Below are positions 1-64,000 of a stretch of DNA of 64,000 bases, piece after piece. Both the position numbers and the translations under genes were made by a program. The DNA comes from Syntrophales bacterium. GTDB lineage: Bacteria; Desulfobacterota; Syntrophia; Syntrophales; UBA2210. The notes below the pieces were generated by a model, which saw only the letters and a program-made list of their open reading frames with translations, was not told the origin of the DNA and ran no database searches. Location of the stretch: contig CAXXKT010000001.1 of NCBI GenBank assembly GCA_963662405.2, forward strand, positions 2,722,542 through 2,786,541, written 5' to 3'. The number at the start of each line of letters is the position of its first letter. The stretch's first letter is position 1.

Positions 1-975
1 TGACGCATTCTCAAATCCCCCGCCGAAGATAAAGGGTATCAGCCGGGGTGCCAGCAGAAACATCCCCATGCCGATGGGAAAGGCAAGCATACTGAGATAT
101 CGAAAAGACCTGCTGAAGAGGTCAGTCAGGGCTTCCGTGTCCTTTTTGGAGTAGAGGGCCATGGGGGGGAGGATCGCCGCCACGATCAGGAGGGGGATGT
201 AATGGATGACCTCTATCAAACGGTACGCAGCGTTGTACCACCCCGTTACCTGGTCACCGGCCATGAAGGAGAGCATCACCGTGTCGATACGGTAATAGAC
301 ATACAGGAATGAGATGCTGAGCGCGAAGGGGAGGGAACGCACAAACAGTTTCTTCCATAGCGCGAAGTCGGCTTCCGGTCCGAAAGAGAAATATTTGATG
401 GAAAATATGAAATACAGCGTATACTTGACCAGATTGGAGACGAGAAGGGCCAGGATCAGAAACAGAAGTGATCGCGTGATATAGAGAAAGACGACACCGA
501 CACAGAGGGCGACCGCCCGCTCCGTCATGTCGATCAGGGCGGTCTGATCCATCCTCTCATTGGCCTTGAGGATGTTTTCGAAGACCGAGCCGACACAGAT
601 TATCATGTAAATGATTGCCACCACCACAAAACTGTGGATCACCAGCGTATCATCCTTGATAAACATAAGCAGCGCCACGGCAAGGGTCGCCGAAACGATC
701 CCGATGATCGAGGTCAAAGACAGGATATTGTTGGCATAGGAAGTGGTGATATCTTTGTTTGCCGGGACGTCCTTGATGATGATGTACCCCATGCCGGGAT
801 TACACAGGATGATAATGAGATACCCGTAGGCGAAGATGAAGGAGTATTGTCCGACCCCCACATCTCCCAGTGTCCTCGCGATATACACCATCAGGAGGAA
901 AGAGAATACATTTCCCACGGCGGTTCCCGCAAACAGGGCGAGCGTATTTCTGATTATGTTATTTTTTGATTGCAT
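1..975 (-). CDS. wzx: Wzx-type polysaccharide flippase (MOP/RfbX family), 3' end runs off the window
   Basis: Not in the ORF track. Manual translation from ATG at 975 gives MQSKNNIIRNTLALFAGTAVGNVFSFLLMVYIARTLGDVGVGQYSFIFAY...RIDTVMLSFMAGDQVTGWYNAAYRL..., open to position 1. Multi-TM protein with typical flippase motifs. Confidence 0.88.
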   Translation of the reverse strand, partial: MQSKNNIIRNTLALFAGTAVGNVFSFLLMVYIARTLGDVGVGQYSFIFAYGYLIIILCNPGMGYIIIKDVPANKDITTSYANNILSLTSIIGIVSATLAVALLMFIKDDTLVIHSFVVVAIIYMIICVGSVFENILKANERMDQTALIDMTERAVALCVGVVFLYITRSLLFLILALLVSNLVKYTLYFIFSIKYFSFGPEADFALWKKLFVRSLPFALSISFLYVYYRIDTVMLSFMAGDQVTGWYNAAYRLIEVIHYIPLLIVAAILPPMALYSKKDTEALTDLFSRSFRYLSMLAFPIGMGMFLLAPRLIPFIFGGGFENAS

Positions 976-1096
976 GGGCCTTTGCAGTAAGAAAAAAACA
1001 GGTGATAGCCTCTTAAGAACCCCGCATTACAAGCTGAGAAGCTGATAACCACACGGGTTTCGTGCGGACGGAAATGCCTGTGTTTAATTGTCCTTG

Positions 1097-2065
1097 TTAC
1101 TCTCGAATTCGCCGTCGCCAATCATCCAGGACCGTCCGCAGGGTCTGCTCAAGGGGGATCTGTGCCTCCCAGTGCAGCATGGTCCGCGCCGTTTCCGCGC
1201 TTCCCAGGGTCTCGGGAATCTCGGACGGACGCATGCGCTCGGGGTCGGGCTGGACCGTAACGGCACATCGGGTCTGTCGCAACAACATCTCCAGAAGATC
1301 GGCGATGGGGGTGGATGTGCCGCGACAGAGATTCACCACCAGCCCTGCCGGCAGGGTGTCATTCATCTCCAGCGCCAGGGCGTAAGCCCTGATCACATCA
1401 TCCACATCGAGAAACTCCCGTCTGGCCTCAAGGTTTCCCACCCGCAGGACCGGTTCCTGCAGGCCTGCCTCGATGCGGGCGATCTGTGCGGCAAAGGTGG
1501 AAGCGACGAACTCTTCACCCTGTCCGGCGCCGATGTGGTTGAAAGGGCGCAGGCGAATCACCTTCAGCCCCAGAGCGGCATATTGTCCGGCCATGAGGTC
1601 GGCGGCGGCCTTGCTTGCGGCATAGGGATTCATAGGCTGAAGGAGGGCCGTTTCATCGACAGGCACTCCGGCCTGAAAAGAGTATCCATAGACCTCGGCC
1701 GAACTGATATGGATGATTGTCGCCGACGGGGCCCTCTTTTTCACGGCCTCGAGAAGATGCAAGGTCCCCATGACGTTGATTTCCCAGGTTCGTTCGGGAT
1801 CGGCAAACGAGGTTGGCACATGGGACTGGGCGGCAAGATGGATGACATGGGTGGGACGAAATGCGGCAACCGACTCTTCGACCGCCTCCGCGGAGCAGAT
1901 ATCGATGTTCGTCGGGGACGAAGGCTTACCCGGCTCATAGTCCCAGACAAGAAACCGGGCGGAGGCAAACGATCCCTGCCGCAGGGACCGCAACAACCGG
2001 GGACCGACAAACCCCGTTGCCCCGGTCAGTAAGAGAGAATAAGAAGAGGTCATAGGTGCTTTCAA
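1097..2065 (-). CDS. rmd: GDP-4-keto-6-deoxy-D-mannose reductase (Rmd-like SDR)
   Basis: TGATGFVG, HLAAQSHVPTSF, SSAEVYG, YAASK, RPFNHIGAGQ, GNLEARREFLDV. The pattern fits Rmd rather than Gmd. Confidence 0.75.
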   Translation of the reverse strand: MKAPMTSSYSLLLTGATGFVGPRLLRSLRQGSFASARFLVWDYEPGKPSSPTNIDICSAEAVEESVAAFRPTHVIHLAAQSHVPTSFADPERTWEINVMGTLHLLEAVKKRAPSATIIHISSAEVYGYSFQAGVPVDETALLQPMNPYAASKAAADLMAGQYAALGLKVIRLRPFNHIGAGQGEEFVASTFAAQIARIEAGLQEPVLRVGNLEARREFLDVDDVIRAYALALEMNDTLPAGLVVNLCRGTSTPIADLLEMLLRQTRCAVTVQPDPERMRPSEIPETLGSAETARTMLHWEAQIPLEQTLRTVLDDWRRRIRE

Positions 2066-2193
2066 TTATCTTTAAAAGGGTGACAGACTCCGTTTGGGTA
2101 GCAGTCTCTCGGGAGAAAAAATATTCACCGTCTTTTTCCTCTGAGATGGAATTAGTATTAAATTTTTATAAACAATTGACGATCTCTATTTTA

Positions 2194-2217
2194 CCGGTGC
2201 TCCGGTGCTCCGGTGCA
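2194..2217. repeat. 8-bp tandem repeat (CCGGTGCT)x3 in the divergent intergenic region
   Basis: ccggtgct ccggtgct ccggtgca read directly, followed by an inverted copy cggagca at 2221-2227. Confidence 0.7.
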
Positions 2218-2469
2218 TAACGGAGCATCTATCAAACGGGTCCCGCACAGCAGGAAACCGGAGGGTGCATGCCAAGGCCTCTATGATAACTGATGTTTTA
2301 ATCGCTAAAAAACAACGTATATGTGTGCCATGGCCATGTCAAGAAATAAGTACAGATGTCTCCGAATTCCCGGATCTCTGATAATTCCTTGAAGAAAGAG
2401 GGGGACGATGTATAGAATAACAATGAGAATTAATGCATGCTGTTATGATACGCGGGAGGGAATAGGGGT

Positions 2470-4167
2470 ATGAAGAGAACAGCTGTCGGTTTCCTGTCCG
2501 GGATCCTTTTGTTTGTGGCCCTCTTTCTCGCGTCGCCGCCCGTCTGGGCGGAGGATCTGCATGCCGATGTGACGGAAACGGCAGGGGGCGATCCACCCCC
2601 AGTCTATCCCGTCATGCGGCCGGATCGTGAGACGCTGGAGCGGTGGATAGCGGACTATGAGAAGGCCCCCCGGATCTCAACAAGAACCTTCGGGAGGACC
2701 CTGCCTCCTCCCCGGGGCTCACAGAGCCTTCTCAACCATCTGCAATACACGCCCAGCCAGCGCAATCAGGGGTCATGCGGCGACTGCTGGGTATGGGCCG
2801 GTACCGGCATCATGGGGATCGATCTTTCCGTCAACGAAGGAGTCTTGGACCGGCTGTCCGTGCAGTACATCAACTCCTGCAAAAGCGGCGATTATGCCTG
2901 CTGCGGGGGCAACCTTGCGGATGTGAGAAGTTTTTATACCAGCAATCCCCAGGCCCTCCCCTGGTCCAATTCCAACGCACACTTTGCAGATGCAAGCCGG
3001 GGATGCGGCAGCGGATCATCGACCGTATCCTGCGGCTCTATCGCCACCTCCCCCGCCTATCCCATCGATTCAATGTCGTACTCGACCATCACAACCAGAG
3101 GGGTTTCACAGGCGGCGGCCATCGCCAACATCAAGGCCGTGCTGGACGCGAACAAGGCCGTTTGGTTCGCCTTCTACCTGGCTAACACTCCAGACTGGCA
3201 AGCTTTCTATCATTTTTGGGGCAGTCAGGGAGAAACCGCCCTGTGGGACCCGGACCCGTACTGCGGTCATACCTGGGACGAGGAAGAAGGCGCGGGACAC
3301 GCGGTCCTGTGTGTCGGCTACAATGACGACGACCTTGACTCCGCGAATCATTACTGGGTGATCCTCAACAGCTGGGGGACGGCCAGCGATGGAAGACCCA
3401 ACGGCCTCTTCCGGATGAAGATGGATATCAATTATAGTGGTGTGATTGATTATGGTGGTTACGGTCTCCTTGCGCTCCAGTGGCAAACCTTGAACATCGA
3501 CTGGGGTGACGTGCAGCCGGCGGCGCCCTGCCGGGTCACCTACCGGTACAACGACACCGTTCCCTCCGCATTCGACGACATCAGCTCGACGGGGACCGCA
3601 CTGGGCCTCGGTGACGAGGACTATGCCTCCTTTTCCATCCCCTTCACCTTCCGCTTTTACTGCGATGATTACACATCCGTGACGGTCGGTTCAAACGGCG
3701 CACTCTATTTTGCCGATGACTCCCTGGGATATCAAAACGTCTGTATCCCCGGGACGAATAGCTCCGGTATTTCTTCCTTTATCGCCCCCTTCTGGGATGA
3801 CCTGAACCCATCGTCCGCGGGGGAGGTCTATTATCAGGTGAAGGGGGACGCTCCCGACAGAAGGCTCATCGTTCAGTGGAAAGGGGTGCCGCACTATTCC
3901 AGCGGCGATGGCGCGTCGACCTTCCAGGCGATACTGTACGAAAGGAGTAATGAGATACTCTTTCAGTACCAGGATGTCGACTTCGGAAATGCAGCCTATG
4001 ATGACGGCGCGTCCGCGACCGTGGGAGTCCAGCGGGATGAAACAACAGGGACCGGCTATTCATGCAACGAGGCCGCCCTCAGCGACGGCCTCTCCATTTT
4101 GTTTACCCCCTCGGGCGCCGGATTTCTACCCGGTTCTGTCTATCTGCCGTTATTGCTCGGAAATTGA
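2470..4167 (+). CDS. Secreted papain-like (C1 family) cysteine peptidase with C-terminal beta-rich (NIDO-like) domain
   Basis: Signal peptide (…PPVWA), catalytic motifs QGSCGDCW, GHAVLCVGY, NSWG. C-terminal domain FTFRFY…IAPFWDDL…FQAILY. Ends in GFLPGSVYLPLLLGN. Confidence 0.88.
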   Translation: MKRTAVGFLSGILLFVALFLASPPVWAEDLHADVTETAGGDPPPVYPVMRPDRETLERWIADYEKAPRISTRTFGRTLPPPRGSQSLLNHLQYTPSQRNQGSCGDCWVWAGTGIMGIDLSVNEGVLDRLSVQYINSCKSGDYACCGGNLADVRSFYTSNPQALPWSNSNAHFADASRGCGSGSSTVSCGSIATSPAYPIDSMSYSTITTRGVSQAAAIANIKAVLDANKAVWFAFYLANTPDWQAFYHFWGSQGETALWDPDPYCGHTWDEEEGAGHAVLCVGYNDDDLDSANHYWVILNSWGTASDGRPNGLFRMKMDINYSGVIDYGGYGLLALQWQTLNIDWGDVQPAAPCRVTYRYNDTVPSAFDDISSTGTALGLGDEDYASFSIPFTFRFYCDDYTSVTVGSNGALYFADDSLGYQNVCIPGTNSSGISSFIAPFWDDLNPSSAGEVYYQVKGDAPDRRLIVQWKGVPHYSSGDGASTFQAILYERSNEILFQYQDVDFGNAAYDDGASATVGVQRDETTGTGYSCNEAALSDGLSILFTPSGAGFLPGSVYLPLLLGN

Positions 4168-4245
4168 AGCTCAAAGGGATGGAAGGACTGAATGAAACAT
4201 CATGATTGCGGCGCGAGGGAGGGAATTATGTTGTTGAAATTATTG

Positions 4246-4274
4246 TTGACAAGGTGAGGTAAAAATTGTATCTG
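4246..4274 (+). promoter_or_regulatory. Possible sigma-70 promoter
   Basis: TTGACA-N17-TATCTG upstream of ATG 4311. The -10 is imperfect. Confidence 0.35.
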
Positions 4275-4310
4275 AAAAATCAGTTTTGGCACACATCAAA
4301 GGGATCATCT

Positions 4311-4952
4311 ATGACATATAAATCACTTTTCATCGGCATACTATTCTTATTAGTTGTTTTTGTTCCTTTTTACGCAGGTGCCGTGGATCAGCAGAGGCGC
4401 GCCGTCCACATCGAGGGAACGTCTTTTGAAGACAGCATTATCAGACTCAGCGAAATCTTCGACATAAAAATCATTCTTAAGGACATCAATAATCTTCCCC
4501 ACCACAAGTTCGACCTCGCGCTGAAACAGGCGACAGTGAAAGAGGCCGCGCAGGAAGCCATAGAAAAGGCTGGTCTGCAAAGCCATGTCTTGGTTGTGGA
4601 TGAGCAAGCACATACAGCCCGTATCTGGATTCTACGGGCTGGTACAGCAGACACTATTAGAAGATTACAACCAGAGCACCATATGAGATCAATGACACCT
4701 GAAGAGTTTAAGGCCCTGGAGCGGGTTGATTCAGAAAACTTCAGGGGGATGACTCCAGAGGAATATGGGAGATTGGAACCGGGATCGAAAGAAAATTTCA
4801 GGGGGATGACCCCCGGGGATTTCGCGGGCTTAGAGCCAGCTCAATCAGAAAACTTCAGGAAGATGACTCGGCAAGAGTATGAAAGGATGGAACCGGAATC
4901 GGAGGAAAATCTCAGAGGGATGACGCCTGAGCAGTTTGCTCAGCTACCATAA
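4311..4952 (+). CDS. Exported protein with STN/secretin-N0-like N-terminal domain and five 19-aa C-terminal repeats
   Basis: ATG at 4311 starts a signal peptide (MTYKSLFIGILFLLVVFVPFYAGA). The ORF-track TTG at 4266 lies within the putative promoter. Repeats ENFRGMTPEEYGRLEPGSK etc. The domain call is by pattern resemblance only. Confidence 0.65.
   Translation: MTYKSLFIGILFLLVVFVPFYAGAVDQQRRAVHIEGTSFEDSIIRLSEIFDIKIILKDINNLPHHKFDLALKQATVKEAAQEAIEKAGLQSHVLVVDEQAHTARIWILRAGTADTIRRLQPEHHMRSMTPEEFKALERVDSENFRGMTPEEYGRLEPGSKENFRGMTPGDFAGLEPAQSENFRKMTRQEYERMEPESEENLRGMTPEQFAQLP
4677..4949 (+). repeat. Coding tandem repeat, 57-bp period, about 5 degenerate copies
   Basis: GAAAA(C/T)TTCAGG-like units start at 4734, 4791, 4848 and 4905 (spacing 57). 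The first copy is more degenerate (HHMRSMTPEEF). Confidence 0.85.
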
Positions 4953-5042
4953 GCTGAATGTGGGATCATTATTATGCAAAGAAAAAAGAGTCTTACCTTA
5001 AGGCTCGATGTCTATGATGGATTTGATTATAATTAGGAGGAG

Positions 5043-5402
5043 ATGATGATGAAAAAGGTATTGATTGGTTTATTGGCTGTTAGCTTAGTTCTGTGTGCTT
5101 CATCGGTTTTTGCAGGGTGGGCCAACTATACTGTTAAATGTGCCGGCCCGTATGAAAGTTCCAGTTTTCCCTCTGTAGGTCAAATAATGTGCGTTCAGCT
5201 GGAGCCTATTGCTGGAGGAGCGTCAAATTATTATCGTATTAAAGCGGATGTTTCCAACGAACTGCTTGCAGTCGCTCTCACTGCCTTGAGTAGCGGTCTC
5301 CCGGTTCGAGCGAATATAGAACAAAATTATTCAAATGGACATTGGAGCGACTACGAAGTGCTGACGCTGTTTATCTACGATTCAACGGATTCCCTTCCAT
5401 AA
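5043..5402 (+). CDS. Small secreted hypothetical protein
   Basis: Strong SD (AGGAGG), classical signal peptide ending SSVFA, mature domain of about 95 aa with two Cys. Confidence 0.75.
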   Translation: MMMKKVLIGLLAVSLVLCASSVFAGWANYTVKCAGPYESSSFPSVGQIMCVQLEPIAGGASNYYRIKADVSNELLAVALTALSSGLPVRANIEQNYSNGHWSDYEVLTLFIYDSTDSLP

Positions 5403-5543
5403 CATTTGGAAAAATCTTACAACGGCCATCGGGCTTCCTTTTGGTCTCAAGGTTGAGTATCAGTCCTGAGCGAAGATGGCTACGGTAGCACAACCTTGTG
5501 GAATAGATCAGGGATTCCGTGAAATCTTTTACCGAAACAGAAT

Positions 5544-5579
5544 GGTCTGATGCCCAGCCCTATGACCGGGCGTCAGACC
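5544..5579. terminator. Hairpin between convergent genes, possible bidirectional terminator
   Basis: GGTCTGATGCCC…GGGCGTCAGACC, a 12-bp stem with one G-U pair. No long U tract. Confidence 0.5.
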
Positions 5580-5601
5580 GTCCTGTTCAATTCGGGGTCT
5601 C

Positions 5602-5871
5602 TCAGCTCATGCTATCTTGCGTCTGTCCCTTTTTGAACTTGATAACGTAGATATTATAGAGAATCAGCACGATTGTCCCAGCGATTACCAATATTAGACC
5701 TACAGATTTAACACGTACCGCCTCATACAGCAAAAGGATAGAGGCTATGAGCCTCATTACAAAAAAGTTATAAGAAACGATAGATCTCCCTATCTTATGT
5801 GTTTCCCAGGCTTGATAAATCCAAGAAGCCAAAAAAAGGATTCCCCCTGATATTCCTGCTAGCTCGGCCAT
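5602..5871 (-). CDS. Small 3-TM PQ-loop/LAB_N-like membrane protein
   Basis: Three hydrophobic helices. ASWIYQAW…GRSIVSYNFF…ASILLLYEA resembles the lipid-A-biosynthesis N-terminal (LAB_N)/SemiSWEET pattern. Confidence 0.65.
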   Translation of the reverse strand: MAELAGISGGILFLASWIYQAWETHKIGRSIVSYNFFVMRLIASILLLYEAVRVKSVGLILVIAGTIVLILYNIYVIKFKKGQTQDSMS

Positions 5872-5942
5872 AGTTCTTCGTTCCTTCTTCGTAAGTTAAC
5901 TTCAGTTTATTCGGAATTTCAAAAAATGAATGTTTCCCGGTA

Positions 5943-6566
5943 TTATCGTTTTTGCCGACGGTCCTCGCGCGGTGTAGCAATTACAATTATAAAAGGAAAT
6001 ACGATATAACTCCTGCAAACATCCACGTATGGCGCAATACACTGAGTAAATTCACTATATCCCCAATGATTAATATGTTCGGGATGATTGCCGAAAGATC
6101 TAATGTTTCTGCCCCGTAAAAGGTTCATTATCCGAAACCAGGGTTCAAGAGGAACTGTTAAGAGAAGATGTCCTCGGCTTAAACGGGCCAATCGTTTCAA
6201 AAATCGAGACGGATCAACAATATGCTCGAGAACTTCCGATGCTATGACCAAATCAAAACTATTATGCTGTACATTCCAATTAAACAGATCAACCTTTATA
6301 AATTCATACGATGGATACATTGCCCGAACCCTGTTCAGTGCATCTTCCCGAAGATCAATACCCACAAGAGATTTAAATGTAACGCCTCGTTTTTCCAGTT
6401 CCTGCAAGAAATATCCTTCTCCCGTCCCGAAGTCAAGGACGGTGTCGGGCTGAATGTGTTGGATATCTTTGGCCACTTTATCAAAAAACCTGCCAAGGAC
6501 CAATTTTTGAAGCGGATTCCTGTTTTCATACTTTAACCGGTGTGGAGCAGCAGAATTGAGATACAT
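5943..6566 (-). CDS. Class I SAM-dependent methyltransferase
   Basis: VLDFGTGEG, FDLVIASEVLEHI, LLLTVP, HPEHINHW. Confidence 0.88.
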   Translation of the reverse strand: MYLNSAAPHRLKYENRNPLQKLVLGRFFDKVAKDIQHIQPDTVLDFGTGEGYFLQELEKRGVTFKSLVGIDLREDALNRVRAMYPSYEFIKVDLFNWNVQHNSFDLVIASEVLEHIVDPSRFLKRLARLSRGHLLLTVPLEPWFRIMNLLRGRNIRSFGNHPEHINHWGYSEFTQCIAPYVDVCRSYIVFPFIIVIATPREDRRQKR

Positions 6567-6622
6567 ACCTGTTATAAACCTCTCCTTGTTGTTGTGAAGG
6601 CTTTCTAATTAAGGAACCGAGA

Positions 6623-7369
6623 TCAGAACTCTTTCTCAGCAACAACCAAAAGAGTTAATCCAAGCGGGGGCCTGAACCTGTTTTCAAACACGGAAAACCA
6701 GAACCGAAGAAGAAACGATATAGTCCTTTGTGCGAACCCTTTATTTTCTCTTCGAAGAGATTCATTGACCTGTCTTTCCAAAATATTCAGATAAAACCAC
6801 GTCACGGGTACCCCTATAAAATTCCAGTATCTTATGCTCTGTATTCTGCAAGAGCTTGAACTGAAAAGTCTTTGAATCATTTTTTTGTCATATCTTCGGT
6901 AATGGCCAACCTCAATATCCTTTGGGCCATAAAGTGAGGGCATTGCCGGAATTGTCAAGATAAGCCTCCCTCCAGCTTTGAGCATATCTATCAATTCCGA
7001 TAATGCACTTGCATCATCCTCAATATGTTCAATCACATCCAGGCATACGATCTGTCGGAAGGAATTCTGGTTTTGCGCTGAGAAATCGGAGATACTTGCT
7101 TTATAAACCGAATCAGAGCTTAATTTATATTTGGATAACATCGTTCGTCCCAAACGAAGCATCTCATCTGATGTGTCGATTGATATAACCCTAAATCCGT
7201 TTCTTAATAGGAAAAGCGTCAGACCGCAGGCTCCGCATCCCACATCCAGAACGGTGTCGTCTTTATCAAGAATTTGTATAATTAGCTTGTTTAATGCACT
7301 CACTCGAAAATCGTGTTCTTGCGCGGCGCTTATACGCTGCCAGTGATTATATAAACCGTTCTGGTCCAT
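6623..7369 (-). CDS. Class I SAM-dependent methyltransferase
   Basis: VLDVGCGACG, CLDVIEHIEDD, GGRLILTIPA, GHYRRY. Confidence 0.88.
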   Translation of the reverse strand: MDQNGLYNHWQRISAAQEHDFRVSALNKLIIQILDKDDTVLDVGCGACGLTLFLLRNGFRVISIDTSDEMLRLGRTMLSKYKLSSDSVYKASISDFSAQNQNSFRQIVCLDVIEHIEDDASALSELIDMLKAGGRLILTIPAMPSLYGPKDIEVGHYRRYDKKMIQRLFSSSSCRIQSIRYWNFIGVPVTWFYLNILERQVNESLRRENKGFAQRTISFLLRFWFSVFENRFRPPLGLTLLVVAEKEF

Positions 7370-7524
7370 ATCCTATACTTTCAACTCCAATTTTTCTCGT
7401 GTATGTGGACTTTATGAAAATCCTTTGTTCAGAGGCAGGGTATGCTGACCTCTACCTGAAGCCGACCACTTCGCACCGCGTCGTTCGGATTCACTTACTG
7501 TTGATGATTCCTGAGGTGTGAAAC

Positions 7525-8457
7525 TTACTGATTTAAGGTCAATTCTATAAGATCATCCCCGGAATGATTCTGTGTATGGTGAGTCACCATTTCCGCTATC
7601 AAACCTGCTGAAATAATCTGACATCCCATCAAAAGAAGGAGGACTCCGAGCATAAGGAGGGGCCTCTCGCCGATCGACTCACCCATAAGCCATAAGACAG
7701 AAAGATAACTACATATGCCAAATCCGGCCAATGAAAATAACAGTCCAAACCATCCGAAGAAATGCATCGGCCGTTTAAGATATCTCGTGATGAATACTAC
7801 CGTGATAAAGTCAAAAAGCCCGTGGAAAAACCTTTCAATCCCGTACTTTGATTTGCCAAAGGACCTTTCATGATGTTCGATGGGAATCTCTGAGACCTTC
7901 CATCCCGCCGCGTGGGCAACGGCAGGTATGTACCGGTGCAGATCGCCATACAACGAGAGCCCTTTTGCTACGGATTTCCGATATGCCTTGAATCCGCAGT
8001 TATGGTCGTGCAGTTTAAGGCCCGAAAACAAATTAATCATAAAATTGAACAGTCTTGAGGGCAGGTTCTTACTCAGCACCGGATCTTTTCGTTTATGTTT
8101 CCAGCCTGAAATCAAATCATAGCCCTCTTCGAGTTTTGCGAGAAAACGGGGGATCTCTTTGGGGTCATCCTGAAGATCCGCATCCATTGTGAAAATGATA
8201 TCCCCTTCAGCCACGCGAAAGCCTTCATTCAGCGCAATGGATTTACCGAAATTTCTCCGAAGTTTTATGACCCTGACCTTAGGGTCATTTCGCGCCAACT
8301 CGTGCATTATTTCAAAGGATGTATCGGAACTTCCGTCGTCTACGAGTACGATTTCAAAATCGTTTGTTACACCCACCATTTGAGTGCAAATCTCTTCATA
8401 AAGGGCATTTAGGCTTCCCGCTTCATTGAACGTAGGGATAACAAAAGAAATATCCAT
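7525..8457 (-). CDS. GT2 polyprenol-phosphate glycosyltransferase (ArnC/GtrB/DPM-synthase-like)
   Basis: VIPTFNE, VDDGSSD, RNFGKS, MDADLQDDP, HDHNCGFKAY, two C-terminal TM helices. Confidence 0.92.
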   Translation of the reverse strand: MDISFVIPTFNEAGSLNALYEEICTQMVGVTNDFEIVLVDDGSSDTSFEIMHELARNDPKVRVIKLRRNFGKSIALNEGFRVAEGDIIFTMDADLQDDPKEIPRFLAKLEEGYDLISGWKHKRKDPVLSKNLPSRLFNFMINLFSGLKLHDHNCGFKAYRKSVAKGLSLYGDLHRYIPAVAHAAGWKVSEIPIEHHERSFGKSKYGIERFFHGLFDFITVVFITRYLKRPMHFFGWFGLLFSLAGFGICSYLSVLWLMGESIGERPLLMLGVLLLLMGCQIISAGLIAEMVTHHTQNHSGDDLIELTLNQ

Positions 8458-8556
8458 TTTATCTCCTTCACAAGGTACGGTTGGTGTGTTTGTAGCTGCA
8501 GCTATTAGCAGGGTTAAGGGAGCGGCAGTTTTGCAAAAAAAGTGGTTAAATTTTAG

Positions 8557-10440
8557 CTACGGGGACTTCGTGCCGCCCCGATAGGCTAAAGAAAAAGACA
8601 GATCTCTCGTATCTTTGCTCTTTGTGATTTTTGACGGGATTCCGGACTTATCCGCTTTAAAGCGTATCAATATCCATTTATCTCCTGATTCCGAGGTATT
8701 TATTTCAAGAGAGAAAGGGGCCTGTGCCACCCGTTCATTGTCCCCGATATGTAGTTTTACCATTGTGCCCGGCATATAACTGTTCACTGAAAAACGTTCT
8801 ATTTTCCGACTGTTCCTTAACAAAAGGGCGGACTCCTTTTTTGACCATACGTGTGTTTTCTCGCTTTGGTAAAACCCGGTGTTCAGTAAAACGGGTTTGC
8901 CGTTTACGGTAGTTTCCCTGAAAAGATCAGAGGAGCTCGAAACCTCAATCCATTTGCTCAAATTTGTTATATTTTGTGCCTGTACCGCGAAACGTTTCCC
9001 TTTGAGATCAATGAGATAATCATATCTCGCCTCTCGGGGCGGTGATGGGTACATATGTCTGTTTACCATTTTATCGCCTGTTATATAAGGTTGAAGTTGT
9101 ATTTGGTTTTTTTCGAAGGGCATCACTCCTTGAATGTGTCCACTTTTGACAATATCTATGTGTGCCCGCTCCGGCTCAAGATGGTGCTTGTACACAAATA
9201 TAATGCTCAATCCCAGTGTTAGAAGGGATAAGACAACGACTTTTTTCTTTTTCAGTTTAAGCCCCCCAAGAGGCAGCACTAGAAAGGGGAACACCTGCAA
9301 AAAATAACGGTTGCCAAGAGATTGCCCGCCACCGTAGTAATTCGTATGAAAGAGGGCTACATAGAAAAGAATGTACAAAAAAATACCGATAAGCGGCGCA
9401 GCGAGAAGTTGCAAATCGGGTTTATTCATTATACGGAGGATTGAGAGTGTGATTATGAGGAAAGCAAAGGGAATAAAAACGACCATTCCCGTATAGGCGC
9501 CAAAGAAATAGTAGTAGAAGGATCGGGCCTTTTCTCCTGCCTCCGAGGTGTCGAGTACCCTCTTGATGACTCCCGGCATATCGAAGTGACGACCCGTGTC
9601 AATCGCATGGTAAGAAGACGGTGGCCTATTGCTGTCAAAGGTAAACTGATTTGACATGGTTGAATAAAAGCGGTTCCCCTTATAGGGATTCCAGCTTTTG
9701 TAGTCTGAATAATGGAGATACGGAAGAATGAACAAAAAAAATCCAACCAAGAATAACAGAGCAAAAGTTCCAACCACGCGAATGCCCCGATTCTTTAAAA
9801 AATAAAAAAAAAGAACGGGAAAAATCACCAGTATAGCCGGGGGCTTCTCTGAGACGATAAAGGCCGTCACCAGGCAGAGGGCTGTAAAATACAGTTTGTT
9901 TGGTTGATCAAAAAGTTTTGTCAGAAGAAAAACAAATATGGAACTGAGGAGGGCCAGAAAGAGGTCGGAATGTACGTAAAATACATACATGTATACATAT
10001 GAGAAGAATGTGAACGAAATGGTCAGAAGAACGGATTCCATCTTCTCGTAAAAGACCCGCAACGTCAAAAATATGAAAACGTTGATCAGTCCGAATATCA
10101 ATACGTTTCCGACAGCGAACCCGGCCGTTCCGAAGAGGAAAATAAATACCGCGAGAAAAAGGGAATACCCGTATGGCTTTGCAAAGGCATACCCTTCTTG
10201 ATAGCTTTGAAAAAACAAACCGTCAGGATTTTTGCTCCAGTTCAGTTCTTTCCAGTATTTGCCGTCACGCTCATCGTATTTCAGATCTAAATCGTGTGCG
10301 ATGCTCAGTGCCTGTAATGCATGAGAGGACGCATCACCGACTAACGGATATTCGGTCATGTGAAAATTCAATCCCATTGCCGTCAATATCAGCGATAATG
10401 TGACCAGCAATACGATGTTTATAAACAGGTTTTTGCTCAT
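8557..10440 (-). CDS. Multi-pass membrane protein, probable GT-C-fold glycosyltransferase with C-terminal extracytoplasmic domain
   Basis: Acidic motif (VGD) in the first loop after TM1, many TM helices, GGGQSLGNRYFL motif, soluble tail ending DTRDLSF. Adjacent to the GT2. Confidence 0.6.
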   Translation of the reverse strand: MSKNLFINIVLLVTLSLILTAMGLNFHMTEYPLVGDASSHALQALSIAHDLDLKYDERDGKYWKELNWSKNPDGLFFQSYQEGYAFAKPYGYSLFLAVFIFLFGTAGFAVGNVLIFGLINVFIFLTLRVFYEKMESVLLTISFTFFSYVYMYVFYVHSDLFLALLSSIFVFLLTKLFDQPNKLYFTALCLVTAFIVSEKPPAILVIFPVLFFYFLKNRGIRVVGTFALLFLVGFFLFILPYLHYSDYKSWNPYKGNRFYSTMSNQFTFDSNRPPSSYHAIDTGRHFDMPGVIKRVLDTSEAGEKARSFYYYFFGAYTGMVVFIPFAFLIITLSILRIMNKPDLQLLAAPLIGIFLYILFYVALFHTNYYGGGQSLGNRYFLQVFPFLVLPLGGLKLKKKKVVVLSLLTLGLSIIFVYKHHLEPERAHIDIVKSGHIQGVMPFEKNQIQLQPYITGDKMVNRHMYPSPPREARYDYLIDLKGKRFAVQAQNITNLSKWIEVSSSSDLFRETTVNGKPVLLNTGFYQSEKTHVWSKKESALLLRNSRKIERFSVNSYMPGTMVKLHIGDNERVAQAPFSLEINTSESGDKWILIRFKADKSGIPSKITKSKDTRDLSFSLAYRGGTKSP

Positions 10441-10477
10441 TCGTTTTGTTGGGAAGACAGTGAGTCACAGAATTTTT

Positions 10478-11707
10478 TCATTTGTATAAATATTCACCTG
10501 CTGCTTTAAAAATAGATCCGGCACAGTTTTCCCAGGTCATGGGTTTATATTCATTTTTAATTTTATTCTCCCGCGCTGTGAGATCGTCTGTGTGATCAAC
10601 GTACCATTTGATTCTCTCGGCCCATTTAGACATATCCCTGGGATCGATGTACTCAACGAGTGTGCCCCCGACTTCCGGAATAGACGCCGCACTGGATGAC
10701 AAACAGAATTTCCCGTATGCAAGGCTCTCCGCTACAGGGAGGCCCCAACCCTCATATAACGAGGGGAAGACCGTGAACATCGCATTCAAATAGAGATTGG
10801 CCAGGTCATTATCTGAGATATGGTTAAGGATTCGAATATATGGTTTGGTTTGCTTATCCGATAGCAACGCTGCCATTAACTTTTCAACCCCCCAACCCTG
10901 CATTCCAACGAACACAAGCAGGGGGAGATCTTTGTTCCTCCTGTCAAGCAAGTGCTTATAAGCACGGTATAAAGTTTCGTGATTCTTGCGACTCTCAATG
11001 GTGGACACGAACAGGATGAAACGATGTCTGCATATTTTCTCAACGGCGGGAGACGGGTGTGTACCTGTACCTGTATTTGCTAAAATATTACTCCCGAGTT
11101 GCACGACATCAAGGGCAGGAATCGGTGCTCCAACGGTTTCTAAGAACTCCTTGAGATCTCTACGCGAGCATTCCGAGATGCAGAGAATCTTGTCTGCGCA
11201 CCAGGCTGCGTTAGAAAAATATTCGGGGAATTTTTGGGGAACACCATCAACACAATATTGCGGCATGAGAATCGGAATAATGTCATAACAAAAAAGTATT
11301 ACCTTTAAACGTAGCCGCGTTTTTAACTCATAGAGAAACACCAAGTCCTTTTGATCCCAATCAAGACCCAGGGAAATGTAAACGTCTCCAGTATCAAAAG
11401 GCTGCACAAAACCCCGAGGCAACGTACACGGAAACTTCGATGATTCCCCCGCGTTTGACAGGCCGGAATGGTGAGTCAAGGGTGGACCTGCCTGTCCCCC
11501 TGCATCAAGCCGCATCAGGGCAGTGCCCATCTCTTCATCATTGATTTCGAAGTACCTCTTCGTCCCGCGATCGAAGCGACAAAACCTCACGCACTGATTC
11601 CCGGCACTCAAAAAATATCGTGCTGCTTCAGCTTCCACACGAACGACTCCCAACGCTGGACGCTCCCATCCAAGCGTTGTGGTGGCGTCAAACCAGATAC
11701 TCATCAC
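10478..11707 (-). CDS. GT4 glycosyltransferase
   Basis: YDIIP, VSTIESRKNH, FPSLYEGWGLPVAESL. Confidence 0.9.
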   Translation of the reverse strand: MMSIWFDATTTLGWERPALGVVRVEAEAARYFLSAGNQCVRFCRFDRGTKRYFEINDEEMGTALMRLDAGGQAGPPLTHHSGLSNAGESSKFPCTLPRGFVQPFDTGDVYISLGLDWDQKDLVFLYELKTRLRLKVILFCYDIIPILMPQYCVDGVPQKFPEYFSNAAWCADKILCISECSRRDLKEFLETVGAPIPALDVVQLGSNILANTGTGTHPSPAVEKICRHRFILFVSTIESRKNHETLYRAYKHLLDRRNKDLPLLVFVGMQGWGVEKLMAALLSDKQTKPYIRILNHISDNDLANLYLNAMFTVFPSLYEGWGLPVAESLAYGKFCLSSSAASIPEVGGTLVEYIDPRDMSKWAERIKWYVDHTDDLTARENKIKNEYKPMTWENCAGSIFKAAGEYLYK

Positions 11708-14700
11708 ACATTCCTTCGAGCTGACAGCATTTTTAACACTTCTCGCGGCAGTTCACGCAATGACGTCTCCCATGTAAGTTGTTCGCGCAAATTCCGGTGA
11801 ATATCCACATCATGATCTATCTCTTGTGGGGTTCCAAGAACCTTACGTATTGCAGACTGAAAATCTTTCGGTGTGTCTGCCACGTGCACTCCGGGAAGAG
11901 AACGGTAGGTTTCAAATCCCCGAAGGGCCATACTTGTGCATACTACCGGCTTACCTGAATAAAGTGCCTCGGCTGTTTTGATATTTGATCCTCCACCGGC
12001 GCCAATGGGAAGGATAAAAGCGTGTGCAAGACTTTTTACCGCGGCCAGGTCATCATCTTCAAGAACTCCCAGTACTTGAATTTTAGACAGATTGAGCTCA
12101 CGCCATCGTGATTTTGAAAGTGCTTGTTTAAGGTGCGTACCGACACCTCCGACTACAACCAATTTTGATCCGGGAGGAATAAACCCCAAAGCGTCCCCGG
12201 CAGACCTGATAAACCCTTGATAATTTGGCGGGTGTGCGCTTGCAATGACGATTGGCCAGGGCTGCTTTGGCAGCTTGGTTTGCCAGAAGTCAATTTTCAC
12301 AGAATTTATAGGCCAGGGGCTGATCCCGTTAGGGGCTACCAGTAAATTTGAGGCCCCATAGCCACGCAAGATTTCGGCATCCTCGTGAGTGACTGCTACA
12401 GTTAAATCGGACTCCCGTGCCGCTGCGCCCTCTATCGTGGAGATCTCGGTAATCACGGTGTCCACAACGCTACTCTCAATTGATGTTCCCAGAATTTCGC
12501 GCTTCATTGGTGCCTCAATATTTTGTGAGCTGAACACCACGACGGAGTTTCTACATCTGGGCACTTCGCGCTTGAGACGTTTCGCAAGCGGATGAAACCA
12601 TGGTTGCTCCACTATAATTGCGTCAATGTCAAATTCAATGCTGTTTGCTACCTGTCTGAAGGCATGTTTGTTCGATACGGAAAAGGATGACATGATGAAA
12701 TCGGAGAGTGCCGGAATAAGTTTCCCCTGATAGAGCCGGTGTGGGCTATCCGAAGGAAAAGGAACGTCATTCTTGCCAATCTCGGCTGCTCCATAGGCTT
12801 CTGCCTGATAAAACCCAATTGATCGTACCATGAAACCGGCTTCTTCAAATGCCGTCCTGACAGCTTCTGTTCGCAGCTGCCCGCCGTGACGTGGCTGAAG
12901 GATCGGGTATGGAGATAAAAGGAGTACGCTCGGTTGTTTTGCGCCTGTTTTTAGCAAACCTTTCCAGTTTTTGGGCTTTAAAGATGAGGCGCCATAATTT
13001 CGTGATACACCCTTTCCCCCCAGTATCGCCTCGATAAACTGACCGGAGCTCTCCGACCAAGTCAGAAATTTAATGCCTGATGACAACGGAACTCGGCCCT
13101 TTGCATGCATGGAAAGCCATTCTTTTAGGGCGGACGCAAGCATCCCCGGTGCTGTGCCTGAAAAATAAAAGGCGCTTTCACCCGCTATTTCTCTGAATAC
13201 AGGAAGATCTCTTGCGATAATTGGCAACTTGTATCGCGCCGCCTCGATGAGTGGCAATCCGAATCCCTCACCCTCTGAAGATGCAAGCAAACATGCTGAG
13301 GCTTCATAGATTCTCTGAAGATACTCATCACTTATCCCCTCAAGCCACAGCAAACGATTCCCAAGCTCCGCGTGATTTCTTATAGCCTCGATCAACGGGT
13401 CGACTTGCCAACCACTTTTGCCGACAATAACTAGTCCAACATCTATGTCTTGACGCCATAATAGCTCAAAAGCAGATAGGGCTTGTTTGTAACCCTTTCT
13501 GGGCTCGATAGTCCCGACCATCAGAAAGGTCGGTCTTGATTTTATCAACGACAAGACTTCCCCGGCGTTGTCAGGAAGTCCACCGGTGGGAGCCGAATTT
13601 TCAATGTCGGCACCGAGATGAAACCAACGCAGGGCAAAGGGACGTAAAGAAGATTTTTGTCTGGCATCCATCCAACTGCGCAACTCATTGGCAACCGCCC
13701 TCGAAATACAAATTGCACCGTCGCTATCGGATACAACGTCAAGCCATCTGGCATGGCCTTCACTTTGAGCCAATGGAAATGCCTCTGGAATGGTAATGGG
13801 CAAAAGGTCATACACTACGAAGAAAACCTTGACACCTTGCTGGCGAAGAAATTGATAATAATCGCGGCATTCAGGGACGATCTGTGGTTGAAGATCAAGG
13901 CCTACGAAGATGTCTCCGCATTGCGGCTCAATCAGTGGATCCCCCTTGTTTTCAATACCTTCACCCAGAAACATATGTGTAAACCTGTTCGCCCGTCTAT
14001 AATTCCGGCTGCCTGGGATCGAATAAACGGCTTCCACATCATATCCCGACGGTGGACCCGATAAAAGTTCGCGCAGGATAGCGCGTGTGACACGCTGGAT
14101 TCCCGAGCCGGAATCGCGTTGCACTAACTCGGAGATATCTACATATATGCTCTTTTGCCGTCCCGGCGCGGGGTGATTTATAGCAATCGAAGAAGATATC
14201 CTTGCACAATCGGCTTCAGTGAGTTTATTGGGGTTGGTTGTATTTGCGATGGCGTAAAGCAATCGCTGAACAACTTCCCCTTTTCCAAACTTGGGGGAAA
14301 ATCTCTTTTGCCCTTCATCGTACAGTTGTTCTAAGGCAGCAATCGCACGTTTTGCCGACTCATCCCACGAAAATTTCTTTGACTGTTTTTTGCCGTACCC
14401 TGACAATTCAGTCCTGAAAGGTTCATTTTCAAGGGTATATATTAATTTGTTTTTAATCGCACCCACATCAAGCGGATCAAACAGGGAATCATTACGCCCA
14501 ATCACTTCGGGCACACTAGTGGTGTTCGATCCGATGACCGCTGCACCACAAGCCATGGCTTCAAGGGCCGGCAGGCCGAATCCCTCCTGAAGAGATGGAA
14601 AGACAAATACCCTGCAGAGGTTGTAAAGCTTAGCAAGCACTTCGTCCTCAACATATCCCGTAAAAACAAGCTCGTCTTTGCGCAATCCTCTCGATGTTGC

Positions 14701-15537
14701 CTCATTTTTTAAAAGGTCTGTATTGTATTGAGGCATTTTTCCCGCGAAAACGAGTTGATGATTTTGGCGGAGTGTTACGGGAAGCCGGGCGTAAGCTTGA
14801 ATCAGACGGTGCAGGTTTTTACGACCGTCTGCCCCACCGGAATAGAGGACGAAGGGTTGGGAAATGTGATAGTCGTTTAATAGCGCTTGCTTGCTTTCTT
14901 CCGTGATTACAAGTGGCCTGAACACGGAGGTGTCACAGGCGGTAGAGATATTAATGACACGGTCTGATTCAAACCCGAGTGTCTCACATCCCTCCTGAGC
15001 TGCTGACGCCGAAATCGCCAACCACAAATCAGCTTTTTTAAAACTTTCTATCTTACGGAGATAATTGTCCTGATATGTCGGGTTGCCGGTAAGGTATGTT
15101 TCGGGATTGAGCAGGGGGATCAGATCGTAAAGAATTACCGCCGTGTTGAGCAGCGGAGCAAATTTGCCGATGCCGGTTACCGCATCATCTATATACCCTT
15201 CGAATAGGCTGGTGACCAGTACCACGTCCGGTTGCAGGCTGGCAAGAAATGCCTCGCGAATAAGTTCCGCCGTCTCGCGCCGAGACTCATTGCCCGACGT
15301 ATAATCCCGTACAGGGCCGGGTGCGTGCCAGACGCGGATGTTTTCCTGTGGGAGAAGATTGTCAAAAGCGGCACGGATGGGTTCAATGGTGTTGGGAAAA
15401 AGCCCGTTGAGCGCAAGTATGATTTCTCGCTCGTCCCTGTTGCGCACAATGGCTTGAGCCAGAGACAGGGCATAGCGGCCGATACCCCGAAAACGGCTTT
15501 CGGTTTGAGCACCTTGGAGATCAATAACAATCCGCAT
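11704..15537 (-). CDS. wbdA: Three-domain GT4 polymerising glycosyltransferase, WbdA-like
   Basis: N-terminus MRIVIDLQGAQTESRFRGIGRY matches WbdA-type proteins. Two EGFGLP motifs, plus a third divergent GT4 domain (GGGSNIKTAEAL). Confidence 0.8.
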   Translation of the reverse strand: MRIVIDLQGAQTESRFRGIGRYALSLAQAIVRNRDEREIILALNGLFPNTIEPIRAAFDNLLPQENIRVWHAPGPVRDYTSGNESRRETAELIREAFLASLQPDVVLVTSLFEGYIDDAVTGIGKFAPLLNTAVILYDLIPLLNPETYLTGNPTYQDNYLRKIESFKKADLWLAISASAAQEGCETLGFESDRVINISTACDTSVFRPLVITEESKQALLNDYHISQPFVLYSGGADGRKNLHRLIQAYARLPVTLRQNHQLVFAGKMPQYNTDLLKNEATSRGLRKDELVFTGYVEDEVLAKLYNLCRVFVFPSLQEGFGLPALEAMACGAAVIGSNTTSVPEVIGRNDSLFDPLDVGAIKNKLIYTLENEPFRTELSGYGKKQSKKFSWDESAKRAIAALEQLYDEGQKRFSPKFGKGEVVQRLLYAIANTTNPNKLTEADCARISSSIAINHPAPGRQKSIYVDISELVQRDSGSGIQRVTRAILRELLSGPPSGYDVEAVYSIPGSRNYRRANRFTHMFLGEGIENKGDPLIEPQCGDIFVGLDLQPQIVPECRDYYQFLRQQGVKVFFVVYDLLPITIPEAFPLAQSEGHARWLDVVSDSDGAICISRAVANELRSWMDARQKSSLRPFALRWFHLGADIENSAPTGGLPDNAGEVLSLIKSRPTFLMVGTIEPRKGYKQALSAFELLWRQDIDVGLVIVGKSGWQVDPLIEAIRNHAELGNRLLWLEGISDEYLQRIYEASACLLASSEGEGFGLPLIEAARYKLPIIARDLPVFREIAGESAFYFSGTAPGMLASALKEWLSMHAKGRVPLSSGIKFLTWSESSGQFIEAILGGKGVSRNYGASSLKPKNWKGLLKTGAKQPSVLLLSPYPILQPRHGGQLRTEAVRTAFEEAGFMVRSIGFYQAEAYGAAEIGKNDVPFPSDSPHRLYQGKLIPALSDFIMSSFSVSNKHAFRQVANSIEFDIDAIIVEQPWFHPLAKRLKREVPRCRNSVVVFSSQNIEAPMKREILGTSIESSVVDTVITEISTIEGAAARESDLTVAVTHEDAEILRGYGASNLLVAPNGISPWPINSVKIDFWQTKLPKQPWPIVIASAHPPNYQGFIRSAGDALGFIPPGSKLVVVGGVGTHLKQALSKSRWRELNLSKIQVLGVLEDDDLAAVKSLAHAFILPIGAGGGSNIKTAEALYSGKPVVCTSMALRGFETYRSLPGVHVADTPKDFQSAIRKVLGTPQEIDHDVDIHRNLREQLTWETSLRELPREVLKMLSARRNV

Positions 15538-16913
15538 CAGGTATTTTCCTTACGGCCTTGCTCCAGGGCTTTTTTGAAATCGTGGTATATCGTTTTAGCT
15601 CTTGGCGATAGAAGATCGAAGTCGGTACCCTCGTTATCCTGCGTGTGTGCGTTTCGGTCTGTCCCTTCAAATGACAGGAGGGGTTGGTCGATCAGACCCT
15701 TTTCCTGTCCCAGTTTCATAAGACGGGCTTTTAGGCGTGGATATTTATTGACCTGCCCAAGAAGCCTCAATCGCAAGGGGTCTCTTTGTATCGCAAAAGC
15801 CATGGCTTTGACTACCATCCAGGAGGCAAATCGGGCAGGTAAACGCATCACCCACCGTACAAGCGATACAGGAAGTCTGCATATCATTTTAGCGACATCC
15901 AGGAGTTTTCTGAGTGGCCAGGTAATTCGCCATGACCAACTTGCATATACAGCCTGGAGGGAAATGTCGGCTTGTGCGGCACGGTGCTCTGCCTGGACGG
16001 CCCGAGACTCGGCTTGTGTGGCATGGTGCTCTGCCTGGACGGCCCGAGACTCGGCTTGTGTGGCATGGTGCTCTGCCTGGACGGCCCGAGATTCGGCTTG
16101 TGTGGCGCGTGACGTTGCTTCGCGGGCGAGAGTTTGCGCTTCAGTTGTTTTTATGTTGATATTGTGCAGGATGGATTGATCATATTGGTTTGAAAGTACT
16201 TCAAGTTCCATCCCATGCTCTTTCTCGAATGCATGATCAAACTTGGCAAGTGCCTCGGGAGAAGCTGTCTTTTGCGCTATAACAGCGTAATCCGGACTCA
16301 CGCCGGTGATGACATTGTGCAACCTTTGATGATCGCTGTTTATAACATTGTCCGGTTCGTGCAGCCGTAATACTTTGGCTCTTTCAAAGCCATGGTACTC
16401 AGGAAGGAAGGATAATAATTCTGGTGGTATAGGCCTATTGTGGGTTGGATCCAGATAAAAATACTTGGTTGCAACCATGATATTTTCGGGATTGGGCGTT
16501 TCCATGATAAGAAGGCCCCCTGGTTTCAAAATCCTCAATGCCTCGGCAACAACAACATTAAGATCGTCAAAAGACAGATGCTCCGCCACATGAAAGGCGC
16601 TGATGATCGTATGGCTATCATTCTCAAGTGTCTTGATAAACGCAACTGCGTCTCCTTTTGCAGCGGGGAGTTTTTTCTCGTGGCAATCCGCCAGCATTCC
16701 CTCATCAATATCAATGCCATAGGCGTCAAATCCCGATTCGGTCATTAATTCAAGCCATTCCCCACGACCGCAGCCAATGTCGAATATCTTGAGTTTAGCG
16801 TCCGTCTGTTTGAAGGGTTCCGAAAAGGGCAGATATACGCGCAGACGATCTTTTATTACTTCTCGCGAGCCACGAAACCGATCTTCAAATGCTTTATAAA
16901 AACCAGTTTTCAT
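15537..16913 (-). CDS. wbdD: Chain-terminating methyltransferase with coiled-coil, WbdD(O8)-like
   Basis: FYKAFEDRFRGS, DIGCGRGEWL, FHVAEHL, ETPNPEN, FYLDPTH. Coiled-coil repeats followed by SWSWRITWPLR. Lies between wzt and wbdA. Confidence 0.8.
   Translation of the reverse strand: MKTGFYKAFEDRFRGSREVIKDRLRVYLPFSEPFKQTDAKLKIFDIGCGRGEWLELMTESGFDAYGIDIDEGMLADCHEKKLPAAKGDAVAFIKTLENDSHTIISAFHVAEHLSFDDLNVVVAEALRILKPGGLLIMETPNPENIMVATKYFYLDPTHNRPIPPELLSFLPEYHGFERAKVLRLHEPDNVINSDHQRLHNVITGVSPDYAVIAQKTASPEALAKFDHAFEKEHGMELEVLSNQYDQSILHNINIKTTEAQTLAREATSRATQAESRAVQAEHHATQAESRAVQAEHHATQAESRAVQAEHRAAQADISLQAVYASWSWRITWPLRKLLDVAKMICRLPVSLVRWVMRLPARFASWMVVKAMAFAIQRDPLRLRLLGQVNKYPRLKARLMKLGQEKGLIDQPLLSFEGTDRNAHTQDNEGTDFDLLSPRAKTIYHDFKKALEQGRKENT
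15967..16106 (-). repeat. 42-bp near-perfect coding tandem repeat (about 3.3 copies; 14 aa AESRAVQAEHHATQ)
   Basis: tcggcttgtg… units start at 15967, 16009, 16051 and 16093. Confidence 0.92.
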
Positions 16914-18130
16914 ATTGTTTTAATCTCTATCTCCGGTTCAAGCCAGTGGTTGCCTTCGAAGTGAGTCTTGTCGACGTTTATTACGTTAAACACCAGCGCG
17001 AGGTTGAGCCACTCGTAATTCGCGGTCAAATGGGTGTCGCGGTCGTGCAAGGCGACCTGGACCGAGTAGCTGCCAACCCCGAGATCGGCAGAAAAAGAAA
17101 CAGTAAACAGATACCGGTTTCCCGCCTGCGGATCATGAATCACCTGTTTGGTGTGCCAGGTATTGGTGCCATACATGACCTGGCCGAGACGGTCTTTAAT
17201 GCCGTAACCAAACACAAGGGTTCCCAATGCCTTTAACACCCTTACTTTAACCCGAAGCTCAACGGGTTCTCCCACCGTGATGAATTCTACTGTTTCACCC
17301 TTCGCATTGTAAAGAGCGATTTCTTCCACCATCGCCTCTCCAGTGCCGGAGTGCGTTTGAACTCGTCCGGTTTCAAGCTGTTTTACTTCAACCGTACTAT
17401 TTTCTTTCTCGGCGATAAGTGCATTGTAAAAGTCCATTACTGCTTCGGGGGCGCCGTCTTTAATCACAATACCGTTTTCAAGAAGGATCGCCCGGTTGCA
17501 GAGGTTTTGGATAGCGCCCCGATCGTGGGAGACGAACAGGAGGGTCGTGCCCTCTTCTTTGAATTCACGGATTCGAGAAAAGCTTTTATGCTGAAAGTAT
17601 GCGTCACCGACAGACAGTGCTTCATCCACGATTAGAATTTCAGGTCGAACGCAGGTAGCCACAGCGAAGGCGACTCGGATTTGCATCCCCGTGGAATAGG
17701 TGCGAATAGGTTGATCGAAATAGTCGCCCACCTCGGCAAATGCCTCGATTTCATCTATCTTGCCGTTTATTTCGGACAGATTCAACCCGGCCAGTTGGGC
17801 ACCCATATACGCGTTCTGCCGGCCGGTAAATTCCGGGTGGAATCCCATGCCCAGCTCCAGCAGGGCGGAGATGCGACCGTCGATTTCCACGGTCCCGGTC
17901 GTGGGCTTGGTGGTGCCCGTGATGATTTTGAGGAGAGTGCTTTTCCCGGCGCCGTTTACTCCCACGATACCGACGGATTCTCCCTGCTTTACGTCAAAGG
18001 TGATATTTTGTAGTACCCACCGCGGCTCATGGTGGATACCGAAGGATAACCATTCAGCGAGACGGCCGTATTTACGGGAATATCGCTTGTAGGCCTTGCC
18101 GATACTGTGAACGCGAAGATGATAATTCAT
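16910..18130 (-). CDS. wzt: ABC transporter ATP-binding protein Wzt with C-terminal carbohydrate-binding module
   Basis: GVNGAGKST, YSTGM signature, IVDEALSVGD, VSH. C-terminal Wzt_C domain. Confidence 0.95.
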   Translation of the reverse strand: MNYHLRVHSIGKAYKRYSRKYGRLAEWLSFGIHHEPRWVLQNITFDVKQGESVGIVGVNGAGKSTLLKIITGTTKPTTGTVEIDGRISALLELGMGFHPEFTGRQNAYMGAQLAGLNLSEINGKIDEIEAFAEVGDYFDQPIRTYSTGMQIRVAFAVATCVRPEILIVDEALSVGDAYFQHKSFSRIREFKEEGTTLLFVSHDRGAIQNLCNRAILLENGIVIKDGAPEAVMDFYNALIAEKENSTVEVKQLETGRVQTHSGTGEAMVEEIALYNAKGETVEFITVGEPVELRVKVRVLKALGTLVFGYGIKDRLGQVMYGTNTWHTKQVIHDPQAGNRYLFTVSFSADLGVGSYSVQVALHDRDTHLTANYEWLNLALVFNVINVDKTHFEGNHWLEPEIEIKTI

Positions 18131-18136
18131 AAGAAC

Positions 18137-18937
18137 CTATAATTCATCGACTATTTCACCTTGAAGCTTGTAAAAGGCAAAGATTCCCAGAAAGATAAAG
18201 ATAAGCGATAGCAGTAGCGGGTAGATGAGATTTGCCCAGTCAGGGAACCGATGCTCGAGAAAAATTCCCTGGTAGGCATGAATCAGGGGCCAGAGTGGAT
18301 TCAGGTCGAGGATTCTCTGGGCGGTTTCCGGCAGGGTAGGGGCCACATAGACTATGGGGGTCAGCCAGAACCAGAACTGCAGAACGACCTGGACCAGCTG
18401 CTGGACATCCCGGTAAAAGACGTTAATGGTGGCGAGGAACATTCCCAGCCCGATGGTAAACAGCAATTGAATCATAAGCACCGGCAGGGCTGACAGGACA
18501 ACCCAACCCGGGAAAGACGATGTAATAATGAGAAACAGCACAAAAAGAGACAGGATAATGGCAAAATTCAATAAACTGGATATGAGAACAATAATGGGAA
18601 GACACAGCTTCGGGAGATTGATCTTTTTGAGCAGATTCGCGCTTTCCACGAAGATATTCACACTGCGGCCCAGCATTTCGGCAAACAGTCCATACGTCAG
18701 TACGCCGGAGCAGAGATAGATGGAGTAGGCGAATTTCGAATCGTGGGCGGGCATGCCGGGACGCATGATATTGGCAAAGATGACGGTGAATATAACAATC
18801 GTTGCCAGGGGCTGGGCCACCAGCCAGAAAGGTCCAAATTGAGTGCCGGTCCAGCGGGATTGGAACTCGCGTTTGACCGAACTCCACATCATGCCTCTGA
18901 AGGACCATACATCTCTGAGCATTTGAATGCTAATCAT
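18137..18937 (-). CDS. wzm: ABC transporter permease Wzm
   Basis: KREFQSRW…GPFWLVAQPL, FYRDVQQ, FWLTPIVY, LNPL. Confidence 0.95.
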   Translation of the reverse strand: MISIQMLRDVWSFRGMMWSSVKREFQSRWTGTQFGPFWLVAQPLATIVIFTVIFANIMRPGMPAHDSKFAYSIYLCSGVLTYGLFAEMLGRSVNIFVESANLLKKINLPKLCLPIIVLISSLLNFAIILSLFVLFLIITSSFPGWVVLSALPVLMIQLLFTIGLGMFLATINVFYRDVQQLVQVVLQFWFWLTPIVYVAPTLPETAQRILDLNPLWPLIHAYQGIFLEHRFPDWANLIYPLLLSLIFIFLGIFAFYKLQGEIVDEL

Positions 18938-18998
18938 ACCAAGGAGACCCCAGCCCGAAAAAACATTTGTAGAAAATAACTACCATGCGGTTTGTTAC

Positions 18999-20153
18999 CT
19001 ACCACGATCTTCCGGATTTGTCACGAGCAACCCGGTCAAAAACCTCCAGCGTTTTCACGGCCGTTTTCCGCCAGGAGAACTGCCGTGACCGCTCAAAACC
19101 CCTCAGAATCATGGATTGCCGTGCGGTTGAATCCGTCAGTACCTGATCCAACTCGTGGGCAAGGGCGTCCACGTCTGTGGGATCGATCAAGACGGCGGCA
19201 TCACCGGAAACCTCCGGCATACTGGCCGCGTTGGAACAGATTACCGGGCAACCGCATGCCATGGCCTCAAGGATGGGGAGTCCGAATCCCTCATAAAGAC
19301 TGGGAAATACAAAAGCGGATGCTCCCGAGTACAGACAGGCAAGGGTCTCTTCGTCCACATGTCCGGCGATGAATATCCTTTTGCGCAGATCGGGATCGAT
19401 ACGCCGCAGCCATTCTTTATCCCCCCAGCCGTACCAGCCAACCAGGATAAGGGGGACCTGTGTCTGTATCCTGGTGAGTGCCTTGATCAGCAACGAAAGA
19501 TTCTTCCGCGGTTCCAGGGTTCCGACAAAGAGGATATACTCCTCAGGCCATCCCCGGTTTTGTAGTGTTTCCGTGACGTGCGGTTTTTCTCGAGGGGAAA
19601 ATATGGGATCGGCCGCAAGATAGGTTGTTGTGACGAGATCGGGAGGTACCCCCGTTTCTTCAATGATTTCATTTCTGACATAGTCTGAAATAGTCAGGAT
19701 ATGAGAAGCGTAGGGAAGCCTCCGCTGAAAAAAAAGATCAAAAAACCAGAGACGTTCCCGGGGGTGCTCGTTCCGGTATTTGATAAGGGAAAGATCGTAC
19801 ATGGTGTAGACAACCGGAACATCTCTGAGGGCCGCCGGGAAAAAGGTCGTTTCGTGATACACATCAACCGGCTGCTTTTTGCAACACCTCTGCAAGCGAT
19901 TCTCGAAATAATACCAGTGGAGGGTGCGTAACCCCGTCACCACGGGATCAGGTAATCGCCAGACCATTTCTCTCGTTTTTGACCAGCCCGCTGATTCGGC
20001 CTGATCGGGCATATGGGAAGAGGTGAGGGGACCCGTGCAGTACGTCACAGAGGTGTTAGGCAGTTGCTGCAGCTCGTTGTAGAGGCAGCGCTCATATCGT
20101 GAAATGCCGGTAAGTAATCCGGCAAGGGGGATTCCGTTCGCGAGGATTTTCAT
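18999..20153 (-). CDS. GT4 glycosyltransferase (WbdB/WbpY-like adaptor-type)
   Basis: TGISRY, VGTLEPRKNL, FPSLYEGFGLPILEAMACG. Confidence 0.9.
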   Translation of the reverse strand: MKILANGIPLAGLLTGISRYERCLYNELQQLPNTSVTYCTGPLTSSHMPDQAESAGWSKTREMVWRLPDPVVTGLRTLHWYYFENRLQRCCKKQPVDVYHETTFFPAALRDVPVVYTMYDLSLIKYRNEHPRERLWFFDLFFQRRLPYASHILTISDYVRNEIIEETGVPPDLVTTTYLAADPIFSPREKPHVTETLQNRGWPEEYILFVGTLEPRKNLSLLIKALTRIQTQVPLILVGWYGWGDKEWLRRIDPDLRKRIFIAGHVDEETLACLYSGASAFVFPSLYEGFGLPILEAMACGCPVICSNAASMPEVSGDAAVLIDPTDVDALAHELDQVLTDSTARQSMILRGFERSRQFSWRKTAVKTLEVFDRVARDKSGRSW

Positions 20154-20171
20154 TGTGATGCCTGATGTAGT

Positions 20172-21080
20172 TTAATGTGTTGGACGGAAGGGTTTTAACC
20201 CTACGGCAACTCCCATGTTGCGGCTGTCGGTGGATATCCCTTCCAATTGAGGGTTCCATGTCCGACTTACCTGAAATGTCAGGGCCGTTGAGTCTTTTAG
20301 TTCTTCGGGAGTGATGACAAGTTGTTTCCAACTATGATCACTGAAGGTTTCCCGTCTGATCAGATCTCTATCGCTCATGATATCGACCGTAACCGGCTCT
20401 TGATCGATATCGGGATGGGCGCACAGGAGAAAAAGTGTTACACCTTTCTTAAATTCTCTTTGCACATTCAGAGAGGCCCGCATCCCGGTCCAGCGAAAGC
20501 GGGGCGGCAGGTCATCGGAAAACCGTCCGGTGGATTCCCAGGCATGAAACCCGACTCCCTCCACAGGCATAATCCTCAGAAAGGCCACCGGACTAACGGC
20601 GACGCCCAAATCTCGTGTATCTTTATTGATTCCCAGCTTGGATGGATTGAATGTCTTGCTGACCTTCATCTTCAGGGTCATGTCCCGACCCGCTATGCCG
20701 GGGAGGTAATAATAGAGAGGTCTGGACCCACTTTCCATAAAATGGACAGTATCCAATAATGTCTCATTCATATAAATCGTGAGTTCAACCCCTCGTTCAT
20801 CGATGTTATGTGGAGCCGCGTACACCGTCAGTCCCAGTATGTCGGTTTCAGCTCTTGTTGGCTGACATGCGGCCTTCCCGGTCCATCGCATTTTCCTTTT
20901 ATCGTTTTTTCCTCCCCATTGTTCCCATCCATACAAGCCATACTCAAACGGAACTGGGCATGCATTTTTCGTACAGTAATTGTACAGATGCCCGACGAAA
21001 ACCACCAATACCATAAACAACAACAGCGGCTTTACAAAACGATTATATGGGGGTAAAAACGGACAGGACATGGAAAACAA
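20172..21080 (-). CDS. Membrane-anchored protein with two tandem copies of a beta-sandwich-like domain (start uncertain)
   Basis: One TM helix, then a duplicated unit: GLYGWE…RWTG…DTRDLGVAV and GFHAWE…RWTG…DSRNMGVAV. Confidence 0.7.
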   Translation of the reverse strand: MFSMSCPFLPPYNRFVKPLLLFMVLVVFVGHLYNYCTKNACPVPFEYGLYGWEQWGGKNDKRKMRWTGKAACQPTRAETDILGLTVYAAPHNIDERGVELTIYMNETLLDTVHFMESGSRPLYYYLPGIAGRDMTLKMKVSKTFNPSKLGINKDTRDLGVAVSPVAFLRIMPVEGVGFHAWESTGRFSDDLPPRFRWTGMRASLNVQREFKKGVTLFLLCAHPDIDQEPVTVDIMSDRDLIRRETFSDHSWKQLVITPEELKDSTALTFQVSRTWNPQLEGISTDSRNMGVAVGLKPFRPTH

Positions 21081-21084
21081 TCAC

Positions 21085-22581
21085 TCATGAAATCGGTTCG
21101 GTGTTGCTCACCGCTTTATACTGAATCGAAAGCATGGCTACAACAAACCAGAAGAGAAGTTGCTGTGGCGATAACAGCAGGGGATGACCGGTCACCATCG
21201 TAATCAGGTATGCGCCGAATCCAAAAAGAAGCCCCCTTCGTACGTTACGATAGCAGACGTCCTGCACGAATTGATGCAGCCCTGCTCGAAAAGCACAATA
21301 GATAATGATTAAGAACACAATCAGTGCCGGGATCCCCAAGTCAGCGGCAAACTGGAGGTAGTAGTTATGGGCATTCTCGCGCCTCTGGGGATGGGGGGTG
21401 TCGGAATAGTGATAGTACGGTGATATGCGACGGAAGGTCCCGATGCCACTTCCTGTCAAAGGGTATTCCCTTAAAATGCCAAGCGCCTGATCAGCACTCA
21501 TATATCTGCCCGCCAAGGGACTTTTCGGACCAATGAGGTTTTTCACAAGGAGCCGCCTGGCATACCGCTGCATTGTGTAATGATCAGACTTCTCGATCAG
21601 AGAAGGGAATAGATTGAGAAGTAAGAAACAGGTGCCTATCACACCCAAAAAAACGATGCTTTTGCGTTTCCCAAACGTACATGCCAGAAAAATAGTCCCG
21701 ATAATACAAAATGCCGCCACCGTCGCGATACTGCTTGATAAGAAAATAAGGAATGCAAGCATCACGGCAACCGCAGTGCCAATCATCCGCTGAAGCGGGC
21801 TCGTTGTTGTTCTCGATATCCCCCAGAACACGAAAAGGAGCACAACAACATAACTTCCCCATGAATGTGGATCATCAAAGGGAGAGAATAAGATCAAGCC
21901 CTTATGTTTTGCGGGAAGATTAAAAGCGGCCTGTATGAGATAAAAGACAAAAAGAATGATGACATGGACAAGAAAAACGTATACAAACCTTTCCCATCTC
22001 TCCTCGTCTGCAGCTTCTAATTCCATGATTCTATACAGAAAGAGCCCCTGGAGAAGAATAAAAGCAGCAAAAGGACCAAACATCGGATCGGTTTGCATCA
22101 TTGATGGATAACACGACCACAAACGGTACAGGACATAATCCGGGGGATATTGAAGCATAATTGCGATAAGAGATAAGACAACAACCGCCGATAGGACATC
22201 TATCATGTCACCAATAATGGACTGCGGTCGCATAGCTTGTCTACGATAAAAGAACCGTTTTGTAATCCAAGTCAGGTAAATACCGGCAAACCAGAAACTC
22301 AAAAAACACACCGGAAGCAAGCCCACCTGAAACAACCCGTTCACCAGCGGGATGCATGCGATAAAAACGAGGAGGCTCCACAGGATACTCCACCAACTGA
22401 CCACGGCAATTCCCAAAATTCCGGCGGAACTTACAAGGAAAAGCCCCGAGGGAGCGTTGTAAAGATACGCCGAAATCAGCCAGAGGCACAGCACGCCGAA
22501 GCCAGTAAACGCGAAGTACCGGAGAATATCAAAGATACGATTCATCCTGCCATCAATATGTCCTAAAGAATTTTTTTTCAC
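21085..22581 (-). CDS. O-antigen ligase family (WaaL/Wzy_C) membrane protein
   Basis: Multi-TM, PLTGSGIGTF, ENAHNYYLQFAADLGI. Confidence 0.85.
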   Translation of the reverse strand: MKKNSLGHIDGRMNRIFDILRYFAFTGFGVLCLWLISAYLYNAPSGLFLVSSAGILGIAVVSWWSILWSLLVFIACIPLVNGLFQVGLLPVCFLSFWFAGIYLTWITKRFFYRRQAMRPQSIIGDMIDVLSAVVVLSLIAIMLQYPPDYVLYRLWSCYPSMMQTDPMFGPFAAFILLQGLFLYRIMELEAADEERWERFVYVFLVHVIILFVFYLIQAAFNLPAKHKGLILFSPFDDPHSWGSYVVVLLFVFWGISRTTTSPLQRMIGTAVAVMLAFLIFLSSSIATVAAFCIIGTIFLACTFGKRKSIVFLGVIGTCFLLLNLFPSLIEKSDHYTMQRYARRLLVKNLIGPKSPLAGRYMSADQALGILREYPLTGSGIGTFRRISPYYHYSDTPHPQRRENAHNYYLQFAADLGIPALIVFLIIIYCAFRAGLHQFVQDVCYRNVRRGLLFGFGAYLITMVTGHPLLLSPQQLLFWFVVAMLSIQYKAVSNTEPIS

Positions 22582-22643
22582 TATCCTAAGGGCTCATGAG
22601 CTCAACAGCTCAATCACTCCTCAACCCTCAATCTCTCAATCTT

Positions 22644-24617
22644 TTACCCACTCCTCGCCCCCTTGAAAACAATATTTCCCACCGCCTTCCAGAAATAGAC
22701 CCACTGTGTCTTGACCGGATGCGTCAGGTAGGCGTCGATATACCGCCTCTCAGACTCACATATTTCATCAAAAGTCTTGGGCAGATCCGCATAGAAGGGA
22801 GGAATGAGTCCCGGAAGAACGCTTTTCCGCAATTCACGGAGATCATCAGGGTACATGTTGAAATACTGATAACTCAAAGGTCTAACTCCAACAAGATTGA
22901 GATCTCCCCGTATCCAGTTATAAAGCATGGGCAGTTCATCCAGCCATGTCTTTCTCATCAACCGGCCCAGAGCTGTAACGCGAAAATCGTCCCGGAATTT
23001 CCCGCCCCGCTGCAACCTGTTTTTGTCGAACACATAGCCCTGGAGATATTCGGAATAGGGGTGCATAGTCCTGAATTTATAGACTACTATATTGCGTCCC
23101 CCCGCACCGATCCGGTTGAGTCTGACAAGGGGGCCATAGGAAGGGTTTTCATCGACCGAAGAGGTCTTCATTTTCTGTGCTATAAAATACAGTTCATTCC
23201 CGATCTCCCGTTCCGCGACTATCGAAAAACCGCAGAAGCAGAGGCGGCCCAGTGCCTCTGCCCGTGAAATAGCCCGGTTCTTCCCCTTCGTTAGCGCGAA
23301 ATATATCTTTTTTGTCACTGGAAGCTTAGGTAAGAGTCGTCGAAAGAAAAAATCGATAGAATAGAGAATATACCTGAAATTTTTGGGATATTTCTTGAAG
23401 AAGTATTTGTGGTGCAGTGCAATGGTATGCACTTTCCCGACAAAATACCCGCCGGGAAGAATGATCCTGTGGGCTTCCAGAAAATAGCGGTTCAACCACC
23501 GGATATTATTGATACGCATAGTGTTGATTAATAGACGTGTCGGATGTTCATCGAGGATTGCCAGGCGTATCCGCTCCCTGCTGTGCGCGATTGTCGATTC
23601 CGCCCTGACAATATGGGACAGATCCACCTTCTCATCAAGAAAGTCAAAGACCTCCGGCACGTCGGAAAACGCCTCCCGCAAGGTATCCCTCACGGGGCTC
23701 GTGAGGCGGGCACGCAATGTATCGATATCGACATCGAGTGGAAGGTCTTCCTGCCGGATAGATGCCGTCACTTCCTCGATCGATTCAATATCTTTCCCAT
23801 TATTGTCATTTCTGCTGAGGGTGTAATAGATAAGATACAGAACAGATTCGCCGATGAAAAGAAGAGTAAAAAATCCGAATACCTGCAATCTCGAATAATA
23901 AAACAACCTGAATGCGAAGATGAGAACCGCCATGGTCGCCGCCATGAAGGCGACCGCCTTTACCCACTGCGCCATGGCGTAGAAATAATTTCGATACCGG
24001 CTATCGAATTTCCTGGTTATAAGAGCGGTGGCAAACCACAGACCATAGACGAGAAGAAGGAGCCCCTCGTAGCGGGATGACAGGTTAAGCGTCCCTCTTT
24101 TTAAATAATTCATTATAAAAAAGATACCAGTGACCAGGAGGAAATCACCAACCGACAAAACAAGGATCGCCCCGAGCCCCGGTCTCGCCCGAGACGCGGT
24201 GAAATCGGTCCCCGTTTCAGCTCCTCTTGTCTGGTGAAGCATGCGATACCAGATCGAAAAAACAATCAACTCCCCCATAAAAAAAAGACCGCAGGTCCCG
24301 AAGACCTGCAGCCTCGAATATCCGTGGAGCCCCAGCAGATACACCATGAGGGCCACGCAGTAGAGGATATATATCGTCGATCGCCCCAACAGAAACACCA
24401 ACGCCTGATACCCTTTATGAAAGTCGAACCGAAATTTGTCCGTAAAGAGCGAAACAAATAGCCATATGCAATAAATTGCGATTAACAGTTTTGCGTACAG
24501 GGGAGAAAGCTCGAACGTCCCCCGTTTCCAATAATTCATTCCGAAGAACGCGATATTCAGCAGGACAAAATCGATAAGAACAAAATAAAAATGGGAAAGA
24601 TAACCTTTCCTCACCAT
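22644..24617 (-). CDS. Initiating phosphoglycosyl transferase (Bac_transf) with long N-terminal extension
   Basis: C-terminal YKFRTM, DDFRVT, WLDELP, LVGVRP. Duplicated N-terminal TM block. Confidence 0.88.
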   Translation of the reverse strand: MVRKGYLSHFYFVLIDFVLLNIAFFGMNYWKRGTFELSPLYAKLLIAIYCIWLFVSLFTDKFRFDFHKGYQALVFLLGRSTIYILYCVALMVYLLGLHGYSRLQVFGTCGLFFMGELIVFSIWYRMLHQTRGAETGTDFTASRARPGLGAILVLSVGDFLLVTGIFFIMNYLKRGTLNLSSRYEGLLLLVYGLWFATALITRKFDSRYRNYFYAMAQWVKAVAFMAATMAVLIFAFRLFYYSRLQVFGFFTLLFIGESVLYLIYYTLSRNDNNGKDIESIEEVTASIRQEDLPLDVDIDTLRARLTSPVRDTLREAFSDVPEVFDFLDEKVDLSHIVRAESTIAHSRERIRLAILDEHPTRLLINTMRINNIRWLNRYFLEAHRIILPGGYFVGKVHTIALHHKYFFKKYPKNFRYILYSIDFFFRRLLPKLPVTKKIYFALTKGKNRAISRAEALGRLCFCGFSIVAEREIGNELYFIAQKMKTSSVDENPSYGPLVRLNRIGAGGRNIVVYKFRTMHPYSEYLQGYVFDKNRLQRGGKFRDDFRVTALGRLMRKTWLDELPMLYNWIRGDLNLVGVRPLSYQYFNMYPDDLRELRKSVLPGLIPPFYADLPKTFDEICESERRYIDAYLTHPVKTQWVYFWKAVGNIVFKGARSG

Positions 24618-24728
24618 AAACTCCCCATAGTTTCTACGTTAATTCCTCACACCCTTTTTCATTTTCTCATCAGATCAAGAGTTTATCAGCTTTTTCACTC
24701 TTCACATAATCTCCAAATTCCCATAAGT

Positions 24729-25826
24729 TCAACTCCGAAACCGGTATTGATACTCAGGGTCCTCTTGCATTGTTTTCACACTCTCTGGATAATTTTCAAC
24801 AAACCAGGTCATAAATTGAGCTACGTCGATTTTTTCCTCCAGCATTTTGTCTTTCCGTATAGAAAAAATCTCTTTTATATTTTCTGTGGAGACAAGTTCA
24901 CGAACTGTTTCAAGCAATTGTTCTGATTGATTCGGCTTGATGCCGAACCCTAGTTCGTAGGTGTCCTCAATCTCTGCCAAATATCCGATTCTTCCAACGA
25001 AGTCATTAACCCGAACGAAGGGTGTGCCCAAAACCCCTGCCTCTGCTGCCATTGTCTGGCTGTCTCCTATATAAAGAGAGGCAAAGGCTATGACATGATG
25101 GATATCTAAAGGATCAATGACCAAACGGTAGGGCTCGAGCTCAGGAGGCAGATCTCTTTCACTTGTAATATATACCTTTCCCCGTGGTGAGAGTATGTCT
25201 ATCAATTTCATTGCAAGAGCATTGTTGATTCCTTGTATTCCCTTATCGTGATGGGCCGTGAGTTTGGCAAAGCGGATTAGAAAAAAGGGGTCACTGGTAT
25301 TGAAGTAGGATTCAACAATATCACGTGACGGGTCAAAATGATTTGGGTGTAGGTATGATAGCTCGTGGTAGCCTTCATATTTAATGGACTTGCTTTCCCA
25401 CTTGCCATTATTACATACCCGTGGCGACAAAATATGAGAGCACCAAGGATAACTTGTCAGAGAAAACATTGGGACAACAGAGGTATCATCTTCATTGACA
25501 ATGATTGATGGTATTTTCAGCAGGGTCCCAACGTGCCCGATTTCCACGGAGGTACCCATGAGTAAATCCGGTCGCTTTGACAAACAATAATGGAAGAGCT
25601 TCCCCTCACGCTTTATGGCACCCCAAGCCATCCCTGCCTTGGTGTCTTTACGGCCTTTAGGTAAAAGGTTTTGATAAAGGATGTTGCTCCGTCCGAGCAA
25701 ATCCTCAAGAATATCTTTTTTCTTGATCAAAATAGAAACATGATGCCCATTTGTTTGAAGATTTCTAATGATATTCTTGAACAAATGAAAGTGAGCCGGG
25801 TGTCCAAGATATATAAGATAATTCAT
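24729..25826 (-). CDS. DUF354-family GT-B-like protein
   Basis: HPAHFHLFK, YEGYHELSYLHP, IGDSQTMAAEAGVLGTP. Confidence 0.8.
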   Translation of the reverse strand: MNYLIYLGHPAHFHLFKNIIRNLQTNGHHVSILIKKKDILEDLLGRSNILYQNLLPKGRKDTKAGMAWGAIKREGKLFHYCLSKRPDLLMGTSVEIGHVGTLLKIPSIIVNEDDTSVVPMFSLTSYPWCSHILSPRVCNNGKWESKSIKYEGYHELSYLHPNHFDPSRDIVESYFNTSDPFFLIRFAKLTAHHDKGIQGINNALAMKLIDILSPRGKVYITSERDLPPELEPYRLVIDPLDIHHVIAFASLYIGDSQTMAAEAGVLGTPFVRVNDFVGRIGYLAEIEDTYELGFGIKPNQSEQLLETVRELVSTENIKEIFSIRKDKMLEEKIDVAQFMTWFVENYPESVKTMQEDPEYQYRFRS

Positions 25827-25926
25827 GATTCGGCGATAATCTTGATTTTAATGGCAAAACAATTTGAATTTTATATTTTGCTTAATAGAATTGATGCTAT
25901 TCATTCCATAATCAATCAAAATATTA

Positions 25927-27288
25927 TTATTCAATCAAAACAAATCTTCTTTTTCCGCTTATTGTCAGTGGGACATTTTTAACAATTTCGACTTCAACTT
26001 TTTTTTGCATCTCTTTTTCCCAATAGTTTTTAATAAAAGTCGAAACATCGGGTTTAAATAGATTATTCACTACTAGCTTAAATATAACCCTATCAATACT
26101 ATCTACTACCTGAAATTGATCAATTGCACCAAAAGTTGGGAGGTCTTGGCGAGAGAAAAAGATTGTAAAATCATGCACTATAAACTTGCCTTTGGGTAAT
26201 TCCAAAACCTCATTTTCCCTACCCAATATTCTAGTAATCTTTAAATGTTTTCTGCCACACTCGCAAGGTTTTGAATTTATCTCCACTAAATCTTGCGTAT
26301 CATAGCGAATGAATGGATGAGCCAAATTCCACAAATCAGTTGAAATAAGTCGACCAACCCCTTCTAACAACAGGTTACCATCTTCATCAATTATTTCGCT
26401 GATGCCATATTCTTCAGTTGAATGATAACATGTGTGAGTAGGGCATTCAAATACCATAGAATTGCCCTCGCAAGCATAGGAATCAAAAATTCTGCAATCA
26501 AATGCCTCCTCGATTTCATTGCGAGTTTCAGCAAATAATGTGTTGCCAGTTGTTGTTATTGCCCTTGGTGAAAATTTATATTCTGGGTGTAGCTTTTTAT
26601 AGCGTGCTAAAAACAATAATGGATCTGGATAGCATCTGATTACTTTAGGTTTGTAATCCTCTACTTGACTGAGAATAAAAGCAAAAGTTTCATCAATTAA
26701 GGGACTGGTTGCCAAGTATAAATTATTACTCATTTTATCCTGTAAACGTTTCATTGGGTTTTTTCTAGGGTTTTGACTCAGTTTAATATATTTGTCACCC
26801 AAGCGAAAACCCATCCAATACCATCCCCTCAAATTTGCAGCGATATTCATAGAATAAGCTTCTTTGGTCCTAAAATAGGATAAAGGCTCTCCAGTTGACC
26901 CACTTGAGCTGCTTTTTACTCTTTTATTATTGGGAACATTCCTTGATGTAAATCTGTCAATCCCTTCTTTTTTAATGATAGATTTTGTCAAAACAGGAAG
27001 TTTAGCTAAATCATTCTTCATTTGGATATCATTCGGAGTTAAATTAAGACTATCAAATAAATCATGATAATAGGGAACGTAATGATAAGCATTATTGATG
27101 AGTATCTTAAGCCGTTTGTTTTGAAACGATTCGATGTGCTCTCTTGACCAGAACTGGCTTTTATTTAGGAATTTAAGTTTATTATAAACAGAGTTGCCCG
27201 TGAGCAAATCGCTTATCGGCAAGTATGTTTTTTCTTGCAAAAAGTGAGATAAAAACATGTGTGTTTTGTTTTTCATTTTACTCCCCAT
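25927..27288 (-). CDS. capK: CapK-like adenylate-forming enzyme (phenylacetate-CoA ligase family)
   Basis: VPYY, LPVLTK, SSSGSTGEP, PFIRYDTQD, ILGRE, SGKRR. Confidence 0.82.
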   Translation of the reverse strand: MGSKMKNKTHMFLSHFLQEKTYLPISDLLTGNSVYNKLKFLNKSQFWSREHIESFQNKRLKILINNAYHYVPYYHDLFDSLNLTPNDIQMKNDLAKLPVLTKSIIKKEGIDRFTSRNVPNNKRVKSSSSGSTGEPLSYFRTKEAYSMNIAANLRGWYWMGFRLGDKYIKLSQNPRKNPMKRLQDKMSNNLYLATSPLIDETFAFILSQVEDYKPKVIRCYPDPLLFLARYKKLHPEYKFSPRAITTTGNTLFAETRNEIEEAFDCRIFDSYACEGNSMVFECPTHTCYHSTEEYGISEIIDEDGNLLLEGVGRLISTDLWNLAHPFIRYDTQDLVEINSKPCECGRKHLKITRILGRENEVLELPKGKFIVHDFTIFFSRQDLPTFGAIDQFQVVDSIDRVIFKLVVNNLFKPDVSTFIKNYWEKEMQKKVEVEIVKNVPLTISGKRRFVLIE

Positions 27289-27340
27289 ACAATAGGGATC
27301 TCTTCATTGTTAAAAACGGATTATCGATGGAGAACTTTTA

Positions 27341-28342
27341 TCAATTATTATATATACTGATTAACTTGTTTTTTTGATTAGACCATTTAAGTGAATTTGA
27401 AAACATAAGGCCATTATTAACTAATAATATGTTTTTGTTTTGGTCAGCAAGAGCTTTAAGTATCTTATCTTGTAATTTATCTAAATTGTTAGATTGAAAC
27501 AGATAACCTGTTTCACCATCTTTAACGATATACTTGATACCGCCGACATCTGAGGATATAACTAATATTCCATTGAGATATCCTTCGATTATAGATAACG
27601 GATAATTATCAATTGTGCTTGGGTTTATCATAATATCAGCTTTATTTAATTCAGTATAAATAGATTTATTATCAATTTTACCTTTAAAAACAACATCGTG
27701 TATATCTAGTTTGCTTACATAATTCTCTAGATTTAACTTCTCTCCACCATCACCAATGATAGTTAGCGTCGCGTTATTATACTTAGATTGAATTACTTGA
27801 AATGCATCAATAGCTAACCTAATGTTATATATTTCTTCGAGTGATCTGATTGTAATAAATTTTGGATTAAAATTTTTTCGAATCTTAAAAACATTTATAT
27901 TATCATTAATTATGTTTGGGACAATAACTGATTTATATCCGAATTTATAAAATGTATCATGCAAAAATGGTGAAAGTGTGATTAATACACTTAGATACTG
28001 GAAGAAATATTTCAACATCCAATTCCAACTTTGAAGAAATTGTTCGGCACCACCGCCATGATAAGTTGCAATACTTTTTTTACCCCAGAGCCACGCTGAA
28101 ATTATCGAAATTGCAATTGGATAAAAACCCAAGTATGAACAACCATGAGCGTGAATTACATCGAATCTTCTACTTCGTATTAATAGTAGGGGAAAAGAAA
28201 TAAATTTATGAAAGTAACTTCCATGGGTATTGTGAAATTCAGCAAATATGTTCTCTTTTGGAAGTTCGGAAAGAAGTAAATCAATTTGACCAGATATTGA
28301 GCCAGTATTTCCTTTATAATTGCCTACAATCAACACTTTCAT
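27341..28342 (-). CDS. GT4 glycosyltransferase
   Basis: HGG, RSLEEIYN, DNYPLSIIE, SDVGGI. Confidence 0.88.
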   Translation of the reverse strand: MKVLIVGNYKGNTGSISGQIDLLLSELPKENIFAEFHNTHGSYFHKFISFPLLLIRSRRFDVIHAHGCSYLGFYPIAISIISAWLWGKKSIATYHGGGAEQFLQSWNWMLKYFFQYLSVLITLSPFLHDTFYKFGYKSVIVPNIINDNINVFKIRKNFNPKFITIRSLEEIYNIRLAIDAFQVIQSKYNNATLTIIGDGGEKLNLENYVSKLDIHDVVFKGKIDNKSIYTELNKADIMINPSTIDNYPLSIIEGYLNGILVISSDVGGIKYIVKDGETGYLFQSNNLDKLQDKILKALADQNKNILLVNNGLMFSNSLKWSNQKNKLISIYNN

Positions 28343-29595
28343 AATTCGAATAACATTTCTTTTTTCATATTATTAATAATACCCGCAATTGCTCCTAAAA
28401 AAAGGAAACTGAATGAACGAAAAGTTATTGCATACATTTGACCTGAAATAGATAAAATTAAAGGGACTATTAATAAAGCAAGATATATCGGTTTCAGAAT
28501 TTGATATGTGTAATATGGTGGAAGAAATTTATTGTTTTTCTTATAAAAAACAAATGCTTTGTAGTAGATCAATAAATAAATCGTTAATCCAAATAGCCCA
28601 CTACCATGTGCTATTAAATTATAATCAATATGAATCTGTCTTGGCCCAAATGAACCATCGGCGTAATTACCAACCGAATTCATAAATTCCGTTCCGAAAA
28701 ATGAATTCAATGGATTTTCAAAACTGAGTAGACCTTTCCAAATAGATACTGTTTCCAAATATCTCATTTCCGTTTTGTAACTAACCGCAGTAAATCTCTC
28801 CGCCCTAATATTAATTTGATCATGAATTATATTTGCATAATTATAATAAACAATAACGAGTATTATACCAATAATGAAGAGGGGCAATAATATTTTTCTT
28901 TTTCGTGGCCAAAAAAATATTTCAATCAAAAAACCTGCTAGTACTGCAAGAATTGCAATCCTTGTCAAATTTAGAACAAGCATAACAAATAGAACTAGCC
29001 CCAAGATCATGTATATCGCATTCTTTTGTATATTATTGGTAAAACCCATTAGGAGTGGGAGTAAAAGCAAAACATATACACTTGAATTAAAAGAGTGTCC
29101 GGACAGACTACCAGCAGCTAATATTTGCTCATTGCCATAACTTCCACCTATACCAGAAACTGAACATATAATTGCATTAATTATCATAATAACCATTATA
29201 ATTATTATGGGTTTAGTTAATTTTTTTAAGTGAACTATGGTCTTGATAAGATAAAAGCCTAATGGATACATCAGAAGAGATGCGCATATTTGCAAATATA
29301 CCCGAAAAGATATGTAGAAAGATGAAGAAAAGAATACCAGTAAAAACGAATAAATAATATAAAAATAAATATATGAGCAAACTGAATTTTTCCGATAATA
29401 ATTTATAATAATATAAATCACAAATGAATAAATTGTAAGAGCTCTGACTATTGCTGAAATACCACCTTTGTCGAAAAATAAAGAAAATACATCAACTAAT
29501 ATATTAAATATTAAAATTACATAAATAAATTTTGCCACCCCATCTAAGGAATGGCTCCTGGCAATATTTGAGGGCCCTGATATAACCAATGACAT
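28339..29595 (-). CDS. wzy: Wzy-like polysaccharide polymerase
   Basis: About 11 TM helices, AT-rich, TRIAIL and IHIDY motifs, located inside the repeat-unit cluster. Confidence 0.7.
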   Translation of the reverse strand: MSLVISGPSNIARSHSLDGVAKFIYVILIFNILVDVFSLFFDKGGISAIVRALTIYSFVIYIIINYYRKNSVCSYIYFYIIYSFLLVFFSSSFYISFRVYLQICASLLMYPLGFYLIKTIVHLKKLTKPIIIIMVIMIINAIICSVSGIGGSYGNEQILAAGSLSGHSFNSSVYVLLLLPLLMGFTNNIQKNAIYMILGLVLFVMLVLNLTRIAILAVLAGFLIEIFFWPRKRKILLPLFIIGIILVIVYYNYANIIHDQINIRAERFTAVSYKTEMRYLETVSIWKGLLSFENPLNSFFGTEFMNSVGNYADGSFGPRQIHIDYNLIAHGSGLFGLTIYLLIYYKAFVFYKKNNKFLPPYYTYQILKPIYLALLIVPLILSISGQMYAITFRSFSFLFLGAIAGIINNMKKEMLFEL

Positions 29596-30621
29596 TTATT
29601 GATTCAATTCCATGTAAGAGTTAATTCGGCTCATTAATTTTGAAATAGCATCAATCACAATAACATTTTCGAATTGCGGTAAGTCGATTTTTGTTTTTAT
29701 TAGGGGATACAACCAAATATGCATATTATTATCCTTATTCAATAATGCGGCCGAATACCAACTAATTATCACTGAGTTTTTGAATTTATTTAGAAGTAAC
29801 TCAACGGGTACATTATCATTAATAATAGAAGCATTGTTTAATTTGTCTTTAATTCGAGTAGTTAATATCTCTCTGGGATGTGATTTGTAAAAAAGATTAA
29901 TATTGTTTTTTAAGCAATAATCTTGAAGTTTGATAAGTACTCTTTCCTCAACTTCTAAATTTCTTGAATTGATAACACCCTGAGATATAAACAAAATTGA
30001 ATTTGAAGGGAATGAGACATCATTAGGTAAGTTAAAAATACCTTCAATCTTAACAAGTACTCTGTTTTCTATTTCATATGTCAATTGGGAAATATTTGAC
30101 GAATTTATTTTCTTAAAATAACTGGGATGAGTTACATAAGTTTCATCGATTTTTGGATTTATTCCCCATTCTGAAAAGAATTCTAAATGCTTATATTTGT
30201 ATATGTATTTATATATTAGATATTTTATGTATTTTTTGACTTTTGGGAGAGGAGAGGTATAGGCATTTAAACCATCTTGAATTAAATATAACTTTGCATT
30301 ATTCGTCTTAGCTAAATTTATTATTATTGTATTTAAAAAGTCATTATCCAAAAAAAGATATACTTCTTTAGCGTTGGATAAAATAGGTGTAATTTTACTT
30401 TTGAAAAAAAAATATTCATTCCTATCATTACTTAAAAGAAAATTATTCAATGCAATGAAATTGGCATTAATATTAAATTTGAACTTGTTATTAAATCGAT
30501 TCCCTTGTTTGACAAGGACAAAAAAATAGTCATAACTATTTGAATAATTTCTAAAAAAGAAAATGAGCGAAACAAAGAGGTGAAACTCAGTATTTGCAAC
30601 AAAAACGATATTTTTTTTCAT
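29596..30621 (-). CDS. Putative nonulosonic-acid (sialyl-type) transferase
   Basis: IQDG (cf. D/E-D/E-G), YKSHPRE (HP motif), PVELL, SAAL. Adjacent to the NulO biosynthesis genes and wzx. Confidence 0.72.
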   Translation of the reverse strand: MKKNIVFVANTEFHLFVSLIFFFRNYSNSYDYFFVLVKQGNRFNNKFKFNINANFIALNNFLLSNDRNEYFFFKSKITPILSNAKEVYLFLDNDFLNTIIINLAKTNNAKLYLIQDGLNAYTSPLPKVKKYIKYLIYKYIYKYKHLEFFSEWGINPKIDETYVTHPSYFKKINSSNISQLTYEIENRVLVKIEGIFNLPNDVSFPSNSILFISQGVINSRNLEVEERVLIKLQDYCLKNNINLFYKSHPREILTTRIKDKLNNASIINDNVPVELLLNKFKNSVIISWYSAALLNKDNNMHIWLYPLIKTKIDLPQFENVIVIDAISKLMSRINSYMELNQ

Positions 30622-31880
30622 TTTTTTATTATTAATTCATAATAGCAAATTACATTTGCAGAAAAAAAGTAGAGAACACTTGCTATAAGTAGCCCGTAAG
30701 CAACGCCCAATAAAGGATTCATCAAAATAGCAAAAATACACAATGTCCCACCAAAAAGTATTAACTTGAGAATTGTCAATATAATTAGTGAATTCCAAGC
30801 TTTAATGCTATTTAACACATTTATCCCAACCAATGAACCAATGAAGGCAGAGGATAAAGATGTGATTTGAGCAGGATATAATCCCTCCATGTATTTTGGA
30901 AAAAATTCTCTAACCACCCAAGGAAGCAAAAAATATCCTCCAATCCCGATAGGAAGTAGAAATATTAGCAAATAAAAATTCGATTTCCACGTCATCTGCC
31001 ACAGTCTTTCCTTTTGGCCATGTTTTCCCCAATCAAATGACATCTGAGGGTATATATATTGACCTACGACCGAGGGCATCACTTTCATTGCAGAAATGAT
31101 TGCCAACGCAGGGGAAAATAAACCAACGCTTAACACACCCCCAAGAATTAATAGAATAAGACGTGGAAATGTATTAGTTAATCCTTGCAAGTATCCCATG
31201 GAAAACAAAGGTAATCCAACTTTTAACAGAGAATTGAGACTTTTCCTTTCTAACTTTGCCGTTACCCTTATGGGACGATAATGATGAAGGAGAAAGATAA
31301 GACTGATTGCAACCAGAAGACTGCGTACCAAAAGACCATAAAAGCCATATAAATAAATAAAAATAAGTGATAGGAAAATTATGGTTGTTTGTATAAAATA
31401 AATATTTGCAAGTTGATCAAAGGATTTACTAGAACGAAAGGTAACTTGAAGATAATTTTGGTAAAAATTGGTTACTGAAATTAATATTACAACAAAACCT
31501 GCTGATATATACCTAAAATCATTGCCATAAAAAAAGATAAAACAAAAAAGAACAAATATTCCAATAGACAAAGTAATCAATGCACAAACTTTGTTTACCC
31601 ACAAGGCGGTTGAAGCATATTTTTTTACGTTTTCCTCTAATCCCTTCCCAAATTGAAATGGGAGTTCGCGGTTTAATGCGTTAAAAACACCCAATTGAAT
31701 AAAAAAAATATATGATTGAAATATTATTAATGAGTTCCAGATTCCGATACTCTCCGGCTCTAACCAAGAGATGATTACAATACCTGTTGACATATTTGCT
31801 AATGTCATCAGTATTGAAGAAACAGTAAAAGCAAATGCAGTTTTGTTTTTGTTATAGGATTTTAATAGGTCTTTAATCAC
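30618..31880 (-). CDS. wzx: Wzx flippase
   Basis: About 12 TM helices, IQLGVFNALNRELP, VGQYIYPQMS. Confidence 0.8.
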   Translation of the reverse strand: MIKDLLKSYNKNKTAFAFTVSSILMTLANMSTGIVIISWLEPESIGIWNSLIIFQSYIFFIQLGVFNALNRELPFQFGKGLEENVKKYASTALWVNKVCALITLSIGIFVLFCFIFFYGNDFRYISAGFVVILISVTNFYQNYLQVTFRSSKSFDQLANIYFIQTTIIFLSLIFIYLYGFYGLLVRSLLVAISLIFLLHHYRPIRVTAKLERKSLNSLLKVGLPLFSMGYLQGLTNTFPRLILLILGGVLSVGLFSPALAIISAMKVMPSVVGQYIYPQMSFDWGKHGQKERLWQMTWKSNFYLLIFLLPIGIGGYFLLPWVVREFFPKYMEGLYPAQITSLSSAFIGSLVGINVLNSIKAWNSLIILTILKLILFGGTLCIFAILMNPLLGVAYGLLIASVLYFFSANVICYYELIIKK

Positions 31881-31893
31881 AGATAAAGTTACG

Positions 31894-32577
31894 TCATTTA
31901 ATGTTTTTCATAAGCTTATGAAAAACAATATTATGACCCTCTATATTTAGATGATACCCATCATCACTAATTCCCCCTAAATCACTATTATCATAAGGTT
32001 GTACCAAAGTAATATTTGTAAATTCTTTGCTTAGATGCCTATAAATCTCATTATATGTATTTATGCTATCGTTAATGTAAGGATTCTTATTGATAAAAAT
32101 ATCGGATACTGGCGCTATCATTATTACAATAATTTTCGTACCAATGGTATTTGCTCTTTGACAAAATTCTCTCAGATTGGCATAAAATCTGTCTGGCAAT
32201 ACATATGCGTTTCGGGGGTTTCTTGTATGATGAGTTTTTACGTATTTCATATACCAAGTCAGCACGCTTTTGCGCAGAATTATATTGACTATTTTCTCTA
32301 ATCTCTTTTTCATATATCTTGGGGCGCAATCAACAATACCAAGTTGCAATATAACTATGTCAGGCTTATAATTTTCCAAAAGGTCGGCGCCGTGTATTGG
32401 GTGCGATTGGCCACCTTCATTTACAAGGCGTTCTGTCGTTGAACCACGTTTTATTTTATCTATAAACTCCCATTCGGGTATCGCATCAATAAGCTTATAG
32501 ACCCACGTGTCTTCATAGGCTGTCCCTCGCCGCGGCATTGCGAGAGAATCCCCGATAATCATAACTCTTTTTTTCAT
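31894..32577 (-). CDS. SGNH/GDSL hydrolase-family protein
   Basis: IIGDSL, QLGIVD, DDGYHLN. Confidence 0.85.
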   Translation of the reverse strand: MKKRVMIIGDSLAMPRRGTAYEDTWVYKLIDAIPEWEFIDKIKRGSTTERLVNEGGQSHPIHGADLLENYKPDIVILQLGIVDCAPRYMKKRLEKIVNIILRKSVLTWYMKYVKTHHTRNPRNAYVLPDRFYANLREFCQRANTIGTKIIVIMIAPVSDIFINKNPYINDSINTYNEIYRHLSKEFTNITLVQPYDNSDLGGISDDGYHLNIEGHNIVFHKLMKNIK

Positions 32578-32626
32578 AACAGTTTTCTATTTCATGATCT
32601 TCATATAGGCGTACTGCCCACTCTTG

Positions 32627-33424
32627 CTAACTTCCCAACATATTCAATATGTTAGAATGGTTCTTTTTGTAAAATTCCCTAATCATTTGAGAGTCTTGAT
32701 CATCAACGGATCGCTGAACAATTTTTTGATTGGAAACAAATAACTTATTTCTTGATATACAGTCAGCTATTTCATACAGGCAGGGAACATAGTCTGAAGG
32801 AAACAACTGATACAATTTTAGGAACTCCTGGTAATCTAGCATTTCGTCCATGGTCAAGCGAAAGTTTTTATCGAAAAGATTTTGAAGATGAATCGGTGGC
32901 TCCAGTCTTTTGACATTGAAATATTTTGGTTGCTTTACCCATCCTCCCCATATCTCGGTATTGCTCTCGGCTTTAAATGCATAGATAATCTCCAACATCC
33001 TGGCTCTAACAACATACAAATTGCCACCAATTGGCAAATTATCATAATATGCAAAATCAGTATCCGGATTTTGCTGCACCCAATCGACCAATAGTGATCC
33101 CTGTTCAAAAGAAAATAGTGGGTTATCAGCAGTGATCCCGACAAAATAATCCATTCGAAACAGACGCGCTGCATCATGTAAACGTTTCAAAACGTCATTG
33201 GGATGCCCAGCAAAGGCGTAAGCACCTTCCTGTTTTGCAATCTGCACCAGCGGAAAATCTTGTGGGTCTAGGGAAGTACATACCACAATATCGCTAATGC
33301 CATGTATTTTACGAGCACGATCTATCACCCTTTGGATGGTGGATCGACCATTAAGATCGAGCAAGACTTTCATCGGCAACCGTGTTGATTTTAGCCTAGC
33401 AGTAATTAAAAACCCGACATTCAT
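32627..33424 (-). CDS. Cytidylyltransferase (SpsF/CMP-nonulosonate synthetase-like)
   Basis: ARLKSTRLPMK, DVLKRL, ITADNP, RLTMDE. Confidence 0.85.
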   Translation of the reverse strand: MNVGFLITARLKSTRLPMKVLLDLNGRSTIQRVIDRARKIHGISDIVVCTSLDPQDFPLVQIAKQEGAYAFAGHPNDVLKRLHDAARLFRMDYFVGITADNPLFSFEQGSLLVDWVQQNPDTDFAYYDNLPIGGNLYVVRARMLEIIYAFKAESNTEIWGGWVKQPKYFNVKRLEPPIHLQNLFDKNFRLTMDEMLDYQEFLKLYQLFPSDYVPCLYEIADCISRNKLFVSNQKIVQRSVDDQDSQMIREFYKKNHSNILNMLGS

Positions 33425-33433
33425 CTCTCACTC

Positions 33434-34438
33434 CTAGTCATCTATTTTTAACATTTCGCGGGTAATGATCGAACCTACGCTGACATTGCGCGTAAATCGG
33501 TATCGTCCAACTTTGCCGAGCATGATCGGCAACAGATCCGATACTTGCGCGGTACGTTTAAAACAAATATAGTCCCAATCAAGCTTCTCTCCGGATTGGA
33601 AATTACGAGTTGCAATCATTGCTCTTCGCATCGGACCAATTCGGCTATATTGGTTTTCTCCTTCGTTTTGTACCAATAGTCCGTCACCTTCAACTAGTTC
33701 AGCCAAATCAAGCCATCGTCTTAACTGATCTAACTGTTCGATAGAAATTGCGGCCTCATAATCTAGCCTTTTTTCACCTGGCCGATGGGTAGCGTGTTTT
33801 TCAAGATATGTTTTGTCCATTCCTCCCAATAAAGAAATTAAAATATTGTCCGGATGGTTCCATTCTGTGTGATCTGCATATCCATAACTCGATTTTGGGA
33901 AAAGATTCATTAGACGCCGTTGCTTGGCCAAATCAACATGACCCGGTATAGTTGGATAATTTTGAATGCCAAACATTAGCACTAGATTCTGAGCATACCT
34001 CTGATACAGGGCGTCCACTTCTTCAATGGGAATCGCTCCTACACCAATTAACATTGCTTTACCGGCACAAAATGCATTTTCAGCAAGATATTTAAGCAAA
34101 TGGACATCATGTACGGCTACAGCATGCAATTCGAGGGCTGTGGTTTCATGAGCTAATGCAAACTCAATGCTTTTTTTGTCGTTGCACAAAGCTATCAGCT
34201 CCTTGCCGGAACTTATCACTTTTTGTGTAACTTTTTCCCAGCATCTTTCAGAAAGCAGCATTTCTTTCGCTTTATTGTATGATGGATGATCCGGGTGCAT
34301 ATATTCATCTATGTCAAGGCTGATGTGTATTTTTATACAATCAGCCCGTGAAACACATAAATGTTCTACGAGATCTAGCATGAATTTTTCATCACCTTGA
34401 TGATGCCAAGCTGTTTCGGCTATAAGCAGCTTTTTCAT
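33434..34438 (-). CDS. Divergent NeuB-family protein (second paralog) with C-terminal SAF domain
   Basis: IAETAWHHQG, NYP, GYADHT, LEKHAT, SAF-like tail. Several canonical residues are replaced. ATG 34438 preferred over 34456. Confidence 0.8.
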   Translation of the reverse strand: MKKLLIAETAWHHQGDEKFMLDLVEHLCVSRADCIKIHISLDIDEYMHPDHPSYNKAKEMLLSERCWEKVTQKVISSGKELIALCNDKKSIEFALAHETTALELHAVAVHDVHLLKYLAENAFCAGKAMLIGVGAIPIEEVDALYQRYAQNLVLMFGIQNYPTIPGHVDLAKQRRLMNLFPKSSYGYADHTEWNHPDNILISLLGGMDKTYLEKHATHRPGEKRLDYEAAISIEQLDQLRRWLDLAELVEGDGLLVQNEGENQYSRIGPMRRAMIATRNFQSGEKLDWDYICFKRTAQVSDLLPIMLGKVGRYRFTRNVSVGSIITREMLKIDD

Positions 34439-34577
34439 ATAAGCTCTCCAAACCAATAAGATGATATGAATATTTTAGATATAGAATTGCGTATGGTTTG
34501 CAGACAATCACAGCAGTTATAGACACTCCAATATACTGCTAATTTCTGCCTATTCACCGCGTAATTTACGTCACAAC

Positions 34578-35633
34578 TCATTTCTGTAATCTTTTTATAG
34601 CTTCTCCGTATTTCTCCCATTCCCCAACATCCATCCATGCATTCTCACTTATAGGATATACCGTAACGCGTCCGTTGCCACCTTTTATGTCATTAATAAG
34701 TTGGGTCATATGGTAGCTTTGTCCCTCTGGAATTATGCTCAATACGACCGAATCAATTACGTACATCCCTGTATTAACAAGGAAGCTAACGCACGGTTTT
34801 TCCTTAATTAATTTAAGCAATCCTCCGCTTTCGATTTCACAGATCCCGTAGGGAATATCGTAGTTTTTTACCGAGGCGACGATGGTAATATTGCTCTTGC
34901 TTTTCTTGTGATATTTTAAAATCTTTCCGTAGTCTTCCTGAATAAGAACATCTGAATTGGATACAAAGATAGGACCGGCGATATTCTCCGGCAAATATTT
35001 TAACCCTCCTGCCGTACCCAAGGGGATGTCTTCGTCGATGTATTTGACATTATATTGCTTTTTAAACTCTTCAAAATATGCCTTGATCATTTTTGATTTG
35101 TGGTTCAGCGTAACATAAAATTCTTTCGTCCCGTGTTCATGGAATTTATCCATTATTAGCTCAATAATGGGTTTATCACCTATGGGAATCAGTGGCTTAG
35201 GCAATATTCTTGTAAAAGGATCTAAACGTGTTCCTTTACCGCCTGCCATTATAACAACAGGGGCACGTAGTTTTGAAAATACCTTTTTCTTAGAGTTTCC
35301 GAATGCCTTATCCCAAGTTATATAATCTACAACTTGGCGATCTTGATTTATGATTGGAATTAGCGTGATTTTACTTTCTATAAAAATTTTTTTGACTATA
35401 TCTAGATCCATACTATTCTTGAATACAAAAATTGGATTTTTATTGTATATATTCTCAACCGTTGCCGACAGGTCTTGTGTTTTCAGGATGTGGCGTCTAA
35501 TATCACCATCTGTTAACGTGCCCAGAAGTTTCTGCTCATGATCAATTATCAAGAGAACTTTTTCTGCCGTTTTGTTCAATGTTTCCATTGCACTTTTCAT
35601 ATTTGTTGCTGGCTGCACCAATAAATTCTTCAT
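34578..35633 (-). CDS. CBS-pair + nucleotidyltransferase (PtmE/LegX-like sugar-1-phosphate guanylyltransferase)
   Basis: LGTLTDGDIRR (CBS), MAGGKGTRL, PKPL, PLGTAGGL. Confidence 0.88.
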   Translation of the reverse strand: MKNLLVQPATNMKSAMETLNKTAEKVLLIIDHEQKLLGTLTDGDIRRHILKTQDLSATVENIYNKNPIFVFKNSMDLDIVKKIFIESKITLIPIINQDRQVVDYITWDKAFGNSKKKVFSKLRAPVVIMAGGKGTRLDPFTRILPKPLIPIGDKPIIELIMDKFHEHGTKEFYVTLNHKSKMIKAYFEEFKKQYNVKYIDEDIPLGTAGGLKYLPENIAGPIFVSNSDVLIQEDYGKILKYHKKSKSNITIVASVKNYDIPYGICEIESGGLLKLIKEKPCVSFLVNTGMYVIDSVVLSIIPEGQSYHMTQLINDIKGGNGRVTVYPISENAWMDVGEWEKYGEAIKRLQK

Positions 35634-35654
35634 GTCAACATCCTGGTATTAGTC

Positions 35655-36797
35655 TCAGTTGTGAATTCTTCCTATGCACTGGTGCTTACTGTTTTCATGT
35701 AAAAACCTGATTATAGCCTTGGAAATGCGTGCCACAGCTTTTCCATCGCCATAAAGATTATTGCACCGCGCTTCAGGCCAGGAACTAGTAAACCCTTCTC
35801 TAAGGGCAGCTTCCAAAGCGGTTGTTGTGGGTTCCACATCTTTGATTCCGACATCTTTATCGCGACCCTGCTGACGTGTTCCAATATTGATTACCGGTTT
35901 ATGAAAATACGGTGCTTCCATAATTCCGCTGCTTGAGTTCCCGATTACGAACGTGCAATCTCTTAATGCAGCATAATATCCTTCAATGCCTAAGTTTTTT
36001 TGTATATAAACCCCTGAGCGGTTAGCGTTCTTCTCTATTACTTCAATAATGAGATCAGCGCCAGTGTCATTATTGGGATAAGTCAACAGCACATCAACTG
36101 AATTAGATAATATGCAATCAATTGCATATTGCATCAAATCAGAAATTGGTTCATGAAGAGTTGTCACCGGGTGAAATGTCATCAATGCAAATTTTCGATT
36201 CCTGAGTTCTCGAATGATGCTGGAAATTGAAATACTGGTCTGTTGAAATTTTATTATTGCATCCACAGTCGGTGAACCAGACAGTATCACGGTATTCATA
36301 TCGACAAGTGGACATCGTATTAACCGTTCCCATGCTGTCTTTGATGTTGCGAAATGCAACGAGGCAATGTTGGTGATATTGAATCGATACACATTGTCAA
36401 CAGCCCCCATTGTGAGGTTTCCGCCTCCACTGTGTATGACAGGCAACTTCAAAAAATGTGCTGCCAAGGCTGCGCTATAAGCCTCGATACGGTCCCCGAT
36501 TACAAAAACAGCGTCCGGTTTTTGCCTTTCGAGGGTTTCATATATCTTTGTGAGGGAGCGGGCAAACTCAACTGCTTTGGGTTCTCCGTCCTCCGTGTAT
36601 GTATGTATGACTTCCGGGATGAGGAAATCACCCTGTATGATTTCATTCATGGTGTTTCCGAAGCGATCCAGCAGGTGCATGCCATTGGGGTATATCTCGA
36701 TATCAACATCTTCAACGTCTTGCAAACGCCTCAACAAAGGACGGGCCATGCCATATTCGGAACGTGCCCCTGTCATAAAGGCTAGTCGGTATCCCAC
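35655..36797 (-). CDS. legG: Hydrolysing NDP-sugar 2-epimerase (NeuC/LegG-like)
   Basis: TGARSEYG, GMHL, GDRIE, TFHPVT, YPNND, GNSSSG, GTRQQGR, YGDG. Confidence 0.85.
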   Translation of the reverse strand: MGYRLAFMTGARSEYGMARPLLRRLQDVEDVDIEIYPNGMHLLDRFGNTMNEIIQGDFLIPEVIHTYTEDGEPKAVEFARSLTKIYETLERQKPDAVFVIGDRIEAYSAALAAHFLKLPVIHSGGGNLTMGAVDNVYRFNITNIASLHFATSKTAWERLIRCPLVDMNTVILSGSPTVDAIIKFQQTSISISSIIRELRNRKFALMTFHPVTTLHEPISDLMQYAIDCILSNSVDVLLTYPNNDTGADLIIEVIEKNANRSGVYIQKNLGIEGYYAALRDCTFVIGNSSSGIMEAPYFHKPVINIGTRQQGRDKDVGIKDVEPTTTALEAALREGFTSSWPEARCNNLYGDGKAVARISKAIIRFLHENSKHQCIGRIHN

Positions 36798-37801
36798 TGC
36801 AAATGCTCTCTACGTATAATCCGGTTTGATTCAATTCGTTTTTTCACGACCCGACCTAACACATTTTCCAGTTCGGTGGGAAGGAACCCGGTTCCGGGGC
36901 GCTTAAAACAGATGTCTTCACCTTTCAAAATTTCTCCCGGTTGTATGTTTCTGGTGGCAACGATGCTCTTCCGCGCTACTCTCGCGATTTCTTCTTCTTC
37001 GGAAGAAAACGATTTTTCGGAAACACCAAGGCATTCTTCGACACGGCGTATACTTTTCACTAATGAGGTAAATTCGGAAATGGTCGCCGATGCCTTATGA
37101 TCAGGGCCGGGGAGGTTTTTGTCAAGGGTGACGTGCTTTTCAATAATCGTAGCTCCAAGCGCAACCGCGGCAATAGCTGCTTCTGGACCAAGAACATGAT
37201 CTGAATATCCAATTTTACGATTAAATCGGCGTGAGAGTTCCATCATGACACGAAGATTTACTTTTATTGCTGCTGCGGGATAGCTGCTAACGCAGTGCAG
37301 CAAAGTAACATCATTTTTATGCAGAGGATCCAAACGTGAAAGAGCCACTTCGATTTCATTATAAGTTGCCATTCCCGTCGACATCATGATCGGTTGTTCT
37401 TTTTTTGCCAGATAATCCATCATGTCGAATGAAAATATCTCTCCTGATGCTATTTTGAATCGTTGCACATTAATTTCTTCATCAAGAAAAATAAGACTTT
37501 CCAAATCAAAAGCGGTGCAAAGATACTCAACGCCCTTTTGTTGGCACAGCTCTGCCAACTCTATATGAACGCTTCTCGTAAGCTGTCGTCTTTTGGCTGC
37601 CTCAATAACTTCCACAGCGTTATCATTGTGAAGTTGATATTGTGCCTTAAAAGCATCAAGAGAATACGTTTTTTCCGGATTTCCGAGCTGAAATTTTATT
37701 GCATCAACCCCAGTATCCGCAAGCAGTTCCACATAGGTTCGTGCCAATTTGGGTGAGCCATTGTGGTTGGGGCCGACTTCAGCAACAATAAACACACTCA
37801 C
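36782..37801 (-). CDS. legI: Nonulosonic acid synthase (NeuB/LegI-like)
   Basis: AEVGPNHNG, IKFQ, KIASGE, STGMA, LHCVSSYP, GYSDH, IEKH, GPDH, SAF domain. Confidence 0.9.
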   Translation of the reverse strand: MSVFIVAEVGPNHNGSPKLARTYVELLADTGVDAIKFQLGNPEKTYSLDAFKAQYQLHNDNAVEVIEAAKRRQLTRSVHIELAELCQQKGVEYLCTAFDLESLIFLDEEINVQRFKIASGEIFSFDMMDYLAKKEQPIMMSTGMATYNEIEVALSRLDPLHKNDVTLLHCVSSYPAAAIKVNLRVMMELSRRFNRKIGYSDHVLGPEAAIAAVALGATIIEKHVTLDKNLPGPDHKASATISEFTSLVKSIRRVEECLGVSEKSFSSEEEEIARVARKSIVATRNIQPGEILKGEDICFKRPGTGFLPTELENVLGRVVKKRIESNRIIRREHLQWDTD

Positions 37802-38757
37802 TGGTCCACCTCATACGTAAAAAGATGCACCCCTTTCATGCCAATAATTGTTTTTCCTATAGATGGCAGTGCAACTTGTTGTCCATGGTATTGAGACAGG
37901 AGGCAGCTCAGGTAATTGAAACCAGCGGCATGGGTAAAAGGATATCCCCCCCCGAATCTGGGGTTGAAATCAATGAAAAATATGTTTCCGGTGTGGTCCA
38001 CAATAAAATCCACGTCCATGTTCCCGACATGATGAAAGGCGCCACTAATTATCGGTCCCCATTCAAGTAGTTCCTGATCGTATATTACCTCGGCCTTGTC
38101 GGTTTCACCGGCCCTCATCAAGAGCTTTCTGCGAAGGCAGCAATGGATAAATTCTCCACGCAACCCGTTGAGAACATCCATCCCATACTCTACCCCTATG
38201 ATGTGTTCCTGAAGGAGGAAGCCTGGTGGTACCTGTGAGGGAATAGCGTCCGGCGTATCAATGTGCTGAAGCCCGACGCTTCCGCTACCAAGTGGCTTCT
38301 TCATTATGAGGGGAGGTCGTGCCTCACCGGTTGCCTCTCCCGGATACCATGACCGAGGCACGTGCAAAGCATGCTCATCACAGAAAGCATGGCAGCGTTG
38401 CTTGTTAAGGCATGTATCAATTATATCAGGGGATGCTACTATTACGGTAATGCCATTTGCTGCAAATCGATCCTTCCACTTTGCAAGAACCGGTAGCTCA
38501 TAATCCATAAGCGGTATAACCACTTCGATCCCATAATCGAGACACTTCTTTAGTAATGCGCCGGCGTATTTCTCAGGATCGTCACTTACATGGGGCGTTA
38601 CAAAACGTTTTACCTCTTGGGCAACCCACATTGCCGCAGTATCTTTGCTGGTATCGCACACAAATACATCGAGATCAGTGATACCCTGCCGTTTAATATC
38701 CAAGGCGTACTCTATTAAGTAAGTTCGCCTTCCCGCGTTTGTAAACAATAGTTTCAT
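37798..38757 (-). CDS. ATP-grasp ligase (CarB-like, polysaccharide-cluster type)
   Basis: AGRRTYL, KKPLGSGSVG, LQEHIIGVEY, MRAGETDK, DFNPRFGGGYP. Confidence 0.88.
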   Translation of the reverse strand: MKLLFTNAGRRTYLIEYALDIKRQGITDLDVFVCDTSKDTAAMWVAQEVKRFVTPHVSDDPEKYAGALLKKCLDYGIEVVIPLMDYELPVLAKWKDRFAANGITVIVASPDIIDTCLNKQRCHAFCDEHALHVPRSWYPGEATGEARPPLIMKKPLGSGSVGLQHIDTPDAIPSQVPPGFLLQEHIIGVEYGMDVLNGLRGEFIHCCLRRKLLMRAGETDKAEVIYDQELLEWGPIISGAFHHVGNMDVDFIVDHTGNIFFIDFNPRFGGGYPFTHAAGFNYLSCLLSQYHGQQVALPSIGKTIIGMKGVHLFTYEVDQ

Positions 38758-39590
38758 GAAATGAGGTTATTTAACTGTCCACCAGTATTTATCATAATCC
38801 CGTTTTCCAGACGCGTGGATTCGAGATATTCCACAACCCGAATATTATATATCGGATCAACTAATATTCCAAAACTCTTAAGAAACATGAAGCGCAGTTC
38901 ATTATGATGCTCCTCAATTTGACCGTATCGTCCTGAAAACCGGTCATCAATAATCAAGTTTTTCGTAATTTCTTTTATCAGTCCTTGACCAACAATTTCT
39001 GCTGCAGCCTCCAGACACTTTTTTTTCGTTCTTGACACAGATACGCCGATTACCTTCATTTCCAGGCCGATTTCAAAAATTGCATAAAGAATACCAAGTG
39101 CCGTTGTGCCGGTACCGTATGGTAACGCAATCCATTCCCGGCTTTTCAAATCAGGGGATTCGTTAAGGATTTTACAAAACCAATCTTTATATGCATTCAT
39201 ACCAGCGCGAGTATGTCCTCCCCCAGGAACCCAGTAATACGTGTGAAACTGTCTTCGTTCTTCATCTATTCGTTCCTGTGCCCTGCTTGGATCAATGAAC
39301 AGTAGTTCCGCCCCCAAATATTTCGCCAATTTTAGGTGTGGGTATTTTGAGATATCTGCGCTATCCTTTTCCAAAATAAGAAGACGAACCGGTATGTTCT
39401 GCGTAGCACCCCAATACGCGGTAGCGAGGCAGTGGCTCGAGTATTTTGAACCATGTGTCATCAAACCTTCTGGCTTTATATTTCTCAATATGTAGGATAA
39501 CTTTCGTATTTTGTTACCCCCACATACGGGCCAATTTCGTGATTCATCAATAATGTATAGTGATGGGCTCTTCTGCGTAGATCTTCTCAT
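38754..39590 (-). CDS. PLP-dependent fold-type-II enzyme, D-cysteine desulfhydrase/ACC deaminase family
   Basis: GGNKIRKL (PLP lysine motif), SSHC, VPGGG, GTGTT, DPIY. Confidence 0.85.
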   Translation of the reverse strand: MRRSTQKSPSLYIIDESRNWPVCGGNKIRKLSYILRNIKPEGLMTHGSKYSSHCLATAYWGATQNIPVRLLILEKDSADISKYPHLKLAKYLGAELLFIDPSRAQERIDEERRQFHTYYWVPGGGHTRAGMNAYKDWFCKILNESPDLKSREWIALPYGTGTTALGILYAIFEIGLEMKVIGVSVSRTKKKCLEAAAEIVGQGLIKEITKNLIIDDRFSGRYGQIEEHHNELRFMFLKSFGILVDPIYNIRVVEYLESTRLENGIMINTGGQLNNLIS

Positions 39591-39806
39591 TTTCCTTCAC
39601 GATCCAAAGCTTATGCTTTGCTAGTGCGCTGTTTATACCCAAGTAGTCAAATGTTTTTTGAATCTGATAGTTTTTTCCGTAAATTCCCACTCTCTGCAAC
39701 TAGATCTCTCTTATTTTCAATAATGAGTAGAGAGGGGAGGAGAGAGAGCACATCGGATTGCAATACTTCCAGTCTGGCCTCGGTGTAGATATTTCGAAGT
39801 TCATCT

Positions 39807-40310
39807 TCAGTTTCTAACATTATTTTGGCTTCCTACCAAAGAGTGGTCGAGTTCTAACCGATAATGCATACTGAGTCGCCCATTGCTGTCGATGGCTTTT
39901 TGGGTAAGCTTAAAACCGACACCCTCGATGAGGCGGATCATGTGTGTGTTGCCTGACCAAGTACGAGTCTCGATTGCACTCATGCCAGCCTCTCTTACAT
40001 GCTGAATCATTTGGTTTATTAAAGCAAAACCGAGTCTCTTACTGCGTATTGTACGGTCGATAGCAATGAATGAAAGGAAAGCGTCTTCATAGCTCTTTGG
40101 AGTACAATAAAATGCTAACATTCCCCAAATTTTATTTCTAACCTTATCTAGTATAATAAGTATCACGGCCTGTTTATAGAGCTTCTCCGTATAAGCGGTC
40201 AAATCAACCCGTGTGGAAAGATTTGGATAAAAATCCGGTCCTACTTTTTCGATAAACTTCAGCAGATCGGATTCTGTAAGTACCGAGTCATGCAGATAAG
40301 CTATCTCCAT
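39807..40310 (-). CDS. GNAT family N-acyltransferase
   Basis: FIAIDRTIRSKRLGFALI (motif A), TWSGN, GVGF. Confidence 0.82.
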   Translation of the reverse strand: MEIAYLHDSVLTESDLLKFIEKVGPDFYPNLSTRVDLTAYTEKLYKQAVILIILDKVRNKIWGMLAFYCTPKSYEDAFLSFIAIDRTIRSKRLGFALINQMIQHVREAGMSAIETRTWSGNTHMIRLIEGVGFKLTQKAIDSNGRLSMHYRLELDHSLVGSQNNVRN

Positions 40311-40408
40311 TTTTTCACTTCCTAGTTTGAATCAATGCGCTTATAAATTTCGTATCAATTTGCTTTCGCATAGAACCAATCATTTTCTTCCGTATTACAC
40401 TTCCGAGG

Positions 40409-41563
40409 TTATATCCTTACGCTGCTTGGAATATTCGCCACCCGGTCTTCCAACCACTGGGCGTTTTCGAGTGCATCGGTTTGACATCCTTGATACATTT
40501 CCAACTTATTCATGAGCTTCCATGCCGGCCGTGTCATGACACCGGCCTGATTGGTAGCTTTGAGAAATGCGTCGCGAGTTGCCCGGTCTGGCACAATAAT
40601 AGCGTTCAACCAGTAGCTCGATCGGGCAGCCATGGGCTCCCGGACAAAGGGTATCTCCAGGGAATCAAAGAATTCCTGGTAGCGTGCCGCCAGTTCCCGT
40701 TTATTTTCCACGAAGGTACTGAGCTGTTCCAACTGCGCGCACACGAGGGCAGCGTTGAGATTTGGAAGTCGGTAGTTATAACCAACCATGTCATGGACAT
40801 ATTCATACGGGTGGGGGACCTTGGCCGTTGTGGTTATATGTTTCGCTTTTTTGGCCAGGGTCTCGTTGTTTGTAACAATTGCCCCGCCGCCACCGCAGGT
40901 CACCGTTTTGTTTCCGTTAAAGCTGTATATGCCAAAGAGCCCAAAGGTACCGGTATGCTTGTTTTTGTAGAAGCTCCCGATCGATTCGGCAGCATCCTCG
41001 ATAAGGGGGATGTGGTATCGGGTACAAATATCAGCGATCGCCTCAATCCGGCAGGGATGACCGAAGGTATGCATGGGGACACAGGCAGCAATTCGTCTGC
41101 CGGTTGTTGTATTATGACAGATATTGCCTTGTATGTGTGTATGGCCCTGTAGAAAACGATCTAAAGCGTTGGGATCAAGTCCCAATGTCTCACGTTCGAC
41201 GTCGAGGAATATCGGGGTAGCTCCGCAGTGCGCAATGGCATTAGCTGTCGCCACAAAGCTCAGTGGTTGGGTAATAACTTCATCACCTGGTTCAACTCCC
41301 GCGAGCTTCAATGCCACTTGAAGGGCACAGGTACCGTTCACAACGGCGACAGCAAACCGCGCGCCGGTAATCTCGCATATCATGTTCTCGAAATGATCCA
41401 CATACGCGCCAACGGAAGAAACAATCGTAGAGTCGATAGCATCATTGACATACTTCTTCTCGTTTCCGAGGAACCGCGGAACGTGCAAGGGAACCGGATT
41501 TTCTCCCGGGTACAGAGATCGGATGAAGTCAATTATACGGAAAAATGATTCAGCGGAAATCAT
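40409..41563 (-). CDS. legC: LegC-family PLP aminotransferase (DegT/DnrJ/EryC1/StrS)
   Basis: PLHVPRF, VSSVG, FVATANA, EDAAESIGS, SFNGNK. Confidence 0.92.
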   Translation of the reverse strand: MISAESFFRIIDFIRSLYPGENPVPLHVPRFLGNEKKYVNDAIDSTIVSSVGAYVDHFENMICEITGARFAVAVVNGTCALQVALKLAGVEPGDEVITQPLSFVATANAIAHCGATPIFLDVERETLGLDPNALDRFLQGHTHIQGNICHNTTTGRRIAACVPMHTFGHPCRIEAIADICTRYHIPLIEDAAESIGSFYKNKHTGTFGLFGIYSFNGNKTVTCGGGGAIVTNNETLAKKAKHITTTAKVPHPYEYVHDMVGYNYRLPNLNAALVCAQLEQLSTFVENKRELAARYQEFFDSLEIPFVREPMAARSSYWLNAIIVPDRATRDAFLKATNQAGVMTRPAWKLMNKLEMYQGCQTDALENAQWLEDRVANIPSSVRI

Positions 41564-41608
41564 ATTTAAAGGAAATATTCCACGTCTCCTGTTTTGAGAT
41601 CAACGCTA

Positions 41609-42598
41609 CTACACATTATAGATGTAGCTCTTGAATCTCTTTAGGTTCTCGGGATCGGTGAACCAGGCAATTGTCTTCTCCAAGCCTTCGCGCAAGGTGT
41701 ATTGAGGGGCAAAGCCTGTTAATTGCCGGATCTTTGTGTTGTCGCACCATAGACGGAATACCTCGGATTTTGGGGGACGAAGACGCGGGGTATCCGTGAT
41801 GATCTCGGTATCAGAGCTCATGATTTCTCTGATGATATCTACGACCTCACCAATGGACACCTCAAAGTTCGAACCGATATTTACCGTTTCTCCTATGGTT
41901 CGTTTACACTCCGCTAGGGAAATAAAGCCGCGGCAAATATCTTCGACATAGGTAAAGTCGCGTGTTGGCATGAGATCGCCAAGTTGTATCTGTTTTTCAC
42001 CCTTAGCAATCTGTGTAATAATTGTGGGGATCACTGCGCGAGTCGATTGACGAGGGCCATAGGTGTTAAATGGCCGTGCTATGGTCACAGGCAGATTAAA
42101 GGCGTGAAAGAAACTTTTCGCCATCGCATCGGCGGCGATCTTTGAGGCACTGTACGGTGATTGCGGTTGTAGGGGATGGTTTTCGTCGATGGGAACATAT
42201 TGGGCTGTCCCGTAGACCTCGGAGGTAGACGTGTGGACAACCCGTTCGCACCCATTGTCGAGTGCGGCTTGGCAGATATTAAGAGTTCCCTTGACGTTGG
42301 TTTCCACGTAACTGTCAGGGGCAATGTACGAATATGGAATTGCAATAAGCGCCGCAAGATGAAAGACAACATCAACGTTCTTTGTGATTTTTTTGCAGTA
42401 GTGTGGATCTCGGACATCACCAATAAGTATTTCTATATCGTGTAAGCACTCTGTGTCTTCAAGCCACCCCCAGTAGTTGAAGGAATTATATTGGCTCAGG
42501 GCTTTGGCATCCGCCCCTTGTTTTACGAGTATTTCCGTGAGGTGCGAGCCGATAAAACCATCTGCCCCAGTTATAAGAATTTTTTTGTTTGTCAGCAT
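41609..42598 (-). CDS. legB: NAD-dependent 4,6-dehydratase LegB
   Basis: TGADGFIGSHL, YNSFNYWGWLE, HLAALIAIPYSY, YSASK. ATG 42598 preferred. Confidence 0.92.
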   Translation of the reverse strand: MLTNKKILITGADGFIGSHLTEILVKQGADAKALSQYNSFNYWGWLEDTECLHDIEILIGDVRDPHYCKKITKNVDVVFHLAALIAIPYSYIAPDSYVETNVKGTLNICQAALDNGCERVVHTSTSEVYGTAQYVPIDENHPLQPQSPYSASKIAADAMAKSFFHAFNLPVTIARPFNTYGPRQSTRAVIPTIITQIAKGEKQIQLGDLMPTRDFTYVEDICRGFISLAECKRTIGETVNIGSNFEVSIGEVVDIIREIMSSDTEIITDTPRLRPPKSEVFRLWCDNTKIRQLTGFAPQYTLREGLEKTIAWFTDPENLKRFKSYIYNV

Positions 42599-42687
42599 AA
42601 TAATTATTAATCGAGCTTGTTTTGGCACCTATGGGAAAGGTGCCATGTATTTAACTGTCTATGGAGGCAACAATGCCTTATTTTATG

Positions 42688-43375
42688 TAAATAATCCGCG
42701 CCCACAGGACGCGGCTTTGAATTATCCCCCCATAGGGGGGTATGCCCCTGCCCCCAGAGGGGGCGGGGCTGATGAGTCTTGCCGCATCGTTCGTCTTTTA
42801 GTCATCTAATCTCAGTTGTTCTTCCTGCCTCTCTTTCTTCTCCTGATACCGGACATACTTCCGGACCATCTCGGCATTCAATCCAACTGTATCAACACAA
42901 TATCCCTTCGCCCAAAAATGGTTCCCCCAATAGGGCTTCTTCCTCAATTCCCGAAATTGTTGAAACAATTTCATCGATGTCTGCCCCTTGACCCGGCCCA
43001 TTAAACTCGATATCGATACCTTCGGGGGGATCATTATCACAAGATGTACATGATCGCGTTGTACATTTAACTCCACCACTTCACACCCTGCATATCCACA
43101 AATCGCGTGAATCCCAGCTTCTGCTGCCTCTCGAACTCTCCCTGTCAAAATACGGTATCTGTACTTCGGAACCCACACAATATGATACTGACAATGCCAT
43201 ATCGTGTGTGATAACTTGCAAAATCTGCTCACTGCTTCCTCCTTGCTCTTGACGTTGCGGCTAACAACTCTAAGCAAGGATAGCAGTGGGCGGCCTACTT
43301 GGCCATACCCATACGGGACCGGCTTAGCCAATCCCACATGACCACACCCACAGGGTGTGGGTTTCTACTTCGATC
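42688..43375 (-). mobile_element. IS200/IS605-family insertion sequence (IS200-type, tnpA only); ends approximate
   Basis: Single Y1 transposase flanked by subterminal hairpins: CCACACCC-aca-GGGTGTGG (about 43342-43360) and GC-rich hairpins at about 42696-42770. No terminal inverted repeats. About 0.7 kb. Confidence 0.85.
42798..43232 (-). CDS. tnpA: IS200-family Y1 (HUH) transposase
   Basis: YHIVWVPKYR, DHVHL (HUH), FWAKGY, YVRYQ. GTG 43232 is preceded by AAGGAGG. Confidence 0.95.
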   Translation of the reverse strand: MSRFCKLSHTIWHCQYHIVWVPKYRYRILTGRVREAAEAGIHAICGYAGCEVVELNVQRDHVHLVIMIPPKVSISSLMGRVKGQTSMKLFQQFRELRKKPYWGNHFWAKGYCVDTVGLNAEMVRKYVRYQEKKERQEEQLRLDD

Positions 43376-43473
43376 TAAAATATCATCTCCAGATTGATTT
43401 TTCAGCCAGAACTTCAATGTGATTTTTTGAAATCAGCCCAAAACCGAGATTGGAAGGAACATCTGTCCATAAT

Positions 43474-44655
43474 TTAGGACTCTTTTTTTGGCGCATTTTT
43501 TATGTACTCTATGAAGAAGGTAAGAAAGACGAAGATGAAGAGGGCGGCCACCCCGGTAAGCGCAACGATCTGTTTCTTCTTGGGTTTGATGGGCTTTGCC
43601 GAAATCTCTGGGGTCTTGATAACATTGATATTGGTAATGATCTGCTTTTCAGCCTCCAGGCGTGTGATTTCAGCCTTGGCGTTATCAATCTGTGCCTGCA
43701 TCCCTTCTTCCTTCTGGAGTCGCAATCGGTCAATTTTTCCGAGAATCTCATTGATGTCTCTTTCGAATACGCTCATCTGGGATTCGATCTCGTACTGTTC
43801 CTGTGTCAGGTTATATATGTGCGTATTCAGTTCATTAAAATACAATATGTTTTGTTGAAGCGTCGTCCCATACAGCATGAGCGACATCTCATCCTGTTGG
43901 TTGCCTTCGTTGATCAGGCGCTGCCTCCGTTCGGTGATTTTCTCTGAGTTTTCCTTGACCTGTTTTATGTCGAGAAGCAATCTGTCGATCTCCTTCTCGA
44001 CATTTGCGAGCCGTTCCCGCTTGAGTTCTATTTCATGTTTTCTGGTCTGTACGTCACTCTGTTTCACCTGAATCTGCTTTTCCAGGTCCTTTCTTTGAAC
44101 CTCGATATCCTGGATTCTGCTTCTGTGATTCAAGATGTTTGAATCGTAGTTGAGTTGTCTCTGGTGCACGAGGACGCGGTAGTCGTCCGTGAGCAATTCG
44201 ATCAGGCGATTCAGCACGCCAAGGCCGAGGGTAACCTTCTCTTTCTCCCATTCAGATGTGACCTGAATAATATGCGATTCACCCTTTCCGTTCTTGTCCG
44301 CAGCGATTTTGAGCTGAATTTTCTCAGGATTGATATTTAAAGACTTGATGATCCGCTGATTGTATGCCTGCTGATTGATCTTCCGGCTGATATTTTCAGG
44401 CGAGTCCAGGTATATAAACCCTCCCGTATCGCTGATGCTGATGATCCCCGGCTCTATAATCATATCCACCTGATAGATCTTCGGGAGTTGATACGCATAG
44501 ACGACAGCCGCCACGACGCAGATCAAGGTGCCGGCGATGATGAACCACTTCCATTCCCAGATAACACGGAGTAGATCGATGAGGGCGACCTCGCCCTCAT
44601 CATAAGGGGGGTGGAATTGATGATTTGGACTCTGGGTGGCTTGGTTCTCGGACAT
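43474..44655 (-). CDS. wzz: Wzz-family polysaccharide co-polymerase / chain-length regulator
   Basis: EVALIDLLRVIWEWKW + TM, long coiled-coil, PIKPKKKQI + C-terminal TM. Confidence 0.88.
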   Translation of the reverse strand: MSENQATQSPNHQFHPPYDEGEVALIDLLRVIWEWKWFIIAGTLICVVAAVVYAYQLPKIYQVDMIIEPGIISISDTGGFIYLDSPENISRKINQQAYNQRIIKSLNINPEKIQLKIAADKNGKGESHIIQVTSEWEKEKVTLGLGVLNRLIELLTDDYRVLVHQRQLNYDSNILNHRSRIQDIEVQRKDLEKQIQVKQSDVQTRKHEIELKRERLANVEKEIDRLLLDIKQVKENSEKITERRQRLINEGNQQDEMSLMLYGTTLQQNILYFNELNTHIYNLTQEQYEIESQMSVFERDINEILGKIDRLRLQKEEGMQAQIDNAKAEITRLEAEKQIITNINVIKTPEISAKPIKPKKKQIVALTGVAALFIFVFLTFFIEYIKNAPKKES

Positions 44656-44682
44656 TGTTTTTCCTCCGGTAAAAACTTATAC

Positions 44683-44715
44683 GTTATGATTATATCATAA
44701 CCAACACGCCGGCAA
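44683..44715 (-). promoter_or_regulatory. Extended -10 promoter for wzz overlapped by a palindrome
   Basis: TGaTATAAT on the minus strand (TATAAT at 44689-44694), inside GTTATGAT-tat-ATCATAAC (44683-44701). Confidence 0.5.
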
Positions 44716-44822
44716 TTTTATAATGGAATTTTTACTTGTGCGTAGATCTATGCTGAAAGAGGAAACCTAGCACACGTCTCTGCGATCTGCGAGGTTTGGA
44801 CCCCAGGTAAAAACGTCCCTTT

Positions 44823-45827
44823 TTAGTAACCGGCATCAGAGATAAGCTTTTCTTTCTTCGCCAGTTCGAGGTCCGTTTTGATCATCATATCAATAAGCTG
44901 ATCGAACGTGGTTTTGGGTTTCCACCCGAGAATTGTCTGCGCCTTGGTCGCATCGCCGAGGAGCACATCGACTTCGGTCGGCCTGAAGCAGTTTTCATCG
45001 ATTTCCACATAATCATGGTGATCAAGGTCGAGCTTCGCGAAGGTTGTTTGTACAAATTCACGTACCGAATGGGTCTCGCCGGTAGCGATGACAAAATCGT
45101 CCGGTTGATCGTGCTGGAGCATCATCCACATGGCCTCGACATAGTCACCGGCAAAGCCCCAGTCACGCTTCGCGTCGACATTCCCCAGATAGAGCTTGTC
45201 CTGCAGGCCCATTTTGATCCGGGTCGCCGCGCGTGTGATCTTCCGGGTAACGAATGTCTCACCCCGGCGGGGGGATTCGTGGTTGAAGAGGATACCGTTA
45301 CAGGCAAAGATATTGTACGCGTCGCGATAGTTCTTTGTCACGTAATAGGAATATACCTTGGCTGCACCGTAAGGGCTCCGCGGCTGAAAGGGGGTGAGCT
45401 CATTCTGCGGTGGGGGTGAAGATCCGAACATCTCACTGGACGAGGCCTGGTAGAACCGTGCCGCGACCCCGGTTTTTCTGATCGCGTCTAACAGCCGAAT
45501 GGTCGCGAGGCCGGTTATGTCGCCGGTATATTCGGGGGTATCGAAACTCACACGGACATGGCTTTGAGCGCCGAGGTGGTATATCTCGTCGGGTTGTATC
45601 TCAGCCACGAGGTTTGTGAGATGAGCAGACACCGCCAAATCCCCGTAATGCAGGTGCAGGTGAGCATCCGGATCGTTGAACCCTTTGTAAAAGTGGTCAA
45701 TGCGCTCCGTGTTGAAACTGCTTGTTCTCCTGATGAGGCCATGCACTTCATATCCTTTCCCTAGGAGAAATTCTGCAAGGTATGATCCGTCCTGCCCCGT
45801 GATCCCGGTGATAAAAGCCTTCTTCAT
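44823..45827 (-). CDS. gmd: GDP-mannose 4,6-dehydratase
   Basis: [43 protein letters not shown]. Confidence 0.97.
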
Positions 45828-45957
45828 GGTCGATTCCTTTCCATTTTGAGAGCGTAACGCTCTGTGTGTGTATATGTTTTAGTATCTTATATCGTCGAAA
45901 AGTGCCAGAAGGTATACAATCGGCAAAGGAGATTCACCCGTCCGGACACAAAACCTT

Positions 45958-47094
45958 TTACACCTGCCTGGATTGGGCGGTTTCCCCCTTCAGTATTGCC
46001 TTTATCAATTCAACGGTCCTTACGGCCGTTTTCCCATCCCAGAATACAGGAGGGTTAGTTGGACCCTTTTCGACGATCTCTTCGAGGTCTGACACAATCC
46101 TTTCGGGGACGGTCAATTTGTTTGTTCCCTGGGTTATTGTGATAGGCCGCTCCGTATTTGAACGCATTGTCAGGCAAGGAATATTCAGATACGTCGTTTC
46201 TTCCTGGATTCCACCTGAATCGGTTATCACAAATGTGCAGCCAAATAGTATGTTCATAAATGACTTGTAGCTGAGAGGGGCCGTTAAAAAAATATCCGGT
46301 GCGTTGTTGAGGTGATTGTAAAGACCGAACTCATGCAGGTTCTTCGCGGTGCGCGGGTGTAGCGGAAAGACAAGCTGGGTCTTGTTTGATAGTCGAATGA
46401 GCGCATCACAGATTTGCGATAACCCCTCGGGGGTGTCAACATTGGCGGGGCGATGAAGGGTGACCACGCCGTATTTTATATTCGCAAGTCTCAATTTTTC
46501 TTGCGTCCGTTCCCGGAGGATTGCCGGGGTCATCATAACGAGGGAATCGATCATGATATTTCCCACCATTGTGATCTTCTCGGCAGTGATTCCTTCCCTG
46601 AGGAGATTTTCGTTTGCGTCTGCAGATGGGGTCCACAGGTAATCGGCAATTGAATCGGTCACAATCCGATTGATTTCTTCCGGCATGGAGCGATCGAACG
46701 ATCGGAGTCCCGCCTCAAGATGGGCGACCTTGACTCCCAACTTGACGGCAGCCAAACTGCATGCCACCGTTGAATTGACATCTCCTACGACAATCACCAA
46801 ATCGGGTTTGGTTTCGAAAAGAACCCGTTCGTACGCAATCATCACGCCGCCGGTCTGCTCGGCATGGGTTCCGCTTCCCACGTCCAGATGGATGTGTGGC
46901 GCCGGAAGATTCAAATCCCGGAAAAACGCATCCGACATATTCAGATCATAATGTTGCCCCGTGTGAACGATTACCGGATGCGCCCAATCTTTCTTGATCA
47001 GCTCATGGTAGAGCGGAGCGATCTTCATGAAGTTGGGCCGGGCAGCGGCGATAAGGTGAATCGAAACTGTGGTACGGTCTGTCGGTCTTTTCAT
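45958..47094 (-). CDS. wecB: UDP-N-acetylglucosamine 2-epimerase (non-hydrolysing)
   Basis: ARPNFMK, HTGQHYD, GDVNST, EAGLRS, MPEEINR, TDSGGIQEE, TERP. Confidence 0.93.
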   Translation of the reverse strand: MKRPTDRTTVSIHLIAAARPNFMKIAPLYHELIKKDWAHPVIVHTGQHYDLNMSDAFFRDLNLPAPHIHLDVGSGTHAEQTGGVMIAYERVLFETKPDLVIVVGDVNSTVACSLAAVKLGVKVAHLEAGLRSFDRSMPEEINRIVTDSIADYLWTPSADANENLLREGITAEKITMVGNIMIDSLVMMTPAILRERTQEKLRLANIKYGVVTLHRPANVDTPEGLSQICDALIRLSNKTQLVFPLHPRTAKNLHEFGLYNHLNNAPDIFLTAPLSYKSFMNILFGCTFVITDSGGIQEETTYLNIPCLTMRSNTERPITITQGTNKLTVPERIVSDLEEIVEKGPTNPPVFWDGKTAVRTVELIKAILKGETAQSRQV

Positions 47095-47281
47095 TTTTTA
47101 CGTATGCTTGTGGACCGAACAAATGACCGTTTGAAGGTGCTGCTTCACGCACCTTGACGTCGGGGTATATCCGTTCCAGATCCTGGTTTTCATACAGCTC
47201 CGCTCCTTGAATTACACATGTGGGAGCTTTCAATTTGGGTATTATCTCATCATAACCTGAGCTGATCTCTCAGGCAGTCGA

Positions 47282-48448
47282 CTATCGTGTCTCGCGTGGT
47301 GAAGCGATCGCCTTGTAAGCCTGCAGGGAGCTTTGTATCGTCTGCTCCCAGCGGTACACCTTTTTTTCTTTTGTTTCAAGCTCTCCTCGAAATACCTTCG
47401 TCACTCCGTCCGCCAGGGACTCGGGATCACCCGGAGATACCAATACATATTTTCCCGAGATGACCTCGGGAAGAGATCCGACATTGGTTGCTACAACGGG
47501 TTTCCCCATGGTGCATGCCTCGACGCACGTAAAACCGAAACCTTCACTGAGAGAGGGGACCACCACGCAGTCGGTTGCCTGGATATACTGCGGGAGCATT
47601 TCTCTCGGCACGGAGGGATGGAGAATTATGTTGTCCAAACTTAATGTTCGGATAAGATTCACAACCTCTTGATATTTTGTCGGTGGGTCGTTTGCGAGTA
47701 TCAACAGGAGTTTCGAATCAGGAATCACCTCTTGAATCAGAGGAACCGCCCGGACCAGATATTCGACCCCCTTGGCCATTCCCGGTCGGCCGTAATAGGC
47801 GTAAAGGAAGGTTGATTCCTCGATGCCAAGTTCTTTTCGGATCTTTTGTGTTTCTTGAGTTCGCCCTTGTTTAAATAATTGATTGTCAATCCCGGGATAG
47901 GTCAGAAATGTCTTTTGGGGTTTTATCCCCCGATCTGTGAGACAACACCGGGTGCTTTGTGAAATGCAGAGATACGCATCGTAGGGGAGACGAAGAATTG
48001 CACGTTCGATCCACCGGCATAAACAGGCCGCCACGACATTAAAGTGTAACCGCATCCAGGTGTCTCCTAGAACCTCAAGAAAGGAGATGACGACCGGTTT
48101 CCCTCGCATTCTGGCGATCAGCCAAGCGGGAAAGGCCCCGTTGTACGGCATGGTATGGATAATGGCTGCTGCTGAAGAAATCTTCCATGCCAAGGGGATA
48201 CTCATAAAGGTAAACCAGTACCGGTCAGCGAATCTGGGGACACGGACCCGGTGGATATTGACGCCGTTTACCACATCGAACCGTGGTGTTCCGGGGACGC
48301 GACAGGTGACAACATCGCATCGATGCCCTTTCTGTACGAGGCCTTCCGCCAATTTCTGGAACAGGATTTCCGCTCCGCCTACATGGGGATAGTAATATTC
48401 GATGATGAAACAAATGGAAAGCTGTGAATAATTTGTGTCGGGGGTCAT
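47282..48448 (-). CDS. GT4 glycosyltransferase
   Basis: YYPHVGGAE, KGVEYL, PSLSEGFG…EA, VGSLPEV. Confidence 0.9.
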   Translation of the reverse strand: MTPDTNYSQLSICFIIEYYYPHVGGAEILFQKLAEGLVQKGHRCDVVTCRVPGTPRFDVVNGVNIHRVRVPRFADRYWFTFMSIPLAWKISSAAAIIHTMPYNGAFPAWLIARMRGKPVVISFLEVLGDTWMRLHFNVVAACLCRWIERAILRLPYDAYLCISQSTRCCLTDRGIKPQKTFLTYPGIDNQLFKQGRTQETQKIRKELGIEESTFLYAYYGRPGMAKGVEYLVRAVPLIQEVIPDSKLLLILANDPPTKYQEVVNLIRTLSLDNIILHPSVPREMLPQYIQATDCVVVPSLSEGFGFTCVEACTMGKPVVATNVGSLPEVISGKYVLVSPGDPESLADGVTKVFRGELETKEKKVYRWEQTIQSSLQAYKAIASPRETR

Positions 48449-48767
48449 ATGAATCTTTTGTTTACGTGAGAGAATAATCCCTGTAGTGCAAAAAACAAAT
48501 AAGTGACAAGGGGATAGCGGGATTGTCCCACTATGATGTATCCTTGGCGAGTAATTCCCCTGAGCGCGTACCAGAATCAGCTATCTGATCGGAGTGAACC
48601 GCTACTACTAATCCATACCTTGTCTAAACCGATTCGATGAGTAAAATAGCTATCATATTCCTCGGATAAAATAAACCACCAATGTAAGGTAGTTTCTGTA
48701 ATTGGAAGCGAATCATTGTATGTTGGAAAACAAACGTTGTATTGCATGTAACGCGGCTATTGGTTGT

Positions 48768-50492
48768 TCAGGACGGGAAGGAGGCGTCCTTCATCTTGAG
48801 CTGGATGCTGCTCTTGCCGTTCCAGTGATTTATCTGCGGCGAAAAAACAATGTCGATAGTCGACCCTGCCAGCTGTTCCAGGAGGTCTCCCCGGTCAAAC
48901 CATATGGAGTCACAGCTCATGTTGTTGCTATTGGCGCGCATCTTCAGGTGGTTTTTCCCCACCGTTGTCGGGGATTCGATCCGTACGTCACGTGTGTGAA
49001 GCACCGGTTCCGGGTTCATGTTTCCAAAGGGGGCCATCATCTCTATCTGGGAGAGGAGGCTATAATCTACGTCGTTCAGAGTGCAGAGGGCATCGATGGT
49101 GGTCTGAGGTGCCACACGCTCACTGCCGATGCTTTCACGTACCGTTTCGTCCAATATTTCTGAAAATCGGCTGATGTTTTCCTCTCGAATGGAAATTCCC
49201 GCCGCATATCGATGACCGCCATATGAGAGCAGCAGGGAGGAGCATTTCGTGTCCAGCCCTTCGTACAGATTGAATTCGACGATGCTTCGTCCCGATCCCC
49301 TTCCGATTCCGTCTTGAACACTGATGAGCACGGTGGGGCGATAGTATCGGTCGACAAGCTTTGAAGCCACGATCCCTATGACCCCCGGATGCCACGAGTC
49401 GGATGATAATACCAAGGAATTGCCCTTATTGATATCGGTGGTTGTGTTTATTTCCTCCAGTATTTCGTGGAGGATTTTCTTCTCAATTTCTTGCCGGTTC
49501 TTATTGTATGCGTCGAGGCGTTCGGCAAGAAGGGCGGCTCTTCCTTCGTCCTCGGTCAGGAGCAGCTCCACGGCGTCCCCGGGGACGCCGATCCTTCCGG
49601 CGGCGTTGATACGGGGGATCAGCCTGAATGCCGCCATTTCGGAACTGATGACTCTTCTTCCCATATCGCTGACCGCCATCAGGGCCCTGAGCCCGATTCG
49701 ATCCGTATTGCCCGCCACGCCGAGACCGATCTTTGCGAGGATCCTGTTTTCATCGACGAGGGGGACAATGTCACCGATCGTTCCGATGGCCACCAGGTCA
49801 AGATATTTCATCAGGTTCGGATATTCTTTCCCTTCCCAGAAGCCTTGGTTCCGAAGTTTCCCTCGCAGGGCGATCAAGAGGTTGAAAACGACCCCCACCC
49901 CTGCAAGCGATTTGAATGGGAAGGGACAATCCGGACGGTGGGGATTGATCACCGCCTTACAATGGGGGAGGGTAGCGGGGACCTCATGGTGATCGGTGAC
50001 GATTACATCGATCCCTGCCCGGGTAGCGTGTGCTATCGCTTCATGATCGGAGATTCCACAGTCCACCGTGACGATAAGATCGATGCCCTCCTCCCTGAAT
50101 CCGTCTATTGCAGTAGTGCTCAGACCATACCCCTCCCCGATTCGCTGGGGGATGTAATAGGATATTCGATCATGAATTTCACGGAGAAACTTGACGAGGA
50201 CAGCGGTGGAGGTGATACCGTCCGCATCGTAATCGCCGTACACGACGATCTTTTCATTTTTGAAGATTGCCGCGATCAACCGGTCGACAGCGTGTTCCAT
50301 ATCTTGCATGAGGAACGGATTGTGGAGTTGATTCAACGAAGGAAAGAGGAACCTTTTGGCGTCATCCGGGGTTGTAATGCCGCGGTTGACGAGGATCTGC
50401 GATATAATGGGACTGATCCCGATTTCCCGGGCCAACATAGATTGGACCATCTCGTTGGTATGGGGGAGTTTCCACCGCGTGGTTGGCAGCAT
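48768..50492 (-). CDS. recJ: ssDNA-specific exonuclease RecJ
   Basis: GDYDADG, TVDCG, DHH, PRINAAGR, GGH. ATG 50492 preferred because a consensus promoter lies at 50521-50549. Confidence 0.95.
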   Translation of the reverse strand: MLPTTRWKLPHTNEMVQSMLAREIGISPIISQILVNRGITTPDDAKRFLFPSLNQLHNPFLMQDMEHAVDRLIAAIFKNEKIVVYGDYDADGITSTAVLVKFLREIHDRISYYIPQRIGEGYGLSTTAIDGFREEGIDLIVTVDCGISDHEAIAHATRAGIDVIVTDHHEVPATLPHCKAVINPHRPDCPFPFKSLAGVGVVFNLLIALRGKLRNQGFWEGKEYPNLMKYLDLVAIGTIGDIVPLVDENRILAKIGLGVAGNTDRIGLRALMAVSDMGRRVISSEMAAFRLIPRINAAGRIGVPGDAVELLLTEDEGRAALLAERLDAYNKNRQEIEKKILHEILEEINTTTDINKGNSLVLSSDSWHPGVIGIVASKLVDRYYRPTVLISVQDGIGRGSGRSIVEFNLYEGLDTKCSSLLLSYGGHRYAAGISIREENISRFSEILDETVRESIGSERVAPQTTIDALCTLNDVDYSLLSQIEMMAPFGNMNPEPVLHTRDVRIESPTTVGKNHLKMRANSNNMSCDSIWFDRGDLLEQLAGSTIDIVFSPQINHWNGKSSIQLKMKDASFPS

Positions 50493-50520
50493 ATTTGTTG
50501 TTCCGATCAAGAGATATCGT

Positions 50521-50549
50521 ACTATAATCAAGGCATCTGATCCTGTCAA
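50521..50549 (-). promoter_or_regulatory. Sigma-70 promoter of recJ
   Basis: TTGACA-N17-TATAGT on the minus strand. Confidence 0.7.
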
Positions 50550-50599
50550 GGAGGGATTTATTTCTTGATGTTTCAGGGGCCGGATGCTACGAATATTCA

Positions 50600-50860
50600 A
50601 TGCTGGACGGAGATATCACCATAAAAGACTTGCGCTTGGATCGGCGGGATATTGGATATGTCAAACATATCTTTGAGGGATATGAAGGGCATGCAACGAT
50701 TACAACGATTGACAACACCCAAGCGGTCATTCGATTGTTCATCATGCCGGGGTTTACACCCGATGTCTCCGGAATCATACAGGCATTACAGGGAGAAATT
50801 GAAATATCCGAGGTTGGCGGAGGTGAGGATACATGGACAGAAGATACGGATATGGAGTGA
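50600..50860 (+). CDS. DUF4911-like small protein
   Basis: DRRDIGYVKHIFEGYEGHATITTID pattern recognised as DUF4911. Confidence 0.75.
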   Translation: MLDGDITIKDLRLDRRDIGYVKHIFEGYEGHATITTIDNTQAVIRLFIMPGFTPDVSGIIQALQGEIEISEVGGGEDTWTEDTDME

Positions 50861-51246
50861 TCATCTTTTTGGTTCCGTTCCTCCTGGCAATGGGATCGAT
50901 AACGGGGAACGATACACCGGACACGATTCCGGTTACCGAACAAAAATTCAGGGCCACCTTTGTCGATGAAATGGATATCGTTACGCCATGCTTAGAGGCG
51001 AGCATTAACGGAAAGACCTATATCGAAGGAAAGAAGGGGAGGGGAGTGTACACGATCCCCTTCGAACAGGTGGAGCATATTACCTTCCTCTCTCAGGGAG
51101 AGGGGTTGAAGGGTGTGGTACGTCTCAAAAACAAGGATACCGAAGAACTGATCCTGGATGGTACCGGCAAGGCGTACGGTAGGACGGCACACGGTACATT
51201 CCAAATAGGTATCACGGATCTGAAAAAGATGATCATCAACGAATGA
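50833..51246 (+). CDS. Hypothetical exported protein
   Basis: N-terminal hydrophobic segment ending LLAMG. Overlaps the previous gene. Confidence 0.7.
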   Translation: MDRRYGYGVIIFLVPFLLAMGSITGNDTPDTIPVTEQKFRATFVDEMDIVTPCLEASINGKTYIEGKKGRGVYTIPFEQVEHITFLSQGEGLKGVVRLKNKDTEELILDGTGKAYGRTAHGTFQIGITDLKKMIINE

Positions 51247-51264
51247 TCTCTCAGGGGCGGGCGC

Positions 51265-51291
51265 GTATCCGTCTGATGACCAGACGGATAC
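51265..51291. terminator. Perfect hairpin between convergent genes
   Basis: GTATCCGTCTG-atgac-CAGACGGATAC. Confidence 0.6.
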
Positions 51292-51300
51292 AACTCATTT

Positions 51301-51498
51301 CTAAATGGCCTTTTTAACGGCGCCTGAACGGAGACATCGGGTGCAGACCTTCATTCTTTTGACGGCACCGGTCTTCGGGTTTACCACCCGCAGTTTCTGG
51401 AGGTTGGGATACCAGACCCTCTTCGTCTTGTTGTGGGCATGGCTGACGCTGTTCCCGACTTCAGGCCCTTTACCGCAGATCTCACAAAATCGTGACAT
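51301..51498 (-). CDS. rpmB: 50S ribosomal protein L28
   Basis: [34 protein letters not shown]…VCTRCLRS. Confidence 0.97.
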
Positions 51499-51600
51499 AA
51501 CACTCACACTCCTTTCAGAAAATCAGGCTGTCTCCTAAACCATAACAGCTATTTTTGCAAGCATTTTTTGATATTACTTTCGTTTTATCACCGGGGAGGG

Positions 51601-52896
51601 TCATCCGTTTTTCATGGATGACGGTTGTCCCGTCGCCTCGAGAACCCGCATCCATAGATTCCCTTTCGTATTGACCTTCTTGCGGGAGGTGACCGATTCG
51701 ATCGGCAGATGGACATATTCACCCTTGAACAGACCCACCACCAGGTCTGTCTTCCCCGCCATTGCGGCGTGGACGGCGAACTGGCCCAGAAGCTCACAGT
51801 ATATACTGTCGCTGGCGTTGGCGGGAACGCTCCGTATGGTGTAGCTGGGATCGATATACTTGAGGTTGATATCCATCTCCCTTTGCTTGAAATACGCTTC
51901 AATCTGTTCTTTCAGGAACATACCGATATCCCGAAGCCGAAGATTTCCGGAGGCGTCAGTCCGGTTCGGACCATCGCAGGCGCACAGCTCCTGCCCCGCA
52001 CCCTCCGCTACGAGTATAACGGCATGATTCCTCTCGTGAAGACGTTGTTTCAGAACGGTAAGCAGACCTCGCTCTCCCTCCAGATCAAAGGGGACTTCAG
52101 GGATAAGAGCAAAATTGACGTCGTTCTGGGCCAGGGTGGCATTGAGAACGATATGTCCGGACTCCCGTCCCATGATTTTTACCAGACCTATCCCCATGGG
52201 GGCGCCTTTCGCCTCAACGTGTGCGCATTGAATGACGTTGACTACCATGGAGATTGCCGTGTCGAAGCCGAAAGTTCTATCGATCAGGTTCAGATCGTTG
52301 TCGATGGTCTTTGGTATCCCGATGACACCGATCTTGACATCCCTTTTCAGAACTTCTTCCGCTATCCTTCCGGCCGCACGCATGGTCCCGTCACCCCCGA
52401 CACAGAAGAGGATATCGATATCCATGCTCCGCAGGGTATCGACCATCGTTGGGATGTCCTGGTTCCCCCGCGATGATGACAAGATACTGCCGCCAAGGGT
52501 GTGGATGTCCTTGACCGTGTCAGGTGTCAGATTCATCACCGCGTGTTTGTATGCGGGGATAAGCCCCTGAAACCCGTAGCGGATACCGGCTATCTCTTTT
52601 ACCCCATATCGATAATAGAGAGCCATAACCACCGATCGTATGACATCGTTAATGCCGGGGCTCAGGCCACCACAGGTCACGATGGCGGCCCGTGTCTGTG
52701 AGGGGTTGAAGTAGATCAGTCTTCTCGGTCCGGCGATTTCAAGGGAGGCGGATTCTCCCGTGCACGGGGCGTCAGCGTGAAGATAGGGATCAAAGAGCAC
52801 GCGCTTATCGTCGGCCATAAAATATCCGGAGGTAATCGGTGATGAGATGGCCGGTTTCCCCAGCGACCTGATCGTGAAATTGAGCGATTCTTTCAT
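51601..52896 (-). CDS. pfkA: ATP-dependent 6-phosphofructokinase (group X type)
   Basis: AGPR, TCGGLSPG, GGDGT, PKTIDND, MGRESG, KYIDPSY. Confidence 0.92.
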   Translation of the reverse strand: MKESLNFTIRSLGKPAISSPITSGYFMADDKRVLFDPYLHADAPCTGESASLEIAGPRRLIYFNPSQTRAAIVTCGGLSPGINDVIRSVVMALYYRYGVKEIAGIRYGFQGLIPAYKHAVMNLTPDTVKDIHTLGGSILSSSRGNQDIPTMVDTLRSMDIDILFCVGGDGTMRAAGRIAEEVLKRDVKIGVIGIPKTIDNDLNLIDRTFGFDTAISMVVNVIQCAHVEAKGAPMGIGLVKIMGRESGHIVLNATLAQNDVNFALIPEVPFDLEGERGLLTVLKQRLHERNHAVILVAEGAGQELCACDGPNRTDASGNLRLRDIGMFLKEQIEAYFKQREMDINLKYIDPSYTIRSVPANASDSIYCELLGQFAVHAAMAGKTDLVVGLFKGEYVHLPIESVTSRKKVNTKGNLWMRVLEATGQPSSMKNG

Positions 52897-54332
52897 GACG
52901 GTTTTCTCCCTGTCGCCAGTCGCGCGGCGTTCAGCCCGGATACGATCTCTCCCTCGAACCCAAGTCCCGGAATAATAAGCCCTCCGGTCAAAAAGACGTT
53001 TCTCAGGGGTGTCCTGTTGTCAAACAATGACAGCCCCATACGGTGGCTCTTGGCACGGTACCTGGCGCCGGCGATTCCACAGCGCTCTTTCGATAGGGTT
53101 ATGGATTGCTCCAGGTTAAAAAAATCGATATTCTCCGCCAGGAAGGGGAGAAACATTCCCAGATTCCGGAGCATATTCTCAGCGGTCTTTTTGAGAACGT
53201 CAGGGGTGATCGATGAAGGATGTGTGGTCAGAAAAGAGGTTACGCTGACGGCCCGCTTTCCATCAGGGGCCCGGTGGGTATCGTTCGGTTCACTTGCCGC
53301 AAGAAACAAGAGATTTCCCTCCTCGATGGATTCGGCTTCATCCGATATCACCGCAACGTATGGCCCCATCTGCTCGGGAATGCACCGGTCATTGACGCCC
53401 ATATACAAGGTGAAAGGATAGAGGGATGGCTGTACCTTCACGAAACGCCTTCTGAGCGGTGAGAATCCCTTGATTTCTTCAAGGAGCGGGCCGAATTTTT
53501 CATCACCGGTGCTGATGACCATGTTTTTCCCATATATGGTCGGGACACCATCCTTGGCGCCGTCGGTTTTTATGTTTATTTTAATAACACGATCAATCTC
53601 GACCGTTGAAATGGGCTGTCTTTCTATTACACCACCATCGGCTTCGAATTTCTTTTTCAATTTCTGCATCAGGGCATGTTTTCCATCCCGGTAGTATGTT
53701 AATCCCTGCATCGCATCGCACAGCGTCCGCGCAGAGGCGAGGGGACTCATCGCCTGGGGATCGAGGTGTGAGAGTAGGAGAAGCTGCGCCTGAACCATCT
53801 TTTCGATCGATGATAACCGCTGCATGGTTGCGAGGCGTGACGCAAAGGTCCTTTTTCTGAGGGCGATAGAAGGCATATGACATAATTGTCCGGCACGGGC
53901 CTTCAGGGTCGATGGTCGCAGATGAAGTCCTGCTTCGACCAGATGGGATACAAAGGAGCCGCATTTGGCGAGGGATTTATAGAATCGGGCTATTTCAGAT
54001 GCGTCGTCGGGGAATTCCCGCGTAACCTCTTTGATGTCCCATTCGACCGTTCCACGCAAGGCGACCCTGTGTTTTCGAAAGATAATCTGAAGCATCGGAT
54101 TGAGGGGAAGTTCTTCCTGGGGTATCCCAAGGTGAGAAATGAATTGTCTGAAGACATGCCCTCGGTTAAACCCTGACCAGGGGAAGGGGTCGATATCGAA
54201 GATATATCCCGACTCTTGATAACACTGAAGGGCATCATTCGTCACCAGGAGCGTCTTCCCCCCCCGGTTTGCCAGGGTCAATGCGGCTACCAGGGAACCT
54301 GGATCGTTTCCCAGCACAATGGTGTCGAACAT
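52893..54332 (-). CDS. Phytoene-dehydrogenase-like oxidoreductase
   Basis: N-terminal Rossmann-like start, ESGYIFD, C-terminal TPLRNVFLTG…PGLGFEGEIVSGLNAA. Confidence 0.7.
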   Translation of the reverse strand: MFDTIVLGNDPGSLVAALTLANRGGKTLLVTNDALQCYQESGYIFDIDPFPWSGFNRGHVFRQFISHLGIPQEELPLNPMLQIIFRKHRVALRGTVEWDIKEVTREFPDDASEIARFYKSLAKCGSFVSHLVEAGLHLRPSTLKARAGQLCHMPSIALRKRTFASRLATMQRLSSIEKMVQAQLLLLSHLDPQAMSPLASARTLCDAMQGLTYYRDGKHALMQKLKKKFEADGGVIERQPISTVEIDRVIKINIKTDGAKDGVPTIYGKNMVISTGDEKFGPLLEEIKGFSPLRRRFVKVQPSLYPFTLYMGVNDRCIPEQMGPYVAVISDEAESIEEGNLLFLAASEPNDTHRAPDGKRAVSVTSFLTTHPSSITPDVLKKTAENMLRNLGMFLPFLAENIDFFNLEQSITLSKERCGIAGARYRAKSHRMGLSLFDNRTPLRNVFLTGGLIIPGLGFEGEIVSGLNAARLATGRKPS

Positions 54333-54335
54333 GTC

Positions 54336-54806
54336 TTAGACCACCTTACCCAACAGGAATCCAATATCATCGGCAATCCGTTCGGATGATACAATCACAA
54401 CCCCGTGTTTCTTGAGGAGGGAGGATGTCACCCCGTACCCCGGGACGGTGACGCCGTTCCTCTTGATGTGATGAACACCACAGGACGGACTCTTCTCCGT
54501 CATGATCGCTGCTGATATCCCCATCAGTTTCATGAAGCGCAGAACCTCCTCAGCTCCGCGCAGGAAGTTGTCTGTCACGTCTGCTCCTTGAGCGGATACA
54601 ACCCGTGCCCTCCCTTCAAGGACATGAGAGCCATCTCCCGTATCGATCTCGGATGGGACCCGCGGTGTCGGTAACCCGCCGATCTGTTCCGGGCAAACGG
54701 GAACGAGGTATGGTCGCACGTCCGGCAGGAGCAACGTTTTGTCCGGACGGCCCGTTCCGTCGTATCTGCAATTGAAGCCAAGGAGGCACGCACTGACGAT
54801 GATCAT
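54336..54806 (-). CDS. DUF523 / 2-thiouracil desulfidase (TudS)-family Fe-S protein
   Basis: VSACLLG..CRYDG, PVCPE..GGLPTPR, KSPSCG. Confidence 0.88.
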   Translation of the reverse strand: MIIVSACLLGFNCRYDGTGRPDKTLLLPDVRPYLVPVCPEQIGGLPTPRVPSEIDTGDGSHVLEGRARVVSAQGADVTDNFLRGAEEVLRFMKLMGISAAIMTEKSPSCGVHHIKRNGVTVPGYGVTSSLLKKHGVVIVSSERIADDIGFLLGKVV

Positions 54807-54807
54807 T

Positions 54808-55482
54808 CTAAAATTGTTCCAGGGAAGGATTGTGGAGGCACACTGTACCCATCGGGCGGGGGTCTCTTATACTCACCTTCCGGCCGGTAACCTCGATCCT
54901 CCCCTCTGCGTAAAACTGGATTGCCTGCGGATAGATCCGGTGCTCTTCCTGCAATATTCTGCTCTGAAGCTTTTCCGCCGTATCATCGTCATACACGGGA
55001 ACGACGGCCTGAATAATAATCGGACCGGTATCGACCCCTTCATCGGCAAAGTGAACGGTGCAGCCGGTGAATTTCACGCCGTAATCGAAGGCCTTTTCCT
55101 GGACATGAAGACCCTGAAAGGCGGGAAGGAGTGCGGGGTGGATATTCATGATTTTCAAGGGGAAGGCCCTCAGAAGGACCGGAGTCAGGATCCTCATGAA
55201 TCCCGCCATGATCACGAGATCCACGTGGTGGGCGGTGAGCGCGGCAACCACCTCTTGGTCAAAGGCTTCCCTCGTTTCAAAGTTTCGATGGTCGACAACG
55301 ATCGTGGGTATGCCGTGTTGCCGTGCCCTTTCCAGCGACCCGACACCGGGCACGTTGCTTATCACTACTCGGATGGTCGCGTCCAGTCTGCCTTCCTCTA
55401 TACTGTCGATGATCGATTGCAGGTTGGTGCCGCTACCGGAAACCAAGACACCGAGATCTATCTTTTTCATCTCTCTATTCAT
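54808..55482 (-). CDS. purN: Phosphoribosylglycinamide formyltransferase
   Basis: SGSGTNLQ, AGFMRIL, NIHPALLP, GCTVHF, DTGPII. Confidence 0.97.
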   Translation of the reverse strand: MNREMKKIDLGVLVSGSGTNLQSIIDSIEEGRLDATIRVVISNVPGVGSLERARQHGIPTIVVDHRNFETREAFDQEVVAALTAHHVDLVIMAGFMRILTPVLLRAFPLKIMNIHPALLPAFQGLHVQEKAFDYGVKFTGCTVHFADEGVDTGPIIIQAVVPVYDDDTAEKLQSRILQEEHRIYPQAIQFYAEGRIEVTGRKVSIRDPRPMGTVCLHNPSLEQF

Positions 55483-56521
55483 AGGTAACGGCCGCGTCTT
55501 TTTCGTTCCGCGCTCTGATATGACCGATTATGGACGCCCGTTCTCCGAGCCTCTCAAGGTGGTCGACAATCTCCTTCTCATTTTGTCCGGGGACAATGAT
55601 AACCATCCCGATCCCCATATTAAAAACCCTGAGCATCTCGGTATCTTCGATGTTGCCCCGTTCCTGGATGACTCCGAAAATGGGATGGGGAGACCATGCC
55701 TCGCGATTGAGGACGGCCTCGCATCGATGGGGGAGTATCCGTGGGATGTTTTCCGTCAGGCCCCCGCCGGTAATGTGGGCTATCCCTCGGACGCTGAAAT
55801 TTTTGATAAGGTTCAAGACCGGCTTTACATAGATCCTTGTGGGACGGAGGAGTTCCATACCGATGGAATCCTCAATACCGGTTACGGTGTCGTTGACGGT
55901 CAGTCCCGCCTGTTCGAACAATACCTTTCGGACAAGAGAATAGCCGTTACTGTGAATTCCGTTCGACGCCAGGCCGATGATGCTGTCTCCGACCCTGATT
56001 TCCGAGCCGTCAATGAGGTTGTCATACTCGACAACACCCACACAAAAACCGGCAAGATCGTATTCATCATCCTTGTAAAAACCAGGCATTTCGGCGGTTT
56101 CACCACCGGTCAGCGCGCACCCCGCCTCAAGACAGCCCTGCGATATCCCCTCAATGACCGCTACACTTCTTTCAAGACTCAGATGCCCGGTGGCGATGTA
56201 ATCGAGGAAAAAAAGGGGCTCTGCTCCCTGAACCACCAGATCGTTGACATTCATGGCAACAAGATCAATTCCGATCGTGTTGTGCTTGTCCATCATATGA
56301 GCGATCTTGAGTTTTGTGCCCACGCCGTCGGTTGTTGAGACAAGGAGAGGGTTTGCATATTGGGTGGTTCCCAGGTGAAAGAGCCCGCCGAAGCTGCCGA
56401 TCTCCCCAACGACTCCCTTTCGCGTTGTGGCCTTTATCAGGGGTTTGATCTTGTCGACAAAGGCGGTGCCCTTGTCGATATCGACGCCCGCCTCCTTATA
56501 CGATGTCTTTTTATCCGTCAT
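55475..56521 (-). CDS. purM: Phosphoribosylformylglycinamidine cyclo-ligase
   Basis: YKEAGVDI, DGVGTK, GGETAEMP, HSNGYSL, HITGGG, FNMGIG. ATG 56521 preferred. Confidence 0.97.
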   Translation of the reverse strand: MTDKKTSYKEAGVDIDKGTAFVDKIKPLIKATTRKGVVGEIGSFGGLFHLGTTQYANPLLVSTTDGVGTKLKIAHMMDKHNTIGIDLVAMNVNDLVVQGAEPLFFLDYIATGHLSLERSVAVIEGISQGCLEAGCALTGGETAEMPGFYKDDEYDLAGFCVGVVEYDNLIDGSEIRVGDSIIGLASNGIHSNGYSLVRKVLFEQAGLTVNDTVTGIEDSIGMELLRPTRIYVKPVLNLIKNFSVRGIAHITGGGLTENIPRILPHRCEAVLNREAWSPHPIFGVIQERGNIEDTEMLRVFNMGIGMVIIVPGQNEKEIVDHLERLGERASIIGHIRARNEKDAAVTYE

Positions 56522-56765
56522 AGCTTTCTCTTCAATTCCTTCCGGTGTAGAAAAGTCAAGGGTGGCTCCCAACGCCGACATTGCCGTTCTATGCGCCAAG
56601 ATCCCGCTTAAAGTCCTCCGTGTGGTGAGGCGTCAAAGATGATTGCGGTACGATATCACCGCCCGCATTCGTTGTAAAGGACTTTGGGGGCCAACTGCGG
56701 TGAATAAGCCGGTAGCGTTCCCCTGTCGAAAAGATGGTGAGGCAATGATGGTACCCTGGGGGCAG

Positions 56766-57197
56766 TCATATATGATAGAGATCGTCTCCCCGTACCTTGA
56801 TCCAGTTATCCTCCATGATCTTCAGGGCCTTCTTCACCGGTCCCAGACCCAGTATCACAACGGTGATGTCTCCCGTCCCCATGCAGGGATATATGTAGTC
56901 GAGATTGATGCCTGCTTGTTTCAAGAGCTTGAAGACCACATTGATCCCCCCGGGGTGATTCGGCATCTCGCATGCGATTACCTGTTTCGTCTTTATCTTA
57001 TAACCCGCCGATTTCAGAACATTCGTTGCCTTGTTGGGGTCATTCGCCACGAAGTAGAAGAGCCCCTCCTCTTCCCGCGTTGTCGCGTAACAGCAGGCCA
57101 GTATGTTGACCCGGTTATCACTGAGGATATCGCTGACATCGGAGAGCTGCCCCGGAATGTTCTTGAGCCAGAGTTCGATCTGTTTTACCGTCTTCAC
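56766..57197 (-). CDS. Tandem ACT-domain protein
   Basis: QIELWLKNIPGQL, NHPGGI, INLDYIY. Confidence 0.85.
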   Translation of the reverse strand: MKTVKQIELWLKNIPGQLSDVSDILSDNRVNILACCYATTREEEGLFYFVANDPNKATNVLKSAGYKIKTKQVIACEMPNHPGGINVVFKLLKQAGINLDYIYPCMGTGDITVVILGLGPVKKALKIMEDNWIKVRGDDLYHI

Positions 57198-57757
57198 CGT
57201 AGATTCCCCTTCAGAATATATTCCGCGCCTCTGTCCAGACCCCTGCGATTCAGCTTCATGATCGCAGCCTGGTGGTCTTTGACGATCTCGGCCAGACCTT
57301 TCATGATTGAATCGAGCGATGTTATCCGGGTATGTGCCACAAATGCGCCCAGCATGATCATGTTGATAATCCGTTCAGTCCCGAGTTCCTCGGCGATCTG
57401 AACGGCGGGTATCCGGATGGCGGTCAAATCATCCCTGGTCAGATCCTCGGTTACGTGGTCACCGTTCAGGAAAATCGTTCCCTCTCCGTGCATGATTCCT
57501 TCATATTTGAGCAGGGAAGGGGTGTTCATGATGACCGCGAAATCAGGTGCGGATGCCACGGGTGAAAAGATCTCCTCCCCCGAGACGGCGACCGTACAGT
57601 TTGCCGTTCCTCCGCGCATTTCAGCGCCATACGCGGGCAGATAGGTTACTTCCCTGCCGTCTCGCATCGCCGCCACCGCAAAGACATACCCCATCATCAA
57701 GACACCCTGTCCCCCGAATCCGGCAAAAACGGTCTTCTTCATGTGTCCCAATCTCAT
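57194..57757 (-). CDS. 2-oxoacid:ferredoxin oxidoreductase gamma subunit
   Basis: AGFGGQG, YGAEMRGGTA, NMIMLGA. Confidence 0.92.
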   Translation of the reverse strand: MRLGHMKKTVFAGFGGQGVLMMGYVFAVAAMRDGREVTYLPAYGAEMRGGTANCTVAVSGEEIFSPVASAPDFAVIMNTPSLLKYEGIMHGEGTIFLNGDHVTEDLTRDDLTAIRIPAVQIAEELGTERIINMIMLGAFVAHTRITSLDSIMKGLAEIVKDHQAAIMKLNRRGLDRGAEYILKGNLR

Positions 57758-58501
57758 TTACCCCGTTGCATCCTTTATAATCTTCAGGGGGAACGTCTGC
57801 ATGACGCTCTCATCAATCCACCGGCAGGCATCCACCGGCGACAGTTTCCAGTTGGTCGGGCAAGGGGAGAGGATTTCGACAAGCGAAAATCCCAGTCCTG
57901 CCATCTGCACCTTGAACGCCTTGGTGATAGCCTTTTTTGTTTTTCGTATGTTTCGTATGGAGTTGACGGCGGTTCTCTCTATATAGACGGACCCGCCGGT
58001 CAAGGCGATCATTTCGCTCAGATCAATCGGTGGACCGTCGCGCCTTGCATCACGTCCTCCGGGCGTTGTAGTGGAATTTTGGCCGAGCAGGGTTGTGGGG
58101 GCCATCTGTCCCCCCGTCATTCCGTAGCAACTGTTGTTGACGAAGATGACCGTGATACTTTCCCCACGATTGGCGGCATGGATCGTCTCCGCGGTTCCAA
58201 TGGCGGCAATATCCCCATCGCCCTGATAGGAAAAGACGATGCGGTCCGGACGAATCCGTTTTATCCCGGTGGCAAGCGCCGGTCCCCTGCCGTGAGGCGC
58301 CTCCCCCATATCCACATCGAAGTAATCATAGGCTATCACCGCACACCCTGCAGGAGGAACACCGATCGTTCTGTCACCGATGTCCAGTTCCTCAATAACT
58401 TCGGCCACCAATCGATGGATAATGCCGTGCCCGCACCCGGGGCAGTAGTGAAACGGGACCTTCTTCATATATCGTGGTCTGGCAAAGACGATTTCCTCCA
58501 T
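57758..58501 (-). CDS. 2-oxoacid:ferredoxin oxidoreductase beta (TPP-binding) subunit
   Basis: HYCPGCGH, QGDGD, NN..YGMTGGQ, SPCPTNW. Confidence 0.92.
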   Translation of the reverse strand: MEEIVFARPRYMKKVPFHYCPGCGHGIIHRLVAEVIEELDIGDRTIGVPPAGCAVIAYDYFDVDMGEAPHGRGPALATGIKRIRPDRIVFSYQGDGDIAAIGTAETIHAANRGESITVIFVNNSCYGMTGGQMAPTTLLGQNSTTTPGGRDARRDGPPIDLSEMIALTGGSVYIERTAVNSIRNIRKTKKAITKAFKVQMAGLGFSLVEILSPCPTNWKLSPVDACRWIDESVMQTFPLKIIKDATG

Positions 58502-58504
58502 CCG

Positions 58505-59584
58505 TTAATCCCTCTTCAGATTGCAACGGTAATAGGTGCTGCTGATCGCTTTTCCCACCTCATCCGGAGTTGAAACGATCCCCCCCGGCCGACCGTAGAA
58601 GTGTACGTTACTTCTTCCCTCGAGTGCGAGGCGTACATCATCGATCATCTGCCCGGTGTTCATTTCAAAAACCATAAAATCCCTCACCAGTCTGCTTGTC
58701 TCCCGAATGACATGATCGGGAAACGGCCACAGGGTTACCGGCCGCAGGAGTCCCACCTTGAGCCCCATCTCCCGGGCCCTTTTGATCCCACCCCGGGCTA
58801 TCCGGGCCGCGGTTCCGTAGGCTATGACCACAAGCCGGGCGTCCTCCGTCATGTATGTTTCCGCACTGGGGATCTCAGAGGAGATGATCTTGTACTTTCG
58901 CGCGAGTTTCCAGTTGTGTTCCTCCATTTCCACCGTGTCGAGGATCAGAGACCGAATGATCCTGCTCGATCTCTGACACGCTCCGTCCAGCACCCATGGT
59001 CTGGCGGGCAATTCGTCGAGAGCGACGGGGTCGGGGAATACAACGGGTTCCATCATTTGACCCATCATGCCGTCGGCCAGGATCATGACCGGTGTCCGGT
59101 ACTGATCGGCGTATTCGAATGCCTTCCGTGTCAAATCGGCAATTTCCTGCCCGTGTGCCGGCGCCAGCACTATGGATCGGTAATCACCGTGCCCGCCTCC
59201 CCGCGTGGCCTGAAAATAATCTCCTTGGGAAGGGGCGATGTTCCCGAGACCAGGACCTCCCCGCATAACGTTGATGATCACCGCGGGAAGCTCCTGCGCC
59301 GCAAGAAATGATATCCCTTCCTGCTTCAGGCTAATTCCCGGACTGGATGAACTGGTCATTGCACGGGCCCCCGCCATGGACGCCCCGATCACCATATTGA
59401 TGGCTGCTATCTCGCTCTCGGCCTGGATAAAGGTGCCACCCTGCAGGTGAGGCATGGCGCCTGCCATAAATTCGGGAAGTTCGTTCTGCGGCGTTATAGG
59501 GTACCCCGCATAAAAGCGACAACCGGCACGTATCGCCGCCTCACCGATCACTTGACTGCCGCGCATGAGTTGTTTGTTATCCAC
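58505..59584 (-). CDS. vorB: 2-oxoacid (2-oxoisovalerate-type) ferredoxin oxidoreductase alpha subunit
   Basis: GYPITPQ, QAESEIAA, SSSPGISLKQE, RGGPGLG, GGGHGDY. Confidence 0.88.
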   Translation of the reverse strand: MDNKQLMRGSQVIGEAAIRAGCRFYAGYPITPQNELPEFMAGAMPHLQGGTFIQAESEIAAINMVIGASMAGARAMTSSSSPGISLKQEGISFLAAQELPAVIINVMRGGPGLGNIAPSQGDYFQATRGGGHGDYRSIVLAPAHGQEIADLTRKAFEYADQYRTPVMILADGMMGQMMEPVVFPDPVALDELPARPWVLDGACQRSSRIIRSLILDTVEMEEHNWKLARKYKIISSEIPSAETYMTEDARLVVIAYGTAARIARGGIKRAREMGLKVGLLRPVTLWPFPDHVIRETSRLVRDFMVFEMNTGQMIDDVRLALEGRSNVHFYGRPGGIVSTPDEVGKAISSTYYRCNLKRD

Positions 59585-59810
59585 GGTAAACCTCTATTGC
59601 GATATCAGGGCAGATAACCGCACAGAGGGCACATCCCGTGCATGAACGGTTTCCGCAGGCCCCAGTGAACTGCGCGGGATGATACCCCTTCTCATTCAAT
59701 GTATCGGCAATGGTAATGCATTCATTCGGGCACACCGAAATGCAGAGATAACAACCCTTACAGAGTGTGTCGTCAATAACGATTCGGCCTTTTGTGGGAT
59801 TTGCGGTCAT
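59577..59810 (-). CDS. 2[4Fe-4S] ferredoxin (delta subunit)
   Basis: CKGCYLCISVCP and CTGCALCAVICP. Confidence 0.93.
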   Translation of the reverse strand: MTANPTKGRIVIDDTLCKGCYLCISVCPNECITIADTLNEKGYHPAQFTGACGNRSCTGCALCAVICPDIAIEVYRG

Positions 59811-59896
59811 TCTTCCTTGTTGCTCCGTGAGTCTCGGATCGTTCTGCTTATTTGCCCCTGAGCCGGCGATGTAAATTCCCTTCGCCTTCTATGCCT

Positions 59897-60556
59897 TCAG
59901 CCCTGTTTTGTCAAGGAGGTGAGAGCGCCGTCTTTCTCCTCGACCCCGTCCCGGCTCATTGTTGCCTCCGTTTCGTCGCTTGTAATCCGTTTGTATTCCG
60001 ATAATTCCGCAGCGCAGGTATCGGGCCCGAGGCGCAACGCAACCTCTTCGGGTGAGAAGGGACAGGAGTGAAAAATGTGATTCTCCAAGTCTTTTGTCTT
60101 CTCACCGAGGGTTTGGATATAGGTTCTGCGGTCAGGTTCCGTGCCGTACCGCTCCATGATATATGCCATCCGCCGCGCAAGTGTTGTTACTGCGTCGTGA
60201 ACTACCCGCTTATCGGCGTAATTAACCACCTCTGCCTCCGTTGGAAGGGTGGCTGCAAAATATTCATCAAGAAGGACGTGCTGTCCGACGATTATCCCTA
60301 CCTCCGGATATCCCAGATCAACAAGCAGCTCTTTCCCCGTTTCAGCGTGGTTTTCATGAGTTCGGATTCCGCGTGTCTTGGTGATGTCGTGAAGTAGGGC
60401 GGCCGCTTGGATCAGATCACGGTTGAGAGATGCGTCCAGCGAGTCTGAGAGGAAGAGGGCGACACGGCAGACCTGGAGAGAGTGGGCCACGATATGATCC
60501 ATCATTTCCATTGCATACATGATGCGGTAACAATCCTGTCGGTTGGGTATTCTCAT
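59897..60556 (-). CDS. HD-domain phosphohydrolase
   Basis: AHSLQV, LLHDITK, NHA, YADKR. Confidence 0.88.
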   Translation of the reverse strand: MRIPNRQDCYRIMYAMEMMDHIVAHSLQVCRVALFLSDSLDASLNRDLIQAAALLHDITKTRGIRTHENHAETGKELLVDLGYPEVGIIVGQHVLLDEYFAATLPTEAEVVNYADKRVVHDAVTTLARRMAYIMERYGTEPDRRTYIQTLGEKTKDLENHIFHSCPFSPEEVALRLGPDTCAAELSEYKRITSDETEATMSRDGVEEKDGALTSLTKQG

Positions 60557-60850
60557 GAACGTCCATCCTTTTCCGGGGATTCTCTAGCAGATACACGGTG
60601 AAAATGCCAGAGAGTTTTTGATGGACCGGTACATCAGGGTGTTAAGGAAGGAATCTTTCCTATTTATTCAGGAACGAGTCAAACAGCTCGTGATGCCCGA
60701 TCGTCCCCGCTCTTTTGAGGAGCAAATCCCGAGGTGTCCCCTGCTGGGTATGTCCGCCTCGAGGTCCAGCGGGTTCAGCGTGCGAATGCAACGACACCTG
60801 CCCGGACTAGGGACCCGTCGGAGGTATTTACAAACCCACGGGGAGCGCGT

Positions 60851-60880
60851 AAAAAAACCGGGAAGCATTGAGCTTCCCGG
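60851..60880 (-). terminator. Intrinsic terminator
   Basis: Minus strand CCGGGAAGC-tcaat-GCTTCCCGG followed by T7. Confidence 0.85.
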
Positions 60881-60980
60881 GAAGGGGAGTTGAACCGATC
60901 ATCGCGGAGAGCAGGCACATGGATCGGCGGTTACAGGGTTTAAGATTGAATCGAAGGAGGTGGGTATCGATTCATCTGCT
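60851..60980 (-). ncRNA. Candidate ~130-nt sigma-54-dependent small RNA
   Basis: Bounded by a -24/-12 promoter and an intrinsic terminator. Two internal hairpins with C/U-rich loops. No credible ORF. Confidence 0.65.
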
Positions 60981-60990
60981 CGTTTATATA

Positions 60991-61006
60991 AGCAATCTAT
61001 GTGCCG
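60991..61006 (-). promoter_or_regulatory. Sigma-54 (-24/-12) promoter
   Basis: CGGCAC-ATAGA-TTGCT on the minus strand, with exact GG-N10-GC spacing (consensus TGGCAC-N5-TTGCW). Confidence 0.75.
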
Positions 61007-61271
61007 GCGTATAATATCCGTGAATTATGCTCGCTAACAATACGGAATGTATCGGAATATTCTTATAGTGCAGGAACGCGCCGCTATGATTGAAGAGATA
61101 ATAATGGGAAGATCTGTCGAATTTCAGCCATAAGCGGGTTAAAATAACACAAAATCGTCGAATCCGTCTCAGTTGCGGAGAACGGGAATCAACGCAATTG
61201 GAGATGCGGAGCACAGCATTGAATCGGCAAGTGCTGGGATAAGGACTCGGTTATCGTTTTAACCTGATTGG

Positions 61272-62981
61272 CTAAAGAGCCAGATTGAGAATCCCCCCGA
61301 CCGCTACGGAAGATACGAGCATGATGGAGACCGATTTCAAAAAATCAGACGGGCCAAGTTCTCTGAGCAAGACAACAAAAGTGGCTATACAGGGGAAGAA
61401 CATCGTCAGGACGACGCTACCGATAACCATCTCTTTGGCAGTCATTGCCGATAGAGCCAACATGCCGAGAGCGGCATCCTTGCGAAGGAATCCAATGACC
61501 ACCGCCGTCACGGATTCTTCGGGGAGTCCCAAGATGCCATGAATGACCGGTGCTGCTATGGCGGCTATATGGTCGAATATCCCCATGGCGAAGAGGATAT
61601 TAATAACCAGCACTGCCACCAAAATGATAGGGACGGCTTCCAGGAGAAATCCGCGAGTTCTCCCCCAGAGTTTGTGTACGATCGTTCCCCATGGGGGAAC
61701 CCGGTAGGGGGGGATCTCAATAAGGAGCTCGGGACTGAATCCCTTTAAGAGCCGATGGAGGAGCATTCCCAGGACAACCCAGACTGCAAAGAGTGTCCCG
61801 TAAACAAGGGCTACATATTGTCCTCCATATTTTCCTACCAGACCGAATATCATAGCCTGGGCGGAGGCACACGGGATGGCTATGCACACCAGTGTCGCCG
61901 CTATGAAACGTTCCCGTCTGCTTTCGAGAACACGGGTTGCCATCACGGCCGGTACGCTGCAACCGAACCCCAAGAGTGCCGGTATAATGGCAAAACCATG
62001 CAGCCCGATCTTGTGCATGGTGGTGTCCAAGAGGACCGCCAGACGCGGGAGATATCCTATGTCCTCGAGGATTCCCAGGATCAGATAGAATGAGATGATG
62101 TAAGGGAGGACCATGGCAAAGGGAACATACAGGCCACTGCTGAGTAGCCCGAAGGATTCGACGAAATCGATCGTCCCATCCATCAGTTTTCCCACAACAA
62201 CATCATGAAAGAGACCCCCTGCACCCATGATCGTGCTCAGTTTCATCAATACCGGTAGCCAGAGGGACTGAAAGAGGGGATCAAGGACGTAATTTATCAG
62301 CGATTCGCCAATGAAGCGTATGATCATGAATGAAATCGCCAGAATCATTGCCGCTATCAGGAGGCCTGTCTTCGGCTTTACGCTCGCGTCCTCCAAACGC
62401 TCGAACCATTTGTGATGGCGGTGAAAGATTTGTTGGACCTGGTCGGTTATTCGACCGACCGTGGTCCACCGCTCATCCCTGTTTTTCGTCAGTGGGGAAG
62501 GGGACGCCGCTTCCGAAATACCGGCTACCAATTCCTTGATTCCCTGTCCGTTGAGCCCTGATGTGGGAATCACCGGTACCCCGAGAAGCTCTCTCATTTT
62601 TTCAAGGTCAATGTCTATTCCTCGATGGCGGGTATCATCCCATAGATTCAGTGCGACAATCATGGGGATATCCATCTCCATCAACTGCAGCGTCAGGTAG
62701 AGGTTCCTCTCAAGATTGGTCGCGTCGACGACATTAATAACGATGTCGCCCATTCCCAGCATTTCAAGGGCGATCTTTTCGGCTTCACAGGTTGGTTCGA
62801 GGGTATAGGTGCCGGGGACATCGATAATTTCAACCTGCTCGCCGTCTATCTTCATGAAACCGGAGGTATAGCTGACGGTAGTCCCCGGATAGTTGGAAGA
62901 AATGACCCGTACACCGGTGAGCCTCGAAAAGATGACGCTTTTACCGACATTCGGGTTCCCCACGAGCAGAATCTTCATCAT
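61272..62981 (-). CDS. feoB: Ferrous iron transporter B
   Basis: GNPNVGKS, NYPGTTV, DVPG, DATNLERNL, GFGCSVPA, PCIAT. Confidence 0.95.
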   Translation of the reverse strand: MMKILLVGNPNVGKSVIFSRLTGVRVISSNYPGTTVSYTSGFMKIDGEQVEIIDVPGTYTLEPTCEAEKIALEMLGMGDIVINVVDATNLERNLYLTLQLMEMDIPMIVALNLWDDTRHRGIDIDLEKMRELLGVPVIPTSGLNGQGIKELVAGISEAASPSPLTKNRDERWTTVGRITDQVQQIFHRHHKWFERLEDASVKPKTGLLIAAMILAISFMIIRFIGESLINYVLDPLFQSLWLPVLMKLSTIMGAGGLFHDVVVGKLMDGTIDFVESFGLLSSGLYVPFAMVLPYIISFYLILGILEDIGYLPRLAVLLDTTMHKIGLHGFAIIPALLGFGCSVPAVMATRVLESRRERFIAATLVCIAIPCASAQAMIFGLVGKYGGQYVALVYGTLFAVWVVLGMLLHRLLKGFSPELLIEIPPYRVPPWGTIVHKLWGRTRGFLLEAVPIILVAVLVINILFAMGIFDHIAAIAAPVIHGILGLPEESVTAVVIGFLRKDAALGMLALSAMTAKEMVIGSVVLTMFFPCIATFVVLLRELGPSDFLKSVSIMLVSSVAVGGILNLAL

Positions 62982-63217
62982 AACGGCTTGTCCACCTCGA
63001 TGAATATCTTAGCAGCCATGCCAAACCCGATGGCAACGCTTGATCGGTCAACTCGAACGGTGACGGGGCCATGGAGCAGCATGGAACTGATCTTGGTTAT
63101 CCTTTTTCCGGTCCTGATCCCAAGGGCGTTCAGGCGATTGATCATCCCCTGTCCTCCCCTGATTTCAGTTATAATACCACTCTCGTCCGGACGGAGGTCA
63201 TTCAAAGATTTAACCAC
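62978..63217 (-). CDS. feoA: FeoA family protein
   Basis: RLNALGIRTG, GPVTV, VAIGFGMA. GTG 63217 preferred. Confidence 0.9.
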   Translation of the reverse strand: MVKSLNDLRPDESGIITEIRGGQGMINRLNALGIRTGKRITKISSMLLHGPVTVRVDRSSVAIGFGMAAKIFIEVDKPL

Positions 63218-63382
63218 TGGTACCGTTGTTTCCTTCCTTGAAACAGTCAGGGGACAGGACCACTCAAGCACAGTCATACCGAAAGCAGCCTGTCCCCTTT
63301 TTGGACATACCAACCCATACACCATCAATCGGTGTAGAAGAGCAAAGTATGCGATGCATGTTAGAACTAAACTGGTGTTTGC

Positions 63383-63583
63383 CTAAGGTTTCGTAACGTT
63401 CTTCGCCTGAAAACCGCGGTCGGTTTCCTCGACGTCAAAGAGTACCTCTTCCCCCTCAACAAGCGTCTTGAAACCATCCATGTTGATTGACGAATAATGC
63501 ACGAATAAATCCTGGCCATCCTCCTGTTGGATAAAACCAAACCCCTTCTTCTCATTAAACCATTTTACAATTCCACTCGCCAA
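63383..63583 (-). CDS. cspA: Cold-shock protein
   Basis: [19 protein letters not shown]. Confidence 0.95.
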
Positions 63584-63648
63584 GACCCTTACCCCCCTTC
63601 TCGAGATTGACGGCGTGACACCTCCTCCATATTGCCTGTCAGGCGAAA

Positions 63649-63676
63649 TCTATACCTATGTGATGCTACCAGTCAA
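63649..63676 (-). promoter_or_regulatory. Possible sigma-70 promoter for the cold-shock gene
   Basis: TTGACT-N16-TATAGA on the minus strand. Confidence 0.35.
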
Positions 63677-63870
63677 GGAAAAATTAACTCATTTCCGTAA
63701 GAAATCACATAATATTAATTTCCTAACGCATATCTCACGCGACGATAGCCTGTCATTCAGAAAAACTTGAGCCTTGCCTTTTTCATGGTCGTATAATAGA
63801 AGAGAGGAGTACCGTAAAGGTGACCTCAAAGAGGGATACATCGAAAATAATGAAAATTCTTCCAACTTGA

Positions 63871-63999
63871 TCAGGTGGACGAGTGGTTTACCAATCGTTT
63901 TGCCGTTACACGGCGGTATGCCGTACGTGAGAGGAGGAATATGAGGAACATCCATGAAATATGAAGGAATGATAATACGACCCCCAAGTGAGGCACGAA
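63871..63999 (-). CDS. Possible 3' end of a membrane protein entering from the right edge
   Basis: Open frame FVPHLGVVLSFLHISWMFLIFLLSRTAYRRVTAKRLVNHSST*, a hydrophobic helix followed by a basic tail. Confidence 0.3.
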   Translation of the reverse strand, partial: FVPHLGVVLSFLHISWMFLIFLLSRTAYRRVTAKRLVNHSST

Positions 64000-64000
64000 G

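What the first reader, a model, noticed from the sequence alone, without database searches (positions are those of the whole stretch)
32627..34438. Second NeuB paralog with a rewired active site, paired with the cytidylyltransferase
Seen, comparing with the canonical NeuB at 36782-37801: GPNH->AWHH, KFQ->KIH, KIASGE->ELHAVA, STG->GVG, HCVSSYP->FGIQNYP, SDH->ADH, GPDH->RLDY. The ORF is intact with its SAF domain. Established: in NeuB these Lys/Ser residues bind PEP, and the second His is a metal ligand. Inference: it is unlikely to be a PEP-dependent synthase. It could be a neofunctionalised tailoring enzyme (for example a C4 epimerase, since C4 is the centre NeuB creates) or a non-catalytic heterodimer partner. 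This is a strong candidate for an undescribed nonulosonate-tailoring step.
Basis: partly seen in the sequence, partly recalled or inferred. Interest (0 to 1): 0.75.

Follow-up and report, generated by a model that had tools for sequence, protein, structure and literature searches.

The report
NeuB paralog, likely nonulosonate 4-epimerase
A bacterial sugar-coat operon carries a second, conserved copy of the sialic-acid-type synthase that keeps its metal and sugar-binding residues but has lost its phosphoenolpyruvate-phosphate pocket, and it likely flips carbon 4 of the finished nine-carbon sugar, a step whose enzyme we did not find described.

Summary
The motif changes are real and are not decay. 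NeuBX (33434-34438, minus strand) belongs to a deep, uncharacterised NeuB sister clade, with 32 invariant columns over 120 homologs. One correction: both Mn-binding histidines, Glu234, Asp247, Lys53 and the SAF Arg314 equivalents are kept. What is lost is the PEP pocket (Lys129, Ser154, Ser213, Asn184, Thr110).

The gene sits next to, or is fused to, an SpsF-type cytidylyltransferase and almost always has an ordinary NeuB partner. A new clue is YhcH, a sialic-acid ring-opening anomerase. It lies in 23 of 58 subfamily loci and is fused once. In a blind Flavobacteriales sample it lies in 3 of 3 NeuBX clusters and 0 of 14 without. This points to a free, ring-opened nonulosonate as substrate.

Best reading (0.5): a metal-dependent C4-epimerase making 4-epi-legionaminate before CMP activation. 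Fusobacterium nucleatum 25586, which makes a C4 epimer, has a NeuB plus a NeuB-cytidylyltransferase fusion; I could not obtain its sequence. Against: no biochemistry, no YhcH in this genome, and the Legionella evidence is unsupportive. The scan noted this clade twice before on other DNA.

The parts
33434..34438 (-). NeuBX: divergent NeuB-family TIM barrel plus SAF domain, 334 aa; metal site kept, PEP pocket replaced
   Evidence: PF03102 47.6 bits; TIGR03569 60.4 bits vs cut-off 399.65; pLDDT 95.3
32627..33424 (-). SpsF-type cytidylyltransferase, 265 aa, directly downstream; the only tblastn match to this protein in the genome
   Evidence: (PF02348)
31894..32577 (-). SGNH/GDSL hydrolase (likely O-acetyl esterase); homologs in 14 of 77 related loci
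34578..35633 (-). CBS + nucleotidyltransferase (PtmE-like; label from recall)
35655..36797 (-). Hydrolysing 2-epimerase NeuC/LegG
   Evidence: TIGR03568 301 bits, cut-off 235.9
36782..37801 (-). Canonical NeuB/LegI synthase with all PEP and metal residues
37798..40310 (-). ATP-grasp, PLP (PALP) enzyme and GNAT genes; probably build an unusual N-acyl group (inferred)
40409..42628 (-). LegC aminotransferase and LegB 4,6-dehydratase
   Evidence: TIGR04181 541 bits and TIGR04180 508 bits, both over cut-off
28339..31880 (-). Wzy-like polymerase, polysialyltransferase-like transferase and Wzx-like flippase, the likely consumers of the CMP-sugar
   Evidence: PF07388 48 bits over cut-off; Wzy_C and MatE weak

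Best explanation
NeuBX is an intact NeuB-fold protein that keeps the metal and sugar-binding residues, has lost the PEP pocket, and likely acts as a metal-dependent C4-epimerase on the free, ring-opened legionaminic-acid derivative made by the neighbouring ordinary NeuB. Shown: the residue pattern, its conservation, the clade and the gene context. Inferred: the metal on His190/His215 (with Glu213) and Lys36 would hold the C1-C2 keto-acid. The new Glu103/His105/His38 would act as acid and base, either to cleave C3-C4 into a bound pyruvate enolate plus aldehyde and rejoin on the other face, or to remove and re-add the C4 hydroxyl. The coupled SpsF-type cytidylyltransferase would then trap the 4-epimer as its CMP-glycoside for the transferase.
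For: (1) Kept vs lost residues fit binding of product rather than PEP. Kept: E25, K53, Y186, H215, E234, H236, D247, R314 equivalents. Changed: Q55H, T110L, K129E, G131H, S132A (Ser in 109 of 120 homologs), S154G, N184Q, S213A. Roles are from passages of PMC11339185 and PMC7371886. (2) The new residues H12, H38, E103, H105, Q159, N160 and R224 are invariant in 120 of 120. (3) Ordinary NeuB partner: in the locus in 44 of 58 subfamily loci; a match over 200 bits in 17 of 20 genomes searched whole; legB-legC-neuB-neuC elsewhere in 2 of 2 split cases. (4) The cytidylyltransferase is adjacent in 54 of 58 (the other 4 end at contig ends) and fused in many relatives. In the blind sample 13 of 14 NeuBX-free Leg clusters use a NeuA/PseF-type enzyme and 0 of 3 NeuBX clusters do. 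(5) YhcH/DUF386 is in 23 of 58 subfamily loci, 19 of them adjacent or one gene away, and is fused to NeuBX in P0202. It was found in 0 of 38 clade-free NeuB regions, and in 3 of 3 vs 0 of 14 in the blind sample. E. coli YhcH supplies the open form of Neu5Ac to an aldolase (PMC8141875, passages). Only the free open keto-acid, not the CMP-glycoside, allows C3/C4 chemistry (established chemistry). (6) The wider clade also sits in Pse-type clusters (L132, L183, L188, L195, L196, L073, L075, L076), so it acts on a part that Leg and Pse share. Natural C4 epimers exist in both series (PMC9912281; PMC3210612). (7) F. nucleatum ATCC 25586, source of fusaminic acid, which differs from Pse at C4, encodes NeuB FN1684 plus a NeuB/CTP-transferase fusion FN1686 (PMC4045943 Table 4).
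Against: No activity is measured. This genome has no YhcH. The FN1686 sequence was not obtained, so that link rests on architecture only. The Pse-linked and fused members are mostly a different subfamily: in the 120 fusion-type hits Lys129 is kept in 115 and His105 is Pro in 103, and none of 80 fusion loci has YhcH; the clade may hold more than one activity. Legionella gives no support. Non-serogroup-1 L. pneumophila make poly-4-epi-Leg (title in a reference list), yet clade members were read in only 2 of 64 Legionella genomes scored. The sg6 table puts its divergent NeuB beside a methyltransferase, not beside the cytidylyltransferase. An SpsF-type cytidylyltransferase serves ordinary Leg in B. 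subtilis (PMC7439481) and occurs without NeuBX (L318; several Pse loci). 18 of the 23 YhcH loci are Bacteroidota, so they are kin and not independent. YhcH could instead supply an anomer or an open aldose.
Confidence: 0.5

Rival explanations
1. NeuBX acts on the free open nonulosonate but does something other than C4 epimerisation: a class II lyase for proofreading or salvage (the role NanA plays beside YhcH), a C3-C4 dehydratase, or C5 epimerisation through the aldehyde intermediate.
For: The same residue pattern and YhcH linkage. YhcH's known partner is an aldolase. Oxidoreductases (Gfo-type) occur in 9 of 58 subfamily loci and 14 of 19 other loci.
Against: Adjacency and fusion to the activating enzyme, together with the switch of cytidylyltransferase type, fit a changed product that is kept rather than a cleaved one. 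Most subfamily loci have no reductase to finish a dehydration.
Confidence: 0.2
2. NeuBX is a PEP-independent synthase that condenses pyruvate, oxaloacetate or another keto-acid with the same amino-hexose, giving the 4-epimer or an analogue directly.
For: The metal site and aldose-binding residues are kept and only the phosphate pocket is lost. Many wider-clade members keep both carboxylate lysines. YhcH could open the aldose.
Against: It almost never lacks an ordinary NeuB that would use the same hexose, and this genome has one cytidylyltransferase for both.
Confidence: 0.14
3. NeuBX is a non-catalytic subunit that pairs with NeuB, or scaffolds NeuB and the cytidylyltransferase, by lending its SAF-domain arginine.
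For: Arg295 is invariant in the narrow family. P0172 is a NeuB-NeuBX-cytidylyltransferase triple fusion.
Against: The barrel keeps its complete metal site and has invariant new polar residues that a scaffold would not need. The arginine is replaced in 45 of 130 aligned wider-clade representatives. The partner NeuBs are fully canonical. YhcH linkage is unexplained by this reading.
Confidence: 0.1
4. NeuBX is an ordinary PEP-dependent synthase with an unusual pocket, or a decaying copy.
For: Fold, metal ligands, Lys53 and Arg314 are kept; databases label homologs as NeuB/LegI/SpsE.
Against: The three phosphate serines are described as fully conserved in synthases; two are lost family-wide and all three in this protein, and Lys129 has become Glu. 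Decay is excluded by invariance across bacteria and archaea.
Confidence: 0.06

Closest known systems
NeuB/SiaC, LegI, PseI and SpsE nonulosonate synthases (PF03102; PDB 1xuu, 8h2c, 1vli)
   Same: TIM barrel plus SAF fold (Z 28.9 to 1xuu); Mn histidines, Glu25, Glu234, Lys53, Asp247, Tyr186 and Arg314 equivalents kept.
   Different: PEP pocket replaced; 24% identity to its own NeuB paralog; far below TIGR03569 and TIGR03586 cut-offs; separate clade, SH-aLRT 100; accompanies a synthase rather than replacing one.
B. subtilis SpsE/SpsF legionaminic acid pathway (PMC7439481)
   Same: A NeuB-family gene with an SpsF-type cytidylyltransferase.
   Different: SpsE is the only synthase and is needed for Leg; NeuBX is an extra gene and matches SpsE weakly (E 0.002).
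[quoted passage not shown]
   Same: An add-on module with its own cytidylyltransferase placed after the core Leg genes to change stereochemistry.
   Different: Those use NAD-dependent oxidoreductases on C7/C8 (recall); this module has a NeuB-fold metalloprotein and, in this window, no adjacent oxidoreductase.
L-ribulose-5-phosphate 4-epimerase and class II aldolases (recall); NanA with YhcH (PMC8141875)
   Same: Proposed chemistry: metal-stabilised enolate and retro-aldol/aldol inversion of C4 on an open-chain keto sugar; need for a ring-opening helper.
   Different: NeuBX's fold matches are NeuB, DAHP and KDO8P synthases; the resemblance is in mechanism only and is untested.
F. nucleatum ATCC 25586 FN1686 (NeuB/CTP-transferase fusion; PMC4045943)
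   Same: Second NeuB domain fused to a cytidylyltransferase beside an ordinary NeuB, in a strain making a C4 epimer.
   Different: Annotated there as CMP-Neu5Ac synthesis; sequence not seen, so clade membership is untested.

Membership tests
NeuB-type PEP-dependent nonulosonate synthases | TIM barrel plus SAF/antifreeze-like domain | tested here: met
   PF03102 over cut-off
NeuB-type PEP-dependent nonulosonate synthases | Mn ligands His215 and His236 | tested here: met
   His190 and His215, invariant in 120 of 120
NeuB-type PEP-dependent nonulosonate synthases | PEP-phosphate serines 132, 154, 213 and Asn184 | tested here: not met
   Ala106, Gly132, Ala188, Gln159
NeuB-type PEP-dependent nonulosonate synthases | Both PEP-carboxylate lysines (53 and 129) | tested here: not met
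   Lys36 kept; Lys129 is Glu103 in 120 of 120
NeuB-type PEP-dependent nonulosonate synthases | SAF-domain Arg314 and sugar-binding Asp247/Tyr186 | tested here: met
   Arg295, Asp226, Tyr161
NeuB_NnaB (TIGR03569) and PseI (TIGR03586) equivalogs | Curated score cut-off | tested here: not met
   60.4 vs 399.65 and 35.7 vs 340.25 bits
NeuB-type PEP-dependent nonulosonate synthases | Condenses PEP with an amino-hexose | not testable with these tools
   needs an enzyme assay
Class II aldolase / L-ribulose-5-phosphate 4-epimerase family | Shared fold | tested here: inconclusive
   Listed fold matches are NeuB, DAHP and KDO8P synthases; an unlisted family is not excluded
Nonulosonate C4-epimerase (proposed) | Interconverts Leg and 4-epi-Leg | not testable with these tools
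   needs NMR or HPLC assay
Nonulosonate C4-epimerase (proposed) | Present in strains known to make C4 epimers | tested here: inconclusive
Redox epimerisation modules (Ela/Aci type) | NAD-dependent oxidoreductase genes beside the cytidylyltransferase | tested here: not met
   neighbours in the window are an SGNH hydrolase and a flippase
NeuA/PseF-type cytidylyltransferase (for 32627-33424) | Match to TIGR03584-type model | tested here: not met
   no TIGR03584 hit; 4 of 4 control Leg-cluster enzymes score 155-197 bits

The most novel reading that the evidence does not exclude
A widespread, unrecognised branch of the NeuB family has turned a PEP-driven synthase into a metal-dependent retro-aldol epimerase. 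It is fed by a ring-opening anomerase and coupled to its own CMP-synthetase, and it is the missing enzyme for 4-epi-legionaminic and fusaminic acids. That would mean at least 1-2% of sampled prokaryote genomes make C4-epimeric nonulosonates that mass spectrometry cannot tell from Leg or Pse.
Probability: 0.45. Interest if true: 0.85.

Novelty: new variant of a known kind. Interest (0 to 1): 0.72.

Why it matters
C4 is set by the synthase itself, and the route to the natural C4 epimers is open: a 2020 paper says the fusaminic acid cluster had not been investigated (PMC7371886). This clade gives a concrete, testable candidate. It would be a case of a synthase fold rebuilt to work on its own product. 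It would correct many database labels, where homologs are named as ordinary synthases. It gives a sequence marker (GFQxYP, ADH) for strains whose surface sugars deserve NMR, and it could offer an enzymatic route to rare epimers.

Tried and rejected
Decay: rejected. Lost metal site: rejected. Legionella ORF9-type second NeuB as an ortholog: rejected; 4 of 4 read have HSPDGHP/EKG motifs and the 2 placed in the tree fall outside the clade. Complex prediction of NeuBX with the cytidylyltransferase gave no answer (score 0.00). Getting FN1686: a fusion-type homolog search, cluster look-ups and a metagenome scan showed no Fusobacterium name and no locus with the FN1683-FN1686 gene set. A single-protein GTDB scan, phage records and E. 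coli genomes (DNA-level, one sister-subfamily query, a weak test) gave nothing. The Atlas gave no result. The careful tree did not finish in two runs, so support is SH-aLRT from the quick search only. The promoter scan was at chance level (16 vs 18.0 expected). Literature searches found no paper on this clade: 4-epi-legionaminic + NeuB, 0; 0; only PMC4045943. The library lacks most subscription journals. Lewis et al. 2009 could not be opened, and no supplements were read; Figure S1 of PMC7371886 could bear on whether such sequences were seen before.

Full report
1. Observation. The window holds a minus-strand polysaccharide cluster: legB, legC, GNAT, PLP enzyme, ATP-grasp, neuB (36782-37801), neuC, a PtmE-like nucleotidyltransferase, the second NeuB (NeuBX, 33434-34438), a cytidylyltransferase (32627-33424), an SGNH hydrolase, flippase, polysialyltransferase-like gene and polymerase. 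NeuBX is 24% identical to the canonical NeuB. The genome has no third NeuB of this kind and one match to the cytidylyltransferase.

2. What changed in the active site. I numbered N. meningitidis NeuB by hand from the HMMER alignments and took residue roles from passages of PMC11339185, PMC6795526 and PMC7371886 (parts 1-3 of 7 read). Kept: Glu25 (E8), Lys53 (K36), Tyr186 (Y161), His215 (H190), Glu234 (E213), His236 (H215), Asp247 (D226), Arg314 (R295). Changed: Gln55 to His38, Thr110 to Leu84, Lys129 to Glu103, Gly131 to His105, Ser132 to Ala106 (Ser in 109 of 120 homologs), Ser154 to Gly132, Asn184 to Gln159, Ser213 to Ala188. The metal site and most sugar contacts survive; the PEP pocket does not. 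The AlphaFold model is confident (pLDDT 95.3) and matches NeuB over both domains.

3. Conservation and clade. A protein search gave 389 homologs at E 1e-20 or better. In the best 120, 18 of 25 active-site-equivalent positions are invariant, against 32 of 334 overall. A profile search of 50% representatives showed a wider group: of 149 listed, Gln159 is kept in 140, His105 in 132, Ala188 in 120, His190 in 144 and His215 in 143, while position 103 is Glu in 89 and Lys in 32 (fragments count as gaps). In a tree of 88 hand-picked rows this group (60 rows) is separated from all canonical NeuB, LegI and PseI rows with SH-aLRT 100 (quick search, no bootstrap; one search did not finish either). Members come from many bacterial phyla and from archaea. 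In random samples of 400 genomes I read at least 6 (own phylum), 7 (Bacteroidota) and 4 (Bacillota) carriers. These are floors, since only part of the matches were read.

4. Context. Of 79 GTDB loci, 77 were scored and 2 dropped (L064 missed by the motif filter, L074 a fragment). In the 58 of the window's subfamily the cytidylyltransferase is adjacent in 54, and the other 4 end at the contig end. A canonical NeuB lies in the locus in 44. Of 20 genomes searched whole, including the 14 lacking it in the locus, 17 have a NeuB match over 200 bits (4 of these in short 298-308 aa frames), 2 have none and 1 is cut at a contig end. Of 17 clade loci from random samples (2 repeat earlier loci), 15 have the partner in the locus and the other 2 have legB-legC-neuB-neuC elsewhere. 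Among 80 metagenome loci, 71 are NeuBX-cytidylyltransferase fusions, and 38 of the 44 loci of 9 kb or more have a partner NeuB. Wider-clade members also sit in Pse-type clusters, such as the B. cereus plasmid cluster where the fusion takes the place of PseF; Pse-type calls elsewhere rest on similarity to that PseI.

5. The YhcH clue. A 148-aa neighbour family is DUF386/YhcH. It lies in 23 of the 58 subfamily loci: 7 within 172 bases, 12 one gene away, 4 farther; L048 and L049 are near-duplicates and 18 are Bacteroidota. It is in 0 of the 19 other loci, and P0202 is a NeuBX-YhcH fusion. Controls: 0 of 38 clade-free NeuB regions by a local profile; Pfam found YhcH in 4 of 36 of those genomes, never within the fetched region (one lies on a short contig, so linkage there is not excluded). 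For a blind, lineage-matched test I searched 301 genomes of the order of Chryseobacterium with LegC alone and fetched 20 of the 21 non-centre genomes over cut-off (G1207 left out). Seventeen had a NeuB. Three had NeuBX, and all three had an SpsF-type cytidylyltransferase and YhcH in one run of adjacent genes. Of the 14 without NeuBX, none had YhcH and 13 used a NeuA-type enzyme (Fisher p 0.0015 and 0.006, overstated because kin are not independent). E. coli YhcH opens the Neu5Ac ring to feed an aldolase (PMC8141875, abstract and passages). The neighbours score below the curated cut-off for that enzyme (80.5 vs 160 bits), so their activity is inferred. This genome has no YhcH, so the helper is optional.

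6. Mechanism. Shown: residues, clade and context. Inferred: a protein with a metal site, one carboxylate lysine, sugar-chain contacts, no phosphate pocket and new acid-base residues at the PEP site is built to bind the open product. A ring-opening helper and a position before CMP activation agree. The chemistry open to such a substrate centres on C3-C4. Because the product is kept and handed to a different cytidylyltransferase type, C4 epimerisation is the most economical reading (0.5). Rivals are other chemistry on the free sugar (0.2), a PEP-independent synthase (0.14), a non-catalytic partner (0.1) and an ordinary or decayed synthase (0.06).

7. Strains with known C4 epimers. Fusaminic acid differs from Pse at C4 and C7 and comes from F. 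nucleatum 25586 (PMC9912281, passages). That strain has NeuB FN1684 and a NeuB/CTP-transferase fusion FN1686 (PMC4045943, passages and Table 4); the table lists no such fusion for the other three fusobacteria. Every NeuB-cytidylyltransferase fusion whose motifs I read in loci was a clade member, but my queries favoured them, and 5 of 120 fusion-search hits have other residues at the signature positions. I could not obtain FN1686. Against the reading: L. pneumophila non-1 serogroups make poly-4-epi-Leg (reference title; passage in PMC3210612), yet I read clade members in only 2 of 64 Legionella genomes scored, with 2 more not scored. The 4 other second NeuBs I read are a different type, and a genome with three NeuBs has no clade-level match. 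Sister proteins labelled L. pneumophila occur on only 11 and 5 contigs, serogroup unknown. The sg6 table (PMC3694923, section 10 part 1) shows no NeuB beside its cytidylyltransferase; I did not see those sequences. So if NeuBX is a 4-epimerase, it is not the only route. PMC3766260 (passages), PMC12940168 (passages) and PMC12531865 (passages) added background only.

8. Comparison and novelty. NeuBX is a member of the NeuB fold family but fails the defining PEP-pocket test for a synthase. It resembles SpsE/SpsF in pairing only (PMC7439481, passages), and Ela/Aci modules in position only (recall). Ten searches of the open library found no description of this clade; subscription journals and supplements were not covered. 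The scan noted the same clade on two other genomes; the YhcH link, the blind control and the Fusobacterium lead are not in the few lines of those notes that I saw. Verdict: a new variant of a known kind, function untested, interest 0.72.

Noticed in passing
window 37798-40310: The cluster has no hexapeptide-repeat N-acetyltransferase (one family of these occurs in 32 of 79 related loci); ATP-grasp, PLP-enzyme and GNAT genes stand in its place, suggesting an unusual N-acyl group. The window's NeuB groups with that of L007, which also has the ATP-grasp neighbour.
   Followed up: partly
window 26000-36000: GC falls to 0.30-0.40 against about 0.50 in the flanks, suggesting an acquired cassette.
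   Followed up: no
window 42798-43337: A 179-aa ORF just upstream of legB looks like an IS200/IS605 transposase (label from recall, not scanned).
   Followed up: no
L096-L099: A second, unrelated divergent NeuB in Legionella-genus genomes (HSPDGHP, EKG) has lost the second metal histidine; its function is open.
   Followed up: partly
L058, L060-L063, L066-L071, L079: A sister subfamily (EMAWxH, xIH, RIG, xEDF in most) travels with a Gfo-type dehydrogenase and a class III aminotransferase, and some loci add an SDR or a carbon-nitrogen hydrolase; this may add an 8-amino group (inferred). Proteins labelled L. pneumophila (P0272, P0273) belong here.
   Followed up: partly
P0172, P0231, P0270, P0202: Fusions: NeuB+NeuBX+cytidylyltransferase; NeuBX+cytidylyltransferase+GT2; NeuBX+YhcH.
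   Followed up: partly
L225-L304: Lys-retaining NeuBX-cytidylyltransferase fusions, often from low-GC contigs; the loci examined carry radical SAM/SPASM and GT2 genes, and some a short 232-238 aa NeuB with KIASRT or KIPARM motifs: an unknown pathway.
   Followed up: partly
P0490 cluster; L132 11986-13743: NeuBX-cytidylyltransferase fusions occur in B. subtilis-group strains (144-member cluster) and replace PseF in a B. cereus plasmid Pse cluster, where PLSDB annotates only the C-terminal part.
   Followed up: partly
L308, L323: Two NeuBX clusters show no neuC in the 20 kb fetched, and their NeuB partner has KxASMD and GWDH motifs.
   Followed up: no

Follow-up and report, generated by a model that had tools for sequence, protein, structure and literature searches.

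The window analysed here, 64,000 nucleotides from the genome of a Syntrophales bacterium, carries a conserved, structured small RNA gene whose product likely represses a porin by pairing with the porin mRNA at two points, and is predicted to be under sigma-54 two-component control and to act without Hfq. The RNA is complementary to the porin leader and both change together across relatives, so that it would be expected to shut off production of the pore. The predicted parts of the gene are as follows.

60851 to 60980, minus strand: predicted small RNA of ~130 nt, copy A of the two in this genome (from fold and homologs; ends predicted)
60991 to 61006, minus strand: sigma-54 -24/-12 promoter (CGGCAC at 61006-61001, 5 nt, TTGCT at 60995-60991)
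60947 to 60974, minus strand: hairpin 1 (UGAAUCGA at 60974-60967, loop, UCGAUUCA at 60954-60947)
60966-60955, minus strand: 12-nt loop of hairpin 1 with the anti-Shine-Dalgarno (anti-SD) seed CCUCCU, which would cover AGGAGG of the porin leader
60935 to 60947, minus strand: specificity seed AAUCUUAAACCCU, whose 13 bases are complementary to the porin leader from -36 to -24
60894 to 60928, minus strand: hairpin 2, with a compensated stem and a variable loop
60882 to 60890, minus strand: C/U-rich single strand ACUCCCCUU, a possible second anti-SD site
60851 to 60880, minus strand: intrinsic terminator (9-bp stem at 60880-60858, U7 at 60857-60851)

The small RNA gene and its homologs

The promoter, both hairpins, the C/U-rich strand and the 9-bp terminator with its U7 lie where an earlier note on this DNA had drawn them, and the position of the promoter predicts a +1 near 60980, as that note had proposed. 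The RNA folds with -40.3 kcal/mol (z -4.32), a value equalled by 0 of 200 shuffles, and the loop of hairpin 1 has a predicted unpaired probability of 0.99. The 3.8-Mb genome contains 22 matches to the strict sigma-54 consensus and also encodes rpoN. None of the Rfam families passed its gathering threshold (the best, Hrs12, reached 25 bits against 70 and was driven by the terminator), nor did the RNA stretch of 16 homologous loci give an Rfam match at E 1 or better; the RNA is unannotated, as the note had supposed. Inspection of the homologs revealed no conservation of a small peptide on either strand.

BLASTN matches were obtained in 15 of 36 genomes of the same family, most of them limited to the stretch from promoter to terminator. 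A covariance model matched 24 of 38 family genomes (the two weakest matches being spurious on inspection and two others weak but real) and 14 of 14 in one genus. Within the promoter of the aligned homologs, G2 and T12-C15 are invariant and G3 is kept in 13 of 14, while the longest invariant stretch of the RNA, present in 14 of 14, is CUUAAACCC, directly after hairpin 1, an element that the earlier note had overlooked. In an alignment of 21 copies, which was fitted to the covariance model and leans towards it, 19 of 28 base pairs have changes on both sides and 94% of the cells pair, with a covariation above that of 500 out of 500 shuffles and of all slid controls. Changes on both sides affect 9 of 10 pairs in hairpin 2 and 7 of 9 in the terminator. 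An independent MAFFT/RNAalifold analysis recovered these two stems (9 of 19 pairs compensated) and misaligned hairpin 1, which was recovered in 13 of 14 homologs by single-sequence folding. Hairpin 2 probably plays a structural role; its CUCUCC had been put forward as a seed, but this loop is the most variable part of the RNA and is missing in one homolog. The C/U-rich strand is partly conserved, as CCUCCUU in same-genus homologs and as CCCCU or less in others.

The RNA lies on the strand of both its neighbours, downstream of feoB (feoAB, 61272-63328) and ahead of an HD-domain gene (59897-60556), and its terminator might therefore serve only feoAB, an objection that the earlier note had itself raised; alternatively, the RNA might bind a protein such as CsrA, which the genome encodes. 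Of 16 homologous loci, however, eight have feoB upstream on the same strand, five a divergent gene and three another gene. Promoter, structure and terminator are kept whatever the neighbours, and the unit has its own enhancer, so that the RNA is not a feoAB tail. CsrA binds GGA, whereas the loops of the RNA carry CCU, and the covariation in trans with the porin leader (see below) needs base pairing. A protein-binding RNA or a mere feoAB 3' end is accordingly very improbable. The anatomy of the gene and its independence from its neighbours are shown by comparison of the homologous sequences, and what the earlier note had announced as an unannotated small RNA appears as an independent, conserved, structured RNA with an anti-SD loop, probably driven by sigma-54.

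The 3' end of the 16S rRNA of this genome, GAUCACCUCCUUU, matches the loop of hairpin 1, in agreement with the perfect anti-SD loop described earlier. That this perfection matters is not supported, since the exact CACCUCCU loop is found in only 1 of 26 homologs; the conserved core is a shorter CU-rich motif, CUCCU in 20 of 26, with variants (e.g., CUUCCUCC) in the remaining six. Of the promoter and loop expected to be conserved in close relatives, the promoter is, and the loop only as this shorter motif. The 8-mer CACCTCCT occurs 271 times genome-wide.

Several further observations were made at this level. Adjoining the terminator in the window (60770-60838, minus strand) is a 23-codon remnant, 65% identical to a relative's transposase and presumably of the IS200 type, judging from its sequence motifs; several further IS200-like copies or pieces are present in the genome. 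At one homologous locus (L039, G034:C151:23605-23724) a short deletion has removed the -12 box together with the RNA's 5' end. Covariance-model matches outside the order were discarded as terminator-only false positives (6 of 6 inspected), and several of 20 weaker order-level loci inspected were also terminator-only.

Complementarity to a porin leader

A search of the genome with the two-seed pattern led to a leader composed of AGGGUUUAAGAUU, ten bases, AGGAGG, seven bases and AUG. The 13-mer complement of 60947-60935 occurs once elsewhere in the genome, in this 5' leader of a predicted porin gene, and the same is true of the 12-mer.

C1:1299011-1298999: seed site in the porin leader, positions -36 to -24, exact complement of AAUCUUAAACCCU
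C1:1297704-1298975, minus strand: putative target, predicted porin gene, 423 residues, with a signal peptide and a C-terminal Phe

The AGGAGG occupies positions -13 to -8, ten bases downstream of the seed site. The predicted model of the protein is a beta-barrel of 18 strands (pLDDT 82), nearest to AlgE and to the Campylobacter MOMP. In sequence it is weakly similar to DESULF_POR1 (NF033939; 57 bits versus a cut-off of 250) and is not filed there, and a PDB sequence search gave no match. Two paralogs (C1:1296279-1297571 and 2401199-2402470; 62% and 69% identical) are devoid of the seed site; the RNA could therefore shift the porin mix and not close all pores.

Among 4196 candidate starts ranked by seed helix, the porin is second for copy A, behind what looks like a spurious frame, and seventh for copy B (the second RNA of this genome, described below); by plain duplex energy over the whole 5' domain it ranks 141 and 32, respectively. 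In a genome-wide duplex ranking corrected for accessibility, which missed the porin owing to a wrong start call, generic SD pairing dominated and no target stood out. These rankings bear on the broad, multi-seed repressor of the cuckoo, NfeR1 or AbcR style that had been suggested for this RNA, for which the porin would be one mRNA among many. The accessible anti-SD loop, the second C/U-rich strand and the many starts that pair by energy alone would suit such a regulator, and extra targets are common for small RNAs of the anti-SD type. Yet the genome-wide signal is largely generic, the invariant part of the RNA is the porin-specific seed, and both flagellin and the start of the kinase itself failed as conserved targets, which makes a broad repressor improbable. 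The evidence points to one conserved target, the porin mRNA, and to a second seed: from these comparisons, the discriminating seed is AAUCUUAAACCCU beside the loop and not the anti-SD loop. The accompanying proposal, repression by pairing at the ribosome-binding site, is probably the best reading.

The rejected candidates were as follows. For flagellin, the single occurrence of GGGTTTAAG among 4097 crude start regions is about chance level; matches to the flagellin family appeared in only 3 of 14 genomes of a genus in which 14 of 14 have the RNA, and no more than 3 of 11 flagellin starts had the exact site. The RNA was also dismissed as a feedback regulator of the kinase mRNA, as inspection of the listed kinase starts disclosed no conserved site. 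Finally, pairing of a ACGGGCAU loop, found in other families, over a Met-Pro-Val start codon proved too loose a pattern, with no recurring gene; the motif complementary to ACGGGCAU was found in porin leaders instead.

Of the porin leaders of the family, 23 have an intact 5' end; 18 of these contain GGUUUAA, three a variant and two only part of it. Matched changes in RNA and leader are seen in the window's genome (AAUCUU/AAGAUU), in G003 (AGCUU/AAGCU) and in G018 (GGUUUAAACC/GGUUUGAACC, in addition to CCUCCAG/CUGGAGG). Seven of the 23 genomes had no good model match; in all seven the enhancer search uncovered an enhancer-linked RNA whose seed matches or is shifted, examples being the RNA/leader pairs UUUAAACCUUUGAA/UUCAAAGGUUUAAA of G014 and GGUUGAAACCUUUG/CAAGGGUUUUAACC of G024. 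In G001 there is a mismatch where both sides have changed, and the best helix used an upstream SD-like run.

A further 36 genomes were chosen by hand to cover the families, from the 113 of 151 with a porin match. The best porin match and the enhancer-linked RNA were fetched before any leader was inspected; G136, with no located RNA, and G083, G037 and G161, with no fetched porin, were dropped, and only the best protein match was used in the several genomes with more than one porin. In most of the other families the RNA loop is ACGGGCAU and the porin leader carries AUGCCCG, and the two seeds of these families are not colinear with the leader; in G090, RNA and leader are joined by a different 13-base sequence. 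Once the SD had been removed from each leader, own pairs averaged -12.5 kcal/mol and foreign pairs -8.0 kcal/mol in a set of 59 genomes from 18 families. The value of -10 kcal/mol was reached by 47 of 59 own pairs (12 of 59, among them all three f20 genomes, missed it) versus 32% of foreign ones, and 34 of 59 own pairs beat all 30 leader shuffles. In global and within-family permutations 0 of 20000 reached the observed value, with p 5e-5 for family f1 alone, p 0.026 within genus and, for one genome per family, a median p below 0.001 (worst 0.013), figures in which related genomes are not independent and for which permutation corrects only partly for kinship. The uniqueness of the 13-base match and the covariation of seed and leader are evident from comparison of the sequences, and pairing of the RNA with the porin leader is strongly indicated.

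The 5' part of the RNA matches the leader poorly in all three genomes of f20 (G075, G092, G144), in G079 and G174 of f4 and in G114 of f13, which carry enhancer-linked RNAs of quite different sequence. In the porin leader of G031 (L292) the seed-binding site GGGUUUAAG is tandemly duplicated. The RNA locus lies ~3 kb from the porin gene in G018:C15, ~22 kb in G014:C2 and ~28 kb in G020:C1.

The predicted folds also bear on the direction of the effect. In the free mRNA part of the seed site of the leader is predicted to pair with the start of the coding region, and the SD is accessible only in part, so that the RNA might instead activate or stabilize the porin mRNA by freeing its ribosome-binding region from internal pairing. 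This is quite improbable, since coverage of the SD should block initiation and not free it, and the flanks of the conserved anti-SD motif covary with the SD context of the porin, the anti-SD helix being stronger with own than with foreign leaders (p 0.00035, 26 genomes). Cofolding kept the seed helix but left the SD uncovered by the loop, kissing pairs being outside the model.

Enhancer, kinase-regulator pair and the two copies

Homologous loci share a CGACA-N4-TGTCG palindrome ~170-200 bp before the promoter and a second CGACA half-site 77-90 bp beyond the palindrome towards the promoter. This combination of enhancer and promoter was detected in 116 of 151 genomes of the order, where the reversed control gave no match, and outside the order in 2 of 291 genomes of the phylum; the window's own genome misses the strict pattern. 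A GTDB pattern search gave at least 118 loci, and 101 of the 118 listed score as real. Among these listed matches, a kinase gene is located divergently upstream in 77 of 101, while in 3 of 101 the enhancer directly drives a ZraP/Spy-like reading frame, with no RNA; most of the 80 titled loci carry the label Smithella, Syntrophus, Syntrophaceae, Syntrophales or Deltaproteobacteria, which points to the order Syntrophales. Comparison of the loci shows a shared enhancer, with homologous RNAs divergent beside one sensor kinase.

In the genome of the window, the enhancer arrangement is found at C1:836519. The genes for a sensor kinase and a sigma-54 response regulator diverge from it, and downstream of it lies another copy of the RNA. 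The earlier note had called for a search for paralogous units; this one was missed by BLASTN of the own genome and located by the enhancer search. The note had also suggested that the gap towards feoB could hold an enhancer, and sites are indeed present there, in eroded form.

C1 ~836714-836830, plus strand: copy B (locus L077), divergent from the kinase-regulator pair, with an intact enhancer
61188 to 61205, minus strand: enhancer site 1 of the window copy, eroded (score 4.4 versus 23.0 for the site of copy B)
61145 to 61162, minus strand: extra partial enhancer site TTCGACGATTTTGTG at a non-homologous position (10.2, the best site-1 score in the gap)
61106 to 61122, minus strand: enhancer half-site 2 (TTCGACA), partly degenerate (score 8.9), aligned with TTCGACATTTT of the homologs
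61035 to 61047, minus strand: weak IHF-like site, of low confidence, in the position of a W-TCA-N5-TTA-like element discerned by eye in the homologs

With enhancer and promoter matrices trained on 28 loci, all from other genomes, copy B ranked first among 572 promoter candidates of this genome (62.6) and the window copy second (37.9), followed by a third at 29.5. Site 1 of the window aligns with the palindrome of the homologs without deletion and has therefore been eroded in place. Copy B, which the exact pattern located in 7 of 38 family genomes, has no clear U-tailed terminator directly after hairpin 2. It also matches the porin site, over 14 pairs with wobbles; copy A has the better seed but the eroded enhancer. 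For the RNA family, promoter, activator site, rpoN and activator, the components of a sigma-54-dependent unit, were all found; the case is weaker for the window copy because of its eroded site 1, and the ~32 full-length sigma-54 activators of the genome make the activator of copy A less certain still.

These features could also mean that the family works as described while the window copy is decaying or rewired (silent, weakly expressed, under another activator or transcribed by read-through from feoAB) and copy B does the job. Apart from the loss in site 1, the covariance-model score of the window copy (58.6 bits) is under that of most family copies, the transposase remnant adjoins its terminator, and no terminator-like site was seen on the same strand from feoB to the promoter. 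On the other hand, its promoter is intact (18.9, fifth best of the 572), as are all three stems, and its seed change (AAUCUU for AGCUU) is matched in its own porin leader, which implies continued selection on copy A. Decay of the window copy consequently has a small, though not negligible, probability, and a functional copy A is preferred.

Two close homologs of the RNA (L040 and L052, in G010 and G031) occur in unrelated neighbourhoods with the promoter kept and without the CGACA enhancer, hinting at possible capture by another activator.

Proposed mechanism and comparison with known systems

For transcription, direction of effect, activator binding and signal, we infer the following course. 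A membrane sensor kinase would phosphorylate an NtrC-type regulator, which would bind CGACA-N4-TGTCG and the half-site ~87 bp downstream and activate the sigma-54 polymerase. Pairing of the resulting RNA would start between its unpaired AAACCCU and positions -36 to -24 of the porin leader, and AGGAGG at -13 to -8 would be covered by the CCUCCU loop, in colinear antiparallel order with the seed. Pairing at these two points would block ribosome loading on the porin mRNA. The signal, the weakest step, is probably envelope stress, because ZraP/Spy-like periplasmic proteins travel with the system. For the order Syntrophales as a whole, we consider the odds slightly in favour of a sigma-54 two-component system with the small RNA as essentially its only output, throttling the main porin without Hfq, in which the seed (CUUAAACCC, ACGGGCAU, CUGGGC and others) has been rewritten repeatedly from family to family, always in step with the leader.

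Hfq was found in 0 of 151 genomes of the order, in a search that gave a match in 5 of 14 controls. Among the porin-repressing small RNAs of other bacteria, as far as the portions of the sources used here go, MicA, RybB and MicL are driven by sigma-E and associated with Hfq (PMC6737893), MicF and MicC belong to the same functional class (PMC5745476), and VrrA represents it in vibrios (PMC2628432). Like these, the present RNA is a small trans RNA that would serve a stress response by pairing with an outer-membrane protein mRNA in its 5' region, and the conserved complementarity to the initiation region of a barrel mRNA that characterizes such repressors is apparent from sequence. Unlike MicA, RybB and MicL, it has a conserved -24/-12 promoter and not a sigma-E one, is predicted to be driven by sigma-54 and an activator, and occurs where Hfq was not found; it has no sequence or Rfam match to the enterobacterial and vibrio porin RNAs. 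It may best be described as a MicF/MicA-like porin repressor, predicted to be sigma-54-driven and Hfq-free.

NfeR1, according to the parts of its description drawn on here, is an Hfq-independent RNA of ~123 nt tied to a two-component system, in which each of three hairpins bears CCUCCUCCC; it is repressed by NtrC and silences the mRNA of its own kinase (PMC10746234). The RNA of the window shares with NfeR1/alpha-r14 (cuckoo) and AbcR an anti-SD motif in a hairpin loop. In contrast to NfeR1 as portrayed there, it has a single such loop, with a shorter and variable motif in place of several CCUCCUCCC loops, together with a target-specific seed and no conserved site at the kinase start. The Hfq dependence and alphaproteobacterial homology of AbcR are likewise missing (no Rfam match).

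Closer by phylum are four sigma-54 ncRNAs of Desulfovibrio vulgaris, located after DVU0653, DVU0679, DVU1419 and DVU2359 (PMC4641369, PMC3333781). In the sections of these papers used here, DVU1419 is assigned to envelope stress, the function of Dv_sRNA2 is described as unknown, no ncRNA target is given, and the binding motifs reported are GTATATTTTTTATAC for DVU3381 and TGTGCCATCGTTTGCACA for DVU1419 (PMC4641369, PMC3333781). The two systems have in common a sigma-54 activator whose output includes or is an ncRNA; the operator CGACA-N4-TGTCG differs from both motifs, a difference between operators with which remote homology of the RNAs would be compatible. No description of the RNA was found in the open-access literature searched.

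In the same literature there is almost no small RNA of the Desulfobacterota with a known target, and this one comes with promoter, operator, candidate activator and target. The comparison suggests an independent origin of RNA-based porin control, under sigma-54, in a lineage that lacks Hfq. The order-wide switching of seeds offers an unusually clear data set for co-evolution of small RNA and target and, if the proposal is true, documents how seeds and targets have been exchanged wholesale in nature without a chaperone. The RNA may then determine how metabolites are exchanged across the outer membrane of syntrophs. In methanogenic communities, Syntrophales break down fatty and aromatic acids, so that control of outer-membrane permeability bears on anaerobic digestion.

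The kinase-regulator pair resembles ZraSR-ZraP and AtoSC in its sigma-54 response regulator, membrane kinase and divergent target, and in some relatives also in a PF13801 periplasmic partner. The regulator is closest to AtoC (534, cut-off 714) and ZraR (478, cut-off 760), and the kinase to AtoS and ZraS (213 for ZraS versus a cut-off of 479), all below the NCBIfam cut-offs; two hydrophobic spans of the kinase, predicted to lie in the membrane, enclose ~280 residues, predicted to be periplasmic. Unlike ZraSR and AtoSC, the main output is an RNA, and with these scores, and an operator that differs from the motif reported for Desulfovibrio DVU3381 in the sections cited above, the pair does not qualify as an ortholog of either system. 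Small proteins neighbouring it in relatives match PF13801, two of three above the cut-off.

At L152, L155 and L226 this enhancer and promoter are followed directly by a reading frame for a secreted ZraP/Spy-like protein. The record of L152 is labelled Desulfobacterales, which suggests an older protein output of the two-component system. The only PF13801 periplasmic gene in the genome of the window (C1:2694022-2695700) is located away from the kinase, next to what looks like an ECF sigma factor gene.
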